In this document: piece by piece, positions 1-64,000 of the stretch
Position numbering within the stretch: position 1 is the first letter of the stretch
Layout of the letters: each line of letters begins with the position of its first letter
Virus record (IMG/VR): IMGVR_UViG_3300044638_004964
Location: 41,962 to 105,961 of that record
Strand: one strand, 5' to 3'
From: a virus
Length of the DNA stretch: 64,000 nucleotides
Position numbers and translations under genes: made by a program
Notes under the pieces: model-generated
Databases searched by the model: none
What the model saw: the letters and a program-made list of their open reading frames with translations, nothing else
What the model was told of the DNA's origin: nothing

Positions 1-29
1 CGCTGCAATAGGTGCGTTGGAAAATAATT

Positions 30-1511
30 ATGGATATTAAACTAACAGATATTGGTGCAGAACGAGCAGTCTTAGCGTCACTATTGCAAAATGGTATAGA
101 CGCATATGTATCAATATCGCACCTTATTAGTCATAAAACTTTTGGTCATGCCAATAATCAGATTCTATATAAATGTATAGAGCGGATTATCACTAACGAT
201 CAAAAGGTGGATATACCATCTATTCTATCGGCAGCTTCTCAGTTGAATTTATCAGAAAGTATAAATACAACACAAGAGTTAAAATACATCAAATCTCTTT
301 TCGACTTCCCAGTTAATAAAGATAATGCTCTTAGCTTTGCGATACAAATTAAGAAGTTTGAATTTGCTAGAAAGATTAAAGCACTAACAGCAAAAATACA
401 TAAAGATGTTGATGATGTTACTGGATCTGAATCTATCAATGATATTATTCAAATTCTAGAAAACCCAGTTACAGACTTTCTAAGAGAAGATGACGGTGGA
501 GACACTCCAAAGAAAATTGGAGAAAACATCGGAGATTATATTACATTCTTAGAGGAGAATAAGTGTGATATCATTGGTATACCAACAGGATTCAGCAGAT
601 ACGACGAGGCCATTGGCGGTGGTCTTAGACGTAAATGTGTTGACCTTGTTTCTGCTAGACCAAAAGTTGGCAAGTCAGTATTTGCTGATAACGTGGCTCT
701 AAATGTTTCTTCTAAAAACGTTCCGGTTCTTATGCTAGATACTGAAATGAGCAAAGAGGATCATTTGAATAGATTGTTGGCAAATATAAGTGGTGTTCCG
801 ATCAATGAAATTGCTACTGGTAAATTCGTAGATGATGACGAAAAGAGAGAAAAGGTTCAAGATGCTGTTAAGCATATAGAATCTATTCCTTATTGTTACG
901 TTAGCGTTGCTGGAAAGCCATTTGAACAAATCCTCAATCTTATTAAGAGATGGATTATTCAAGAAGTTAAGATGGATCAGTATGGCAAAACCAATGATTG
1001 TTTAATTATCTATGATTATTTGAAGTTAATGTCATCTAGTTCTATTACCAATAATATACAAGAATATCAAGCTCTTGGTTTTCAAATTACCGCACTTCAT
1101 AATTTGTGCGTCAAGATGGATTTTCCATGTTTGTCATTTGTGCAGTTGAACAGAGATGGTATAACCAAAGAAAGCACCGACGCTGTTTCTGGATCAGATA
1201 GACTTATCTGGCTATGCACATCGTTCTCTATATTTAAAATCAAATCTCCAGAAGAATTAGCAGAAGATGGACCCAGTGCTGGAAATAGAAAACTTGTACC
1301 AATTGTTTCAAGACACGGTGGCGGGCTAGACGATGGAGATTATATTAACATGGTCATGGATGGATCTCATGCTAAATTAAAAGAACTAAAAACACGCAAC
1401 GAATTTAAAAACCAACCAACTGGTGATACTGGATTAGCAGATTCAGATTCACTAATTAAAATAAGAATACAAGATGGACTTACACAAGCTCAAGATTCTA
1501 TTGAACAGTAA
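30..1511 (+). CDS. dnaB: Replicative DNA helicase (DnaB family)
   Basis: N-terminal AERAVLASLL, Walker A SARPKVGKS, DTEMS, Walker B IIYDYL, VQLNR, SRHG. ATG at 30 preferred over GTG at 12. Confidence 0.95.
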   Translation: MDIKLTDIGAERAVLASLLQNGIDAYVSISHLISHKTFGHANNQILYKCIERIITNDQKVDIPSILSAASQLNLSESINTTQELKYIKSLFDFPVNKDNALSFAIQIKKFEFARKIKALTAKIHKDVDDVTGSESINDIIQILENPVTDFLREDDGGDTPKKIGENIGDYITFLEENKCDIIGIPTGFSRYDEAIGGGLRRKCVDLVSARPKVGKSVFADNVALNVSSKNVPVLMLDTEMSKEDHLNRLLANISGVPINEIATGKFVDDDEKREKVQDAVKHIESIPYCYVSVAGKPFEQILNLIKRWIIQEVKMDQYGKTNDCLIIYDYLKLMSSSSITNNIQEYQALGFQITALHNLCVKMDFPCLSFVQLNRDGITKESTDAVSGSDRLIWLCTSFSIFKIKSPEELAEDGPSAGNRKLVPIVSRHGGGLDDGDYINMVMDGSHAKLKELKTRNEFKNQPTGDTGLADSDSLIKIRIQDGLTQAQDSIEQ

Positions 1512-2493
1512 AGCTGAAACTATCTTTAAGAAGCTAGGCATGGACTGTGAAGTGCTTGGAGATAATATTTACTCCAAATGTCCAATTCATGAAGGTAGCG
1601 ACAACCCAAGAGCATTCTCATATTCTATAGAAAGAGGAATATGGAAGTGTTGGACTAGAGATTGTCAACATCAATACAATAACGACATATTTGGACTAAT
1701 AAGAGGTTCGTTATCGAATAGCGAAGGCGTAGATGTTGGCTTTAAAGAAGCTTTAAAGTGGTCCTGCGATCTATTAGATTTAAAACGCGGCAAGGTGCAT
1801 AGTAAACAGGTAGTAGAAGAGCCGAATGAATTTGTTGAACTTGTATCATTGCTAAATCACTCAATAGTTCAAAAAGAGCATAGTGAAATAGATGCAGAAT
1901 GTGATCTAGCAATACCTTCACCGTATTTTATATCCAGAGGTTTCAAAAAAGAAACCCTAAATTATTTTGAAGTTGGGGACTGTGTTAATCCTAAGTCTAA
2001 GTTGTATGATAGAGCAATAATACCTATTCATAACGACGATGGAGCCAAACTGGTTTCATTAATAGGAAGATCAATGAAGGAATATAAATTACCCAAATTC
2101 TTATTTAGCCCCAAGGGATTTGACAAAAGATATTTTTTTTACAATCTTCACAGAGCAATCAACAAAGCTAAAGAAACCGGATGTTTATTTCTTGTTGAAG
2201 GACAGGGGGATGTTTGGAGATTATATGAATCTGGGGTGCATAATGCTGTTGGAATATTGGGTAAAACAATCACAAAAGAGCAAGAAGATAAACTATTAAA
2301 AATGCCAGTAACTCATCTTATTATATTAACTGATAACGATCAAGCTGGAAGAGAATCAAAAACGCAAATACAAAGACAATTGGGAAGAGTTTTTAAACTA
2401 ACATTTCCTAAAATTTCAACAAAAGACATTGGCGAAATGACAACGGACCAAATCAAAAGTAAAATACTACCACAAGTTAAAGGAACTTATTAA
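1474..2493 (+). CDS. dnaG: DNA primase (DnaG type, CHC2 Zn finger + TOPRIM)
   Basis: CPIH...CWTRDC zinc finger; TOPRIM motifs VEGQGDV, TDNDQAG, KDIGE; follows the helicase. Confidence 0.93.
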   Translation: MDLHKLKILLNSKAETIFKKLGMDCEVLGDNIYSKCPIHEGSDNPRAFSYSIERGIWKCWTRDCQHQYNNDIFGLIRGSLSNSEGVDVGFKEALKWSCDLLDLKRGKVHSKQVVEEPNEFVELVSLLNHSIVQKEHSEIDAECDLAIPSPYFISRGFKKETLNYFEVGDCVNPKSKLYDRAIIPIHNDDGAKLVSLIGRSMKEYKLPKFLFSPKGFDKRYFFYNLHRAINKAKETGCLFLVEGQGDVWRLYESGVHNAVGILGKTITKEQEDKLLKMPVTHLIILTDNDQAGRESKTQIQRQLGRVFKLTFPKISTKDIGEMTTDQIKSKILPQVKGTY

Positions 2494-3233
2494 TGGCTAA
2501 GATTATAGGCATATCTGGGCGAAAGCAATCTGGGAAAAACACAGTAGCTAATTACATAAATGGGTCCGTGCTAATTGGTAAGGAAATGGTAAAAGACTTC
2601 TTTATTAACGAAGATGGTCAGCTTGTTATCAAAACAACTAATAGTAATGGTGAAGATGGGTATGGAATATTTGATGTCACCAGAAAAGATGATACATTTA
2701 TTGAGTATGCTAGTAGAGAACTGTGGCCATATATTAAGACCTATCATTTCGCAGATTTGCTAAAGAACATATCAATTCATTTGTTTGGATTAAGCCCAGC
2801 AGAGGTTTATGGTACAGATGATGACAAAAACAAAGAAACAAATTTGCTATGGGAAAGTATGCCAACGAAAGAAAAGAAAACTGGCAATGTAACGAATAGA
2901 GAATTTCTAGAATACTTTGGGACAAAAATTGTTCGCAAAATTAAGCCAGAGGCATGGGTTGAGGCAACAATGAATAATATTCTTAAAGAAAATTCTGAAA
3001 TAGCAATTATACCGGATGTTAGATTTCCAAACGAGGTCAATGCTATAAAGAATGCTGGTGGCAAAGTTATCAGATTGACTAGAAACATTCACGATAGTAA
3101 GATAGAGTGCGAAACAGCACTGGACGAAAAGAATTTTGATTGGTCACTATTCGACCATGTTATAGATAATTCTAATTCATCAATAGAAGATCTATGTAGC
3201 AGTGTAAACAATCTCAAACAGTATTGGAACTAA
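2493..3233 (+). CDS. Deoxynucleoside monophosphate kinase
   Basis: P-loop GISGRKQSGKNT, FADLLK and IIPDVRFPNE, typical of phage dNMP kinases. Confidence 0.85.
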   Translation: MAKIIGISGRKQSGKNTVANYINGSVLIGKEMVKDFFINEDGQLVIKTTNSNGEDGYGIFDVTRKDDTFIEYASRELWPYIKTYHFADLLKNISIHLFGLSPAEVYGTDDDKNKETNLLWESMPTKEKKTGNVTNREFLEYFGTKIVRKIKPEAWVEATMNNILKENSEIAIIPDVRFPNEVNAIKNAGGKVIRLTRNIHDSKIECETALDEKNFDWSLFDHVIDNSNSSIEDLCSSVNNLKQYWN

Positions 3234-3234
3234 T

Positions 3235-4257
3235 ATGCTAATAACATACATAAGATCTTCAAGTTATAATAATTATTCTTACTGCCAAATGCAGTATTTT
3301 ATAACATATGTTTTGGGCCATCAGTCAACCAGCGGCAAGAAAGCAGAACTTGGAACTATTGTTCACAAGGTTATGGAAACACTAGCTGGTTTTAAAAAGT
3401 ATCACCAAGACAATCCACGTAAACATAACCTATATGTAAAAGATGATGCCTTGGGCGATGTTGAAATTAAAAAATCAGAATTATTGAAGGACAGTATCGT
3501 TGTAGACTTACTTGATAAAAGCTATAATTTTTATACATCTGGATCATCTCACGCTTTTACAAAGGGTGATAAAGATACCTGTATGGGTCTTGTGTGGGAC
3601 ACATTAAGATATAATCATGGTCAATTTGACCCAAGACACAGAACTGTAGTTGCCCCAGAACCTCATTTTGATATTCCAATTGATGAAGATTGGGCGCATT
3701 ATGAATATGAGTTTCCAGATGGTAGAAAAATCAAGGGACAATTAGCTATTAAGGGAACTATAGATCTAGTTACAGAAACAGCTAAAGACACTATTGAAGT
3801 AGTCGATTGGAAGACGGGTAGACGTTTAGATTGGGCCACTGGCGAAGAAAAGACATATGAAAAACTATGCTCAGACCCTCAGTTATTACTATACAATTAT
3901 GCCATTTCGAAGCTATTTCCTCATTATGACCACACGATAATGTCTATATTTTTTATTAAAGATGGTGGACCTTTCTCTATGTGTTTTGACAAAGCAGATC
4001 ATGGTAGATTCTTAAAAATGCTTAAGAATAAGTTTGAAGATATCAAGGCGAATAATACACCAAAACCCCTGTCACAAAGTAGAGATAGCTGGAAATGTAC
4101 TAAGTTGTGCCATTTTTACAAAAACAACTGGCCGGGAACAGACAAAAACATGTGTATATACATAGAGAATCACCTAAAGGACGAAGGTATGGAGAATACC
4201 CTTAAAAAGTGTACAAGAGAAGGTTTTGACATTGGTTTTTATTCCGCTCCCGGTTGA
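3235..4257 (+). CDS. PD-(D/E)XK exonuclease, Cas4/AddB-like, probable Fe-S cluster
   Basis: GTIVH, KGTIDL...VVDWKTG, QLLLY; one N-terminal Cys plus C-terminal CTKLC...C. Confidence 0.85.
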   Translation: MLITYIRSSSYNNYSYCQMQYFITYVLGHQSTSGKKAELGTIVHKVMETLAGFKKYHQDNPRKHNLYVKDDALGDVEIKKSELLKDSIVVDLLDKSYNFYTSGSSHAFTKGDKDTCMGLVWDTLRYNHGQFDPRHRTVVAPEPHFDIPIDEDWAHYEYEFPDGRKIKGQLAIKGTIDLVTETAKDTIEVVDWKTGRRLDWATGEEKTYEKLCSDPQLLLYNYAISKLFPHYDHTIMSIFFIKDGGPFSMCFDKADHGRFLKMLKNKFEDIKANNTPKPLSQSRDSWKCTKLCHFYKNNWPGTDKNMCIYIENHLKDEGMENTLKKCTREGFDIGFYSAPG

Positions 4258-4269
4258 AAGAAAGATATT

Positions 4270-5124
4270 ATGAAATTAACTATTGGTATGGCCACTTATG
4301 ACGATTTTGACGGTGTGTATTTTACGATACAGGCTCTCAGAATGTATCATGATATATGTCAGTCAAATGATGTAGAATTTATAGTTCTAGATAATAACCC
4401 CAACGGTAAACATGCACAAACTCTTTCTGGGTTTGTAAATGGATGGACCGGCGGAAAAGGTAAATATATACCAAAAAATGATAGAGCTTCATCTTTTAAT
4501 AAATACAGCATAGTCGAACACGCCTCTGGGCAATACGTTCTTATTATAGATTGTCACGTACTGTTAGTCAAAGATTCTTTAAAGCATTTAATGGATTACT
4601 ATGATAGTCATCCAGACTGTAAGGATTTAATCCAAGGTCCACTACTTTACGATGATCTACAAAATTATTCCACAGAGTTTGCTCCGCAATGGAGAGGCGA
4701 CATGTATGGAACTTGGGATACAAACAGAGAAGCTCACGATGCCGGATTACCATTTGAAATACAATTACAGGGCATGGGATTATGTTCTTTTGAAAAAAAG
4801 AACTGGCCGGGAATAAATCCACACTTTAAAGGATTTGGTGCAGAAGAAGGGTACATATCTGAAAAATTCAGAAGAAATGGTGGGAAAAATATTTGTATCC
4901 CACAATTAAAATGGGTTCATCGATTTGGTCGCCCAGACGGTGTAAAATACCCATTAATTTTAGAGGATAGAATATGGAATTATTTTATCGGATGGTTGGA
5001 AATAACAAAAGACCCAAATCACGAAATGATAACATCAGCATATGAACATTTTAAGAATAAAATCCCGCCGGGAAGTATAGATAACATTTTAAATCAAGCT
5101 AAACACTTAATTTTGGAGAATTAA
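4270..5124 (+). CDS. Glycosyltransferase, GT2-like (GT-A fold)
   Basis: LTIGMATYDD, FIVLDN, IIDCH (DxH in place of DxD), GFGAEEGY. Confidence 0.75.
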   Translation: MKLTIGMATYDDFDGVYFTIQALRMYHDICQSNDVEFIVLDNNPNGKHAQTLSGFVNGWTGGKGKYIPKNDRASSFNKYSIVEHASGQYVLIIDCHVLLVKDSLKHLMDYYDSHPDCKDLIQGPLLYDDLQNYSTEFAPQWRGDMYGTWDTNREAHDAGLPFEIQLQGMGLCSFEKKNWPGINPHFKGFGAEEGYISEKFRRNGGKNICIPQLKWVHRFGRPDGVKYPLILEDRIWNYFIGWLEITKDPNHEMITSAYEHFKNKIPPGSIDNILNQAKHLILEN

Positions 5125-5126
5125 TT

Positions 5127-6029
5127 ATGCCCATTCCAAATAGACGAAAAGATGAAGATAAGAATAAATTTGTTGCCAGATGTATGGGTGACAAGGTTAT
5201 GAAAAAAGATTATCCAAGCAATAGCCAAAGAGTTGCTATCTGCTTGGATCAAGCAACAGCCGATTGTGACTGTGTAGAAGCTGCTGATTTTAAAATGCAA
5301 TTAGAAAATTATGGCTATGAAGAAGATGTTAATGATGACAATTTTTATATTCCAACACAGGCAGAATATGAAGACTTTGGCGAAGAAACAGAAGAGTGGG
5401 ATATTGCTGAAGCAAAACCGGGACTATGGGAAAATATAAGAAAGAAGAAAGATCGATTAGGCAAAAAATATAAACCAGCAAAGCCGGGAGATCCAGATCG
5501 CCCAGATAAAGATGCTTGGAAAAAAGCTCAGTCTGGTGATAGCGAAATGGCTATTGATCAAATAATGAAAATGAGCGATCAGATCATGGAAGTGGTTGCT
5601 AGACTAAAAACTATGCAGATACCAGTAGAATTTCAAGATTGGACAAAAGACATGATTTCCAAAGCTGAAATCTATATACAGAACGTGTATGACTTTGTTA
5701 AGTATTACGAGCCGGGTAAATATGAAGATGAGTATACAAAAGAAGTAGATGAGCCATCAGAAATGGAAACTGAAGATTCTTATGCTTCAGAATATCAAGG
5801 TCGCAAAGTGACATTAAATAAACCATTTAGAACATCAAATGGCCCAAAGAAGTTTGCAGTATATGTTAAGAATGAAAGTGGCAACGTTGTTATTGTTAGA
5901 TTTGGCGATCCAAATATGACAATCAAGAAGAATATTCCAGAACGACGAAAAAGCTTTAGAGCTAGACACAACTGTGAGAACCCCGGCCCAAAATGGAAGG
6001 CTAGATATTGGGCTTGTAAAAGCTGGTAG
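5127..6029 (+). CDS. Multi-module phage protein (four small conserved modules, acidic linkers)
   Basis: Modules MPIP..FVARCM..QRVAIC; GLWENIRKK..PDKDAWKK; EMAIDQ..DW..ISKA..Y; EYQGRKV..VRFGDPNM..RRKSFRARHNC..ARYWAC. Confidence 0.6.
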   Translation: MPIPNRRKDEDKNKFVARCMGDKVMKKDYPSNSQRVAICLDQATADCDCVEAADFKMQLENYGYEEDVNDDNFYIPTQAEYEDFGEETEEWDIAEAKPGLWENIRKKKDRLGKKYKPAKPGDPDRPDKDAWKKAQSGDSEMAIDQIMKMSDQIMEVVARLKTMQIPVEFQDWTKDMISKAEIYIQNVYDFVKYYEPGKYEDEYTKEVDEPSEMETEDSYASEYQGRKVTLNKPFRTSNGPKKFAVYVKNESGNVVIVRFGDPNMTIKKNIPERRKSFRARHNCENPGPKWKARYWACKSW

Positions 6030-6055
6030 TTGAAGTAAAGTTGTTGGTTCGGCGG

Positions 6056-6061
6056 TATAAT
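6056..6061 (+). promoter_or_regulatory. Possible -10 box (TATAAT) upstream of the dnaE N-terminal gene
   Basis: Perfect TATAAT in one of the few intergenic gaps; no well-spaced -35 box. Confidence 0.3.
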
Positions 6062-6107
6062 AGTTTGATAGCAGTCGCATACACATTGAAATTGACAAGG
6101 ACAATAT

Positions 6108-7712
6108 ATGTTGAATTGGTGCCCACTAAGGAATTACACTCATTACAGTTTATTGAGGGGTTTTTCAAAGCCAGACGAGTTAGCAGCAAAGTGTAAAGAA
6201 GAAGGATATACTGCTTGCGGTATTGCTGATTATAAGACAATATCTGGGGTTGTATCTTTTTATCAAGCTTGTCAAAAGAATGGGATAAAACCTATCATTG
6301 GTTGCTCATTTGATGACTGCGCTTTGTTTGCTAAGAATAGTGCCGGTTGGCATGATCTTATTCACCTAGTATCATCTATAGATGATGAAGGTAATATATC
6401 TAGCACTATTTGGTCAAACACTCTAAAGAAGGGCAATGTAATAAAGGTGTCTAATGATGCCTCACTATTTCCCATTAGTTATTATGTTAAAAAAGAAGAT
6501 GCGACATTGCATCGTATACTATTATGCTCTGAATTAAAAACCACACTTCCAAAGATTCAGAAACAAATACGCAATGGTGATCTACCAAAAGATATAGAAT
6601 ATCAATTTACTCACGACGATAAAAACGTTTGGTCAAAGGAAGAGGCACAAAAAGCAATTAGCTCAACATCATCCAAAAATCTAGATAATATTTCTAGTAT
6701 TATAAATGAGTGTGAGAGCTATAATATTCTAAGCAAGCCCAATCTTCCAAAGTTCGCTTGTCCAAATAATCAATCAGAAGAGGATTATTTGAAGGAACTA
6801 TGTCGCGTTGGCTGGAAAAATATATTAATAGATGGTGATAAGGTTTCTAAACCAGAAGATAAAGAAAAGTATCTAGAAAGATTCAAGGAGGAATTTGATG
6901 TTATTAAGGGTGCTAATCTATTCGGTTATTTCCTCATTGTTAGAGACATTATACACTATTGCGAAAGTCAAGGTTGGTTGTGTGGTCCCGGTAGAGGTTC
7001 AGCGGCTGGATGCCTAATCTCATATCTTATTGGAATCACAAAGATTGATCCAATAGAATTTGACCTACTGTTTGCTAGATTTTATAATGCTGGGCGAAAT
7101 AGTGAGGACCATATCTCACTTCCAGATATTGATATGGACGTTCCCGGCAAGAAGCGTGACGAAGTTATATCTTATCTTAAGAATAAATATGGTCATGATC
7201 ACGTTAGTCAAATGATTTCGTTTGGTAGGCTACAGGGAAGAAGTGCTATAAAAGAAGTTTTACGCATAAATGAAGCGTGTTCTTTTGGTGAAATGAACAC
7301 TATAACAAAGAGTATTCCTAACGAAGCTGAAATTTCTGACCAACTTGCCGACATGGATGACGATAATAGATCTATTATACGTTGGGCACTAATTAATAAT
7401 GCCAATGAATTAAGGGATTTTTGCCACATAAACGAAGATGGTAAGCTAGAAGGAAATTATGCTGAGTATTTTGATCAAGCTATAAAGATTGAGGGAACAT
7501 TTAAAACACAGGGAAAACACGCCGCCGGTGTTGTTATATCAGCTAAGAAATTGAATACCGTTTGCCCGATGGTTAAGCAGCGTGATTCATCTGAAAAGAT
7601 TGCGGGATTAGAAATGGCAGACCTAGAAGCTCTAGGACATGTCAAGTTTGACGTTCTAGGAATTAATTTACTAGATAAAATTATGATGATACAAGACTTA
7701 ACTGGAGTATAA
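6108..7712 (+). CDS. dnaE: DNA polymerase III alpha, N-terminal part (degenerate PHP + catalytic palm/thumb)
   Basis: THYSLL, GIKPIIG, GPGRGSAAG, LPDIDMD, GKHAAGVVIS, KFDVLG; ends just after the last catalytic Asp. Confidence 0.93.
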   Translation: MLNWCPLRNYTHYSLLRGFSKPDELAAKCKEEGYTACGIADYKTISGVVSFYQACQKNGIKPIIGCSFDDCALFAKNSAGWHDLIHLVSSIDDEGNISSTIWSNTLKKGNVIKVSNDASLFPISYYVKKEDATLHRILLCSELKTTLPKIQKQIRNGDLPKDIEYQFTHDDKNVWSKEEAQKAISSTSSKNLDNISSIINECESYNILSKPNLPKFACPNNQSEEDYLKELCRVGWKNILIDGDKVSKPEDKEKYLERFKEEFDVIKGANLFGYFLIVRDIIHYCESQGWLCGPGRGSAAGCLISYLIGITKIDPIEFDLLFARFYNAGRNSEDHISLPDIDMDVPGKKRDEVISYLKNKYGHDHVSQMISFGRLQGRSAIKEVLRINEACSFGEMNTITKSIPNEAEISDQLADMDDDNRSIIRWALINNANELRDFCHINEDGKLEGNYAEYFDQAIKIEGTFKTQGKHAAGVVISAKKLNTVCPMVKQRDSSEKIAGLEMADLEALGHVKFDVLGINLLDKIMMIQDLTGV

Positions 7713-7713
7713 A

Positions 7714-8319
7714 ATGGCCACTCAGTGTGGAAAATATATTGGTCAAAAATTTGGAATGTTAACTGTTCAAAAAATTACTAGTAAAACCAAAAAATCTCAT
7801 TATAGGGCCGAATGTTTGTGTGATTGTGGTAATACTGTTATACGCCGCATAGATTCTCTAGTACACGATAAATCAAAAAGTTGTGGGTGTTCAGCATTCA
7901 AAACAGGGTGCGAACATGCCTTATATAGAGGATACGAAGGTTTGAGCCTGAGACGCTGGTCTAAAATCAAAACAATGGCAAAAGATCGTGGATATAATGT
8001 CAAAATAGATATTAAATATGTCTGGGATTTGTATGAAAAACAGGGAAGAAAATGTGCGATAACTGGAGTTCCCATTATCTTCTCTAAACAAAACAAAGAC
8101 AATGTTGGCACAACAGCATCTTTAGATAGGATAGATAATAATAGAGATTATATTGAAGGAAACGTACAGTGGGTGCATAAACGTATAAACATAATGAAAG
8201 GTAATATGAATACAAATGAATTTTTAAATATTTGCGAGGCTGTAGTTGCAAAAAATAAAGAAGAAGATATATTTGAGACACCAGTACACTATACAAGAAA
8301 GATGTTTTATGGCAAATAG
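7714..8319 (+). CDS. HNH-type homing endonuclease-like protein
   Basis: GQKFGMLTV..CLCDCGN..SCGC N-terminal domain; CAITG..SLDRIDNNRDYIEGNVQWVH..IN..K beta-beta-alpha motif. Confidence 0.8.
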   Translation: MATQCGKYIGQKFGMLTVQKITSKTKKSHYRAECLCDCGNTVIRRIDSLVHDKSKSCGCSAFKTGCEHALYRGYEGLSLRRWSKIKTMAKDRGYNVKIDIKYVWDLYEKQGRKCAITGVPIIFSKQNKDNVGTTASLDRIDNNRDYIEGNVQWVHKRINIMKGNMNTNEFLNICEAVVAKNKEEDIFETPVHYTRKMFYGK

Positions 8320-8989
8320 AGATTATATTATATTCGACTTTGAAACAGGCTCAAGAAATCCTCACAAAACCCAACCAACTCAGATTGCAGCAATAGCTCT
8401 AGATGGTAGAAACTTATCAGTTAAGGGACAATTTAATAGTGAAATCAAGCCCATATTTGACGATGAAGAGGCTATATCTCTTGGGCTAGATCCACTTCAA
8501 GATGAAGCTTTAAAGATAACTGGAAAAACTAGAGAGGCTCTAGCTGAAGCTCCCTCAATTAAATCAGTATGGTCTAAATTTGTAAAGTTTGTTGATCAAT
8601 ATAATTGGAAGGGTGATCCATTTTTTGCTCCAATTCCAGTTGGATTTAATATCCTTGGTTTCGATATGCACATTGTTAATAGGCTATGTAGAGAATATGG
8701 TCCTTGGGATAAAGAGCGAGAACAACAAAAACTATTTAGTAAAGTCTATAAAGTTGATATCATGGACAATGTTTTCGTATGGACAGAAAGTGATCCATCA
8801 GTTAAGTCTATTAGCATGGATTCGCTACGAGAAAGAATGGGTCTTAGCAAGGAAAATGCTCACGATGCTCTACAGGACGTTAAGGACGAGGCCAATATAT
8901 TTATCAAGCTCATGAAAACCCATAGATCTGTTTATCAGAATATTACTTTTGATAAAGCTTTTGCTAATGGTGGACTGTATGTTAAATAA
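8309..8989 (+). CDS. DEDDh 3'-5' exonuclease (DnaQ/epsilon-like)
   Basis: ExoI DFETG, ExoII GFNILGFD, ExoIII HDALQD. ATG at 8309 is the likely start. Confidence 0.88.
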   Translation: MANRDYIIFDFETGSRNPHKTQPTQIAAIALDGRNLSVKGQFNSEIKPIFDDEEAISLGLDPLQDEALKITGKTREALAEAPSIKSVWSKFVKFVDQYNWKGDPFFAPIPVGFNILGFDMHIVNRLCREYGPWDKEREQQKLFSKVYKVDIMDNVFVWTESDPSVKSISMDSLRERMGLSKENAHDALQDVKDEANIFIKLMKTHRSVYQNITFDKAFANGGLYVK

Positions 8990-9347
8990 AGTTTGCAACA
9001 AGTGTAAAAAGGAATTACCAATTGAACATTTTAGCAAACATAGCGGCAGCAATTATTTAAGACCAGAATGTAAATCTTGCAATAATTTGCTAAGTAAAAT
9101 ACGAAGCAGTCTCAGGAAAAAGCATGAAACCCCTCCAGAAAATTATCAATGTCCAATTTGCAATAGAAGCGAGCATGAGATATCTTCTGGTGGAGGAAAT
9201 AAAAAAAGCAAGTGGGTGCTAGACCACAATCACCAAAATAATAATTTTAGGGGATGGTTATGTCACACATGTAATATGGGTATAGGTTCTTTTTCTGATA
9301 ATATTGATACATTGTACAAAGCTATAGAGTATTTAAAAAATGATTGA
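8979..9347 (+). CDS. Endonuclease VII-like His-Me endonuclease
   Basis: CNKC..CKSC zinc ribbon; CPIC..LDHNH..FRGWLCHTCNMGIG. ATG at 8979. Confidence 0.85.
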   Translation: MLNKVCNKCKKELPIEHFSKHSGSNYLRPECKSCNNLLSKIRSSLRKKHETPPENYQCPICNRSEHEISSGGGNKKSKWVLDHNHQNNNFRGWLCHTCNMGIGSFSDNIDTLYKAIEYLKND

Positions 9348-10902
9348 CTACAACGACAAGAAGACTTGGCAATTATTTGCAGAAGGTAAAACTAAGGGTA
9401 TCTTTCAGTTAGAAAGTAATCTTGGTAAGGCTTGGGCTAAAAAAGTTGCTCCAACAAATATTGAAGAATTATCTGCTCTTATTGCTATTATTAGACCGGG
9501 AACGTTAAAAGCTTTCGTTGATGGAAAGTCTATGACCCAGCATTACGTTGACAGAAAGCACGGCAGAGAAGAGGTTGTATATTTGCATGAATCTCTGGAA
9601 GAAATCTTAAAGCCAACGTATGGGGTTCTAGTTTATCAAGAGCAGTCCATGCGTATAGCTCAAAAGGTCGCTGGCTTCAATCTACAAGAGGCCGACGTTC
9701 TTCGTAAGGCCATTGGAAAGAAAAAGGCTGACCTCATGAATGAAGTTAAGAAATCATTTATTGAGGGGTCACAGCGAGTTGGAATGGTAACAAAGGAAGA
9801 AGCGGAACAGATTTTCGGATGGATTGAGAAGTCTGCACGATATGCTTTCAATAAATCCCACAGTATATCTTATGCCGTATGCTCATATTGGAGTGCCTAT
9901 TATAAAGCCCACAATACTCCAGAATTCTTTTTATCGTATCTGTATTATGCTAATGAAAAGCAAGATCCACACCAAGAAGTTTATGAACTTATTTCTGAAG
10001 CAAAGCTATTTGATATACAGGTAAGAACACCTAGTCTTGCCAATTTCGATACAAAATTTAACTTTAGACATGGGAAGATATACTTTGGGATTAAGGATAT
10101 CAAATCTCTCACTGGTAAAACTGGCGATAAATTGATAGAAGCGGTCGAAGAATCAGAAAAGCTTGCTGGTAAAAAAATTACTAAATTCTCATGGTTAGAG
10201 TTATTGATATATTTTAGCCCCAATATAAGTTCCACTTCTTTTAAAGCTTTAGCCTCAATTGGTTTTTATAGAGACTTTGCAGAAAAGATTAGTAGAAATA
10301 AAGCGCTGTATGATTATGATATATTTAAGAATTTAACACAGGCTGAGAAAACTTGGGTTTTAACTCAATACCCGACTAAAAAGTGGTCAACATTTATGGA
10401 TTGTTTGAAGGATTTGGCACCAACTAAAAAAGAAGGTGGTGGAACTAGCAAAGCCGATAGAAGACAATTTATAGAGAATGAACTACAATTATTAATAAAT
10501 CCACCATACGACTTGGAGGATGAACCAAGCTGGTTAATAGATCAAGAAATTAAATTCTTAGGCTGTCCAGTTACAATGACTAAAATTGAAACATCCGATA
10601 CTTCCGCAGCTAATACAACATGTAAAGATGTTGTTAACGGAAAAAAGGGTAAGGACTTGTGCATAGTTGCCAATGTCCAAAGAGTTTCGGATTATAAAAT
10701 AACAAAGGGTGAATCAAAAGGCCAAATGATGTCATTTCTAACAATAGAAGATGATTCATGTATCCTTGATAGCGTTATAGTATTTCCAAAAGTTAGAGAT
10801 AAGTACAAATATGTGCTTTACGAAGGAAATAATCTAATTTTCTGTGGGAATGTAGCCGACCACGACTCGTCCTTTATAGTGAACCAAATTCATGAGATTT
10901 GA
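9340..10902 (+). CDS. dnaE: DNA polymerase III alpha, C-terminal part (fingers, HhH, OB fold)
   Basis: DKKTW..GIFQLES, RPG, TYGVLVYQEQ, ADVLRKAIGKK, YAFNKSHS..Y, MSFLTIED. Confidence 0.93.
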   Translation: MIDYNDKKTWQLFAEGKTKGIFQLESNLGKAWAKKVAPTNIEELSALIAIIRPGTLKAFVDGKSMTQHYVDRKHGREEVVYLHESLEEILKPTYGVLVYQEQSMRIAQKVAGFNLQEADVLRKAIGKKKADLMNEVKKSFIEGSQRVGMVTKEEAEQIFGWIEKSARYAFNKSHSISYAVCSYWSAYYKAHNTPEFFLSYLYYANEKQDPHQEVYELISEAKLFDIQVRTPSLANFDTKFNFRHGKIYFGIKDIKSLTGKTGDKLIEAVEESEKLAGKKITKFSWLELLIYFSPNISSTSFKALASIGFYRDFAEKISRNKALYDYDIFKNLTQAEKTWVLTQYPTKKWSTFMDCLKDLAPTKKEGGGTSKADRRQFIENELQLLINPPYDLEDEPSWLIDQEIKFLGCPVTMTKIETSDTSAANTTCKDVVNGKKGKDLCIVANVQRVSDYKITKGESKGQMMSFLTIEDDSCILDSVIVFPKVRDKYKYVLYEGNNLIFCGNVADHDSSFIVNQIHEI

Positions 10903-10953
10903 TGTGTTTTTTCAGCCTGTACCTGCTAATATACAAAGATAGGAGATCAATAG

Positions 10954-11265
10954 ATGAATATATGTTGTTTTACTGGATATTTGCTAGAAGACCCTCGCAT
11001 ATCCGACATTGATGGTGTTACTCTTGCGGAATTTGTCATGGTTGTCTATACTTATAGAAAAACCAAGAGTGGAGAAAAGAACAGAATACCAACATATGTT
11101 AGATGCGAAGCTTGGCATACTGGTGCTGAAACACTAGAAAAATATGCCACCAAGGGAACTAAGCTAAATGTTCACGCTTCTGCCAAGAATGTTTCAAAAG
11201 AAGATCAAAGAGTTTTGTTTAGAATTAACGAATTCGACTTTTGTAATCAAGACTTTGAAGACTAA
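10954..11265 (+). CDS. ssb: Single-stranded DNA-binding protein (short OB fold)
   Basis: MN..FTGYL..DP, CEAW..AE..KYATKG, short acidic tail QDFED; AGGAG SD upstream. Confidence 0.75.
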   Translation: MNICCFTGYLLEDPRISDIDGVTLAEFVMVVYTYRKTKSGEKNRIPTYVRCEAWHTGAETLEKYATKGTKLNVHASAKNVSKEDQRVLFRINEFDFCNQDFED

Positions 11266-11921
11266 TGACCATACCAAATAATATTCTTTTAACTTGGAAA
11301 GATCGTCAAATTCCAAATTATGTTATTAGCAATATTACAAAAATCAATCCTAATATAAATATTAGCTTCTTCGATGATAATGATATTAAGAATTTTCTTG
11401 AAAGTCATTACGGAAGAAACTATGTGGATTTTTTTAATTCAATAAAGCTTGGTTATAACAAGGGCGATTTCTTTCGATATTGTTATCTATATAAATATGG
11501 TGGATATTATTTTGATATTGATATAGAACATGTTTTACCAATTTCTGAAATAGTGGATAAAGATACAACATTTTTTAGTATTATATCAGCATTACTTCCG
11601 GGACACATATTTCAAGCAATATTATTCTGTGAACCAAATCATTTAATTATCAAAAAATGTATAGATGACATGTTTAAGTTTGGCCCAAATCCTCCAATAA
11701 CTTCATCGTATATTGGTCACACAACAACTTGTATGTTTAATAATATAGGATCTTTTTTAGAAGATGTTCCAAGAGAGGGTATCTTCACTAGCAATAAAGA
11801 AAAAATATGTTTGGGAAAAGAACGTATGTATAATAGTAGATACGTATGTACTTATCAAAATAAAATAATAGCCTTTTCAAGATACAAAAACTATAATAGA
11901 GAAATGGGATTTTTAGAATGA
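11265..11921 (+). CDS. Glycosyltransferase, GT32/OCH1-like (DxD)
   Basis: IPNNILLTW, GDFFRYCYLYKYGGYYFDID. Confidence 0.85.
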   Translation: MTIPNNILLTWKDRQIPNYVISNITKINPNINISFFDDNDIKNFLESHYGRNYVDFFNSIKLGYNKGDFFRYCYLYKYGGYYFDIDIEHVLPISEIVDKDTTFFSIISALLPGHIFQAILFCEPNHLIIKKCIDDMFKFGPNPPITSSYIGHTTTCMFNNIGSFLEDVPREGIFTSNKEKICLGKERMYNSRYVCTYQNKIIAFSRYKNYNREMGFLE

Positions 11922-13573
11922 GAAAAAAGAGAATTCTATTTTGTAGCGAAGCGACATTTTTAAATACAGGATATGCTACATATACTAGAGAGATATTGAA
12001 TTATCTACATAGTACTGGTAAGTATGAATTAGCGGAAATGGCTTCTTATGGTGAAAAAAATGATCCCAGAGCAGCAAATATTCCTTGGAAATTTTATGGT
12101 GTTATTCCACCAAATAATGCTAGCGAGGATGAGAAAAAACAATATCACTCCTTTCCAACAGCGCAGTTTGGAGAATTAGCATTTGAGCCAACGTGTTTGG
12201 ATTTTAAACCAGACGTTGTTTGTGATATAAGAGATTTTTGGATGTTGGATTTTGCTGAACGATCACCATTCAGACCATTCTTTAAATGGTGCATTATGCC
12301 AACGGTCGATGCTCGACCACAAGCTAGACAATGGATAGCAACATACCAATCAGCAGATGCTTGTATAACATATTCAGAATGGGCTGGAGATGTATTAAAA
12401 GATCAATCTGGTGATAATATTAACTATTTAGGGATATCGCCACCATCGGCACATCCAGCATATCAACCAATTGATAATAAAGAAGCGCTGCGTCAAAGTT
12501 ATGGTATCGATCCAGATTTAAAAATTGTTGGAACAGTTATGCGTAATCAAAGACGCAAGCTATACCCAGATCTATTCCAAGCTTTTAAAACTTTATTGGA
12601 TAGCGTTGATGATAGTTCGAAATATATGTTGTATTGCCACACAAGTTATCCAGACTTAGGTTGGGATATTCCAGAATTGTTACAACAATACCAGCTATCG
12701 TCCAAAGTATTATTTACATACATATGCGCCCAGACAGGTAAACCATTTCCATCTTTATTTAAAGGTGCTATTGCTCAATCTCCATTTACTGGTCAGTATG
12801 GAGCAACTCTATCCAATGTAAAGCAAGGTGTTGACTATGAAGATTTATCTAAGATTATAAATCTATTTGATATTTATATTCAATATGCTAATTGTGAAGG
12901 ATTCGGTCTACCACAGGTAGAAGCTGCCGCTTGTGGCGTTCCAGTAATGTCCGTTGACTATTCAGCTATGGAAAGCGTTGTTAGGAATTTAGGTGGCATA
13001 CCATTAACGCCAAAAGCTTTGTACAAAGAATTGGAAACGGGATGCTTAAGGGCGGTTCCAGATAATGATCTAACGGCCCAAAAATTAATTGAATTTTTTA
13101 ATCAACCAATTAGCATAAGAAGAAAACATGGATTTGAAACTAGACAAGCGTTTTTAAGATATTATCAGTGGAATAAGAGTGGAAAAGTTTGGGAAGATTA
13201 TTTTGATAGCGTAGAAATACTTCCAGAAGAATTAACTTGGAAATCTAAACCTAGAATTATACAACCACAACCAAAACCACAAGAAATACCAAAAGGAATG
13301 ACCCATGAAAGTTTAGCTAGATGGTTGATAACAGACGTTTTATGTGAGCCAGACAAAGTTAATTCATTTATGGAAGCTAGATTAATAAGAGACTTGATGT
13401 ATCAAACATCAACAGCTACAACTGGTGGAATGTATTTTAATGAGAGCGCTGCCGCTTTTGATGGTAAATTGTCAAGAAGTCCATTTAATTTTGATATAGC
13501 ATATAATCACATGGCTAACTTGTGTAATAGAAGAAATCACTGGGAACAAATAAGAACCAATTACAATAAATAA
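11918..13573 (+). CDS. Glycosyltransferase, GT4-like (GT-B fold)
   Basis: TGYATYT, RNQRRK, EGFGLPQVEAAACG (E-x7-E). Confidence 0.88.
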   Translation: MRKKRILFCSEATFLNTGYATYTREILNYLHSTGKYELAEMASYGEKNDPRAANIPWKFYGVIPPNNASEDEKKQYHSFPTAQFGELAFEPTCLDFKPDVVCDIRDFWMLDFAERSPFRPFFKWCIMPTVDARPQARQWIATYQSADACITYSEWAGDVLKDQSGDNINYLGISPPSAHPAYQPIDNKEALRQSYGIDPDLKIVGTVMRNQRRKLYPDLFQAFKTLLDSVDDSSKYMLYCHTSYPDLGWDIPELLQQYQLSSKVLFTYICAQTGKPFPSLFKGAIAQSPFTGQYGATLSNVKQGVDYEDLSKIINLFDIYIQYANCEGFGLPQVEAAACGVPVMSVDYSAMESVVRNLGGIPLTPKALYKELETGCLRAVPDNDLTAQKLIEFFNQPISIRRKHGFETRQAFLRYYQWNKSGKVWEDYFDSVEILPEELTWKSKPRIIQPQPKPQEIPKGMTHESLARWLITDVLCEPDKVNSFMEARLIRDLMYQTSTATTGGMYFNESAAAFDGKLSRSPFNFDIAYNHMANLCNRRNHWEQIRTNYNK

Positions 13574-13577
13574 TAAC

Positions 13578-14696
13578 ATGAAAATACTATACATTGGACA
13601 TTATAAAGAAGGAAGTGGCTGGTCTAAAGCTGCTATAGATTTGATATTATCTATGCACAGCGTTGGTCTTGATGTTACTTGTAGGAATATAAAGTTAACA
13701 AATAATAATCCAGAAGTAGATCCAACGATTATAGAATTAGAAAATAAACCATTATCTGATATAGATATTTGCATACAGCATGTGTTGCCACACCACATGG
13801 TAGGCACTCAGAAATTTAAAAAGAACGTCGCCTATTTTGTTGCAGAATCTAGTACAACTCTATATAATCCTTGGTTTATTTGTTTGCAACACATGGACGA
13901 GGTTTGGGTTCCTAATAAGAATTTGATGGACAATTTGATTAATGATGGACTAAATAAAGAGGTCAGGGTTGTTCATCATGCGTCAAACAATTCAAAAATG
14001 ATTCAGCCAGATATTAAATTTACATTCCCTAACAACAGTAATTTTAAATTTTATTATATTGGTGAATTAAATGATAGAAAAAATGTTGAATCAATTATTA
14101 GGTCTTTTCATAGCGAATTCGCAAACTTTGAGCCAGTATCTCTAGTATTAAAAATAAAAAAGCATGGAGTGTCTGCACAAGAATTAACAAAATACTGTGA
14201 ACAAATATGTACAACTATTAAAAAAGAACTTAGGATGCACAAGGATGTTGATAGTTATCACAAAGAACTTATTATTGCTGATGATATTGACGATAAGCAT
14301 ATAGATATATTGCACAATTCGTGCGATTGCTTTGTTGCCCCAAGTCACGGGGAAGGATGGTCTATACCAGCTTTTGACGCTATGAGATATGGTAAAACTC
14401 CCATATGTAGCAATGAGGGTGGCCCAAGAGAGTTTATAGATAGCAACGATAAGAACACTGGCACTCTTATTAATGGCATATACTCTACGTGTAATCATTC
14501 TGATCCAGCCTTTATGGATATATTTACAGGTAGAGAAGATTGGTTTATTCCAAGCGAATATGAAATTAAAAAAGCCATGAGATTTTACTATGAAAATCGT
14601 GACAAGATAGACAGGAAAGCTGGCTTTAAAACATCAGAGAAATTTTCATATAAAACTATTGGTAATACGATAAGGGACATTCTAAATGATAAATAG
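13578..14696 (+). CDS. Glycosyltransferase, GT4-like
   Basis: SGWSKAA, DEVWVP, RKN, SHGEGWSIPAFDAM. Confidence 0.85.
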   Translation: MKILYIGHYKEGSGWSKAAIDLILSMHSVGLDVTCRNIKLTNNNPEVDPTIIELENKPLSDIDICIQHVLPHHMVGTQKFKKNVAYFVAESSTTLYNPWFICLQHMDEVWVPNKNLMDNLINDGLNKEVRVVHHASNNSKMIQPDIKFTFPNNSNFKFYYIGELNDRKNVESIIRSFHSEFANFEPVSLVLKIKKHGVSAQELTKYCEQICTTIKKELRMHKDVDSYHKELIIADDIDDKHIDILHNSCDCFVAPSHGEGWSIPAFDAMRYGKTPICSNEGGPREFIDSNDKNTGTLINGIYSTCNHSDPAFMDIFTGREDWFIPSEYEIKKAMRFYYENRDKIDRKAGFKTSEKFSYKTIGNTIRDILNDK

Positions 14697-15681
14697 TATA
14701 AAAAGGATAATCAACTGCTGTAATAGAGATATTAATGCGGGATTTAATATATTAACGTTTCCAACCCACGAAAGATATGAAAGTCAGTTAGCAAAAACTG
14801 GGCATAATTTTTATTCATTCAATATCAAGGATGGCAAAAAGTGGAATAGGGAACAAATAACTCCTCCAGAAAATTATCATATTCTTCCAGAAGGATATAT
14901 TTGCGAATACATACCTTATGATTTTATTTTGGTGCAAAGTAAATTTTGGCAATATCAAGTCGCACAGCAAATTAATCAAACTCTGATGCTTCCGATAATT
15001 GTATTAGAACACACTTTACCAACACCGCAGACAATATCAGAACAAAATATACAAATAATGAAAAAAATGGTAGGAGATATTAATATTTTTATCTCTGAAT
15101 ATTCTCAAAAAGAATGGAATATAGAAGCTGCATCTAATGTTATTCATCATGGCATAGATACTAATACTTTTAAGCCATTGGATTTGGATAAAGAAAATAC
15201 CATACTGACTGTTGCTAATAATTTTGTTAATCGTGATTACTGTCTAAATTATAGCGGGTGGAAAAGAGTAACTAATGGATTACCAGTAAAATTGATTGGG
15301 GACACAAAAGGATTATCAGTATCAGCTTCGTCTACAGATGAACTTGTTGAGGAATACAATAAGTGCGCTGTTTATTTTAATAGTTCAACAATTAGTCCAA
15401 TCCCAACATCTTTACTTGAAGCCATGTCTTGCGGTTGTGCCATTGTGTCCACTGCAACCTGTATGATACCAGAAATTATACAGAATGGAATAAATGGATT
15501 TATATCAAACGATGAAGAAGAATTGAAAGGCTATATTAAAATATTACTAGAGGATGAAAACTTGAGAAAGAAAATCGGAAATGAAGCTAGAAATACTATA
15601 CTAGAAAAGTTTTCTCAAGATACATTCATAAACCAATGGAATAACGTGTTCAATAAAATTTACGAGGTTTCTACAAAATGA
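14686..15681 (+). CDS. Glycosyltransferase, GT4-like
   Basis: VIHHGIDTNTF, PTSLLEAMSCG, IIQNGINGF. Confidence 0.85.
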   Translation: MINSIKRIINCCNRDINAGFNILTFPTHERYESQLAKTGHNFYSFNIKDGKKWNREQITPPENYHILPEGYICEYIPYDFILVQSKFWQYQVAQQINQTLMLPIIVLEHTLPTPQTISEQNIQIMKKMVGDINIFISEYSQKEWNIEAASNVIHHGIDTNTFKPLDLDKENTILTVANNFVNRDYCLNYSGWKRVTNGLPVKLIGDTKGLSVSASSTDELVEEYNKCAVYFNSSTISPIPTSLLEAMSCGCAIVSTATCMIPEIIQNGINGFISNDEEELKGYIKILLEDENLRKKIGNEARNTILEKFSQDTFINQWNNVFNKIYEVSTK

Positions 15682-16106
15682 AAATTCATATAACAGAGAA
15701 TATTGAAAATATAATTGAGGGCTATAATATGTCTCCTATTATATATGGAAAAGTAGATATAGATAAATATCCAGATAATTCTGTAACAGAAATTATAGCC
15801 ATAGACGCTATAGGTTCTATTCCAGTAGAATTATTGAGTAATTTCTTAGATCAAGTTGTTAAAAAGATGAGAATGGGTTGTACTATGACTATTGGTGGCA
15901 TTGAATTGGGCTTATTAGCCAGAAATGTTGTTAATGGAAGAGTAAATAGTGAAACATTCAATGGCTTGGTATTTAAAAATAAATCTATATTTAGTTCTGT
16001 GGATATTGTTAATATGTTAACACAACGTAATCTTGTTATAGACAACGTAAACATAATAGGAAATAATTATGAAATCAAGACCTCAAGACCCACAAATAAA
16101 AACTAA
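15678..16106 (+). CDS. Truncated or degenerate class I methyltransferase-like protein
   Basis: PDNSVTEI..VKKMRMGCTMTI resembles the C-terminal half of a SAM methyltransferase; no GxG SAM-binding motif. Confidence 0.4.
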   Translation: MKIHITENIENIIEGYNMSPIIYGKVDIDKYPDNSVTEIIAIDAIGSIPVELLSNFLDQVVKKMRMGCTMTIGGIELGLLARNVVNGRVNSETFNGLVFKNKSIFSSVDIVNMLTQRNLVIDNVNIIGNNYEIKTSRPTNKN

Positions 16107-16806
16107 TTGCAAAACTTGTCAGTGTGCTATATATGAAAATAATACTCAGATAGGATGTTCTTTTAATAGAATACAAAAGTTTGGCGACAATGTAATCGAA
16201 GCATACGATGATGAAAAAGAATTCTATATCATCAAACGTTTCTGTAATTATTTTAGAAATCAGAATTGGAATAATGGCGTTTTAGATCTTGAGAAAATTA
16301 AGCATGAGTCATCTGTAAGTTTTGATATTATTATTGATTGCAGCAATCTAGATACGGAGATGGATACTGAAAGCGTTATACAAATATTGAGTGATATGAA
16401 CTATTATACAAATAAAGTAAATATCATACTTTTGCATCTCACATCGTGCGATAAAAATATCAGAAAAAATATTTTCAAGGTGTTCTGCTCTAAAAAGTGT
16501 CAAATTGTTGAAACTGTTGACTTAAGTGAATATCTGCATTCTTTTGCAATTTCTTCAAAGTCAACGTATCATATCTTGGTAGATATGTCCAACAAGTCGC
16601 AACTATTGAAACTACATAAATTAAATGATGCAATCAATGATGACATTAAGCAAGCTATAGTATTCAATATAAACACAGTTAGGGCTATATCAAATATTGT
16701 CTATAGAATAGAAAGTTTGTCAAACGAACAGTCCGATTACAAAGTTAATGTATCCAGCATTGTTAAGAAATCTTTAGAATCCAATTTATCAATAGATATA
16801 TTATGA
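16069..16806 (+). CDS. Hypothetical protein (Cys-rich N-terminus, possible degenerate GT-A domain)
   Basis: CKTCQC..C..C; lies within the glycosyltransferase block. Confidence 0.45.
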   Translation: MKSRPQDPQIKTNCKTCQCAIYENNTQIGCSFNRIQKFGDNVIEAYDDEKEFYIIKRFCNYFRNQNWNNGVLDLEKIKHESSVSFDIIIDCSNLDTEMDTESVIQILSDMNYYTNKVNIILLHLTSCDKNIRKNIFKVFCSKKCQIVETVDLSEYLHSFAISSKSTYHILVDMSNKSQLLKLHKLNDAINDDIKQAIVFNINTVRAISNIVYRIESLSNEQSDYKVNVSSIVKKSLESNLSIDIL

Positions 16807-17540
16807 TTAAAAATAAGTGTATAACGTCTCCCAAAGCTAAAAAAGCAATACAAAAAAATTCAGATTTTATCACTGTTATTTTACTGTGTGATTCTCCGGG
16901 ATATAGAATGAGGTCTTATGGGCCAACTTCTCTGATCTCCATATCTAATAAAAAACTAATAGATATTCAAATAGAAGCGATAAAACAAACATTTGATAAT
17001 TTTGAAATAATATTGTGTGTTGGCTTTGATGCTGAAAAAATTTGTAAATATGTTAGATCGAAGTATTTTAATTTAAATATAAGGTTAGTAGAGAATCAGC
17101 TATTTAAGAATTCTAACTCATGTGAGGCAGCTAGACTAACCATGAACAATACTAACAACACAAAAATAGTTATGTGCGACGGTAATTTATTACTTAATTC
17201 CAACGTATTGTCTATGGTTGAGGATGTTGATTCGTGCGTTTTTACAGAATCGTCGCCATGCGTAAATTTGGAAGTTGGCCTAAATATAGATGAAAAAAAT
17301 CAAGTGCAATATTTTTCATTTGGTGCGCATAAAACTTGGTCAGAAATACTATACTTAAATAATATAGAGATTATTGAAACATTTAGAAAAATTGTATCCT
17401 CTCAGGACTATAAGAATAAGTTTATTTTTGAAGCACTTAATGAGCTTATTAAAACTAAACACAAGTTAAGATGCTTTACTAACGATAAAAGCGTCAAGAA
17501 AATAAACAACATTAAAACATATCATTCAATAACGAGGTAG
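16803..17540 (+). CDS. Sugar nucleotidyltransferase-like protein (LicC/GlmU-like), degenerate
   Basis: VILLCDSPGYRMRSYGPTSL aligns to ILAAGxGxRM..PKxL; EIILCVGF, EN..F..SNS, CDGNLL. Confidence 0.65.
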   Translation: MIKNKCITSPKAKKAIQKNSDFITVILLCDSPGYRMRSYGPTSLISISNKKLIDIQIEAIKQTFDNFEIILCVGFDAEKICKYVRSKYFNLNIRLVENQLFKNSNSCEAARLTMNNTNNTKIVMCDGNLLLNSNVLSMVEDVDSCVFTESSPCVNLEVGLNIDEKNQVQYFSFGAHKTWSEILYLNNIEIIETFRKIVSSQDYKNKFIFEALNELIKTKHKLRCFTNDKSVKKINNIKTYHSITR

Positions 17541-17542
17541 TG

Positions 17543-18397
17543 ATGAAAGTATTAGTAGAAAATTATTCATCTGTATATTGCACAGAACCTTTGTATCTAA
17601 GCACAACCATAGACTCTATAGACGGCTGTTCCTCTGCTATATTTCCGTCTGATAGCAAGATGAGTGTTTATGATAAATTTGACTTAAGTAAGCCAAATGT
17701 CTACATAACACACGCGATGTTGTTAAACAATGATATTATATCTTATCTTGTGGAAAATAAAGGTATCGATATTATTATGAATATTAGCGGTTTAGATCAA
17801 GAGCAATTATCTCAAGCTGAGAAATTGTTTTTGTATCATAATCTCAAACCCCTTTTATTTTTTATCAATTATTCTCATCATGGCCTTGTTAGTAAAAATT
17901 TTAATATTTTTACACTCCCACACTGTGCAGATATATACTTAGGCGTGAATAAGAAGATGACATATAATATAGAAAATGGTATTTTGGTTTCTGATAAATC
18001 TCAAATATCAAAAAGAGAAGGAACCTATCACTATATAGCAATCAATAGGAGTTTGAGTAACGATGTTGATATTTGTATGTCAACTATTCAGTTATCAAAT
18101 ATTTACGCAAATTATGATCGCCTAGTAATTAAACCTTTTAAAAAAATAGTCCCTCAATATTTCTATGATGCTGTATTTTATGGAAAATCGGTTGTTTATG
18201 AAACCGACAAAGCTGATGATCCAATGATAGATATTCTAAGGGCGGCATTCAAAGATTTAGATCCACAAGCTCTAAAAACAACCGTAAAAAGTAAACATAC
18301 ATGTTTAAATAGAACAAAATCATTATTGTCGCAATTGCCATGCAACGATATTGTCATTAAACTAGGCAAAATGATGGAGACAATACAATGGGAGTAA
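17543..18397 (+). CDS. Hypothetical protein, possibly degenerate GT-B glycosyltransferase
   Basis: FYDAVFYG and C-terminal KHTCLNR..LL resemble the end of CgeB-like GT-B proteins. Confidence 0.4.
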   Translation: MKVLVENYSSVYCTEPLYLSTTIDSIDGCSSAIFPSDSKMSVYDKFDLSKPNVYITHAMLLNNDIISYLVENKGIDIIMNISGLDQEQLSQAEKLFLYHNLKPLLFFINYSHHGLVSKNFNIFTLPHCADIYLGVNKKMTYNIENGILVSDKSQISKREGTYHYIAINRSLSNDVDICMSTIQLSNIYANYDRLVIKPFKKIVPQYFYDAVFYGKSVVYETDKADDPMIDILRAAFKDLDPQALKTTVKSKHTCLNRTKSLLSQLPCNDIVIKLGKMMETIQWE

Positions 18398-19140
18398 CAG
18401 TTATATTAAGTGGATATAAAAGACCATATACTTTACAGGCTCAATATGATGCTATATTAAGGCAGACTTATAGACCACAATCTATAATGTTATGGGTGAA
18501 TGTAGTAGAAGATCTAAGTAACTATCCCCAAGAAGTTATTAATAATTGTGAATCAATTGTTTCTAATGGTAATTATGGGGTATGGGGAAGATTCTCAATG
18601 GCTCTCAATGCTAGAACGGACTTTATCAATATTATAGATGATGATACCATTCCCGGCGACAGATGGTTAGAGAATTGTATCAATACAGTAAATATTCAAG
18701 ATGGTATTTTGGCAACTAGGGGCGTTATAGCAGATAAGCAAAATGATAAGAGTTATCCAGCACCTCAAAGTTATAAAGCTATTGGATGGTGTGACCCTAA
18801 CGAAGAAACAACTAGAGTTGATATGGGTTGTCATTCTTGGTTTTTCGCCAAACCAATTCTAAGAGCATTTTGGGCTGAGATGCCACTTAATATTCCAATG
18901 AATTATGGCGAAGATATGCATCTATCATATATTGCTCAAAAACATTTTGGATTATTTACATACGTTCCCCCACACCCAAAAGATAATAAAGAGTTGTGGG
19001 GATCTATGCCAGATACAGCATCTAAGTATGGAGAGGACAAAGCGGCCATATCTTGGAGTGGAGAAGCTAATGCTGGAATGAATAGATACTGGAATTTTAT
19101 TAGGAATAACGGTTATAAAACTATAGCAGATGAATCATGA
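18388..19140 (+). CDS. Glycosyltransferase, GT2-like
   Basis: VTVILSGYKR, NYGVWGRF, IIDDDTIPG, GEDMHLS. Confidence 0.8.
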   Translation: MGVTVILSGYKRPYTLQAQYDAILRQTYRPQSIMLWVNVVEDLSNYPQEVINNCESIVSNGNYGVWGRFSMALNARTDFINIIDDDTIPGDRWLENCINTVNIQDGILATRGVIADKQNDKSYPAPQSYKAIGWCDPNEETTRVDMGCHSWFFAKPILRAFWAEMPLNIPMNYGEDMHLSYIAQKHFGLFTYVPPHPKDNKELWGSMPDTASKYGEDKAAISWSGEANAGMNRYWNFIRNNGYKTIADES

Positions 19141-19874
19141 AACTAACTACTCCACCAAATAAAAGTTACCAAGAAGATATCAAGATATTCCATAAAGCAT
19201 TGCTAAATAAAGAAAACTTTAGTTTTTCCAAGTTCTGCGATGGAGAATGGGCTGTTATAAAAAATCAAGCAATAAATAATAAAGAATTTTGGTTTGATCC
19301 AAACAATGCTAAAGATCAATATAAACGATCTAGTTTAATAAACGCTTTCCAGTTTGATCACCCAAATTATTTTGTTGGAGTAACTTGCGTTAATGTATTC
19401 GGATTAGAAACTCACAAAGCAATGAAGCAAATATGCGGGCTTCCAGAATATAGATTGACATGGGCAGATATTTGGGTAAACTCAAATTATTCATTTTATC
19501 TCAGAAATATAATTCCAATTTATAGAGAAAGACAAACAGTTTTATTTTGCAATTCTCAGTCTCAAGTATCTAATTTACCATTTGAGCCAAGAGCAGTATT
19601 CAATATCTCTTATAATGCTTGGGAAAACGATTGGTCAACAATAGAAGAAGCGAAGAAATATATTACTCAGAATAATATACAAGATCATATTTTCTTGTTT
19701 TGTTGCGGTCCTTTTGGTAATATACTATGTCATCAATTAACACAATTTAATGATAGAAATACATATTTAGATATAGGATCGACATTAAATCCTTTATTGA
19801 AATCCGCTGGATTTGAGAGAGACTATTATATGGGCAACAACTTTTTTTCAAACTTAATAGGAGCTTGGGAATGA
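19137..19874 (+). CDS. Putative GT-D fold (DUF1792-like) glycosyltransferase
   Basis: FSFSKFCDGE (cf. RFGDGE), LFCCGP, YLDIGS. Confidence 0.6.
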   Translation: MKLTTPPNKSYQEDIKIFHKALLNKENFSFSKFCDGEWAVIKNQAINNKEFWFDPNNAKDQYKRSSLINAFQFDHPNYFVGVTCVNVFGLETHKAMKQICGLPEYRLTWADIWVNSNYSFYLRNIIPIYRERQTVLFCNSQSQVSNLPFEPRAVFNISYNAWENDWSTIEEAKKYITQNNIQDHIFLFCCGPFGNILCHQLTQFNDRNTYLDIGSTLNPLLKSAGFERDYYMGNNFFSNLIGAWE

Positions 19875-20356
19875 ATCTAGGAATTTATATCAATAGTCTT
19901 GATAATCATGCTCAATTAAAACATGTGGCAAAAATAATTAATAATTCACTAGGATCAGAGATTAATGATGCTAGCATATTTTTTGACGGTGTTGCTAGCG
20001 TTCCATTTAAAATAGATTGTGGGCTTTTCAATTCAACAGATTTATGGAATTTTAATGGATGCTTAATAACAACATCTTTGGACAATGCTTTTACAGCACT
20101 TAAAATAGTCAACAATATAGAACTGTTTTATTATTATAATTGGGGAGAGAATAAAAATATTCTTTCTTTAATCAAACTACTTAAGAATAACGTCAAGGTT
20201 ATATGTAGAAACCAAGAAGATGCTGATGAATTATATAGACTAACAGGAAAAAAATGCGTAGGAATTTCTGAAGACTTCGATAATATAGTTACTATCATAG
20301 CGGAGAATACTGATGGACGATTTAAAGATCGTGAAAATGTATGTAGATCAGCATAA
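19871..20356 (+). CDS. Hypothetical protein (possible isolated GT-B N-terminal domain)
   Basis: ATGA overlap with the previous gene; Rossmann-like pattern LITTSL, FYYYNW, VICRN. Confidence 0.45.
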   Translation: MNLGIYINSLDNHAQLKHVAKIINNSLGSEINDASIFFDGVASVPFKIDCGLFNSTDLWNFNGCLITTSLDNAFTALKIVNNIELFYYYNWGENKNILSLIKLLKNNVKVICRNQEDADELYRLTGKKCVGISEDFDNIVTIIAENTDGRFKDRENVCRSA

Positions 20357-21080
20357 GAGTACATACGAAATTGCTGAAGAATGCAATACTTATCCAAATA
20401 AGATAAGGCGTATTCTTTTAAAGAATGGCGTTGCGCTCAAAACTAAAAGTGAGGCGCAAAAGAATGCTATTGAGCAAGGCACAGCTATTCATCCAACTAG
20501 TGGTAAAAAAAGAACAGATACTGAAAAACTAAAAATCAGTTCTGGTCTTCAAAAATATTGGGATAATATGAGTGAAGAATTATATGACTGTAGAATTAAG
20601 CAAGCTAAAACAAGATGGCAGAATATGTCAGAAGTTGAGAAAGATAATATGCTTTCATCAGCAATTAAAGCTATTCAATTAGCTGGCAAAGAAGGATCTA
20701 AATTAGAAAAATATTTACAAGCAGAATTGGGCAATGCTGGCTATAGGATTGAGTATCATAAAAAGGGCTTGATAGTCAATGAAAATCTAGAAATCGACAT
20801 GTACATCCCAGCACTCAAGACTATAATAGAGATAGACGGACCATCCCACTTTCTTCCAATATGGGGAGAAGAAAAACTGCAAAAACAAATTAAAGCAGAT
20901 TTTCATAAAACAGGCTTGATTCTAAATAAGGGCATGGTAATTATTAGGGTTAAGAACTTGTCAGATTCTGTATGTTTGGCAAGCAAAGAAAAATTGAGGC
21001 TTGACATTCTTAAGCAGTTGAGTAAGATAGAGAAGTCGTTCCCAAGTAAATCAGAAAGGTACATTGAGATAGAAATATGA
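20313..21080 (+). CDS. HTH + Vsr/DUF559-like PD-(D/E)XK endonuclease, possibly homing
   Basis: HTH STYEIAEE..IRRIL, NUMOD3-like GKKRT..KLKIS, EIDMYIP..IIEIDGPSHF. Confidence 0.7.
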   Translation: MDDLKIVKMYVDQHKSTYEIAEECNTYPNKIRRILLKNGVALKTKSEAQKNAIEQGTAIHPTSGKKRTDTEKLKISSGLQKYWDNMSEELYDCRIKQAKTRWQNMSEVEKDNMLSSAIKAIQLAGKEGSKLEKYLQAELGNAGYRIEYHKKGLIVNENLEIDMYIPALKTIIEIDGPSHFLPIWGEEKLQKQIKADFHKTGLILNKGMVIIRVKNLSDSVCLASKEKLRLDILKQLSKIEKSFPSKSERYIEIEI

Positions 21081-21841
21081 ATACCACACAAGATGAAGAT
21101 TTGTTCGTTGGTGTCGAATTGCAAACAGCTTCCAATACTGACACATCCGTTAAGAATGTTGCTCAATCCAATATTCCATCAATGCTTTCGTCAGAATGGC
21201 ATGATTACGCAATGACATTGTTTGATCCATCAGAATTGATTGATGGTCATCCTCTAGTCGCTGGTCTAAGGCGAGTGTCAGAGCTTGTACTTGGTCCAAT
21301 TGTTTTTAGCGGACCAACACAGGTCTTTCCAGTTCAAAGAGAAGATCATCATGGTCGAGCAACTGTTGTATTCTCAGTAGAATTTGCAAATGGCATGAGA
21401 TATGCTGAAGTTGCTGATTCTTGGGAAGGTAATACCGATGATATGTTCTGTGCGTTCGCGGTTGCTATCGCCAGCACAAGAGCAGAAGCTAGAGCTTTGC
21501 GAAAGGCTCTCAAGATTAAGGGTGTTGCTGCCGAAGAACTTACTAAGAAGGATACCGCGAAGATCGTTCGTGATATCTCTAACACAAAGGCGAGTAGCGA
21601 TGGAGATTATAATGAACAAAGTCGCATGAGCGATGCACAATATAACTTCATGGATATAAAGTGTAAGCAACTCAATATTGATGGACAGAAACTATTCAAA
21701 GAATTTAATGTTGATAGTGGCAAGAAGGTATCTAAGAAAGTCGCTAGTGATATTATTGATAGACTCAATGATTACCAGCGGGACAAAAACTCAATTCCAG
21801 CATCTATAACAGGTTATAAAGAAGGGTGGCGTGACTCATGA
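21077..21841 (+). CDS. Conserved phage protein, possible ssDNA-annealing protein
   Basis: ASTRAEARALRKAL helix and C-terminal SDAQ..SKKVASDIIDRL motif recall Rad52/Erf-type phage proteins. Confidence 0.4.
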   Translation: MNTTQDEDLFVGVELQTASNTDTSVKNVAQSNIPSMLSSEWHDYAMTLFDPSELIDGHPLVAGLRRVSELVLGPIVFSGPTQVFPVQREDHHGRATVVFSVEFANGMRYAEVADSWEGNTDDMFCAFAVAIASTRAEARALRKALKIKGVAAEELTKKDTAKIVRDISNTKASSDGDYNEQSRMSDAQYNFMDIKCKQLNIDGQKLFKEFNVDSGKKVSKKVASDIIDRLNDYQRDKNSIPASITGYKEGWRDS

Positions 21842-22179
21842 AAATTTCATATACAACAAAGAATGGTAGAATCCAAGCAGAGTTTAATGGTGAATCAGCT
21901 AAGGATCTATTTACAGATATTAACAGATTCCAAGAAGTCTTTGAGGAAGATACTTGCGGAAAGTGTGGCAACACTGATGTAAAGTACGTTGTTCGAACTG
22001 TCGATGATAACCAGTACTACGAACTTCGCTGTGGTAGTCTTAAGTGTGCCGCTAGGCTATCTTTTGGTGTCAATAAGAAGGGTGGCGGGTTATTCCCAAA
22101 GCGCAAGGATGGCGAAGGAAAGTGGCTACCCGACAATGGTTGGGTAAAGTGGAATCCCAAGACTGAACAAGCAGAATAA
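21838..22179 (+). CDS. Zinc-ribbon protein
   Basis: CGKCG...CGSLKC; ATGA overlap with the previous gene. Confidence 0.6.
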   Translation: MKISYTTKNGRIQAEFNGESAKDLFTDINRFQEVFEEDTCGKCGNTDVKYVVRTVDDNQYYELRCGSLKCAARLSFGVNKKGGGLFPKRKDGEGKWLPDNGWVKWNPKTEQAE

Positions 22180-22193
22180 TATAAGGAGATATT

Positions 22194-22493
22194 ATGAAGT
22201 ATATTTATGCGTCTATTATTGCTCTATTTTCAACGGTTGGATATGGGTATGAAACCTTGGTTCCACAATATTACGGTCAAACCGTTGTGGTTCAACAGGT
22301 ACAGCCGGTAACACAAGTTATGGTTTATCATGCTCCATATTTTACCGTGAGTGTTCCGGTACAGGTGGTAACTCCGGTGGCGGCTGCTCAACCGGTTCAG
22401 CAAACCTTTTATTGGGGCTATCCATATCAACCAATAGTTGTAAACAACACTTGGCAACACCATAGGTGTAGGCTGTTTAATTTCAACTATTAG
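22194..22493 (+). CDS. Small signal-peptide protein, V/Q/P/Y-rich
   Basis: AAGGAG SD; MKYIYASIIALFSTVGYG signal-like N-terminus followed by low-complexity sequence. Confidence 0.65.
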   Translation: MKYIYASIIALFSTVGYGYETLVPQYYGQTVVVQQVQPVTQVMVYHAPYFTVSVPVQVVTPVAAAQPVQQTFYWGYPYQPIVVNNTWQHHRCRLFNFNY

Positions 22494-22517
22494 GCCAGCT
22501 AGCTGGTCCTATGAATG

Positions 22518-22558
22518 AAAAAAGAAATGGGGGTGGCTCAAACCACCCCCTAACTTTT
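22518..22558. terminator. Bidirectional intrinsic terminator between the convergent arms
   Basis: GGGGGTGG-ctcaaa-CCACCCCC 8-bp stem (22529-22550), A-run on the left, T-rich on the right. Confidence 0.8.
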
Positions 22559-22615
22559 ATCTAATTAAAACAATCTCTTTAGCTTGAGATATGTTTAGTG
22601 ATATTTCAACAATTA

Positions 22616-23329
22616 TCATAGATATTCAACAGTAAAATATAGGCCGTATTGGGTTTTGCTACCAATGGTAACTGGTTCTGAACTAATAGCAGCGTACCAA
22701 TCGTGTCTATCAGATTGATAAAGACTTCCTTGAGTGGTAGTATATCCTAAAGCAGTATTAGTATCACTACTATTTGTATTTTTACCACTTGGGCCGGGAG
22801 AAGGTGTGAATGTCATGTCGGACATAGCATCCGTGGGGTCGAATTCATACCAAGCTGTTGAATCTCTACCCTTGTGATTTAGATTTAATACAGTGCTTGT
22901 TGTAGCTGGATGCCTAGCCTCATAAACATACGTAACCACCCCACTAGCATGATTTGCTATGTTGTTACGATCAAATATGCGCAATTTGCAATTTTGAACC
23001 TTTACGGGTTCTGAATGATTAAAACGAATATTTAATGGGCATAAATAATTTGGTAGAGCGTCTAAGTTGATAGCAGTGGCACTATTAACACTAACTGTTC
23101 CCTTTGTATTTACAGTTCCAATGCTGCTCATGGCAGTATTATTTAATCTAGCCCCTTGAGCAGTTCCTAAAGCGTCAGTTACAAAGGTGGTCGTTTGTTG
23201 CTGACCAATCGGTACAGAAATGCCAAAACCATTTCCATAAAAACCAATGCCAGAACCGGCTGAATGATTAATTAATTCGCCGTCACCAGTAACGTCTTTA
23301 ATATTTGCGTAAAATTTAATTTCAGCCAT
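22616..23329 (-). CDS. Putative virion structural protein
   Basis: AGGAG SD, own upstream GTGTATA motif, beta/Gly/Thr-rich, last gene of the structural arm. Confidence 0.55.
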   Translation of the reverse strand: MAEIKFYANIKDVTGDGELINHSAGSGIGFYGNGFGISVPIGQQQTTTFVTDALGTAQGARLNNTAMSSIGTVNTKGTVSVNSATAINLDALPNYLCPLNIRFNHSEPVKVQNCKLRIFDRNNIANHASGVVTYVYEARHPATTSTVLNLNHKGRDSTAWYEFDPTDAMSDMTFTPSPGPSGKNTNSSDTNTALGYTTTQGSLYQSDRHDWYAAISSEPVTIGSKTQYGLYFTVEYL

Positions 23330-23350
23330 AAAAATCTCCTATATTGTTGA

Positions 23351-23369
23351 TTCTACGTAATATATACAC
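23351..23369 (-). promoter_or_regulatory. Putative late promoter (GTGTATATATTACGTAGAA)
   Basis: Shares the GTGTATA..TAGA pattern with intergenic motifs at 55107-55124 and 61033-61050. Confidence 0.55.
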
Positions 23370-23374
23370 GAAAA

Positions 23375-26300
23375 TTAACCTGCACTTATTTCTAAAACGA
23401 CATATTGCCTATCGCCGTTAATAAATCCACCAGTTTCATATAAAATTGTATGCATAATATCATTATGGAAAAAATAAAATGCTTCATATTTACCATCATT
23501 GTTTTCTATTAATGTCAATTTGGTGTTAAATTGACCCTGTGCAACACTATATCCATCATCGCTACCTATGGTTAATCTGGGTATTGATTGAATTCTATCT
23601 TGAGGTGAAGAATCTAGCATTAATTTATCATATACTATGCCAGTTTCAACTTTAATTTTAGCATTTTTCCCATTCACGCTATTATCTGATTTATGTCTAA
23701 CTATTGATGCAAAATCACTTGGTAAAAATCCAGCACCATATGTTTTATTTCCATTTGAATCTTTGAATTCGATGCTTGTAATTGCTCCAGTGCTTGATAC
23801 TGATTTGACTATCGCTTTTGCTTCTTTTGCGAAAGTAAGCTCATCATTAATAGCATAGCCTTCCCCACCATTTTCTATCTCGCCTTTATTAATTCCTATT
23901 ACTCTTTTGTAGTATCTAAAACCGCCACCGGTAAGAAGCTGACCTCTTCTAATTGGATTAATTCTCCACTCTAATTCTGGCCTAAGAACAGCTTTAAGAT
24001 TTTCTGCTGTATTATTATCAGCACTTGTCCATCCATATCTATTAATTATAGCATCAACCGGAATAGGCTGATTGTCTATTTGAGAATCTGACGGATGCCC
24101 AGCGGTAGGAATTCTAAAATCTACTGATGTAATAGACTTGTCAACACTTTTTTCATATTTAGCAGATGATAACGACGATGTATTATATTTTGCTGGATCA
24201 GTTTTTGGATCCCAATCACCTTCATAAACTATTCCGGCATTTTTAATATCGCTCCCAACGTTACCACCAATACCAGATGAATTAAATGGATTAAAATGAA
24301 GTATAGCAAAATATCTGGGATCATATATTGTTTGTTCATCTGGCCACTGATCAAATATTCTTACATGAAGCGCGGTTGTTCCAAAGTCATTATAACTATC
24401 TGCAAGAGATCCCCACTGTCGAACACTCCTGTCTCGAAAAGCATTTTGACTACCACCAAGCACTATTCCACCGCCCAACGGTATAACTGAAATAGGAGTA
24501 ACTTGACCTCCAGATACAGTAGTCCTTGGGGTTAGTCCAAAATATTGATTTGTTGTCAAATTAATTGTTCCACCTTTTTGTGCTGAAAATTTATTTCTAG
24601 CAGCTATAATACCAACTAAATTAGATCTTTCACTTCCACTTGTCTCAGAAAATATAAGAGGCCCACCAAGAGGTGCGGTTCCGGGAAATTTTACATATTC
24701 ACCATAATAAATTGTTTTATTGCCTTTTGATGTTACTTTGAATAAGTCTGGCCTAAGACCATCACCTTCCTCTCTAGAAAACATATCACCAAAAAGATTA
24801 CCAACAGGTTTTGAAAAAGCTCGCTGTATTACTTCATTAAATTTGGGTTTTTGTCCAGCAAATTCATCGTCAGCACTTATCGCAAATTCTGCTTGCAATG
24901 GAGAAAATTGTATTACATTTGGAGAAACAGGATCTAAAGCAAATAAATTTCCACTGCTAGCAGCATTTGCTAACCATGTATATCTATTTTTATCATTTAG
25001 AAACTGAGTATAACAATCTAATAAATTTTTATTTTCAATTTCTGCTTTTACTAAAGATTTTAAACTTTCAATGGGATAACTATATTTACCATCAAATGAT
25101 CCGTTTAGTGCTACCTCTGCTGGAAGTTGACGTAGATTATAGTCGGTATCATCCGCAAACATAAAAAGATTTTCGGATGCTATTAAATTATCTTCTGTAC
25201 TTTTAGAAAAAATTTTGGTTCCATCAGATCCACGCAAAAATTGAGCGTTGGTGGCTCCTAGTGGATAAGGTATAAAAGCTTTATTAGGTCTATTTTTAAG
25301 AGCATATACTTGTGCCGCGCTATATCCATCTGGAAATACAGTTCCCCAGAATACTGGCATTTGCGAGTATTTCGCCTCTTCAAATTCATCAATAATAGTA
25401 CTTGGAGAATGATAAACATTGGTGCGTCCAATAAGATTAGCAGAATTACTGCCACCAAGCCCATTTCCCAATTGATCAAATATAGTACTTTGAACATACT
25501 TTGTGTTTGGCACAATGTCGTATGATGATGATTCTGGTAGGGGTGCTTTTAATGCTTCTTCTTCTGATAAAGCAATGTTGATATTTAATTTTGCTATTGT
25601 ATTAAGATCATTTAAATTTGACCATTTTTTAATATCTTCATTTGTAATTGCTGGTTGAGTATTTTCATCGCCTCCAAGTTGTAACATATGTCTATAGTAT
25701 TGTATTCTTCTAGAATTTTCGTATTGAGTTGGCGTAATACTTCTTCTGTTTGATTCTCTATCATCTTTAAATAAAACGTCTGAGTTTGCAAGTAATTTTG
25801 TAAAAGACCACCTACCTACTTTTAATGTTGCGCTTTGTGGTTCTAGCGGCTGCGGCGCATCAAATCCTTGAACAATCCATTCTCCATCGATATGTGAACA
25901 CATTACTATTGACCCACTTTTAAAACTTCGCAGTGAGCGATTAACAACTCTAATTTTTTCAATTTTTTTTTCGTCGCCACACGTTATACAGTTGGGACCG
26001 AATAGATGAGGATTACCATCTTCAATAGATAGTGGCATAGCTACGCCCGTAGTAAATTCACCCATATAATTATCGCTATCGGCAAGATAGAAATTTTTAT
26101 CTTCAGCAGTATCCGTTAATGCAACAGTAACATTTTTAATGTTAGCTTTATCAATATCTGTTAATAATTTTGCTAATATTTGTTGAGTGCCAGATTCCCA
26201 AACTCCTAACGATTTATTGAAAGACATTTTTAGTGGGCCACTGACCATATTGGTTACATTTTTATCATCATTTTCAGATGGAGATGAATAAAAACCTATA

Positions 26301-26935
26301 TTGTTTTGTTTATCTTTTGGATTATTAGTATTCTTTGCTCCATATTTAGCACCAGTTGATCTTCTTGGTACACCTGTAACCAAATTGGACGCTTTGTGTG
26401 CCAACACTCTTTCTCCGGTTAGTGCGTCAGTATTATCTTTAAAATATAACCTTAGATTAATTGGAAAACTTTCACCACCAAGTATTTCATTAATAGTTGA
26501 ATCTAATTGTAAATAGCCATATGAGCTATTTTGAATTTCACGAACGCTATTGAGTGTATCTTCATCGGTATGATTTTCTTTGGTTTTTAATACCTCAAAT
26601 TTATTTATCAAGTCTATCATCTTATCATTATCTATTGTTTCCTTTTCAAAAGTCTTAGAAGATAGATTAAATTTATAGTAATATCTTGATTGTATAATTC
26701 CATAAAAAGCTTGAAGAAAATCTTGTTGATTGTTATCTTTTGCGGATACGAATAAAGTTTTAAGAGTTGAATTTATACTTGTTTGTTCAATTTCTATATA
26801 ATTATTTTTACAATGAGAATACAAAGAGGGTAATGTAAATTGGGGCAATCCAATATAAATAAAATCTTGATTATCTGTTGTGAACAAATAATGCAATTTA
26901 CTTGTATAGTTCAATGTTCCTGTAAAAATAGACAT
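23375..26935 (-). CDS. Large tail-associated protein
   Basis: 1186 aa in the tail-tip region; GGEGY..GAITSI..GAGF motif seen in phage tail proteins. Confidence 0.55.
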   Translation of the reverse strand: MSIFTGTLNYTSKLHYLFTTDNQDFIYIGLPQFTLPSLYSHCKNNYIEIEQTSINSTLKTLFVSAKDNNQQDFLQAFYGIIQSRYYYKFNLSSKTFEKETIDNDKMIDLINKFEVLKTKENHTDEDTLNSVREIQNSSYGYLQLDSTINEILGGESFPINLRLYFKDNTDALTGERVLAHKASNLVTGVPRRSTGAKYGAKNTNNPKDKQNNIGFYSSPSENDDKNVTNMVSGPLKMSFNKSLGVWESGTQQILAKLLTDIDKANIKNVTVALTDTAEDKNFYLADSDNYMGEFTTGVAMPLSIEDGNPHLFGPNCITCGDEKKIEKIRVVNRSLRSFKSGSIVMCSHIDGEWIVQGFDAPQPLEPQSATLKVGRWSFTKLLANSDVLFKDDRESNRRSITPTQYENSRRIQYYRHMLQLGGDENTQPAITNEDIKKWSNLNDLNTIAKLNINIALSEEEALKAPLPESSSYDIVPNTKYVQSTIFDQLGNGLGGSNSANLIGRTNVYHSPSTIIDEFEEAKYSQMPVFWGTVFPDGYSAAQVYALKNRPNKAFIPYPLGATNAQFLRGSDGTKIFSKSTEDNLIASENLFMFADDTDYNLRQLPAEVALNGSFDGKYSYPIESLKSLVKAEIENKNLLDCYTQFLNDKNRYTWLANAASSGNLFALDPVSPNVIQFSPLQAEFAISADDEFAGQKPKFNEVIQRAFSKPVGNLFGDMFSREEGDGLRPDLFKVTSKGNKTIYYGEYVKFPGTAPLGGPLIFSETSGSERSNLVGIIAARNKFSAQKGGTINLTTNQYFGLTPRTTVSGGQVTPISVIPLGGGIVLGGSQNAFRDRSVRQWGSLADSYNDFGTTALHVRIFDQWPDEQTIYDPRYFAILHFNPFNSSGIGGNVGSDIKNAGIVYEGDWDPKTDPAKYNTSSLSSAKYEKSVDKSITSVDFRIPTAGHPSDSQIDNQPIPVDAIINRYGWTSADNNTAENLKAVLRPELEWRINPIRRGQLLTGGGFRYYKRVIGINKGEIENGGEGYAINDELTFAKEAKAIVKSVSSTGAITSIEFKDSNGNKTYGAGFLPSDFASIVRHKSDNSVNGKNAKIKVETGIVYDKLMLDSSPQDRIQSIPRLTIGSDDGYSVAQGQFNTKLTLIENNDGKYEAFYFFHNDIMHTILYETGGFINGDRQYVVLEISAG

Positions 26936-26936
26936 G

Positions 26937-29900
26937 CTAAGTCCTCCAAATTGTTAAATTATCATTATCAAAACCGTCCTCATACATATCCTGCTTTGCG
27001 GCGAAATTGCCATCATATACACATGGCATGTTTGGATGAAATACTTCTTTTGCTGTTGCGTAGTAGTTGTCACTCATCGAACTACCAGCAGAGTTGTAGC
27101 TTGATCTTGCGAGATGAAGATTGTCTGCAAAATTAGAAGCAGTATTAGATAAACTTGAATTAGACTGTAAGGACACTTGAGTATCATAAGATGTTGATGT
27201 TATTTCGCTGCCAGTAGCCCCGTACATACCGGCGGTTCTTCCAGTGTGACCAATATTGCTTCTTGGAGTTACAGTAGCTACCATAATATTATTTTGATCA
27301 TTAGGATTAAAAATATCATCCAACCCATCGTTTTTCGTCATGTTGGCTACGCTTCCAATATTATCATATATACTTTGATAATTTGTTCTCGTGGCATTTT
27401 TACCAAGACCTTTTCTAATCAAAGAGTTTTTTTCATCTCTTAGTTTTTGTCTTTCTCTACTTATTTTACTAATATGATCTTGTTTTTGTTTTTGTAGTTT
27501 TCCAAATTTAGCTGTATATAAATCCATTTTGCATGTTGTTTTGACTCCGTTTTCAGAAACGTCTACTGATAAGTTGGTAACAAGAGGACCGCCATTCAAT
27601 AATTCTTTACCAAGAGTAATACCGAAAGGTGCTGAAGGAATAACAAAACCACCCCTTTCTGTTTGTAATAATAAGCTATTTGCAAATTCTGCTTGTAAAA
27701 TTCCAGCAGCATTCATCAACTGATATCCAGAATAATTCCAAGGAGCTAAATTTTCGTCTTTTATGAAATCAACTTTACCAGCCACATTTTCATAAACTTT
27801 TGCTTGAACATCAGACTGAGAAGAAACCCAAGGACCATAACATCTTTCTTTTGACATTAACGGCAATACAACCAAATCTGGATATACTGGAGATGGAACA
27901 GCAGCATTTATACGTTGTGGAAATGCAAAATTTAAACCATTTTGAGCTACTTTATAAGCTGCTCTAGCCGCATCTAGTGTCATTGGATCAAATTTAAAAT
28001 TTGGATCGTTTAATATATTTGGTTCATTGCCAAAATATGTTGGTTTGTCAAATCCCCTTAATCCTTTTATAACGTCTAGATGCAAAATGTGTTTTAAGGC
28101 TATGGCATTACCCTGCTGAAAAGTTGAATCTCTAAATCTAGCATCCATCGTGGGAGAAATTCTTGATGGTAATGTTATTAAGGCATAAACGTGGCTTGTG
28201 TCAAGATTTTTCGTATCAGTATCTATTATATCACTTTTTAACACATCGCTGTATACAGACTTAAATTCTAAAACCTCAACAATTTCCCCATCGGTAGTTT
28301 CTGGCACATAGTGAGATTCATAATATGAAAAACTATTTTCATAACTATTTGTTGCGCAAACGTAAATTTTATTTGGCTTAGAATATTGACCTATATCCTT
28401 GACACTTTGTCCATAAACAGACAAAGATTTTTTTTCTGTTTTTGGTATTAGATAAAAATGATCATCTAGGTCACATTTTACAAATGCTACTGTTTTTTGT
28501 GGAACTTCTTTATTGAGATCATTTGGATTTGGGAATGATAAAAATTTATCAGTTTTTGTATTATCTAATTCATTAAGAATGTCTGGAATAAAGTTATTTT
28601 GTTCAATTTTTTGTTGAGTAAAAGAATCTGGACTTAATCCATCTAAAGATAAGTATTGACTATTATCAAATCTTACATATGCAGAAATTCTATTGCCGTC
28701 GTTTAAGAAATTCTTGATATCTTGTGGGACTAGTCCTTGATTTACACCGAGGCTTTTATTGCCTTTGGTATTTTCATATAAATCAAAATCTATATAACCA
28801 CCTTGTTTTGATGGCTCATAATTAAATTCATATTCTTCACTTATTGGATTCCAATTTGAATATAAAGCTCCTTTAAACTGTGAGTATGCAATATTATCTT
28901 CTCTTGTTAGGAAAGATCTTATGTTATTATATGTTAACTTTCCATCAACTTCACTTTTTATCTTTCTTTTAAACTCTTCGCTATTTTCATAATATGGATC
29001 ATATGTAATAGACCGTGGACGAAACCCAAATGGGCCTTTATCATATTCATTTACCGAAGTGTCGCCATCTTTTAATTGTATATTAGGACTATAAAACAAA
29101 TTAGCTTCATTTGGAATTCTAACCAAGAATTTTTTACCCAAACATTCTTCAGCGACCTGTTTAACAAAATTATAAACCCTACGAGAATTTTCACTAGTTT
29201 TTTTGGATAATCTATTTAATATTTTGAATGTTTTTCCAAGATCAGTTAATGTATTGTCTATTAATCCTATAACATCATTTGTTTTATTGCCTCCAGCTAT
29301 TCTAATGCCTTCAAGCCAATCATAATATGCTTGTTCTTCTGCGCTTTGAATTCCATTAGGTCCAGTTCCATCATTTATTGCCGTCCATTGAGTATTAACA
29401 AGGTTTGAAAAATCATCAGCAGAAGCATTTTGAAGTGCTGCTAAATTTGTTAATATTGTATTGTAAGTATTCTGTATGCTGGCTAATCCTGCCGAAGCAA
29501 TGCCAATTTTTGTTGCTCTTTTATAATATAAAGGATAGCCGTATGGTGGATTACAAGGACTTGATGGTAAATCATCGCTTCCAAATTTTGCTCCATCGGT
29601 ATATGTATCAAACACAGATCTTGGAACAGAAACGCCATAGTTTTGAGATATACTAGGTCTTGGTATAACTCCTCCGGGAGCGCCCGCTGGAGGTGCTGGC
29701 GTTTTTCCCAAAGATGCAGTTTCTAATACGTCATCTTCTTCTGTGCTTTCCATATATACATCATTATATGTTTGTAAAAACTCTGACCATCTTTCATATG
29801 AAATCAATGATGCTCTTAGTTCCATTTCTGTTGCTACATAATAATTGCCAACACCATTAGCATTTAAACTTGTTGAATCAAGTAATATTTGCTGATAAGC

Positions 29901-31598
29901 ACCAAATCCTCTTGGAATTGTAGCCACCCTATTTCCATGATTTCCTAACAATCCGTAGTATGGAATAATTTGTTGATTTAATGATGTTTCAAATTTCCAC
30001 TGATTTCCCAATAATGATGATGCTTGATTTTCTTTTCCGGCTTTTTGTTTTCTTATTTCTAAATCATCTCTATCGGCATTAGCTGAGAAATAATACATAT
30101 CAACTTCTTGTGCGCCAACAATAAACTTGTCAGTTGTAACATTAGATAATTCAAAACCAACATCTTGATTTTCTACATAAATACCTTGCGAGGCAAGATT
30201 ATCGATATACTTTTTAATAGCCCCGTATTCTGGCTGTTTTGATCTATCAATAGCATCAACCCTAATAATTCCAGCTATAATTTCTTTTGGTTTATCATCA
30301 CTCATAGCTGTATTATTAGCACTATGAAATCTTTTGCATGATGGGTGATCAATAATTGGTAATAATGTTACAAATAAATCGCTACTTGTAATATCGCATA
30401 TTTCTAAACATAAATCTAATAGGTTTATTTGATCAAAATCAAAGAAGTAGTAATCCTCTATCTCTTTTAATCCACTTAAATCTACAATATAATTAAAACC
30501 ACGAAAGTTAATATATCCACCAAAACCAGCATCTCTATATTCTTTTGGTATTTGGCCATCGATTCCTAATAAAGAATTAAGCCCCTGTCTTAATCTATAA
30601 TATGGTATTCCTTGGCTACTACGTCGAGCAAAGCCGGTTCCAGTAATTGGAAATCTTGGTGGAAATTCTGATGCACTTTTATATTCGACTCCAGCTATTG
30701 TAAAATTAAAATTAGAATTAGTATTAGTAAAGGTGCTATACATATCATAGCCAGAATAAGAATAGCTCCCATCGCTATTAATATTTTTCTTTAGCACATC
30801 TGTAAATTGATAATTTTGTTGCAATTGTCCAGATAAAGATTCTGTTGGATTATATTCTAAAAATCCATAGATATTAAACATATTTGCATGTTTAAATATT
30901 GTGCCAGCATAGTTATTTAATATCAAAGTAGTATTTGCTAGTATCTCTCTTGGGTCAACAACTTGAACAGAGTATGCTGGATTTGCAGATGGTCCACGAT
31001 TTTGAATATATGACTGAAGAATGCCGCCAAATGTTAGATGATATTTACCCCTGTATATACTATTTAAAAATTTAGTGTTGTCGATAATGGTATTATTTTG
31101 TAAGTTTACATATTGACCATCACCAAGAGATGTGAAATTGTTTTTATCATAATTTCCAACTATAACGGGCGGAACATCTACGAAAGTGTTCGTATTGTAT
31201 ATATCGTCAAAGACTTTTTTGTATGCTTCTTCTACAGATGCATGATTTGTTCCAAATTTAAAAAATACGGGAGAACCTACTGGGGGTGGAGAAAATCTGT
31301 CATATAGCCCATTATGATAGACATCATCGCCAACACCCTGTGGCGATCTATCTGATTTATTATATTCATCGTTTATCAATTCAACGGATAATTGGGAACT
31401 ATTATCTCCAAAGCCCCCATTAAGATTAAAAGATCTTATGGATGCTCCTAAGAATGTTTGTTGTATAAATCCCAAGTTTTCAGAAGTCCAACCGCCAACA
31501 GAAAAACTTTGTGGTATAACACCACTATTTATTGGCCAATTTGTGCCGTAATACCCAGAGGCGGGACTTATAGAATGATCTCCAGCGGGTCTTGTCAT
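26937..31598 (-). CDS. Tail tip / hub-like protein
   Basis: 1553 aa, downstream of the tape measure gene; C-terminal VTNLSVDVSENGVKTT strand plus coiled coil typical of hub proteins. Confidence 0.55.
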   Translation of the reverse strand: MTRPAGDHSISPASGYYGTNWPINSGVIPQSFSVGGWTSENLGFIQQTFLGASIRSFNLNGGFGDNSSQLSVELINDEYNKSDRSPQGVGDDVYHNGLYDRFSPPPVGSPVFFKFGTNHASVEEAYKKVFDDIYNTNTFVDVPPVIVGNYDKNNFTSLGDGQYVNLQNNTIIDNTKFLNSIYRGKYHLTFGGILQSYIQNRGPSANPAYSVQVVDPREILANTTLILNNYAGTIFKHANMFNIYGFLEYNPTESLSGQLQQNYQFTDVLKKNINSDGSYSYSGYDMYSTFTNTNSNFNFTIAGVEYKSASEFPPRFPITGTGFARRSSQGIPYYRLRQGLNSLLGIDGQIPKEYRDAGFGGYINFRGFNYIVDLSGLKEIEDYYFFDFDQINLLDLCLEICDITSSDLFVTLLPIIDHPSCKRFHSANNTAMSDDKPKEIIAGIIRVDAIDRSKQPEYGAIKKYIDNLASQGIYVENQDVGFELSNVTTDKFIVGAQEVDMYYFSANADRDDLEIRKQKAGKENQASSLLGNQWKFETSLNQQIIPYYGLLGNHGNRVATIPRGFGAYQQILLDSTSLNANGVGNYYVATEMELRASLISYERWSEFLQTYNDVYMESTEEDDVLETASLGKTPAPPAGAPGGVIPRPSISQNYGVSVPRSVFDTYTDGAKFGSDDLPSSPCNPPYGYPLYYKRATKIGIASAGLASIQNTYNTILTNLAALQNASADDFSNLVNTQWTAINDGTGPNGIQSAEEQAYYDWLEGIRIAGGNKTNDVIGLIDNTLTDLGKTFKILNRLSKKTSENSRRVYNFVKQVAEECLGKKFLVRIPNEANLFYSPNIQLKDGDTSVNEYDKGPFGFRPRSITYDPYYENSEEFKRKIKSEVDGKLTYNNIRSFLTREDNIAYSQFKGALYSNWNPISEEYEFNYEPSKQGGYIDFDLYENTKGNKSLGVNQGLVPQDIKNFLNDGNRISAYVRFDNSQYLSLDGLSPDSFTQQKIEQNNFIPDILNELDNTKTDKFLSFPNPNDLNKEVPQKTVAFVKCDLDDHFYLIPKTEKKSLSVYGQSVKDIGQYSKPNKIYVCATNSYENSFSYYESHYVPETTDGEIVEVLEFKSVYSDVLKSDIIDTDTKNLDTSHVYALITLPSRISPTMDARFRDSTFQQGNAIALKHILHLDVIKGLRGFDKPTYFGNEPNILNDPNFKFDPMTLDAARAAYKVAQNGLNFAFPQRINAAVPSPVYPDLVVLPLMSKERCYGPWVSSQSDVQAKVYENVAGKVDFIKDENLAPWNYSGYQLMNAAGILQAEFANSLLLQTERGGFVIPSAPFGITLGKELLNGGPLVTNLSVDVSENGVKTTCKMDLYTAKFGKLQKQKQDHISKISRERQKLRDEKNSLIRKGLGKNATRTNYQSIYDNIGSVANMTKNDGLDDIFNPNDQNNIMVATVTPRSNIGHTGRTAGMYGATGSEITSTSYDTQVSLQSNSSLSNTASNFADNLHLARSSYNSAGSSMSDNYYATAKEVFHPNMPCVYDGNFAAKQDMYEDGFDNDNLTIWRT

Positions 31599-31981
31599 AA
31601 TGATTTTCTATATTTTGTATTGTAGATATTAAAACCAGAAACAGCTAGATTATAAAAGCTTGATGTGTCTATTTCAAAAGCGTATGAGGAAATTTCTAGT
31701 ATTCCTTGTCCACCTTTAGGACTTATTACATAATGAATGTATGGATTAAAAACTTTAAAGTCATTTATAGATAGATCTCTTGATAATGGAGCGTTTGATA
31801 GCTTAGTATTTTCTGTAAAGTTAAAACCATTGCGATTTAATACTGGAACTGATGTTGTAAAAACCGTGACTATTTCAGCCTGAGAAATATCTTCAAAATT
31901 GGCTTCTCCAGAAGCTAATATTCCACTTGGATATTCTGAAAGAGATTTTTCCCCAGATGTTAATGGAGTAAATAGTCCCAT
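31595..31981 (-). CDS. Hypothetical virion protein
   Basis: Tightly packed in the tail operon; 4 SG dipeptides in 128 aa. Confidence 0.55.
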   Translation of the reverse strand: MGLFTPLTSGEKSLSEYPSGILASGEANFEDISQAEIVTVFTTSVPVLNRNGFNFTENTKLSNAPLSRDLSINDFKVFNPYIHYVISPKGGQGILEISSYAFEIDTSSFYNLAVSGFNIYNTKYRKSL

Positions 31982-31983
31982 AA

Positions 31984-33732
31984 TTAATGATCCAATTCAT
32001 ATGTCCAATTAAGACTGATGGAGTATCTTCCATCTTTTGGGTTCCAACTTTCCGATGGTGGACTCAAAAAATATTTTCTAATTCCCGGCTCATTTGCTGG
32101 ACTTAGTGCGCTAATCAATTCATTAATCTGAGTTCTAATTGGCTCATTTAAACTAGGTTTCGATAACACAAAACTATTTCTATTTCTACCATATGGTAAA
32201 TCCGTATAATCTACTACAAATTCGATTCCAACGCTTCTTTGATATTCTGTGCGACCACCAATGTATTGTAAAATTGGTCCGGTTTGTCTACCAAGAACTG
32301 GAATTACAGCAAAAATATCTCCGGGATAAGTATCATTAATAGAAATATTTTCCGATAATACGCCCGACATGTAATTCATGGGACGATTATCAAATTCAAT
32401 ATTATACGTTATCTCTCCTGTGAATTCATTAACTCCCAAACTTAAACTTTTTGGTTGAGCATTTAAAACAGGGGCAACAGAATTGTCCGCTCTTTTATAC
32501 AATGATGATGTTAAACCATATTGTCCGTTATTACTAATTTCACGATATTTTGCAAGAGCATTTTGATATGGGGAGATGCCTACCGGTCCAGTTCCACCAT
32601 ATAAAGATCCGCTAGATGGAACAGTGCTTAATCCTTTAATACTTCCCTGTATTGATACTGATATAAGTGGAGCATCTAGACTACTACTAATATTCATATT
32701 ATAGTTTTCATATGCCGTTCCACTTGATAATAACCAAGTGTCAACCAAACTATATTGACCGTTTGTTTTGTCAATACTTTCAGTTCTTGAATGATTATAT
32801 CCTCCAAAAGCTTGAGAAATATTAAGAAAATCTTTAGCGAACACTTGTTCTATATCAAGGCTAGGGTATTCATCATATCCATTACTAGACTTAGCTATTT
32901 TTTTCTTTATGAAATTCTTAGCTTGTTGCCATCCCTCATATCTATGAACTTCGTTAGACTGTCCCGATGGGGCATATGTTACTTTACCTGTTGCTGAAAT
33001 ATTTCTAGTAAGTCTATAAGTTCTAATGCTTGTTATACCTATATTATTTGATGTGGTATTTGTTACTGCATTTTGATCATCTACTTCTATTGACCAATTT
33101 TCTGTAAAATCTTCTATAAAGCCACCAAACTCATTGATTAAATCTGTTTGTTTTTTTCTAACATTAGAATTGTAAAAATTGGTATTAGCATCAGCGCCGC
33201 CGGTTGCGAAAGTACTACCCAGTGATCCATCTACAAAAACTTTGTTCTGCTCGTCTAATAATACATCAGCTCTTAAGGTGATTGTATATCTACATGTATT
33301 TACATATATGCCTTCTTCAAAATTAATTGATTGAACAGTTGGATAGCATGTAATAATGGGTTCATCAGATCCACCGCTATCAGTATTTCCAGAATCAACA
33401 GAAATTGGTAAAATTTCTATTTTTTGACCATCAAGAGCAAATAATTCTCTAAGAGCGTTTTGTTTTTGTAGTATTGATCTTAATTTTTGATCAAACGGTA
33501 CAATTTGTCCGCTTGGTCTAGTATAAACGCTAACAAAAGAGCCGCTAGGCTGAATAGTATTCGCTACATATATTGGCGATCCTTCATCGTCAATAATCGT
33601 ACCAGTAAGAGTAATGTCATAGGTGCCACCAAAAGTACCAATTTTATTCCTTTGTGCGGAATAGGATATGGATACGAACGGGGTTGGTCTAATGACACAC
33701 GGAGACGTATGATTATAATATACTGTTATCAT
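31984..33732 (-). CDS. Distal-tail-like protein
   Basis: Repeated beta-rich units (YDITLTG, LTRNISATG, VSIQGSIKG); position after the tape measure region. Confidence 0.5.
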   Translation of the reverse strand: MITVYYNHTSPCVIRPTPFVSISYSAQRNKIGTFGGTYDITLTGTIIDDEGSPIYVANTIQPSGSFVSVYTRPSGQIVPFDQKLRSILQKQNALRELFALDGQKIEILPISVDSGNTDSGGSDEPIITCYPTVQSINFEEGIYVNTCRYTITLRADVLLDEQNKVFVDGSLGSTFATGGADANTNFYNSNVRKKQTDLINEFGGFIEDFTENWSIEVDDQNAVTNTTSNNIGITSIRTYRLTRNISATGKVTYAPSGQSNEVHRYEGWQQAKNFIKKKIAKSSNGYDEYPSLDIEQVFAKDFLNISQAFGGYNHSRTESIDKTNGQYSLVDTWLLSSGTAYENYNMNISSSLDAPLISVSIQGSIKGLSTVPSSGSLYGGTGPVGISPYQNALAKYREISNNGQYGLTSSLYKRADNSVAPVLNAQPKSLSLGVNEFTGEITYNIEFDNRPMNYMSGVLSENISINDTYPGDIFAVIPVLGRQTGPILQYIGGRTEYQRSVGIEFVVDYTDLPYGRNRNSFVLSKPSLNEPIRTQINELISALSPANEPGIRKYFLSPPSESWNPKDGRYSISLNWTYELDH

Positions 33733-36700
33733 TATTTTCCTCTGATACGCAGATTAAGTGTGTCAGTATCTGTTCCTATCCCACTAGCAAACAGAGTCAA
33801 ACCAGAATTAGATATTACCGTTGGATCTGGACAGTCGGTAAATAAATACAGGCCAGACGGTATGCCCGACGCAAAACCCGTTATAGAGCTAGTGTACATT
33901 CCTAAATTATTATACACAAATGCGTTATCATCAACATTTGTATACATATTCATATTATTATCAATATCTACAGCTTTACCAAAATTGGTTAATATCATAC
34001 CTTGGCTAATCGGAGTACCATACATATACTGGCCGTCTATCGCAAAAATGTACGGTCTGTGCTGAATAAATCCCTTAGTTACTGGATCTTGCCCAGAAGC
34101 TTCAAGGAAAATCTCACCTTGATTATTACTATAAATAACACCACTAGCAAGATATGATTTGTTATTATCGCTATTATTCTTAAAGCTGATATTAATTGTT
34201 GGATTTCCGTCGATTAAAGTTTCTCCAAAAACCCTAGCATTGAGGAAACTATCCTTGCTGGGGCCAGATGCTGGCTGTTCTCGTAGCATAACGTCTAAAG
34301 CGTAGGATGCTCCAGCACCATTTAGTGGCTGAGTTGATGAATGATTTCCGCTTATGGCATACTGATGAAATGGTGAGCCTACGACAATCGAATAGTCTGA
34401 ATCGGTTCTATTAGCCATGTCTATAGCCACAGAATCCCCATAATAACTATTAATACGTTCTCTTGAATTGTACCCTTCGGCAACAGATTTTTGAACTAAT
34501 GTCCACTTTTGTTTTCTTGTTGGCCAATCAATAATTCTATTTTCAAAAGTAAAAATAGCACCATTATTTAATGATATATTTCCACTTGTTCCAAAGGCAT
34601 CTCTATTGGATTTACTTCCTAAGTCATAGAATGATAAGTAGTAATTGTCGAATTCTTTGTTGAAAAATTTCACGCCAAAAGAACCAGAATTAACAATTAT
34701 ATGATTTTCATAATCATGTCCGGGAGCGCCAATAACCATTGTATCATTATCAATAGCAACATCGTAGCCAAATCTATCACCTACGATTGAGTTTCCAGAG
34801 TTGCCGCTGCCAATGTTTATACTTTCTGGTCTAAGTTTTTCAGTAAATTCCCAAGGAGTTTTTGCTCCAAGAAGGCCGCTACCATTGTAGGTTTTTTCAA
34901 AAATATAAACTGATCCTGCGCCACCATTATATCCAAGTTGAATACCAGAAGATAATCCTCCACTAACATAGTGATTCCAAGGATTTATAGATTCATCAGA
35001 AAATGCAGCAAATGGTGAGCCAACGACCAATTTATTGTTATATAGATCTATTGAGTAACCAAATAGATCGCCGGGGTATCCAACTGAAAATCTATCAAAA
35101 TTTAAATAATCGTATCCGGTCTTCTTCATTAATTCTGGCATACCTCCAGCGAAAGAAGCGTCCTCATACAATACGCCTTCTATGACTCCACTAAATTTAG
35201 CTGTTGCTCCATAAGCACTTTGTAGATTTGCAAACTCTGCTATTTTTTGTTTTATAATTTTTTGAATTTCTTCAAAATCCATTGCATTATTATATGGTTG
35301 CCTTGTTCTTAAAACATACCTTGGATCATACTTGGATTCTTTATCGTCAAAATTTGATAATAGCGATTGAGACGTAGAGCCATTATTAAATAGATAATTA
35401 ATTCCACTACTATTATATAGTGCGTAGTATTTCTGAGGACTTCCCCTTTCTGGAGCTATAATTTTCGTCATGGTGTTAAATTGTCTACCAAAATTACTAT
35501 TTCTTGGTGACGTTGGATACATACTTGTTAGAAAACTAATTGTATTTTGTGAAATTAAATCATTTTCGTCTATCATACATGGACCTTGAACAAAGCTAGA
35601 ATCAGCAAGAACTGTAATTCTTGATCTATTATTTCCAGCTAAGAAAGATGATATTGATTCTTGCGCTGCTACCACTGGTCCATCAGCAATTAATTTGTCA
35701 TTCATTTTGTTTTCAATGCACCTATCAGAAGAACAATATTTTGTATTATCTGTGCTAATAGGTCTAAAGGCTGAAAATGTTATAGTTTCTTCTGGAATAG
35801 CTTCTCTGGTTTTAATCTCATCGAAACCATCAAGAATTGGGATCTTTGTAACTTGTGTCAAAACAGTTTCTATAACTGGAATTGATGCTCCAGAAACTGC
35901 TAATAGCCTAGTGCTTTTTGGTGCGTAAGTTTTATTTTGATTTAATAATCTTTGATTGTTGCCATCAAAGTACATTGTTAGTGCGGACATTCCACTCGGT
36001 ATTTGAACATTTATAGAATATGTATTGACAAATCCAATCGTAGCTGGAGATAAACGTCTAAAAACGCCCACTGGTGCGTTTTCAAGAGTAACGAATTGAT
36101 CACTATTAATATCTAGATCTACTATTGGGGAAGACCTAGGCATAGTTGGATATGGTAAACCAGCTTCTGTATTGGCATTTGATATAAAGACATTTAATGG
36201 CTCTGTTTCACTACTAGTTTCAGAAACTGTGTCAACAAATATTTTATATCCAGATCCAGCAATTACTGGGAAACTAACCTTCGCAACGCCGCTTTTCATT
36301 TGCCAATATCCAATTAACTTTCTTCTGGTTGCCTTTATGGAATCATCTGCATAGCAAACCCTATTATTTATATCTTGAGTTTTGATAGGGACAAATCTTA
36401 TCTGGCTTATTAATTGATATGAGGTTATCTTTGTTTTTCCATTGCCAGATAGATCTGATGATTCATTAAATGCTAAAGTTTGAAATCTTGTTTGTGCAAC
36501 TGGATATATATTATCTTCATCTAAAAAGTGTGGTGTGATTGAAATACCCAATAGTGAGCAAAGTTGTGATGCTGTTCTAGCTTTACTTTGCACACTGGAA
36601 AGATTATTACCATCATATGTTATTACTAGTTTTTTATTTCCGATACTTAACCAATTCTTAATGGAGTTGATTTCCTCGTTATTAGGTAGAGTATCTGGAT

Positions 36701-39700
36701 TTGCTATCCAGCAAATATCGTGTGTTGAATATAGTGTTTGTACATTTACATCAACGGTGTGTCCAAGGTTAATAAATAATTGATTTAAGTGAGAGTCATT
36801 GTAACCGTCTCGGAAATTTGTTCTATTCGTCCATCCACCAAGTTGTGCTATATTAGATTTTAAATTTTCAGTATTATAAGCTATGTTGGCATAAAAGTTT
36901 ATATTCCTATCACCTTGACCATTATATAGCTGTGATCTAGATTCTGTTACAACGCCAGCGATTAAAATAACTTTTGACGATGAAGCTTCATAGTTTTGTT
37001 GGGCGCAATATGTTGAAAAATCATCCAAGACAAATCTTTCTATAACTGTTCCTTCTCTAGATGTAGCAGATGACTGTAACAAAGAATCTCTATCATCAAA
37101 AAGCTCTGGATCAAAAAATCGCCCAAGACTATTTGTATTTCCATAATTTGTATTTAGATATGTATAATTTCCGCTACTCGATGACCAGATAAACTCAATA
37201 CCACTTCCGATGTTTGTATTATCAAAATTGGTAAATGATGTTGATTCACTTCGTGTTTCATATCTATATCTTGGAAAAGATTCGTATCTTGCTGGAATTG
37301 CTGGATATGTTATAGTATTTACAACAGATTCTGCCGCAACTAATAATGGAATTGGTTCTAAATTTGTAAGATCATATCTTGGTGCTGATATGTCTGATTG
37401 AGAGCAACAATCTGGAGTAAAAGTCTTGAAAACTAATGGCCAATTAACTGGATAAATAATCGTTGGTCCAGAACATCTATCACATTGCTCTAACCATTCC
37501 GCTCTTAAATCGCCATTGTGTATAAGTGGCATTTGACATTCGTGATTAAGAGGATTATCCCACATATCTTTTAAGTCGCATGGCATAGTATATCTATAAT
37601 CTGGCAAATGCATTCTAATATCAGCAACGCCGTAGCCTCTTAAAGTTTGTGGCTGAATATAAGTTGATGCTCCTTGTGATGGTCTAAAGGATGGAATTAC
37701 ATTGAAATCACATCCAGAAACTAAAGCTTCGTATTCATTTCTAGCTGGATGAAGTCTCATTCTAGATTTTAATCCAGATAAAATTTTATTAATTATATTA
37801 TTTGATTTTAAGTAAATTCCATTATTTTCCCATAATGGATCATTGCCAACAAGCACTAGATTCCTATCTCCAAGCTCTAGCCACTTTATAAGTTTATCTA
37901 AAATTTCTTCGCTGAGAGCGTCGATTTCTGGCGTAATAATAAAAGCTAATCCAGCTTCTTTTGGTATATTTAAATCTGAAAATTCTGTTTTTTCGAAATT
38001 ATAATTTTGAAAAATTTGAGACAAGTATCTAAAATGTCCACTATTTTCTGGAGAACTAATGCTTTCTTCTAAGTTTCCGAACTTTGTGAATTCTACAACT
38101 TTATTATGAGGATAATAATTTCTAGACTCAAATAATCTTACTGCTCCAGCATTGGTATTTGATTGCCAACTTGACTTTATAGGTCCATTTAAACCATCGA
38201 TATTTAATGGTTCATTATATCCATCATTCTTATACCACACGTTGCCATCATCCCACTGATTTAAACTATCAGTTGGTGAACCAAAAGCTACGATAGTACC
38301 GTCTTCGTTAACAGCAACACTATATCCAAGTCTTGGTGTTGGAAGGAATCTTTGCGGGATAAATTCCCAAGTTCCAAGTATAGACAAATCTGAGTATCTG
38401 AATGATTTGATATTTATATATTCATTGATATTTAAGTATCTTCTAGCTTCGAATCTTTCTGTTGTATTTAAAGCAACATATAGAGTTTTACCAGCTTCTA
38501 ATAAACCAAGACTTGCAACGTTAGTTATATATTCTAATCTAAGTTTTGCGTATCTACCTATGCCACCGCTTTGAGAACTCTTTAGATTGATCCAAGGGCC
38601 AATGTCATTGTATAACCTTACTTTTTCATCGTTATTATATTCATAAATTTCACAAGCGTTATTGATATAAGGTGATCCAATGGCTATTACTTCTGTATTA
38701 TTACTAATTGCTACAGCGTGTCCGAATCGGTCTGGAATACCATAAGAATCTGCTGGAGAATCTATTTGTTGAATTAAACTCCAAGTTCCACTTTCTTTTT
38801 CAAATATATAAACTTTACCGCCACTAGTTGGCACATAATTAAATTCACCCAAATTAGGATTGAAGTATTGACTTCCAACACCAGATGTGATGTACTTTAC
38901 TTGATCGTTAAGCACAAGTCTTCCAGTATCAAGAGTATGGTTAAGGATATCTTGACTCATTTTTATCCAATTTTCAGCATCATTAAATGTTGGAACAAAT
39001 TCTGTAATCGCTCCAGAAGATTGAGTTCCATAAAAATCAGATACTCCACTTTCAAAACTATATTGCTGATAGTATGAAATAAATTGATCTATTGCGCCAC
39101 CACCATCTCCATTTAAAGACTCTTTACCTAAAGACGCACTATTGTCAACATAGAATCCAACTATGGGTGGTATATTATTATTTATTAAGTCTTCATTATA
39201 TGGGAATGCTTCATTAAATGCTTCTTTAATTCCACTAAGTATTTTCTCTGTTTGTAAGTCACTTCCTTGTCTACGATGAATCCTCTTTTTGGTAATGAAT
39301 GTTGGTTTTGGATTTGGGAATTCTTCTGATGGTGCGCTTTCAGTATCGTCAAGGGTTGGTTCCAGTATTATAAGCTTTACATCAAATGCTGTTGATGGAC
39401 TTGAAAAATATTTAAAGATTACGTCTTTATCTTTTATGCTATTGAGAACATCGACGTATGTTCTAGTGCTTTTTCCTTGGCCTACAATTGGTGTAAATTC
39501 ATCAGTAAAAATCATTAATCCAATTTGAACACTTGATGGATTTACGCTTTCAAACGTGCGCGACCATAGTGAACTTGGTCCACCAACAACGAGAACTTCT
39601 TTATTTGGTTCATGTAAAGAATTATTTCCAGAATAAATTGCTAAATCTAAAGAATGTCCAAACTGTCTACCTTCTTGTCCAACTTTCCAATATCTTTCTG

Positions 39701-42700
39701 TGATTGGCTCAAATCCAGCAACTAGAGTTCTTGTTGCTGTTGTGTAATAATCTCTGATATAACCAGATGGCAAATTAATTTGTTCTTCTAATACCCAAGG
39801 AGATTTATGTTCATTGATATTTAATGACCAAGAATTTCCGCTGGGCGCTGGTAGTCTTCTATAAAGAAATACTGTTCCAGCATCTTCAAGGACATAATTT
39901 ACTGGATCAGAAACACTACTAAGTGGCGAACCAATTGCTATTAGATCATTGTTTATAGCAACTGATTTACCATATTGAGCATTAACTTGTCTTCCACTTG
40001 CTACATATGGTTCATCGCCAATTAATTTAATTCCAGATTGACCAAATCCTTGAATATAGTAATTTATATCTTCTATTTCTGGTGGAACTGATATATAGTT
40101 GTTGCTTCCGGTTTTTCCAGTAATAAAAACTTTATATGGAGCATTTGGTATTAGATCTGTATATTTTCTAATACCATAAAAATGTCCACTATAACCTATT
40201 GGTGAATTAAATCCGCTAGTAGATAGATTGGTATATGTATTTTTTGCTCTAAAAATTCCACCATCAACGCATAAGTCGTTATACCAAGTTTTATCATGAA
40301 TAGTGAAACTGCTTTCTTGACAAGAATTTTCTGTTCCACAATTACCGTAACATATTAAGTCTACGCCGCGAATTTCGTCATTAGCACTTAGTGTTGAATA
40401 TTTATTATCATCAACTGATATGTTCTTTCCAACGTTATCACTATTCCAGCTAATTCCGGCTTGTTGTGCAGTGTCTTGATTGTATGCTAAATAGTTTATT
40501 ACGAATAATGGTAGACTATCTTCTAGTTTAGTAACTGTGTAATCTTGTGCAGCAACGTATAAATTTAAAGAATTTTCTGCGCTAATAAAGACATCTCTTA
40601 GCTCTGTATATAAAGACATTCTACTGTTTGGATAACGGCTATCTCCAGCAGTATTTGAGAATGCGTATAGACCTAATGAGCTAATACTGTAATCAGATAT
40701 TGGTTTATTACTTAAGAATAAAGAGATATTTCCAGAGGTTGTTGGTGATGATAGTGAGTTCTTGGTAAATAGATTGATTCCCTGTTCATCGAACTGATTA
40801 AATCTACCGTCAACGAATAATATTGGACCAAAAGATGGAGAAGCTCCAAAAATATCGAACGATGAGTAGTTGCCATCTGAACTATCAATGGTTCCAATAT
40901 TCAATGTGTAAAGCGGTAGAGTTCCACTTGATAATACCGCTCCAGAACACATTAGATTCATACCGTATCCATTGTTCCAAACGGAAGATGCTGTTGGAAT
41001 GGGCATTCCGCTGGAAAATAAATTCAACCCACCAACTCCACTTGCATTATCCAATCCATACGAATACAGATTTATGTTTGCCAAGGATATAGATTCACCA
41101 CTACACACAAGATTAAATTGAGTATTATTACTAGGACCGGCTGTTACGCTATTAGCTTCAACGAGAGCATTTTCTAGTCTAACATTTGCACTATGGATTT
41201 TAATAGTAGCATCAAATGGAGATCCACTAGGATATACTAAGTCATATTGCAAAAACATATCATTAATATCAGTAGAATAATACTTTGTATCAAATTCTGA
41301 TGTGTTTCGCTCTTGATCAAAATTAGCCCAAGGCTCGCTGGTGTCGATTAAATCGTTAAAATCAAAAATACTTGATAGTTTTTCCCAACAACCAGATGGG
41401 GCTAAATAGTGGGTGTGTCTATTAATTAGACCCCAATTTACTTTGCTTGGTCTATCAACAGGCTCTTGATTTTTAGTATATAAACTTACAATTAACTTGG
41501 GGCCGATATTGCCATCATTCCAAACTACATTGTCTAATGTTTCGTATTCAATTATTGTATCAACAACCATAGCGCGTTCTGCAAAGTCGTATCCTCTTGG
41601 TAAGGTTTTGCATATTCTTGGTGGCAAAGACAAGAAATTTGGATTTGCATCTGGAATATCAGATAGATTAAATCTTAGGAAATCATTTTCTATTTGAGTG
41701 TGATAGCATACTCCAGATGTTGGAACGCTTGATGGAAGAATAGAATCGGTTGTCAGGTTATATGCCGATCCATCGTGTTTTAATCGGTGAATTATATAGT
41801 CAGCACCAACTCTTTTTGTGAATGAGTTGTATGCTGGTGAAAATGCGCATATCTTAAAAGCTCCAAGATTCCATTCTGATGTATCATCATCTACATATTG
41901 CCATAATTTAAATTCATCTTTATCATAACTCTCGGATGGATTCCAAAATTTATGCTTAATGGTTTCAAAGAAATGCTCGACTTGCATTTGTTTGTATAGT
42001 AAATCGACTTGTCCAGCATTATTATCTATTAAGTTGGTTCCGTCATCGTTATATGTAGAGATGCCGATATCAGTGATAAATAAATTACTACCAATGCCAC
42101 TGCCATCACTGTAGCCAAACTTTAAATGACTATTACCAGAGGTCAATATGAATGATGATGATTGATCTCTCAGGTGATGGAATGTATTTGTTGAACTTTT
42201 TTCGTTATCTGTATAAAGCTTTAGCTTATTAGATAGGTTGTCATTGTATGTTAAAATAACAGATATTGGGTATTGATATTCGTAATAATATAAATTATCT
42301 TGAACTTTTTTAATCGATCCATTTGAAGCTCTAGCATAACCTGTTAAATGGCCATTTTCATATCCCAAACTAAACTCTAGATTTTGACCACTATCATATT
42401 TAGCAAATATTATACCACTATTCCATAGATTATATCCAACGCCACTCATATTGATATCTGGACTAAATCTTGCAAAAATAGAGAATCCACTAACAGTATC
42501 GATGTTTCCAAAATCAATATAGCCAGTATTACCAGAAACTCTTACGGCATTGTCATACGAATCTGATATTAATCCATATAAAGAATCATTCTCGTAGCCA
42601 TCTATAGAAGTCCAGTCTATAGTTTTATATGGTGTATTTTCTGAAAATAGCGATGTTGAATTGAATCTTAGTCCAATGTTTTTGATTTTATTATACGATC

Positions 42701-45053
42701 CAATATACTGACCACTAATTGGTGCAATGTGTGGAATACTATCAGAAACTATAAAACCATTACTATCGTTATTAAATGAGAAATAACCATTTAAAAATGG
42801 AGTATTGAGTTGAGGATTATAGAATGAGAAGTCAAACTGATAAGGGTCGAATGGGCCAGAAACTACATTTCCCTCTACCCCTCTCCATCTTCTAGAATAG
42901 TTAGTCTTTAATGTTGATGGTGTCTTATAACTATGTGGGATATCTTCAATTAATGAAACTGGTGCGTATTCTGGACCAGTATTTATAAGATCGTCGTTGC
43001 TTTGTCGTGTAGATGGATAAATTTTTACTGTGCGAGAGTCTAATTCTCTGCTACCTTGACCAACGGTATGAAGCATTAATCCATTGGAGGGCTTATAATG
43101 AATAACAAGCTCTATCTTTGATATCGAAGCGCCGCTTGGTATGGGATAAATATCTAGATACAGATTCTCAAACGAGGAACTCATTGAGTAATCTTTTGAC
43201 TTTCCTATTGCTATACGATCTTCGTATATTTGAAGCGGTATAGTATAATCAACAAACGATGTACTATTAATAACGGGCGATGTGGCTAACTTATAGTGAT
43301 CGCCACCATCATTATTAGTTAAAGATGATGTGTAGAACTCGTCTTTGTCAGAAAGGGCTTCTGATGAAATTCCTAATTCATTAGTTGGATTAAACCCAGA
43401 AGATGATGGTAGTGTTCCAGTTCCAGAGACATTTTGTAAAAATCCACCAACCGCTGGAGTTATATTCAATAATTTATCATCGCTATAGCCAACAACGTCA
43501 AGAACATAATCTCTACTCCCAGAAGCTTTTCTTGCGCGGACTTTTAGCTCTATAGAGTCTATAGTGAAAAAATTATCAGTGGCCGCAACATTGCTAAGTG
43601 CCGCAGAATCAAAACTATTATCTTTACCAAAACTAAAAGCTCCATTTTGATATTCTATTACTCTTGTTGGAGCTTTGTGGCTAAACTTTAGATTCAATTT
43701 GCCAGAATCTGTTATTTCGTTTATGTAGTTTAAAGTTATATAGTCGCTACTAGAATCGTTAATAAGAATATTATTTAATACATTTGATCCACTGGCGCTT
43801 GTATTATATGTTGAAGAATTACTAGACTTCCAAGTACTATTAACTTGCGGATATATATCCGTATCGAAGTCATTTGTAAGTACTTGAACTGGGAATATTG
43901 ATCGTGAAATTCTTTGACCAATTGGGGCGACTTCTGAATAAAAATTAAGATAGCTATCTCTGAGTATTCCAACTCCACCGCTGTTACAAATCTCTATAGA
44001 AGAAATTCTTAAATTATTCGTTGGGATGGATGGATAATTTTCTGGTGAGGATAGGTTTATTCCAGAAGTAGAACAGTCATTTTCGTATCCAAAATTAAAG
44101 CCAGTATTGAATGGGTCATCTAAACAAGTTGAATTTACATCTATATTAAGAGTGTATCCGCTACCCTCTTCCATGAATGGATAATCTTTATCCCATGTGT
44201 GAAGTAATAGATTGTTTACATCTGGCTCTGAAATATAGGTTGAGTAATTTATATTCTCTACTGCATAATTAGAATCACCCCTAAGAATAATATCTTTATA
44301 TTTTATGATTAGATTACCAGACGGATCTTCTAGTCTAATATTTGACAGGGTGTATTTTGGGGGAACGTGGGATATATAGTTCTTAGTTGGGGCCGATGCT
44401 CTTATAAATAAGAAGCTTTCTTTAGCAACTTGAGTAGGTGTTGTTACTTCAAATTTATATCTAAAATCACCATCGGTAAATATAGATGATGGTTGAATAT
44501 ATGAGTCGATTTCGTCAGATATTCTGGTGCTATTTTTGAAATTTTGAGTATAGTTACCAGTAAAAATACCCTCATCGATACTAGAATAAAGATTGCCTGT
44601 CCCCAAATTTTTATTAACAAAATAATTACCATCAAGGACAGTTACTATATCTTTAATGGGGTATAGTTTTTCTGTGGCTTGAAAATTATCTATACTATTT
44701 ATTTTGGTTATAGATCCAGCAAATTTATCTGTATAAGAATTATACAGTCGGCTTGATGAAGATAATCTTCCAACCAAATTGCCAGAGACTGTTAGTGTGC
44801 CGCGAATATCACTATTAGACGATTGCGGTAATTCCTGTAAACCAAAAGACATATTACTTTTGGCTTGAAAATCACCATCTACCGTTAGAGTTGCTGTTAA
44901 ACCAATCCTTTTACTAAGATTAGGTTTTAATTTTCCTATAGCAGATATTCTAGCAGTGGGGGATAAAGTAGCTAATGTTTTAGCTTTAAAAGAACTTGAT
45001 GATTTTAATCTACTAGTTCGTTTTATCTGACAAGATATACAATCTAATGACAT
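33732..45053 (-). CDS. Giant adhesin-like tail protein (LamG-like domain, seven FG-GAP-type repeats)
   Basis: 3773 aa; LamG-like segment near 42050-42550; repeats YGKSVAI, FGHSLDL, FGHAVAI, LGYSVAV, FGYSIDL, FGYDVAI, YGDSVAI, each followed by a GSP/GAP/GGP motif. Confidence 0.7.
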   Translation of the reverse strand: MSLDCISCQIKRTSRLKSSSSFKAKTLATLSPTARISAIGKLKPNLSKRIGLTATLTVDGDFQAKSNMSFGLQELPQSSNSDIRGTLTVSGNLVGRLSSSSRLYNSYTDKFAGSITKINSIDNFQATEKLYPIKDIVTVLDGNYFVNKNLGTGNLYSSIDEGIFTGNYTQNFKNSTRISDEIDSYIQPSSIFTDGDFRYKFEVTTPTQVAKESFLFIRASAPTKNYISHVPPKYTLSNIRLEDPSGNLIIKYKDIILRGDSNYAVENINYSTYISEPDVNNLLLHTWDKDYPFMEEGSGYTLNIDVNSTCLDDPFNTGFNFGYENDCSTSGINLSSPENYPSIPTNNLRISSIEICNSGGVGILRDSYLNFYSEVAPIGQRISRSIFPVQVLTNDFDTDIYPQVNSTWKSSNSSTYNTSASGSNVLNNILINDSSSDYITLNYINEITDSGKLNLKFSHKAPTRVIEYQNGAFSFGKDNSFDSAALSNVAATDNFFTIDSIELKVRARKASGSRDYVLDVVGYSDDKLLNITPAVGGFLQNVSGTGTLPSSSGFNPTNELGISSEALSDKDEFYTSSLTNNDGGDHYKLATSPVINSTSFVDYTIPLQIYEDRIAIGKSKDYSMSSSFENLYLDIYPIPSGASISKIELVIHYKPSNGLMLHTVGQGSRELDSRTVKIYPSTRQSNDDLINTGPEYAPVSLIEDIPHSYKTPSTLKTNYSRRWRGVEGNVVSGPFDPYQFDFSFYNPQLNTPFLNGYFSFNNDSNGFIVSDSIPHIAPISGQYIGSYNKIKNIGLRFNSTSLFSENTPYKTIDWTSIDGYENDSLYGLISDSYDNAVRVSGNTGYIDFGNIDTVSGFSIFARFSPDINMSGVGYNLWNSGIIFAKYDSGQNLEFSLGYENGHLTGYARASNGSIKKVQDNLYYYEYQYPISVILTYNDNLSNKLKLYTDNEKSSTNTFHHLRDQSSSFILTSGNSHLKFGYSDGSGIGSNLFITDIGISTYNDDGTNLIDNNAGQVDLLYKQMQVEHFFETIKHKFWNPSESYDKDEFKLWQYVDDDTSEWNLGAFKICAFSPAYNSFTKRVGADYIIHRLKHDGSAYNLTTDSILPSSVPTSGVCYHTQIENDFLRFNLSDIPDANPNFLSLPPRICKTLPRGYDFAERAMVVDTIIEYETLDNVVWNDGNIGPKLIVSLYTKNQEPVDRPSKVNWGLINRHTHYLAPSGCWEKLSSIFDFNDLIDTSEPWANFDQERNTSEFDTKYYSTDINDMFLQYDLVYPSGSPFDATIKIHSANVRLENALVEANSVTAGPSNNTQFNLVCSGESISLANINLYSYGLDNASGVGGLNLFSSGMPIPTASSVWNNGYGMNLMCSGAVLSSGTLPLYTLNIGTIDSSDGNYSSFDIFGASPSFGPILFVDGRFNQFDEQGINLFTKNSLSSPTTSGNISLFLSNKPISDYSISSLGLYAFSNTAGDSRYPNSRMSLYTELRDVFISAENSLNLYVAAQDYTVTKLEDSLPLFVINYLAYNQDTAQQAGISWNSDNVGKNISVDDNKYSTLSANDEIRGVDLICYGNCGTENSCQESSFTIHDKTWYNDLCVDGGIFRAKNTYTNLSTSGFNSPIGYSGHFYGIRKYTDLIPNAPYKVFITGKTGSNNYISVPPEIEDINYYIQGFGQSGIKLIGDEPYVASGRQVNAQYGKSVAINNDLIAIGSPLSSVSDPVNYVLEDAGTVFLYRRLPAPSGNSWSLNINEHKSPWVLEEQINLPSGYIRDYYTTATRTLVAGFEPITERYWKVGQEGRQFGHSLDLAIYSGNNSLHEPNKEVLVVGGPSSLWSRTFESVNPSSVQIGLMIFTDEFTPIVGQGKSTRTYVDVLNSIKDKDVIFKYFSSPSTAFDVKLIILEPTLDDTESAPSEEFPNPKPTFITKKRIHRRQGSDLQTEKILSGIKEAFNEAFPYNEDLINNNIPPIVGFYVDNSASLGKESLNGDGGGAIDQFISYYQQYSFESGVSDFYGTQSSGAITEFVPTFNDAENWIKMSQDILNHTLDTGRLVLNDQVKYITSGVGSQYFNPNLGEFNYVPTSGGKVYIFEKESGTWSLIQQIDSPADSYGIPDRFGHAVAISNNTEVIAIGSPYINNACEIYEYNNDEKVRLYNDIGPWINLKSSQSGGIGRYAKLRLEYITNVASLGLLEAGKTLYVALNTTERFEARRYLNINEYINIKSFRYSDLSILGTWEFIPQRFLPTPRLGYSVAVNEDGTIVAFGSPTDSLNQWDDGNVWYKNDGYNEPLNIDGLNGPIKSSWQSNTNAGAVRLFESRNYYPHNKVVEFTKFGNLEESISSPENSGHFRYLSQIFQNYNFEKTEFSDLNIPKEAGLAFIITPEIDALSEEILDKLIKWLELGDRNLVLVGNDPLWENNGIYLKSNNIINKILSGLKSRMRLHPARNEYEALVSGCDFNVIPSFRPSQGASTYIQPQTLRGYGVADIRMHLPDYRYTMPCDLKDMWDNPLNHECQMPLIHNGDLRAEWLEQCDRCSGPTIIYPVNWPLVFKTFTPDCCSQSDISAPRYDLTNLEPIPLLVAAESVVNTITYPAIPARYESFPRYRYETRSESTSFTNFDNTNIGSGIEFIWSSSSGNYTYLNTNYGNTNSLGRFFDPELFDDRDSLLQSSATSREGTVIERFVLDDFSTYCAQQNYEASSSKVILIAGVVTESRSQLYNGQGDRNINFYANIAYNTENLKSNIAQLGGWTNRTNFRDGYNDSHLNQLFINLGHTVDVNVQTLYSTHDICWIANPDTLPNNEEINSIKNWLSIGNKKLVITYDGNNLSSVQSKARTASQLCSLLGISITPHFLDEDNIYPVAQTRFQTLAFNESSDLSGNGKTKITSYQLISQIRFVPIKTQDINNRVCYADDSIKATRRKLIGYWQMKSGVAKVSFPVIAGSGYKIFVDTVSETSSETEPLNVFISNANTEAGLPYPTMPRSSPIVDLDINSDQFVTLENAPVGVFRRLSPATIGFVNTYSINVQIPSGMSALTMYFDGNNQRLLNQNKTYAPKSTRLLAVSGASIPVIETVLTQVTKIPILDGFDEIKTREAIPEETITFSAFRPISTDNTKYCSSDRCIENKMNDKLIADGPVVAAQESISSFLAGNNRSRITVLADSSFVQGPCMIDENDLISQNTISFLTSMYPTSPRNSNFGRQFNTMTKIIAPERGSPQKYYALYNSSGINYLFNNGSTSQSLLSNFDDKESKYDPRYVLRTRQPYNNAMDFEEIQKIIKQKIAEFANLQSAYGATAKFSGVIEGVLYEDASFAGGMPELMKKTGYDYLNFDRFSVGYPGDLFGYSIDLYNNKLVVGSPFAAFSDESINPWNHYVSGGLSSGIQLGYNGGAGSVYIFEKTYNGSGLLGAKTPWEFTEKLRPESINIGSGNSGNSIVGDRFGYDVAIDNDTMVIGAPGHDYENHIIVNSGSFGVKFFNKEFDNYYLSFYDLGSKSNRDAFGTSGNISLNNGAIFTFENRIIDWPTRKQKWTLVQKSVAEGYNSRERINSYYGDSVAIDMANRTDSDYSIVVGSPFHQYAISGNHSSTQPLNGAGASYALDVMLREQPASGPSKDSFLNARVFGETLIDGNPTINISFKNNSDNNKSYLASGVIYSNNQGEIFLEASGQDPVTKGFIQHRPYIFAIDGQYMYGTPISQGMILTNFGKAVDIDNNMNMYTNVDDNAFVYNNLGMYTSSITGFASGIPSGLYLFTDCPDPTVISNSGLTLFASGIGTDTDTLNLRIRGK

Positions 45054-45057
45054 AATT

Positions 45058-48000
45058 TTATCCTAATACTGATCCGTTATTTTGTATTCCGTTTTCCGTT
45101 GGGTAAGAATTCTTTAGTTTCTCAGAAACTTTGCCCATTACTCGGCTCTCTAAATTGTCCGCAAAAGCATTCAACATATTTCCACCCATAACATTAACAT
45201 CGACTTTAGTATCGGCTATTTGGTGAGATATTGTGGTTGGTAATGACTTGATACTTTCTGCTACTCCGTTAACATAACCCATCACTCTGGTTAGTGCTTG
45301 TGTTAATTTTTCAAAAGATTCCGTAGATCCACTTCCGCTACTAGATGATACACCACCTCCAGCATAATATTGAACTTTACCACCTCTAGCAAACCCCATG
45401 ACGGCAGAACTATTAGTCATGCCACCGCCCGTCCCGTTCATTTGTTGTAATATTTGTAGATTATTGCCACGATTAACAGCTTCTCTTCTGACTACAAATT
45501 CTCCGGGAGTTAACATTGCGGGAACAGTATCGGTTCCTCTTGGGATAAACATTCCACGATTAGCGTATATTAAGCCACCATTTGCTTTTCCTAAAGCCGC
45601 AACGGCAGCTTGTCCTCTTTCTTGTACTTTATTATAAATAACTTGAGCATCCCTGACATTGATTGTGGCCGATTCTAATTGCATATTAGCCATCTCTGCC
45701 CCAAGCTGTCCAGTTTCTCCAAGAGCGGTGCCATAATCTCTCAATCTAGACTTAGAAGCTTCCTCTTCTGCCGTTGTTCCGCTAGCAACTTGTGCTAATC
45801 TAGGATCAGTGACTCCTCTAGCACTTAAAGCAGAACCAAAAGCTTGTTGAGTTAAACCTCCCTGTCCAGCTAATTGAGTGCCGTATAAAGACTGAACACC
45901 AGCTTCTTGCTGTCTTCTAATATCTTGTGCTGCTAAACCTAAAGCTTCTGGACCAAAAGCTCCCATCAAAGATTTATTCCCAGTAGCTATAGCGGCAGTT
46001 GCCCCAACAGTAGCTTGTGTTTGCATAAACTTGTCAATATCACCAGAAACAAGAGCATCTATAGAATCTTTTTCTAATTTATTTTTTTCACCAATTAATT
46101 TGAGATTTTCTTCTTCAAGCTTAACAAGTTCTCTTATAGTATTAACTTGGTCTTTTTGAGCTTTTTGCAAGTCTTGTTGCATTTCATTCATTCTTGCGCC
46201 ATTAGCTCCTTCGAATCCGTTCTGCTCTGTTCTTGATCCTTCAATTGCTGTAAATTTATCTAGAATTTCTTTATTTCGTCCACGAATGTCTGCTAAACTT
46301 CCAGTGTTCATATTTGATAGACCTAAGTTATTAACATTGGCTCTATCTAATACGTTCTTTCTTCTTTCTTCATTTGTGACTACTTTGCCGCCATATTTAC
46401 TTTGTAGTTCTCGCCCCTCTAATGTTAAGGATAATGCTTCTTTTTGAGCCTCTAAAGCATTTCTTTCTGCTTCTATTCTTTTCTTTGTTAGGTCAATTAA
46501 TACCTGTTCGGCTTTTTGTCTATCTTGAGCAATTTTTTCAATTTCTTCAAACGCTTTTTTTTGTGATTCTGATAACTTATCACCAATAACACTCTTATCT
46601 CCACTTAGTAATTTTTCAACGTCTTTTTGATCTAACTCTAGACCTCTAATAACAGATTTTAGATTATCTTTGATTGCTCCTTCTGGTAATCCATTAGATA
46701 ACTCTTCAGCAAATCTATTTTTTAATTCATCTGGGCTTAGAATTTTACCAGTAACTTTCATTTCGTCTCTTATTTCATCAAAAGCGGCACCGTAGTTTTG
46801 CTGGGCTTGGATAAAGGCTGCGGTATTGCCTTTAAATTTAGCAACATCGCCGGGAGAAACTCCAAGGCTAGAAAGATTTTTACCGACATTTTCCATAGAC
46901 TGTTTGATTTCATCTGGGTCCATAGATGCTGCCGCGCTACCCATTGCTTCTTGCAAAAAGGCAACATCATTAACGAACGAAGAGCCACCAACTTCTAAAC
47001 CAGCAGCAAACTTAGTCATACTCGCTGACTGTGCGCTACTTATAGAAGTTGCTGAACGTAAACCCAAACTCATTGCGTCCAAAGCTGCTCTTGCTGTTTC
47101 AATTTCTTTTGATAAATTTTTAAAACTATTTTCTAACTCTTGAGACATTTCATACGCTGCTTCTGACTGTTGTTGCAGCAGGTTAGCGGTGTCATTATCG
47201 CCTTTATTTCTAGCTTCTATTGATTGATTAGCTAAAGATAAGCCTTTTGCTCTTAAGGATGTTGCTGATTCGCCACCGCTAGCTTGAATTTCTGCATCAA
47301 TTGTTGCTTGATCTTTATTAAGCAATATTCCCGATCTCATAGCCTCATTAGTTAGAGGTCTTCGCATCTCAAACGCTTTTCTTTGAGCATCCATTGAAGA
47401 TTTGTTTAATCCTTCGTTTTCTTTATCAATTCTAGCATTTCGTGTAGATGCGCTTTCAACGTATCCTAATGTTGCGAAACTTGCTACATTTCTACCAAAA
47501 CCTTCAAGACCTCCTTGATTTTTATTTGCATTATTTGTTTGTATCGCTTTTTGATTAGCTTGTTCTAAATTATTTGCTTCCGTTGTAACATTTCTAATTT
47601 TTGACAAGGCATCTGCTGCTGATATAGTTCCTCTATTGAAATCTTCCATCGCTTTTGCGGCATCTTTTTCGCCTTGTTCAAAAGCTTTTTGAGTTTTGGT
47701 TGCTTGAGCTTGAGCTTCTGATAAAGCTACTACACTGTCTTTAGTATTTCCACCAAATAATTCCGATATAGCTTCTGATAGACCCGGATCTTGTGAAGCA
47801 ATTAAAGTTCCAAGACCAGCACCTATAGCCGCTCCGATTGGGCCACCAAGCATAAATCCAAGTACGGCACCACCGCCACCTAAAGCCATTCTGCCAGTAT
47901 TTCCAGCTTCTAAGCTGTATTGATCAGATGCAGCTTTTCCAGCAGCCTCAACGTCGCCACTTTCAATAGCTTTTTTCTTTCGAACTTCTGCATCACTGAA

Positions 48001-51000
48001 CGCTGTTACCGCAGCATTAAATAAAGATATTGCAGTTGTGGCAACGGCTAAAGGTCCAGCAAGTCTACCAAACTGAAATGCAACTTTACCTATCGGGCCA
48101 CTCAAAGACCTAAAAATATCGCCAGTTCTTCCTTTAGGTATAAATTGTTCTACGTCTACTCCGGGGGAGCTTCTTAAACGTCCGCTTTTGTTACGTCTTA
48201 AAGCTAGTCCTCTAAGTATATCTCTGTCGGAACCAGATCCGGGATCTCTATAATTTAATAATCCCGGAACCCTTTGCCCAATACCAGTAGAACCGCCACG
48301 CCTAAAAGCATCTATGCTATCACGAAGATCTGAGCTTCTAGCTCTTCTATCAAACGGTCTAGTAACTTTGCTTTGAAAATCACCTCCGCTCTTCCCAGAT
48401 AAAAATTTACCAACACTTTGCTTTGTAAGAGATACTCCAAATCCTTCTAAGGCGAATACAACTCCGCCAATTGTGGTAATCATACTTAGTACAGAATTAC
48501 CAAACTTTTGCATAGCTGAACTATTATCATCAATTGGTGGCAACATAGCTTGTAGTGCGCCAGACGCTACGCTTATACCAAGTCCAAAATTATTAGTAGC
48601 TTGTGTGGCTCTTTGAGTTGCTTGAGCTTGTGCGGCAGTGTTTACAGTTGCTCCGGGTCCACTTGGGGCGGTAACGGGTTGAACACCCGTTCCGGTAGAT
48701 CCACCAGCAAATTTTTGAACTATTCCACCGTTAGCATATTTACCAACCTTATTCATGCGATTAAGATTGCCATAACCAATACGCTGTGCGGACGATCTAT
48801 TAACAACAAACTCGCCGGGAGTTAATAGTGCGGGAACAGTATCTGTGCCAACCCCGCCACCGGTTGCGAATCTAGCCACGCGATCTACTCTAGAGCCTTT
48901 GTTTCTAATAGCATCTATTGCTGGCTGTTTACTGCCGCCCTGAGTAAATATCATATTCTGAACTGGAATACCAAACTGCGAACTGAGATATTCAGCCGCG
49001 CCCTTAACTCTTTTTGACTTGCTTATAATGCTTACTTTGCGAGCATCTATTTGTCCATTTTTAATTGCAATTTGTAATTCTCTACCAAACTGTGTAATTG
49101 GGGCAGTTTGTAGATCTTGAAGACGCTTTGCCTCATCTCTAAAATATGTATTTAGCGATGCGTCTTTTGCTCCCGGAGTTGGGGCTTTGGCGTAAGCTGT
49201 ATCGCCAATTGTTCTTTTGAGTGTTCTGTCAACATCAACCGCGCCACCGCCAGCCTTGATTAAAGCTTGTATTGCCGCGCTTGGCCTTGGAAGAATTGAG
49301 CCGGATGCTTGTAGTATATCATCAACAAGCGGAGCGTTTTCTATACCTTTAGCTCTACCACCCATAGCAAATTTTTGAATTATTCCACCAGCAGCTTTTT
49401 TAGTAGCTAAATCATTTTTAACAAGATATCTATCAACTTGAGCTAGAAATTTGCTGTTATTTTTACCGCCACTACCAATAGTTCTAGTTACGTCTGTTGG
49501 TATATTGGAAGCTATTCCAAATTTTGATGATACCGCACCAAGGCCAGAAGGAAAATCTAATGGTGAATTTATGCCGTCTTTTTCAAAGGGCGCACCAACA
49601 AGTGCTAATGAAGATTCTAGATAAGCACCAGCAGCATTATAAAATCCAGCTTTTTTGATTACATCATTAATAAATCCTTGTTCTAGTTTTGGTCTTGCTC
49701 CTACGCTTGTTGCTAATTTTGTGCCAATATTTTTAATGGTATCGATGAACCCACTTTTCATGACACCTTCATATTGTTTGGATTCTTTTTTATTTAATCT
49801 AGCGCCTTGGATAGAGACTTGTGTTTTTGTTTTGGGTGTAATGCCAAGCGTGGGACCGTAAGCATTTCCAAATAACCCAACTAATCCAAACTTGGGAACA
49901 TTAGCAAGTTTTTCTTGATTTTCAAATCCTTTTTTTCTTTTTGCTAATTCATTAGCAACTCTAGATGCGCCAGCCCTTGATAAAGCCGTATTTCCACTGA
50001 GCGATGATAATTGATCATCTGATAAAGATGCAAGATTGGATCTAGCTGGGGTTCCAGATCGTGGAATAATAGCTTTGCCACCACGATCAAATCTTTGTAC
50101 TTCTCCACCCCTGTTCATGCCAGCTAAGTTACTAGCACCTAACTTTTGAACACTACTTTTTCGTATAACAAACTCGCCGGGGCTTAACATAGCTGGAACG
50201 GTATCTCTATTACCAACGCCGGGAACCAAACCGCCAGTGGCAAAATGATGAACTTTTCCACCTTTATTAAAAGTGCGACCAGATTGTAATCCAGCGGCAG
50301 TTGCTCCAACGAATGTTCCAATTCCTCTAATTGCCCTAAAAGCAGCTACTGATGCAAGCAACGGAAGTAATGGCTTAATTGAGTCTGCAACTTTAATTAA
50401 AGCACTTGCAAGCGTAAGTGCTGTATTAGCCATGATCTGAAATGTCGAAGTTTCAGTAACGCTACGAATTAATGCTAGAAATTCTTCTCTTACTTTTGCT
50501 ATACGAACAGCTAAAGCTGCTTGTGCCGAAGCAGCATCTTGAGATAATGAATTATTAGCTTTTGTAGCAACATTCAAAGCGGCTTCTGCTGTAGAAAATT
50601 GCTGTAATAGTGGAAGAACTTTACCAATTTGTCGGAATCCACCAAGCTCTTCTGCGACTTTGATAAATGTAATATCTCTTTCGCCAAGACCAGCTAAACC
50701 TTCACTGAGTCTTTTAACAGCTTCGAATGGTCCAACGAATTTACCTTCTAGGTCTACTAGATTAACACCGAACTGTTTTAAAAATTCAATAGTTTCTGGT
50801 CGTTGAATACGTGTGAAAATTGTTCTTAAGCCCGTACCAATACTTTCAGCACTTTCGCGGGTTGTTGCTCTGACTGATGTAAATAGGGCGAGTAGTTCAT
50901 TAAGATCACCGCCAGAAGATTTAAACACACCGCCCGTTCTACGAATAACGTCGATCAAGTCGCTAGCTTCAACGGCGAATGCGCCAGCAACAGCATTAAT

Positions 51001-51615
51001 TGATCCTAACTGGCTCTCTAAAGCTCCAACGCCCTGTCGAAACTGAGCAAGAATAGCAATAGCACCTTCGGCAGTTTGCGTTATGCTATCAAAGTTGGGG
51101 GCTAGTGCTGCTTGTGCTAATGAATTAAGAGCAACTTTGGTATCGGAAGCACTTAGGCCGGCCTGTGTTAAAACCGTAGTAACTTCTAGCAATGACTGTG
51201 ATGATACACCAAACCCTCTTGCTAAATTAGTAATTTCATCAGTTAAATCTCTTAAGCCGCCCACGCTTTTGCCGGTGACTTGGGCAACCTTAACTAACTG
51301 ACGCTCAAAATCAATAGAAGTTTGTATAGCATCGCTAAGTGTGCTAGTAAACAAACCTACTGCTCTAGTAGCTATAGAGAAAGCGGCAAAACGGCGAATA
51401 GACACAGCAAAAGCTCGACCCATCCTATCAGCAGCCGAAGTTGCTTGATTGGTGGATTGAGTTATTTGCTGTATCTGTTGCTGTGCCCGTGCTGATCCTT
51501 GAACCTGTACATTAACGTTAATACCATTAAGTTGGCTCTGGATTTGGCTAACAATTTGCGATACATTGTTAGGGGCTTGTAATTGTAATTGAGCGGTTAA
51601 TACGAAACGTGCCAT
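45058..51615 (-). CDS. Tail tape measure protein with inserted domains
   Basis: TP901-type core (FERQLVKVAQVTG..ESIGTGLRTIFTR), long Ala/Gln/Glu helical segments, three DTVPAxLxPGEFV motifs. Confidence 0.9.
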   Translation of the reverse strand: MARFVLTAQLQLQAPNNVSQIVSQIQSQLNGINVNVQVQGSARAQQQIQQITQSTNQATSAADRMGRAFAVSIRRFAAFSIATRAVGLFTSTLSDAIQTSIDFERQLVKVAQVTGKSVGGLRDLTDEITNLARGFGVSSQSLLEVTTVLTQAGLSASDTKVALNSLAQAALAPNFDSITQTAEGAIAILAQFRQGVGALESQLGSINAVAGAFAVEASDLIDVIRRTGGVFKSSGGDLNELLALFTSVRATTRESAESIGTGLRTIFTRIQRPETIEFLKQFGVNLVDLEGKFVGPFEAVKRLSEGLAGLGERDITFIKVAEELGGFRQIGKVLPLLQQFSTAEAALNVATKANNSLSQDAASAQAALAVRIAKVREEFLALIRSVTETSTFQIMANTALTLASALIKVADSIKPLLPLLASVAAFRAIRGIGTFVGATAAGLQSGRTFNKGGKVHHFATGGLVPGVGNRDTVPAMLSPGEFVIRKSSVQKLGASNLAGMNRGGEVQRFDRGGKAIIPRSGTPARSNLASLSDDQLSSLSGNTALSRAGASRVANELAKRKKGFENQEKLANVPKFGLVGLFGNAYGPTLGITPKTKTQVSIQGARLNKKESKQYEGVMKSGFIDTIKNIGTKLATSVGARPKLEQGFINDVIKKAGFYNAAGAYLESSLALVGAPFEKDGINSPLDFPSGLGAVSSKFGIASNIPTDVTRTIGSGGKNNSKFLAQVDRYLVKNDLATKKAAGGIIQKFAMGGRAKGIENAPLVDDILQASGSILPRPSAAIQALIKAGGGAVDVDRTLKRTIGDTAYAKAPTPGAKDASLNTYFRDEAKRLQDLQTAPITQFGRELQIAIKNGQIDARKVSIISKSKRVKGAAEYLSSQFGIPVQNMIFTQGGSKQPAIDAIRNKGSRVDRVARFATGGGVGTDTVPALLTPGEFVVNRSSAQRIGYGNLNRMNKVGKYANGGIVQKFAGGSTGTGVQPVTAPSGPGATVNTAAQAQATQRATQATNNFGLGISVASGALQAMLPPIDDNSSAMQKFGNSVLSMITTIGGVVFALEGFGVSLTKQSVGKFLSGKSGGDFQSKVTRPFDRRARSSDLRDSIDAFRRGGSTGIGQRVPGLLNYRDPGSGSDRDILRGLALRRNKSGRLRSSPGVDVEQFIPKGRTGDIFRSLSGPIGKVAFQFGRLAGPLAVATTAISLFNAAVTAFSDAEVRKKKAIESGDVEAAGKAASDQYSLEAGNTGRMALGGGGAVLGFMLGGPIGAAIGAGLGTLIASQDPGLSEAISELFGGNTKDSVVALSEAQAQATKTQKAFEQGEKDAAKAMEDFNRGTISAADALSKIRNVTTEANNLEQANQKAIQTNNANKNQGGLEGFGRNVASFATLGYVESASTRNARIDKENEGLNKSSMDAQRKAFEMRRPLTNEAMRSGILLNKDQATIDAEIQASGGESATSLRAKGLSLANQSIEARNKGDNDTANLLQQQSEAAYEMSQELENSFKNLSKEIETARAALDAMSLGLRSATSISSAQSASMTKFAAGLEVGGSSFVNDVAFLQEAMGSAAASMDPDEIKQSMENVGKNLSSLGVSPGDVAKFKGNTAAFIQAQQNYGAAFDEIRDEMKVTGKILSPDELKNRFAEELSNGLPEGAIKDNLKSVIRGLELDQKDVEKLLSGDKSVIGDKLSESQKKAFEEIEKIAQDRQKAEQVLIDLTKKRIEAERNALEAQKEALSLTLEGRELQSKYGGKVVTNEERRKNVLDRANVNNLGLSNMNTGSLADIRGRNKEILDKFTAIEGSRTEQNGFEGANGARMNEMQQDLQKAQKDQVNTIRELVKLEEENLKLIGEKNKLEKDSIDALVSGDIDKFMQTQATVGATAAIATGNKSLMGAFGPEALGLAAQDIRRQQEAGVQSLYGTQLAGQGGLTQQAFGSALSARGVTDPRLAQVASGTTAEEEASKSRLRDYGTALGETGQLGAEMANMQLESATINVRDAQVIYNKVQERGQAAVAALGKANGGLIYANRGMFIPRGTDTVPAMLTPGEFVVRREAVNRGNNLQILQQMNGTGGGMTNSSAVMGFARGGKVQYYAGGGVSSSSGSGSTESFEKLTQALTRVMGYVNGVAESIKSLPTTISHQIADTKVDVNVMGGNMLNAFADNLESRVMGKVSEKLKNSYPTENGIQNNGSVLG

Positions 51616-51651
51616 AGTTTCCTAACTTTGGTTAAGGCCGCTCACTATCCA

Positions 51652-52518
51652 TTAACTATCCGAAGATTTGGATTTCTTTACTTTTACTACCGCCTTGGCT
51701 TCTTCTATAGCTTGGTCGTTATCATCCAAATATGTTATACTTGGAATGTAATTACCAGAATCATCTAGAATATTGCCATCTTTATCTGTTCTTTGACCAT
51801 CACTATTGATATAGTAACCCTGCTTGTCAATTCTGCGTCCTTCTAAATCTACTGTTTCGCCCTTTTCATTGACTAAACTAAGATTTTCGTCTACATAATT
51901 GAACATTTTAAGGAACTTATTTTCGGGCAATTTGGACTCAAAATCCTTATCTACCGAATAAAGCATACCGGCTAATGTTGTAGCGGCGGCATACCCAATT
52001 TCATCGTCAGATCGTCTTTGATAGTCTTCTAAATCATTATACACCTTATTGCCATTTTCATAATATGCGCAATTAGCAACTAAAAAGTCGAATTTGCTAT
52101 TATCAGAAATAGATTCCGCTGTATTTTGCTCTAGAGATAATCTTTCGGATATAAGATCGCGCAACTCATTCCTCTTTTTGCGCATTTCTATAGCAATTCT
52201 TTTACCTTCTGATGCTCTGAGTTTACCATTCTTGCCACCGACGTAAAGCTGTTTTTCTAGACTAAAAATAGTATCAGTTATTGACTTTTGCTTTTCGTCC
52301 TTATCTTTATCCCATACGCCTTGGGCGTTCATGAACTTTTCAAGTTCTTTCTTAGTCATAATTCCTTCACGAACACAGTCTGTCCAAACTTTCGCACCAA
52401 TTCTTTGTGATGCTGACATTAGTGTGTTGCTTGGCTTTTTAACGTATAGTTTGATTGTTTCCTCTTTACCATTCTTAGTGATTGTAACATCAACAATTTT
52501 TTCTTTATCCTGTGACAT
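51652..52518 (-). CDS. Putative tail assembly chaperone (paralog of 52905-53930)
   Basis: Immediately upstream of the tape measure gene; GGAGG SD; C-terminal D-x-x-G repeats. Confidence 0.55.
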   Translation of the reverse strand: MSQDKEKIVDVTITKNGKEETIKLYVKKPSNTLMSASQRIGAKVWTDCVREGIMTKKELEKFMNAQGVWDKDKDEKQKSITDTIFSLEKQLYVGGKNGKLRASEGKRIAIEMRKKRNELRDLISERLSLEQNTAESISDNSKFDFLVANCAYYENGNKVYNDLEDYQRRSDDEIGYAAATTLAGMLYSVDKDFESKLPENKFLKMFNYVDENLSLVNEKGETVDLEGRRIDKQGYYINSDGQRTDKDGNILDDSGNYIPSITYLDDNDQAIEEAKAVVKVKKSKSSDS

Positions 52519-52530
52519 AATTTGTCCTCC

Positions 52531-52893
52531 TTAGTTCTTTGGTGGTTGAATAACTGGCATTTGGATTGAGTATCTTAACCATTCTACGTCATATTGAGCT
52601 AATTCAGCATCAATATTACGAGCTTGATTATTACCCTTATCTAAAATTTCCGATCTAATCTTGTTGTATAAATCTTTGAGTTGTTCTTGGTCTTTGGTTA
52701 GTGGTTTATCAGAATTACTATTCCATAAAAACCCTAGATTTTCTTCTATGCTACTTAAAGCTCCTATCATTGTTGTCTGAATTTTCTTTTTAAGAATTTT
52801 TGACAAACGTTCTTTTGAGTCAAGCTTGTATTTTGCTTCTCTAATTTTTTTATAGTCATTTATCTTAATATAATCTTCTGGCAAATTGTCCAT
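52531..52893 (-). CDS. Hypothetical helical protein in the chaperone region
   Basis: AGGAGG SD; lies between tail tube and tape measure genes. Confidence 0.6.
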   Translation of the reverse strand: MDNLPEDYIKINDYKKIREAKYKLDSKERLSKILKKKIQTTMIGALSSIEENLGFLWNSNSDKPLTKDQEQLKDLYNKIRSEILDKGNNQARNIDAELAQYDVEWLRYSIQMPVIQPPKN

Positions 52894-52904
52894 TATATCC
52901 TCCT

Positions 52905-53930
52905 TTAATGTCTTCCTCTTAGTTGATTAGTTGCTTTCATTTGTAAATTAAGTCGTTCGTCTGCAAATTGATCTTGGGTCGCGGTTCCTTTATTTTTAAG
53001 TAATTGCTCTCTTTGTTTTTTGATCATTGTTGCGTGTGGATTATTTAATGAGTCAATTTTGCGAACATCTTTATCATTATTTGCCATTACGAAAACTTCT
53101 GAAGAATTCTTGATCTTGTCGTTTTTAACTGAATTTTCAAATTCTTTTTCGTTTATTTCTCTCTCCCTCTTTTGACTCTGTAATATAAACCAGCCGTCTA
53201 ATAAATCATCGTCTTGTATTACTTCTTTTTGTGGGCAGTCCATAGATTCTTGAATATTATCATATGTTTGTGACCATATTATTAAATTTTTTTGATTATA
53301 TGTCAATTCTTGATCTGGGCTATTATTAAATAGTTTTACTTGAGCATTTTCTCTAATTACCCATAAAGATTTCCAAGGTTCTGATCTAGATAATTCTCTT
53401 ATTTTAGATTCTGCTATTGCAGAATTTTGATATTCATCAACAATATATTGTAGTGAAATAGTATCAAAGTCATACAATTCGTTGTTTTGATAAGTAGTGT
53501 TTCTTATTATCCATGCTAATTTTTCATACGAAGCAAAACCTTCGCAAGTATTTAAATAATATTGATTTTTTTTATTGCTATGAGATATTAACTGTTTTTC
53601 TCCAGCCCTAATATATAATCTGATCTGTTCTCTTAGTGAGTCATTATTTCTAGCGTTATAAATTTCTATTTTTAAACGCTCAATGTCTTTATTTAGACCT
53701 TCTAATTTTTCATCGTCTGATTTTGTCCATAGATCTTGTTCTCTCATCCATTGGTCAATTTCGCTTTCATCCATCATCCCGTCAACATAAGCTTGCTGAA
53801 ATGATTCGTTATAAACCTGACAAGCTTGAACGTATTGATCAATAGTTGGTGGAATAATAACTAAATTTTTAACAAAATATTTTCCAGAACGTATGAGGGA
53901 AATAAAAAACTCCCGCTCATGTTGTTTCAT
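52905..53930 (-). CDS. Putative tail assembly chaperone
   Basis: Directly after the tail tube gene; C-terminal P..EVIQDDDLLDGW motif. Confidence 0.55.
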   Translation of the reverse strand: MKQHEREFFISLIRSGKYFVKNLVIIPPTIDQYVQACQVYNESFQQAYVDGMMDESEIDQWMREQDLWTKSDDEKLEGLNKDIERLKIEIYNARNNDSLREQIRLYIRAGEKQLISHSNKKNQYYLNTCEGFASYEKLAWIIRNTTYQNNELYDFDTISLQYIVDEYQNSAIAESKIRELSRSEPWKSLWVIRENAQVKLFNNSPDQELTYNQKNLIIWSQTYDNIQESMDCPQKEVIQDDDLLDGWFILQSQKREREINEKEFENSVKNDKIKNSSEVFVMANNDKDVRKIDSLNNPHATMIKKQREQLLKNKGTATQDQFADERLNLQMKATNQLRGRH

Positions 53931-53968
53931 AAAAACCTCACAAGCGGGAGCTTACATGTTGTTTCCTT
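53904..53968 (-). promoter_or_regulatory. Start-stop uORF plus terminator-like hairpin covering the SD and AUG of 52905-53930
   Basis: mRNA reads AAGGA-aacaac-AUG-UA-AGCUCCCGCUUGUG..CAUGAGCGGGAGUU-UUUU; about 14-bp stem followed by a U-tract. Confidence 0.7.
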
Positions 53969-54003
53969 TTGAATCCTATTAAATTATCTTATCACTAACT
54001 GAA

Positions 54004-55077
54004 TTACAAGCCAGCGGGATCTTCTGGATGAGTTACAGTTAGTTGATTATAAGTTGAGTAACTGAATTTCATAGACACGTTACCACCGCCAGCGTCACCG
54101 CCGCCGTATGTCACGGATGCTAATCTATTTTTATTTCCTAGATCAAATATTGTACCGTCTTGAAGAACCATTTTGATAGTTTCTTCGATGGTATTATTAC
54201 CTTCGTTTCTGGTGCCAATATATGATGGCTTACCTTCTTCGTAAGCCGAAACGAAATCTCCAGAAATTGAAATAACATCAAATTCACATGTTACTTCTAC
54301 TGGATAATTTGGCGCACGATAATAAGGAGCTTTACGACCAAGCTCTAAAATATTATCACGACTGAGATCAGTACTAATTGTGCAGTTCTGAACGTGTACC
54401 AACGGTGCGCCGGTAAGACTAGCTCCTTGAGTAGCATTGCCGGGATTTGAGTTTTGAGAAACACCATAAATTGATTGTGGTAGAATGCAACTGCCCATTA
54501 CTACGTTTTCTCTTCGCTGAATACCACCCTGAGAGTTAGTTAGTGCTAATGGCTCGTCTGTACCTTGACCACTATCAGTTAAAAGAGCAACAACGGCGCT
54601 TGTGATTTTTGGATTTGATGTGTTCCAAACCTTATGATTTCCAACAAGAGTAACTGATTCTGTTGCGTTACCTTCTGTTTGTAGTGTGTAGCTTAGATTA
54701 CTAAAATACATACCTGACATATAAATTTCTACAGGGGCATTACCACTAACTGCGTCTACAGCGTCAGAATAAATGCCAAGAGCAACACAACATCTTTCTT
54801 TAGCGCGACTAACTAAACTACTAGTTGTAGCTTCTGAACTAGCTAAGTGATAAATTAGAGGATATCCATCAAGAACCTTTTCTAAGGTTACTTCGATCTC
54901 TGGTAGACCTTCAATATTTTCATAAATTTGAATTTGGCCTAGTTCGAAAGCTTGTTCCAAGTTAAAATTTGTATTTACGCCAACGCTCTGAACGCCATGA
55001 ACGGCAGTCATGCCGCCGACAAAGCATGGCTCAATGGCTACAGCTTGACAGGCGTAGAAAATTCTATTATTTGCCAT
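54004..55077 (-). CDS. Major tail (tube) protein
   Basis: Two similar halves (VQSVG..FELGQ; VQNCTI..LELGR), AGGAG SD, dedicated upstream motif, position between tail completion and chaperone genes. Confidence 0.7.
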   Translation of the reverse strand: MANNRIFYACQAVAIEPCFVGGMTAVHGVQSVGVNTNFNLEQAFELGQIQIYENIEGLPEIEVTLEKVLDGYPLIYHLASSEATTSSLVSRAKERCCVALGIYSDAVDAVSGNAPVEIYMSGMYFSNLSYTLQTEGNATESVTLVGNHKVWNTSNPKITSAVVALLTDSGQGTDEPLALTNSQGGIQRRENVVMGSCILPQSIYGVSQNSNPGNATQGASLTGAPLVHVQNCTISTDLSRDNILELGRKAPYYRAPNYPVEVTCEFDVISISGDFVSAYEEGKPSYIGTRNEGNNTIEETIKMVLQDGTIFDLGNKNRLASVTYGGGDAGGGNVSMKFSYSTYNQLTVTHPEDPAGL

Positions 55078-55106
55078 TATTTCTCTCCTATAATATTATG
55101 GGAAAA

Positions 55107-55124
55107 CTCTAATTATTTATACAC
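55107..55124 (-). promoter_or_regulatory. Putative late promoter GTGTATAAATAATTAGAG
   Basis: Intergenic; 17/18 identical to 61033-61050; contains the T4-late-like TATAAATA. Confidence 0.65.
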
Positions 55125-55128
55125 AAAT

Positions 55129-56097
55129 TTATATGGTTGTTTCAATTGATTCAGCGGTCAATCGCACTATACCGGCGTATATATTCATTAACTGCATTCC
55201 TTGTACTATTGAGTTTTTTAACCTCAATTGTCCTCTTGGGTATTTTTCTAATAATTCTGGATACCTCAAAGCTCCAGAGGTTGGAACGCCCATGTAATTT
55301 AGTGGAAAATCTCCGCTATTTGCTATATTATTGCTATTAAACATGTATATAGTTTTATCATTTTGTAGCGAGATAATATCTACCAATTTATTTCTAGTAA
55401 ATTCATCTTCAGCCAAACAGTGAAATAATAGGTCTGTTTCAACGAATTGTCCACCACCCAATTGATATCCACGAAGGGTTCTTCTTGGGACTATTTCTAC
55501 GGCTATAGCTGGCAATTGAACCCTGAGTTCGTTTGGGAGTTCAAAATCACCTTTATTTGGTATATTGAAATTATTATTTAAATCAAGTGATTTATACTGA
55601 ATTTCAGCTAACCAAGGCAAACTATTGGCGTATATTACATTTATGTATTTATAACTATATTCTATTTGAACTTTACTGCCGGTAGGGATTGGATTGTCAA
55701 ATATTACTCTTCCATTATAATAGTCTACTTTGTGGGCGTATGTTCCAGTACTGGAAGATGGGCGAAAAGTATTATCTACATAAACGCCAGAAATACCCGG
55801 TATGGCATTATTATTTCCAACTATTGGTGCTGGTCTATAACTAATACCACTTTGCCAAACCCAATTAGACCTAAATGCATCCCAAGCTTGTCCACTAAGA
55901 TAGTTTTCACTTGACGATATTTTTAATTTGCTATAATCTAATCCGTCTGGTGATAATTCATTCAAGTTTACATTAAAGTAATTTCCTTTTTCTAGCAAAG
56001 CCCAATCCAAAAATTCAACAATGTTATCTTGAATTTCGTTATTTAGCGTTGTGCTAAAAACATCATTGAATCCTTTAAGATTTAGATGATTTGCCAT
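55129..56097 (-). CDS. Tail completion / terminator-like protein
   Basis: QLPAIAVE..GYQLGG..DLLFHCLAE..RNKLVD; directly upstream of the tail tube gene. Confidence 0.55.
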   Translation of the reverse strand: MANHLNLKGFNDVFSTTLNNEIQDNIVEFLDWALLEKGNYFNVNLNELSPDGLDYSKLKISSSENYLSGQAWDAFRSNWVWQSGISYRPAPIVGNNNAIPGISGVYVDNTFRPSSSTGTYAHKVDYYNGRVIFDNPIPTGSKVQIEYSYKYINVIYANSLPWLAEIQYKSLDLNNNFNIPNKGDFELPNELRVQLPAIAVEIVPRRTLRGYQLGGGQFVETDLLFHCLAEDEFTRNKLVDIISLQNDKTIYMFNSNNIANSGDFPLNYMGVPTSGALRYPELLEKYPRGQLRLKNSIVQGMQLMNIYAGIVRLTAESIETTI

Positions 56098-56100
56098 ATT

Positions 56101-56736
56101 TTATCCTAGATATTTATCAAAAATATTTGTTAAAATTTTATCTTGATCGTTACCAGATAATGCTCTAGTAACAAAATTATCTGTTTTTGTACCAGCGAAT
56201 TGTGGTGGGACTCTAAATGCTCCACCTTTTATCATGTTTCCCAATCCTGACCTTCCTAGTCCGGTTGATGGATTATATTGATAATTTGAAACTATTATAG
56301 CATCTCCACGAATAAGAAGCCAATCTAACCAGTGTAAGTCACCGCCTTGGTAAATGGTGTGACCTTGTGGTAATCCAAGTAAATTTGCAAAATTTTCTGG
56401 TTGAATATAAACCTCAAAACCACCCCTTGTTAATGAATTATTATAGCTTACAAATTTGAATATTAATGATCCAGTAACTGAATTTACGATTGCATTTACT
56501 ATATCGCTAGCACTTCCAGCTATGCCAAAGTATCCAGCCAAAGAACTATTGTCTTTTGCTAATAATGCAACAATTTCTGGCTGATTTCTCAGCCAAGTTG
56601 GAACATGTGATGAAATTTCAGAAATTATATTTTTTGAGTTATTATTTAATTTAGTGTTGATATATTCTGCTATTGCTGAATTAATATTTTTTTCTATACT
56701 TTTGATTGAGTCTGTTATTTTTAAACTAATAGTCAT
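56101..56736 (-). CDS. Neck / tail-completion protein
   Basis: LHWLDWLL..G, C-terminal NFVTRAL; position in the head-tail joining block; ATG at 56736 overlaps the upstream stop. Confidence 0.5.
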   Translation of the reverse strand: MTISLKITDSIKSIEKNINSAIAEYINTKLNNNSKNIISEISSHVPTWLRNQPEIVALLAKDNSSLAGYFGIAGSASDIVNAIVNSVTGSLIFKFVSYNNSLTRGGFEVYIQPENFANLLGLPQGHTIYQGGDLHWLDWLLIRGDAIIVSNYQYNPSTGLGRSGLGNMIKGGAFRVPPQFAGTKTDNFVTRALSGNDQDKILTNIFDKYLG

Positions 56737-57215
56737 ACCCGACTCCAAAAACAAGCAAAATATCGTATTTGTTTTAGGCCAATTGGGATATGTTCTCCAG
56801 ATCTTTCAAATTTCATTTCTTTATAATCTTTGATATCTTTATGTACAATTAATGACTTTGCTGCTAATACTCTTGGTAGATCTGTCATATACCCTATAGT
56901 TTGTATAGAATTATCTGGAACTTTAATAGATCCAGCAACTCCAATCCACTGTTTTGGATCCCAATATACTTTGAGTTTAATTTCTGATAATGTCTCAATT
57001 TCTCTAATTGTTTTTGTCCCTATGTCGTAATCTCCACCGCGAATTCTATGAGCATTAATAGAATTTTTGTCCGGTATATTGTTATTTGGATTTTTGATTG
57101 TTTCTTCAATTTTATCTATAGAAACAAGCTGACACGTAACTCCGAAAATATCAAATGTAGAATCAATAACTTCGTAGTATTTGTCGAAAACGCTTTGCGG
57201 TATAGTAATAGCCAT
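56733..57215 (-). CDS. Head-tail joining (closure-like) protein
   Basis: Size, beta-rich pattern and gene order. Confidence 0.5.
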   Translation of the reverse strand: MAITIPQSVFDKYYEVIDSTFDIFGVTCQLVSIDKIEETIKNPNNNIPDKNSINAHRIRGGDYDIGTKTIREIETLSEIKLKVYWDPKQWIGVAGSIKVPDNSIQTIGYMTDLPRVLAAKSLIVHKDIKDYKEMKFERSGEHIPIGLKQIRYFACFWSRV

Positions 57216-57218
57216 AAT

Positions 57219-59051
57219 TTACCATCCTGTTAATGATGATCTTTTCCAGTTGTTCGTTGATGTACAAACATAAATATAGTTACTGTCCCAACACATATCC
57301 CCAGTATTGCCTATATCATTTCCGCTAGCTGGAGTTTTACTTGTTCTTAATCTCATTATATTACTATTGATATCAAGTCTTGCCGTTGGTTCAAGTATAT
57401 CAAGACCAAGATTTCCAGCTAAATAATTGTTGTTAGGGCTAATTTGAAATATACCCCAGTGATTATCAGTATTTTCTCCACTAGCTGTTAATACTAAATC
57501 ATAAGCATTTACTATTGTGCCACTTAAAGAATAGCAAGATATGCTTACTCCAACGGCGTTGTTTGTTATTGGACTTTGTGGAAAACCATCATTGTGGCCG
57601 TATGTTATATTTGCTCCGTATAAATCTTGTAATACTCCACCATCATCGGGGGCTAAATTTCTATGATTGATAGTGGTTGATCCAACAGAAACTCCAGAAT
57701 TATAAATTCCATCTTGTATACTAGATCTAGAAATATTATACGAACCAACATTGTTATATTGGCCACTAGTTGATATAACATTATTACAATCAGTAATAGT
57801 TCCGTAAATAACGTTTGCGTTGTTATTAGTTGTTCTAACTGATAAAGATGAATCACTTCTTGGAGTATAATTGATACCAACGTAACCAGTTATCCCCATT
57901 GATAACGAAGTATATTCTGTTATATTTTGTGTTTTATTTTGAAAATAGCCAGAGATAGCAGTATCATTACTTCGCAAAGCTCCAGAAGCAATAATTAAAT
58001 CATTTCTAAGTATGCCGGAAGTTGAAACACACATCCCAGAAACTGCTGATAAATCATTTCTAAGAACCCCAGAAACTGCGGACAAGCTGTTTCTAAGAAC
58101 GCCAGAAACTGCTGATAAATCATTTCGAAGAACTCCAGAAACTGCTGTTATGCGATTATTTAATATTCCAGAATATGCTACCCATTCTTCTTCGGTGATG
58201 TATAGTGAATCTAGGTCTGGTATATCTTCTAAAATTAATGGTCTAAAATTTGGATAGGCTGGAGAACATGGTGGAGTACAGCCGCTTGCTGGTCCAGCGA
58301 AAACTAATCCAGCTTCTTGCTGTCTAAATAGAATATATTGATTAGCCGAACCACTAAGTTGTATAACAGCATCACTACCAGTTAAACGACTAATTAGAGA
58401 ACGGTCATAAGCATATTTATCTGTTTCATTTCTTACATAGTGCGTTAGTTGTCTACCGCCACCATAAGAAACATCTCCATTATTTCCAGATGGAAAATAA
58501 ACACCAGAAGATGATACTATTAAACCAGATGTTCTAATTATAGAATCGGGGGCGTCACCCCCAATATCTATAGCATAAGATGGACTTGTTTTATTAATGC
58601 CTAATCTATTATTTGTTTTATCCCAAATAAGACTAGGGTCATAATCTAAAACGTGATCGGAACCCCAAAAAGCTAAACCGCTACTTTGAGGAACTGTTAA
58701 TCCAGCTAATCCAGAGCCAGTATAAACAGAGTGAGTGGCTGGATAGGTGACATAAACCTCTTTTATTCCCTCGACAAAATTAATTTTGGCATTACCATTG
58801 GTACTTTTTATGGGAAATCTTATTAATTGATTGTTGGTTATACCGTCGCCACTATCATAGTCTGCTCTTTGATATATCCCAGAACCTATTTCATAATTTG
58901 TGCCATCTGTGATAGCATAAAATACTTCAGAGTTATGAGAATACGTAGAACTAAAAGAACTAAATCCACTAACTGGTCCAGACAACATCATGTTGCCAGT
59001 ACCAATTGTATAACTAAGTTCCTTGATTCTATCAGCTAGATTGATAGGCAT
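57219..59051 (-). CDS. Fibre-like virion protein with 11-aa coiled-coil repeats
   Basis: LADRIKE..TIGTG N-terminus, WDKTNNRLGIN, NDLSAVSGVLR repeats, C-terminal G..GDMCWDSNYIYVCT..NWKR. Confidence 0.7.
   Translation of the reverse strand: MPINLADRIKELSYTIGTGNMMLSGPVSGFSSFSSTYSHNSEVFYAITDGTNYEIGSGIYQRADYDSGDGITNNQLIRFPIKSTNGNAKINFVEGIKEVYVTYPATHSVYTGSGLAGLTVPQSSGLAFWGSDHVLDYDPSLIWDKTNNRLGINKTSPSYAIDIGGDAPDSIIRTSGLIVSSSGVYFPSGNNGDVSYGGGRQLTHYVRNETDKYAYDRSLISRLTGSDAVIQLSGSANQYILFRQQEAGLVFAGPASGCTPPCSPAYPNFRPLILEDIPDLDSLYITEEEWVAYSGILNNRITAVSGVLRNDLSAVSGVLRNSLSAVSGVLRNDLSAVSGMCVSTSGILRNDLIIASGALRSNDTAISGYFQNKTQNITEYTSLSMGITGYVGINYTPRSDSSLSVRTTNNNANVIYGTITDCNNVISTSGQYNNVGSYNISRSSIQDGIYNSGVSVGSTTINHRNLAPDDGGVLQDLYGANITYGHNDGFPQSPITNNAVGVSISCYSLSGTIVNAYDLVLTASGENTDNHWGIFQISPNNNYLAGNLGLDILEPTARLDINSNIMRLRTSKTPASGNDIGNTGDMCWDSNYIYVCTSTNNWKRSSLTGW
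58036..58147. repeat. 33-bp coding tandem repeat (about 3.4 copies)
   Basis: ccagaaactgctgataaatcatttctaagaac-like units start at 58036, 58069, 58102 and 58135. Confidence 0.9.
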
Positions 59052-59055
59052 AGGA

Positions 59056-59985
59056 TTAACCAATCACTGTTGGTGGTACACCGCTTGAATTTCCAACATT
59101 AAAACCAAACACTACCAAGTTATTTACTTCTGCGTCGAAGAAAACTCCTGCTTTATCTTTTACGTGAAATGATACTGACCTTAATGCACTAGCATCATCA
59201 CCGGTCCTGTAAAATGTTCCAACATCATTATTATCGAAATCGTCACCGTTATCTGCACTTGATCTTGCGTTACTTGACCCGTGAGCGACATAATTATTAT
59301 CAAGCAATACGCCAGATGTAAAATAAATTTTAAACTTTCCAGTGGCTACTTTTTCTAATGTGTGAATATTATATGATGACTTAACTACGGGAGGACTAAC
59401 ACTAGAATCAAAATTAATCCAAGCCTTGGCCACGCCATTGGCAGTATTAAAAGTTGAGCCATCTTTGTCAAATGTAAATTTGCTACCACTTCCAACAATG
59501 ATATTTTCAATTGTTGGTGCGACATATTGAAATTTAAGTCCACGGTCATTGCTAGAACTTACTTGCGAATTACCGCTAGAGTTCACCCAAGCTGAACCTG
59601 TACCAAGATTATTTGACATAACCCTAGCACCAGTTAGTGGCATATATTGAGTGTGGGGATCACCGGCTGTTAATCCAGTCAATGTATTATGAACAATACC
59701 ACCGGCACCGGGATATGGAACATATTGTGTACCTCCACCGTTTGGAAAATTAATTCCAGATTCAGCAATGAACATACCACCAGCGCTTTGTACAATTTTA
59801 GCTCTTACATTAGCAGAAAACGGATTTGTAGCATTAAAATCGCCGCTTGCGACAATTTGATTAATAGAATCAACGATATCCTCTAAGTTATGCCTAACGT
59901 CATAAGCGGATATAAGTCCCGCATTATTGTCGGCAAGTTCACTTCCAATAGTATTTAATAGATCTTGTTTTGATTTGATTGACAT
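59056..59985 (-). CDS. Short fibre / decoration protein
   Basis: LADNNAGLISAYDVR, HNTLTGL..DPHTQY, AKAWINFD..SSYNI..TGKFKIYF fibre-type C-terminal domain. Confidence 0.6.
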   Translation of the reverse strand: MSIKSKQDLLNTIGSELADNNAGLISAYDVRHNLEDIVDSINQIVASGDFNATNPFSANVRAKIVQSAGGMFIAESGINFPNGGGTQYVPYPGAGGIVHNTLTGLTAGDPHTQYMPLTGARVMSNNLGTGSAWVNSSGNSQVSSSNDRGLKFQYVAPTIENIIVGSGSKFTFDKDGSTFNTANGVAKAWINFDSSVSPPVVKSSYNIHTLEKVATGKFKIYFTSGVLLDNNYVAHGSSNARSSADNGDDFDNNDVGTFYRTGDDASALRSVSFHVKDKAGVFFDAEVNNLVVFGFNVGNSSGVPPTVIG

Positions 59986-59996
59986 GAAATCCTCCG

Positions 59997-60518
59997 TTAA
60001 TATCTAAAATAGCCGCCTCTAAAGTCATAATCGTTGTGGGTACGCGCAACGAAATCACTACCGGTGCTATATGGACCGAGAATAGCTTTACCGGCTATAC
60101 TTCCACCAGCGCGATAGTCAAGTAATAGTTTAGCATACTTATCATTTAAATCTTTGTATAAGACAGATAGTGTTCCAGCTACGCCTCTTAGATCAATAGC
60201 TGATGGGCCGTCTTTGATAGAAATAGCATTTGAAGCTTCTGATCTAACTTCTCCGCCAATTATTATCATAGCTGATTTAAGAGAAACTAAATTTATGAAA
60301 GCGTTATCAAATGTTGCTTGATCTGTTGGGTCTGGACTTAGGTGGCATTGCTCTATATTAATAGAGTATACGTTGTTTAAGTCTACCTCTAAAGTTACTA
60401 TCTGCGCACTAACTAATATTGTTGTTTCTATTCTTCTATCATTATATCTATAGCTGTCAGGATCTACGTCATTGACGAGATACCTAACCATCGTTGATAG
60501 TTGACCTTGCCAAGACAT
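59997..60518 (-). CDS. Head-tail adaptor-like protein
   Basis: VRYLVND..Y.YND helical N-terminus; size and position. Confidence 0.55.
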   Translation of the reverse strand: MSWQGQLSTMVRYLVNDVDPDSYRYNDRRIETTILVSAQIVTLEVDLNNVYSINIEQCHLSPDPTDQATFDNAFINLVSLKSAMIIIGGEVRSEASNAISIKDGPSAIDLRGVAGTLSVLYKDLNDKYAKLLLDYRAGGSIAGKAILGPYSTGSDFVARTHNDYDFRGGYFRY

Positions 60519-60527
60519 ATTGTATCC

Positions 60528-60833
60528 TTATAAGTTGCAGTGTACGGTAAAGTTATAGATATCAGTATAAAAAGTTCCGCTAGCTAAAGCTACTTGTCCC
60601 TGCAATTTGTAAAGACCAGCTTGGTCTAAATCCCCAGCAACAGTGTCGTAATAAATTTTCCCATCAGTCCCATTGGTATAAATATTAGCACTTCTACTTA
60701 TTAGCGAATCGTCTGGTTTTTTGAAAGTGAAGTTTAGGTATGGAGCGCCGGAAACGTTTACGATATCGCCATTATCTTTAATTGTCGCTAAAAAGCGCGT
60801 TCCAATATCATTAAGATGAATTTCACTAGCCAT
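60528..60833 (-). CDS. BppU-N-like Ig-fold virion protein
   Basis: NDIG..FKKPD..DGKIYY..GDLDQAGLYKLQ. Confidence 0.6.
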   Translation of the reverse strand: MASEIHLNDIGTRFLATIKDNGDIVNVSGAPYLNFTFKKPDDSLISRSANIYTNGTDGKIYYDTVAGDLDQAGLYKLQGQVALASGTFYTDIYNFTVHCNL

Positions 60834-60844
60834 GTTTTTACCTA

Positions 60845-61018
60845 TTAAATTAGGATAATATTACTATTTTGGTCTATATTTAGCGTTATGTTGAGTACGC
60901 GAGAAACTCCCAATTTTAAAACCGGCTGGCTATCTATGTTCAAAATTATATTATATATCTCATCATTAAAATATATGGTATTTGACGTAGAAAATGGTAA
61001 AAAACTAAATTCAAACAT
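60845..61018 (-). CDS. Small 57-aa protein absent from the ORF track
   Basis: MFEFSFLPFSTSNTIYFNDEIYNIILNIDSQPVLKLGVSRVLNITLNIDQNSNIILI*; fills the gap; AGGG and a promoter-like motif upstream. Confidence 0.7.
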   Translation of the reverse strand: MFEFSFLPFSTSNTIYFNDEIYNIILNIDSQPVLKLGVSRVLNITLNIDQNSNIILI

Positions 61019-61032
61019 ATTTACCCTATATT

Positions 61033-61050
61033 CTCTAATTAGTTATACAC
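61033..61050 (-). promoter_or_regulatory. Putative late promoter GTGTATAACTAATTAGAG
   Basis: Intergenic; near-identical to 55107-55124. Confidence 0.65.
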
Positions 61051-61055
61051 TATAA

Positions 61056-61373
61056 TTATAGTGCCGATGCTTCTACCCATAGGCAAGTATTTTCGTCTAA
61101 AATGTATCCTTCGCCGGGATAAGGTGGAACAAAAGCGCCTTCTGGACTATTGACATCTTCACGAAAAATGTAACCTACGCCAGCATAATTTTTCCTATAT
61201 GGTGTTCCTCCGTTGATATGTATTCCCTTAATAGTATTGAAGGATGTGCGTTTGCAAACTTTATTTTGTATGTTAGAATAGTAAATCTCCCAATCAATAT
61301 CTAAAGATTCATTATTTCCAACAATAACTTCGGTCACAACATTATTTTCATCTAAAAAAGCGTAGTGTGCCAT
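61056..61373 (-). CDS. Conserved small phage protein, partner of glycine-rich fibre genes
   Basis: MAHYAFLDENNVVTEVIV..TSFN..RKNYAGVGY..PPYP..W. Confidence 0.7.
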   Translation of the reverse strand: MAHYAFLDENNVVTEVIVGNNESLDIDWEIYYSNIQNKVCKRTSFNTIKGIHINGGTPYRKNYAGVGYIFREDVNSPEGAFVPPYPGEGYILDENTCLWVEASAL

Positions 61374-61375
61374 AA

Positions 61376-62254
61376 TTAATAAAAACTCACTGTGTCTATT
61401 CCGGCTGTAATAGTTACTATTCTACTACTTCCAGAAATTGTTGATGAATATGTCAAACCAGCCCCAATATTGATATTTAAAGCTGAGTTAAATTTTAGTA
61501 TTACTACGCCAGAGCCACCATGACCACTACCTTCAGTAGTAAAGCAGCCGCCACCGCCCCCACCGGTATTTGCAGAACCAGCTACCGCTGGTGATCCAGA
61601 AGCTCCACCTCTACCTCCACCTCCATCAGATGGATTTACAGCAGCGCCAGAGCCGCTACGACCAGAGCCACCACCGCCATATCTTGATCCAGTAATAATT
61701 GATAGCTTGCCCAAACCCCCTATACCTCCAGCATTGCCACCAACGCTTTGTCCAGCAGCAGCCATACCACCGCCACCTCCACCACCGGCAGTTCCGAATG
61801 ATGCACATGTGCCACCAGCAAAACCGGGACCAACTGTTACTGGTGGAGTTAGAGTCCCAGCACCAACACCGTTACCACCACCACAAGCTCCGGGATATGC
61901 CTGTCTGGTCTGACCAGCAATAGTTCCATTAGATGAACTGTTGCCGCCGCTACCTCCACCGGAACTAATGATATTGCCAAATATTGTTCTATTTCCAACT
62001 GTAGACCTAGCAGTGTCAACTGACGAACATGCTCCACCAGCACCGATGGAAACCGAATATGAATTGCCAGCCACATGAACTATATCTATTTCCATCACAC
62101 CTCCACCGCCACCTCCACCACCACCAGAGCTTGTTGCTCCACCACCACCACCGGCGCCGCCACCGCCAACAATCAAAACCGTAATAGTTTTGTTGATCAA
62201 ATTTCTAACATTTGACTTACTAGATAAAGATTGGGTTTGGGATTTTATACTCAT
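61376..62254 (-). CDS. Glycine-rich fibre / receptor-binding-type protein
   Basis: LIVGGGGAGG..GGGGGG..ANTGGGGGG..GGSGVVIL. Confidence 0.75.
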   Translation of the reverse strand: MSIKSQTQSLSSKSNVRNLINKTITVLIVGGGGAGGGGGATSSGGGGGGGGGVMEIDIVHVAGNSYSVSIGAGGACSSVDTARSTVGNRTIFGNIISSGGGSGGNSSSNGTIAGQTRQAYPGACGGGNGVGAGTLTPPVTVGPGFAGGTCASFGTAGGGGGGGMAAAGQSVGGNAGGIGGLGKLSIITGSRYGGGGSGRSGSGAAVNPSDGGGGRGGASGSPAVAGSANTGGGGGGCFTTEGSGHGGSGVVILKFNSALNINIGAGLTYSSTISGSSRIVTITAGIDTVSFY

Positions 62255-62580
62255 GTTATTTCGACACCAAATAAATTAAAGGCTACGACTCCAGAATTAG
62301 CATAAATAGAAACAACGTCTGTTTGATTTAAAGATATGCCTAGAGTTAATAGTACAGAATCATTAGCAGCTATTGGTGAATCATAGCAAAGATAATTTTT
62401 GCTAGTTACAGCTTCTCCCGTTGGACATATAGCAACCCTAAAAGATGTGGAACTACTGGCTGTATTACATATAGATAGAGTTGAGCAAATCGTTTGAGTT
62501 GCAGATGGAACTGTATATAGTGTGCCAGAAGTTGCTGTTGCTGGATATAATTGTCCTAATACTTTATGAGTTTGTGGCAT
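62251..62580 (-). CDS. Small beta-sandwich virion protein
   Basis: KVLGQ..LYTVP..STLSICN..LFGVEIT; ATG at 62580 with GGAGG SD. Confidence 0.65.
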   Translation of the reverse strand: MPQTHKVLGQLYPATATSGTLYTVPSATQTICSTLSICNTASSSTSFRVAICPTGEAVTSKNYLCYDSPIAANDSVLLTLGISLNQTDVVSIYANSGVVAFNLFGVEIT

Positions 62581-62581
62581 A

Positions 62582-64000
62582 TTAACCTCCAAATAATAAA
62601 AATGGGTGTATTGGCGTGAATGATAAACGTGCGTCGTTTAAGGTGCCACTAGTTAAATCGCTAGCAGAAGAGCTACCACCGCCGCCAGATATGCCACTTA
62701 CGCTAATTGTGTAGTTACCAGACGTAGAAACTATTTCTATATTTGTTCCAGCGGTTAAATTTTTAACTGGTAATAGTCCACTAACACTAGAATCGAAATT
62801 CGTAATATCAGAAGATGCATGAGAGTGTGAGCTAGAAGCATAATTACCAGATGGTTGCAAGCCAGTAACGGATATGGTATAATTACCAGTTGTTGGTACG
62901 ATATCTATATAAGAACTTGCTGTTATATTTTTTACAGGGAGTAAACCGCTAACAGAACTATTAAAATCAGAGATATAAGAAGAAACAAGGTCTGAATTTT
63001 TCCATAAACTAGAGGAACTATCATATTTAATAATCTGATTGTTGACTACTCCACTAATAGCCACATTATGTAATTCTTCTAACTCAAAGCCATTTTGAAC
63101 TTTAACAAATACTTTTCCATCATTGAGTTGTTTTCTTATAACATATCCAATAAATACCATGTGATACGGTGCGGAAGGCTTATTAGTGGTTCCATAAACA
63201 ATGCCGCCGGATATTGTTGGAGATAACCACATTGTATCACCGGCTTGATTTGCATTACTAGTATTCAAGCCTTCTAAAATACCTTCGCAAACAACATATC
63301 CAAATTCATTTATGCCAAGATCTTGTCTTAATAAACCGAGAGTTTTACTAGATCCGCCCTCGGAAGAGGCTATAGCTAAAGTAATAGTTGGATGATCACC
63401 CTGTGCGCCATTAACATAAACAGCTTGTCCCTTGCTTAATGCAGATCCAGTTGTATTTTTAACATAAGCTGATAATTCCGTAGCATAATTATTTATCCAA
63501 GACAGAGAATGCGAGGTGTTATCAACTTTACTAAGTATTTGATTGGCCGTTCCTCCGCTGGGAAGAAGAGCAAAAGCATTATTTGTAAAATATGGATGAC
63601 CACTAATATTATATATGGTATTTGATACGTCGCTTGGGGCAGAAATTCCAGAATTAATTGTTAAACTATTTATACTTCCACTTGGGATAGTTACGTATCC
63701 GGTGAATGTAGGGCTTGCTATTGGAGCATATATGCCATTAATTAATCCGCTAACTGAAGTATTAAAATCTGTAATATTAGAACTAGTATGAGTGTGGGAA
63801 CTTGCTGCATAGTTACCACTTGGTTGTTTTCCATCTAATGCCAATTGTAATCCGCTGACATCAGATATTATATGCGAATGACTTGAGCTAGCATAATTAC
63901 CAGAAGGTTGCTTGCTATCCAAGGAAGTCTGCAACCCGCTTACATCTGCTATCAAGTGGGTGTGACTCAAGTTAGCGTAGCTACCAGAAGGTTGCTTGCT
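62582..64000 (-). CDS. Tail fibre protein with HxH repeats, 5' end beyond the window
   Basis: Frame is open to 64000 (SKQPSGSYANL precedes the TTG at 63970); SHxH..DVSGLQ..LD.KQPSGNYA repeats; GGTANQILSK, ELEELHNV. Confidence 0.8.
   Translation of the reverse strand, partial: SKQPSGSYANLSHTHLIADVSGLQTSLDSKQPSGNYASSSHSHIISDVSGLQLALDGKQPSGNYAASSHTHTSSNITDFNTSVSGLINGIYAPIASPTFTGYVTIPSGSINSLTINSGISAPSDVSNTIYNISGHPYFTNNAFALLPSGGTANQILSKVDNTSHSLSWINNYATELSAYVKNTTGSALSKGQAVYVNGAQGDHPTITLAIASSEGGSSKTLGLLRQDLGINEFGYVVCEGILEGLNTSNANQAGDTMWLSPTISGGIVYGTTNKPSAPYHMVFIGYVIRKQLNDGKVFVKVQNGFELEELHNVAISGVVNNQIIKYDSSSSLWKNSDLVSSYISDFNSSVSGLLPVKNITASSYIDIVPTTGNYTISVTGLQPSGNYASSSHSHASSDITNFDSSVSGLLPVKNLTAGTNIEIVSTSGNYTISVSGISGGGGSSSASDLTSGTLNDARLSFTPIHPFLLFGG
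63790..64000. repeat. 84-bp (28-aa) coding repeat in the fibre gene
   Basis: KQPSG(N/S)YA..SH(T/S)H unit occurs three times here and once more near 62820-62860. Confidence 0.8.

Follow-up and report, generated by a model that had tools for sequence, protein, structure and literature searches.

Locus and identification of the tape measure protein

The IMG/VR record derives from an uncultured long-tailed phage (106 kb, about 67% complete), of which we analyzed a stretch of 64,000 nucleotides, here called the window. Its minus strand carries a 2,185-aa open reading frame, P0001 (Table 1), which a sequence-only reading had taken for a tape measure protein (TMP). This identity was borne out by the family models, as P0001 matched PF10145 (PhageMin_Tail) with 80.4 bits over aa 129-313 (cut-off 33.2) and TIGR01760 with 91.3 bits over aa 89-425 (cut-off 28.8), in addition to six tail-length TMP PHROGs. 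ORFs with tail and tail-fibre PHROG matches lie upstream on the same strand and a 3,773-aa FG-GAP protein is encoded downstream; tube and chaperone genes were not recognized by PHROG near P0001. By family model, length of the ORF and placement in a tail block, P0001 is a TP901-family tail TMP. Neither P0001 nor its three modules, described below, matched the lambda-type TMP C-terminal models TIGR01541 (tape_meas_lam_C) and PF09718 at E <= 1. The N-terminal TP901-type core was aligned in 97-99% of 120 homologs, with a mean identity of 61-94% per 40-aa block.

Table 1. Features of the tape measure protein P0001 and their positions in the window
Feature	Residues (aa)	Window position	Strand	Sequence or basis
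TMP ORF P0001	1-2185	45058..51615	-	ORF list and translation
N-terminal TP901-type core, conserved	1-445	50281..51615	-	alignment of 120 homologs
Module 1 (M1)	449-513	50077..50271	-	GGKVHHFATGG - DTVPAMLSPGEFV...LxxMN - GGEVQRFDRGG
Motif FNKGGKVHHFATGG	449-462	50230-50271	-	translation
Motif MNRGGEVQRFDRGG	500-513	50077-50118	-	translation
Cassette A (type 0)	514-742	49390..50076	-	segment clustering
Motif AAGGIIQKFAMGG	741-753	49357-49395	-	translation
Lone joint	743-753	49357..49389	-	GGIIQKFAMGG, no DTVPA core behind
Cassette B (type 1), HAD-like alpha/beta (putative)	754-912	48880..49356	-	AVDVDRT at aa 792-798
Module 2 (M2)	913-972	48700..48879	-	RFATGG - DTVPALLTPGEFV...LNRMN - KYANGGIVQKFAGG
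Motif RFATGG	915-920	48856-48873	-	translation
Motif YANGGIVQKFAGG	960-972	48700-48738	-	translation
Gly/Pro-rich region	973-1300	47716..48699	-	composition and hydropathy scan
Putative helical ruler	1301-2006	45598..47715	-	low Pro+Gly, high helix propensity
Module 3 (M3)	2007-2088	45352..45597	-	ANGGLIYANRGMFIPRGT - DTVPAMLTPGEFV...LQQMN - FARGGKVQYYAGGG
Motif ANGGLIYANRG	2011-2021	45553-45585	-	translation
Motif FARGGKVQYYAGG	2075-2087	45355-45393	-	translation
C-terminal tail and stop codon	2089-2185	45058..45351	-	position only

The glycine motifs form the edges of a repeated module

All seven glycine motifs that had been picked out by eye were recovered in the translation of P0001 (Table 1), as were three copies of DTVPAxLxPGEFV (aa 471, 925 and 2029), each with a glycine motif ahead of it. 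In a protein with 10.9% Gly and 33 GG pairs such motifs might be meaningless low-complexity runs, and one of the six matches to GGx[VI]xx[FY]xxG (aa 1248-1258) is indeed merely a glycine-zipper hydrophobic segment and no true copy. However, six matches to GGx[VI]xx[FY]xxG stand against 0.017 expected by shuffling, and six matches to [FY]AxGG against a shuffle mean of 0.17 (maximum 3 in 2,000 shuffles), an enrichment of 35- to 350-fold. Within the window the motif is specific to the TMP (2.75 per 1,000 aa in P0001 vs 0.11 in the other 47 ORFs), and its position and sequence are kept across hundreds of homologs. Shuffle enrichment, conservation and the logo of 147 lone joints in homologs, (K/R)K-x-x-GG-x-I-Q-K-F-A-x-GG, rule out chance glycine runs, to which we assign practically no probability. 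The repeats are visible at the DNA level as well (54 nt at 81% and 69% identity; 37 nt at 84%), with exact identical runs of just about 11-14 nt.

The motifs proved to be the strands (GGx[VI]xx[FY]AxGG) at either edge of one module of 60-80 aa, arranged as edge, DTVPAxLxPGEFV core and edge, with the core consensus DTVPAxLxPGEFV(V/I)x7-8(G)xxxLxxxN. Scored as an edge [FY]AxGG, a core xxVPAxLxxGEFV, a (G)xxxLxxxN element and a second edge [FY]AxGG, the module is present in P0001 in three full copies (M1, M2 and, in the canonical C-terminal place, M3), alongside one lone edge. M1 keeps a fixed position (D471) across nearly all homologs. In BLASTP, M2 aligned with lambda gpH 747-784 (E 5e-6, 45% identity), and a profile of 11 modules run against all PDB sequences retrieved two chains only, both of them TMPs, namely gp16 of mycobacteriophage Douge with two copies (E 3.7e-7) and lambda gpH 731-787 (E 0.0034). 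The module was found by tblastn in 580 phage records, mostly under TMP annotation among the matches listed, and phrog_35029, of unknown function, gave three matches, all to the module. In lambda gpH, PF09718 spans aa 627-701 and excludes the module, while TIGR01541 spans aa 472-813 and includes it. This TMP junction module of the lambda gpH 731-787 type is uncatalogued. AF2 gave no fold for the modules (pLDDT 30-45), and they fall outside the resolved parts of the lambda and Douge structures. Larger relatives of 3,825-5,000 aa carry 1-7 modules (median 4), spaced roughly 200-2,000 aa and in many cases about 1,000 aa apart.

The papers on T5, including PMC10038345, locate a 'metallopeptidase motif with muralytic activity' right behind the cut in its TMP, at the counterpart of the module core, which would make the module a muralytic zinc-peptidase-like element and its repeats a means of multiplying cell-wall-degrading activity. 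We consider this very improbable, as the matching positions of the copies in P0001 (DTVPAMLTPGEFVV) lack metal ligands, His included, and neither P0001 nor its modules matched any peptidase family. Furthermore, lambda virions are without such an enzyme and gpH has no known enzymatic activity (PMC12617516).

Whole-cassette variation between modules 1 and 2

The inter-motif segments of 120 relatives formed 23 clusters. Among 43 whole-cassette indels, 27 had both ends on an [FY]AxGG joint, against 1.25 expected by chance, and 39 had at least one end there. Three pairs of relatives (P0054/P0067, P0101/P0111 and P0022/P0023) are 95-99% identical in the flanks and differ by one whole cassette, with the gap falling inside the repeated ..QKF/AxGG (slash, gap position). 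Cassette content showed almost no correlation with the N-terminal tree (21 changes vs 27 with shuffled labels), a tree built from highly similar sequences and possibly poorly resolved. These comparisons argue that a variable region made of cassettes, each closed by one [FY]AxGG joint, lies between M1 and M2. The expectation that segments bounded by the motif vary as whole units was supported among the homologs, the indel ends lying on the motif; as for swappable cassettes, the idea stood for the region between M1 and M2 with its indels at joints and failed for cassette A, which is near-universal.

The conserved joints at indel ends may also mark selection for tolerated linkers, and not recombination at the joint DNA, where the repeats are short.

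Cassette A is near-universal in the family yet fast-evolving; its cluster, which comprises 110 segments of 225-368 aa, is the largest. Its identity across homologs is just 25-31%, and it could not be aligned with its counterpart in homolog P0002, though identity in the flanks reaches 94% and 83%. G663, E667 and D687 are invariant. The AF2 model was poor (pLDDT 48), with helices at pLDDT of about 70.

Cassette B is optional, being present in 34 of the segmented homologs and missing from P0002. AF2 modelled aa 779-914 with pLDDT 75-90, with just three strands, and the top Foldseek matches of this model were all HAD phosphatases (AphA, E 1.2e-2, prob 0.99; also PSPH), while VIA gave class C acid phosphatases (Z 6.3-6.7), AphA (Z 6.0) and CheY receivers (Z 5.5). 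Residues D794, D796 and T798 of a motif I, DxDx[TV], follow the first predicted strand and do not vary among 33 sequences; motifs II and III may be represented by a Ser (SIISKS, aa 862) and a Lys (GGSKQP, aa 893). Behind these two candidates there is no acidic motif IV, PLVDD lying upstream at aa 762, so the canonical order of HAD motifs II-IV is not found in cassette B, and no HAD family in Pfam or NCBIfam matched it. With scores that are middling, we regard cassette B as a HAD-like domain and putative phosphatase. Since its homologs occur exclusively within TMP-sized proteins, a role as 'early effector' is at most putative, and cassette B, instead of being an acquired effector, may serve the TMP in a structural or envelope-directed capacity.

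Some relatives carry enzyme domains of another kind. The ADP-ribosyltransferase (ART) model PF03496 (cut-off 23.4 bits) matched P0094 (28.5 bits), P0089 (29.8) and P0210 (26.8), and more weakly P0066 (17.6); in P0094 and P0066 the domain begins one residue past a joint. A Pfam scan did not find this ART in P0001 itself.

Behind M2, the Gly/Pro-rich region contains hydrophobic segments at aa 1038-1064, 1185-1207 and 1250-1273, the last of which is the glycine zipper and an indel relative to P0002. The putative ruler that follows was aligned in 91-100% of homologs. It had been proposed that the segments between motifs are globular and not helical. This agrees with aa 451-1300, which are Pro/Gly-rich and of low helix propensity, and with the alpha/beta model of cassette B; it does not agree with cassette A, poorly modelled and partly helical, or with the helical-ruler composition of aa 1301-2006. 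The largest inter-motif segment (aa 973-2006) consists of hydrophobic segments and the putative ruler and does not look like cargo.

Several of these features would suit a purely structural protein, in which modules and joints are uncut connectors, for example register-keeping staples between the three TMP chains or sites at which tube, chaperone or hub would dock. The variable segments would then have no effector role and would adjust tail length or the crossing of the envelope. In favor of this, cassette A occurs family-wide and has helical parts, cassette B is confined to TMPs, the 1-7 modules along the larger relatives resemble ruler punctuation, and hydrophobic segments stand behind M2, a feature shared with lambda and T5, whose TMPs form channels. 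On the other hand, cassette B holds invariant residues of catalytic type (DxDxT, S, K), the ART domains of relatives are bona fide matches above the Pfam cut-off, and cassettes are dispensable between near-identical TMPs, which is hard to reconcile with an essential structural role. We therefore hold the purely structural explanation to be possible but doubtful.

Cut sites in relation to the module

In lambda, a piece of about 14 kDa (gpHC) is cut off gpH in its glycine-rich region to give gpH* (PMC12617516); placed approximately by mass, the cut would fall at aa 719-737, just ahead of or at FATGG733. In T5 pb2 the cut follows R1127 and yields pb2* and pb2C (PMC10038345), within the sequence FVPR/AEGGMMYPGVSYQMGEHGTEVV (slash, cut). 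Aligned by eye and with no score, T5 FVPR/AEGG..GEHGTEVV corresponds to FIPR/GTDTVPAMLTPGEFVV of M3 ('FIPR/GT..GEFVV'). T5 pb2C has 92 aa, and a hypothetical cut before the M3 core would leave a C-terminal piece of 157 aa (16.4 kDa). By analogy, both precedents point to cleavage on the N-terminal side of the module and not at each GG, and the C-terminal tail of P0001 would, by position, be the counterpart of the baseplate-hub-docking lambda gpHC and T5 pb2C.

P0001 might alternatively be a polyprotein in which each [FY]AxGG joint is a putative protease site, cut after GG and freeing the cassettes as early effectors. The joint is conserved beyond the needs of a linker (GGxIQKFAxGG in 147 lone joints), cutting of the TMP is established near the same module in lambda and T5, many other systems have GG-directed proteases, and ART cassettes would have to reach cytoplasmic targets. 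We nevertheless find cleavage at every joint rather unlikely, as T5, the sole precedent mapped to the residue, is cut after Arg just ahead of the core and not after GG, and as the 106-kb record holds no candidate protease (JAB and NlpC/P60 are absent) and family searches found no peptidase domain inside P0001.

A probable modular carrier and its relation to known systems

We consider it probable that P0001 is a TP901-family TMP with a repeated module of the lambda/T5 type, whose joints are the seams of cassettes and whose cassettes are cargo borne by the TMP. Whole cassettes are gained, lost and replaced at [FY]AxGG joints across the family, and the repeated joint would become the seam for one of two reasons, namely that exchange takes place at its short, repeated stretch of coding DNA or that no other place tolerates an in-frame exchange. 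The variable region of this phage consists of cassette A and the optional cassette B with its HAD-like putative phosphatase, and relatives carry others, including ARTs. The TMP would exit the tail ahead of the DNA and take the cassettes along to the envelope or the cytoplasm of the cell. Any maturation cuts would probably lie N-terminal of the DTVPA cores, in keeping with T5, and cuts at all these cores would yield pieces of about 49, 48, 116 and 16 kDa. Of the sequence-only interpretation, the recombination junctions and the modular carrier are supported by the whole-cassette indels ending at joints and by the enzyme-like nature of some cassettes.

Lambda gpH shares with P0001 the same module (aa 731-787, FHFATGG...PAGIVHRGEFVFTKEATSRIGVGNLYRLMRGYATGGYV) at its glycine-rich cut region, a nearby hydrophobic segment and a C-terminal piece retained in the tail tip. 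Unlike P0001, it has a single copy, located close to the C-terminus, without embedded cassettes, and its family is TMP_2/TIGR01541, to which P0001 gave no match. T5 pb2 has, by eye, a diverged module copy directly behind its mapped cut, and the proposal that pb2C is expelled first and acts in the periplasm (PMC10038345) makes it a precedent for TMP-borne cargo. It differs in having one diverged copy and in that its cargo is a C-terminal piece, whereas that of P0001 would be internal cassettes. The Douge TMP gp16 (PDB 8ZDO) carries two module copies (aa 963-1028 and 1411-1463), and multiple modules therefore occur in a cultured phage also; the TMP passages of the Douge paper (PMC13033339) give gp16 as resolved solely over aa 1658-1699 and do not discuss the modules.

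Outside phages, the abstract on Sle1-type effectors of actinobacterial contractile injection systems (PMC13277306) describes a TMP-related carrier with exchangeable domains that is loaded into the tube and ejected. There, in contrast to P0001, the system is a CIS and not a phage and the variable domain is C-terminal, and that abstract mentions no repeated glycine joint. The polyvalent proteins of phages and conjugative elements (Iyer et al. 2017) bring several conflict-type domains, including ARTs, on one polypeptide that accompanies the DNA into the cell, with proposed processing into units; they differ in being delivered from the head or by conjugation, typically with processing by a zincin-like MPTase, and the paper on them does not mention tape measure proteins ('tape' occurs 0 times) (PMC5512222). 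P0001 itself has one enzyme-like domain and no MPTase or peptidase, its relatives adding ART cassettes. In the T-even tail-fibre adhesins gp38/gp37, Gly-rich motifs flank hypervariable segments and are thought to be recombination sites; unlike P0001, these are receptor-binding proteins that vary in short loops and not in whole domains, and their motif is unrelated.

A repeated module in the tape measure protein

The sequence-only reading had called the region 45350-50275 a tape measure protein (TMP), and database searches bore this out. The protein, P0001, matched PF10145 (80.4 bits, cut-off 33.2), TIGR01760 (91.3 bits, cut-off 28.8) and six TMP PHROGs, which together identify it as a TP901-family tape measure protein. 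All seven glycine-rich motif instances quoted in that reading were recovered in their places on one minus-strand ORF, and its three DTVPAxLxPGEFV stretches lie at aa 471, 925 and 2029. The recurrence is far above chance: [FY]AxGG and GGx[VI]xx[FY]xxG were each observed six times in P0001, against 0.17 and 0.017, respectively, in residue shuffles, and motif density was 2.75 per 1,000 aa in the TMP versus 0.11 per 1,000 aa in the window's other 47 ORFs. One of the six GGx[VI]xx[FY]xxG matches, at aa 1248-1258, was rejected as a true copy because it is the glycine-zipper hydrophobic segment. In the 18,847 aa encoded outside the TMP there were only two [FY]AxGG matches; one of them, an FATGG at aa 175 of the 582-aa ORF that lies downstream of the giant ORF (window 31984-33732, minus strand), may be a chance occurrence.

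The glycine motifs are not independent of one another, being the paired edges of one module, which reads GGx[VI]xx[FY]AxGG, 5-10 residues, DTVPAxLxPGEFV(V/I), about 8 residues, (G)xxxLxxxN, 1-12 residues and [FY]AxGG(x)V. P0001 carries three such modules, M1 to M3, and one lone edge; we refer to an [FY]AxGG edge as a joint. Across 120 homologs the position of M1 was fixed, M2 fell within aa 750-1150 and some 150 aa separated M3 from the C-terminus, while the logo of the lone edge was (K/R)K-x-x-GG-x-I-Q-K-F-A-x-GG. An IMG/VR relative (L002:16265-18496, plus strand) has three C-terminal-type modules (..EPKGTDTVPAMLTPGEFVVN..) near the end of its TMP, spaced about 200 and 470 aa, versus one in the window. 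The Pfam and NCBIfam models gave no match to the modules of P0001 and PHROGs gave a single function-unknown match; a Pfam search with the three isolated modules and the whole inter-module region at E <= 10 returned nothing except a sub-threshold EAD6 match. AF2, applied to the variable region, left the module unfolded.

Coordinates of the tape measure protein, its parts and related features
Feature	Location	Strand	Remark
TMP ORF (P0001)	window 45058-51615	minus	2,185 aa, single ORF
M1	P0001 aa 449-513		full module
Cassette A	P0001 aa 514-742; window 49390-50076	minus	type 0 segment
Lone edge	P0001 aa 743-753		no core
Cassette B	P0001 aa 754-912		type 1 segment
M2	P0001 aa 913-972		full module
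Hydrophobic segment	P0001 aa 1038-1064
Hydrophobic segment	P0001 aa 1185-1207
Glycine-zipper segment GGGGAVLGFMLGGPIGAAIGAGLGTLIA	P0001 aa 1250-1273; window 47797-47868	minus	hydrophobic segment
M3	P0001 aa 2007-2088		full module
Giant ORF	window 33732-45053	minus	3,773 aa; starts 4 nt past TMP stop
Modules of Douge gp16 (PDB 8zdo_S)	aa 963-1028, 1411-1463		protein of 1,699 aa
PF03496 in P0094	aa 1067-1276		28.5 bits
PF03496 in P0089			29.8 bits
PF03496 in P0210			26.8 bits

Whole cassettes are gained, lost and replaced at the module edge

That the segments between motifs vary as swappable cassettes had been predicted, and among the homologs this holds for the M1-M2 interval, where cassettes are gained, lost and replaced whole at the edge motif of the module. 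When the 120 best-scoring homologs, which are mutually related so that events among them are not fully independent, were split at [FY]AxGG and the segments clustered, 23 types were obtained. Type 0 (225-368 aa) was present in almost all homologs and is fast-diverging, with 25-31% identity against about 80% at the N-terminus. Past type 0, no further cassette followed in 38 of 109 proteins, and the alternatives were type 1 (34 segments of about 160 aa), type 2 (22 segments of about 110 aa) and many rarer types; some homologs had extra cassettes upstream of type 0.

Between pairs with near-identical flanks the difference was a single cassette. P0054 and P0067, whose flanks are 99% and 97% identical, are separated by a 172-aa indel, P0101 and P0111 by a 112-aa cassette and P0022 and P0023 by one of 229 aa, and in all three alignments the gap fell within the duplicated ..QKF|AxGG. 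Likewise P0001 and its closest relative P0002 share 94% identity over aa 1-513 and 83% over aa 913-2185, while cassette B is missing from P0002, in which cassette A could not be aligned with the P0001 version. In a test of where indels end, a strict first pass gave 4 events and a relaxed pass 43 indels of at least 60 aa; both ends lay within 8 aa of a joint in 27 of the 43 and at least one end in 39, against 1.25 (maximum 6) under random placement. On the tree of the N-terminal domain, which is perhaps weakly resolved, the type-1 cassette required 21 changes versus 27 with shuffled labels. As the DNA repeat at the motif is modest (37 nt with 84% identity, in which exact matches run for about 11-14 nt), these exchanges could reflect either recombination at the joint itself or selection for those exchanges that landed in a tolerated linker. 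Cassette gain and loss explains the whole-domain length variation of these TMPs, so that in this clade tail length is not directly readable from TMP length.

Cassette contents and the rest of the chain

The cassettes include enzyme-like domains. The AF2 model of cassette B had a confident core (pLDDT 75-90 over aa 779-914) with strands alternating with helices, and its best PDB matches were HAD phosphatases: Foldseek returned AphA and PSPH at E about 1e-2, and VIA gave class C acid phosphatases at Z 6.3-6.7, AphA at Z 6.0 and CheY receivers at Z 5.5. Against viral models, several matches were named phosphatase, nucleotidase or PNKP phosphatase domain. An invariant AVDVDRT occupies aa 792-798, after the first strand, the position expected of HAD motif I; the canonical motif IV was absent and HAD sequence families were unmatched, and HAD-like is the most that can be said. 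Sequence relatives of cassette B made up 51 clusters among 1.84 billion representatives, sitting at positions 6-1227 of proteins of 1,217-4,355 aa, plus five shorter proteins (582-867 aa) that we take to be fragments. On this distribution, cassette B is a TMP-specific domain and not a recent capture.

Modelled together with M1, cassette A gave a poor AF2 structure (pLDDT 48, some helices), and the clusters matched in an ESM Atlas search, at 0.82-0.85, all lack names and are at best leads. Its residues G663, E667 and D687 were invariant over 40 homologs (GxxFEGxL...FDFPxGLG), which suggests a functional site of some kind. A PD-(D/E)xK nuclease assignment (E667...D687...D709-x-x) was rejected, as P0001 does not conserve the Lys position and there was no fold support. 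In three relatives, P0094, P0089 and P0210, the ADP-ribosyltransferase family PF03496 scored above its 23.4-bit cut-off, and its match begins one residue past a joint in P0094, whose ART cassette spans aa 1066-1457, and also in P0066, where it is sub-threshold.

Beyond M2, aa 973-1300 of P0001 are Gly/Pro-rich and hold three hydrophobic segments, while aa 1301-2006 are ruler-like in composition. The claim that the segments look globular, not helical, was thus borne out in part: cassette B has an alpha/beta model, cassette A some helices in its poor model, and aa 1301-2006 the composition of a ruler. The glycine-zipper segment forms a clean indel against the 83%-identical P0002, and some relatives scored against the Pfam Gly-zipper families.

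The same module in lambda and Douge, and a probable counterpart in T5

The repeated TMP module is homologous to an element of lambda gpH, which bears one copy at aa 731-787 (FHFATGG..PAGIVHRGEFVFTKEATSRIGVGNLYRLMRGYATGGYV). BLASTP of M2 against gpH gave E 5e-6. When all 177,635 distinct PDB sequences were searched with a profile built from 11 modules, two chains and no other matched, both of them TMPs: gp16 of the mycobacteriophage Douge, with two copies (E 3.7e-7), and lambda gpH 731-787 (E 0.0034). Douge is thus a cultured phage with a multi-module TMP. By tblastn the module was found in 580 phage records, and among the matches listed most were under TMP annotation. The NCBIfam model TIGR01541 covers gpH aa 472-813, the module copy included. 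Identity of the module with PF09718 was rejected, since that family maps to gpH 627-701.

In both lambda and T5 the TMP is cut in maturation. From mass, the gpH cut falls at about aa 719-737, just before or at FATGG733, and the gpH*/gpHC junction is predicted at aa 719-746, between the Gly-rich run and the core PAGIVH; its site and catalyst were both called unknown in a 2025 lambda paper (PMC12617516). The cut of T5 pb2 was placed after R1127 by mass spectrometry (PMC10038345). The sequence there, ...NSFVPR|AEGGMMYPGVSYQMGEHGTEVV, aligns by eye, with no score, with GMFIPR|GTDTVPAMLTPGEFVV in M3 of P0001, and the PGVSYQMGEHGTEVVTPMVPMKA stretch directly past the R1127 cut seems to correspond, in T5, to the core of the module. 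At PGVSYQMGEHGTEVVTPMVPMKA the C-terminus of pb2 (L006:17122-18021, minus strand) carries an annotated zinc-carboxypeptidase or 'metallopeptidase' motif; we presume that it matches the PROSITE zinc-carboxypeptidase pattern. In the cryo-EM models of lambda and Douge the extreme C-terminal helices alone are resolved and the module is not; the TMP passages of the Douge structure paper give gp16 as resolved over aa 1658-1699 only, and the modules are not discussed in those passages (PMC13033339).

TMPs with embedded wall-degrading domains and the cutting of TMPs in lambda and T5 are already known. Polyvalent virion proteins have been described in a paper that nowhere mentions tape measures (PMC5512222), and TMP-related modular CIS effectors are described in another (PMC13277306). 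The literature searched, also by motif strings, gave no description of the repeated junction module, of a link between it and the cut sites in lambda and T5, or of cassette exchange at its edge. The place and manner of the gpH cut have been a question for 50 years, and a conserved module found at the lambda site and at the T5 cut as mapped, in two copies in Douge and in three to seven copies in hundreds of uncultured giant TMPs offers a concrete sequence element for mutation and mass spectrometry on this question.

Possible processing and delivery

The TMP would leave the tail ahead of the DNA and might carry the cassettes along into the envelope or cytoplasm. The lumen of the tail tube is about 4 nm wide, and three copies of a folded domain of 160-400 aa would not fit side by side. 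The cassettes would thus have to be extended or staggered, refolding afterwards. Such refolding was proposed by the T5 authors for pb2C.

If P0001 were processed like T5 pb2, cuts before the DTVPA cores would yield pieces of 49.3, 47.7, 116.4 and 16.4 kDa, the last similar in size to lambda gpHC. P0001 might instead be cut at each GG, which would be without precedent in TMPs. A lambda gpK-like protease (Prok-JAB, NlpC/P60) was not found in the 106-kb record, which is about 67% complete, nor did Pfam give a protease candidate within the TMP. We consider it rather unlikely that the module is a general self-contained processing signal which also directs the gpH and pb2 cuts, that multi-module TMPs are polyproteins cut at every module or joint, in maturation or after ejection, and that the released cassettes, phosphatase-like, ADP-ribosyltransferase and others, reach the host before the DNA, making the tail lumen a second effector route beside head-packaged proteins. 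Should the cassettes be delivered, tape measures would be an unrecognised vehicle for host-directed enzymes, with ADP-ribosyltransferases in relatives, and the joints would be natural seams for engineered cargo in phage tails.

Relatives and genomic setting

With three modules and two cassettes, P0001 is a small example of its kind. At E <= 0.001 its metagenome homologs number more than 1,600 in all, comprising more than 1,325 proteins of 1,201-3,824 aa and at least 339 more of 3,825-5,000 aa; isolated phages in INPHARED had the TMP core alone in common, at about 25% identity. A phmmer search of the whole TMP against PDB sequences returned nothing but a spurious RecR match. The giant relatives (3,825-5,000 aa; P0124-P0243) have the N-terminal 520 aa in common at 44-64% identity and carry 1-7 DTVPA..GEFV modules each (median 4), spaced roughly 200-2,000 aa. 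P0161, one of these, is named as the TMP from a Sphingobacteriia MAG, a hint that the host belongs to the Bacteroidota.

The source record, an IMG/VR viral contig, has 105,961 bases and an estimated completeness of 67%, and P0001 lies within a late-gene block in it. One flank has ORFs with PHROG matches to tail and tail-fibre families, and the ORFs immediately upstream of the TMP received no name from PHROGs; on the other flank is the giant ORF, presumably encoding a giant protein of the distal tail, hub or fibre, whose sole Pfam match is to FG-GAP repeats (about aa 3425-3450, 60 bits). The G+C content is 0.41 at window 48001-52000, the 5' two-thirds of the TMP gene, versus 0.29-0.40 elsewhere (mostly about 0.32-0.37), which is probably due to the Gly/Ala-rich composition.
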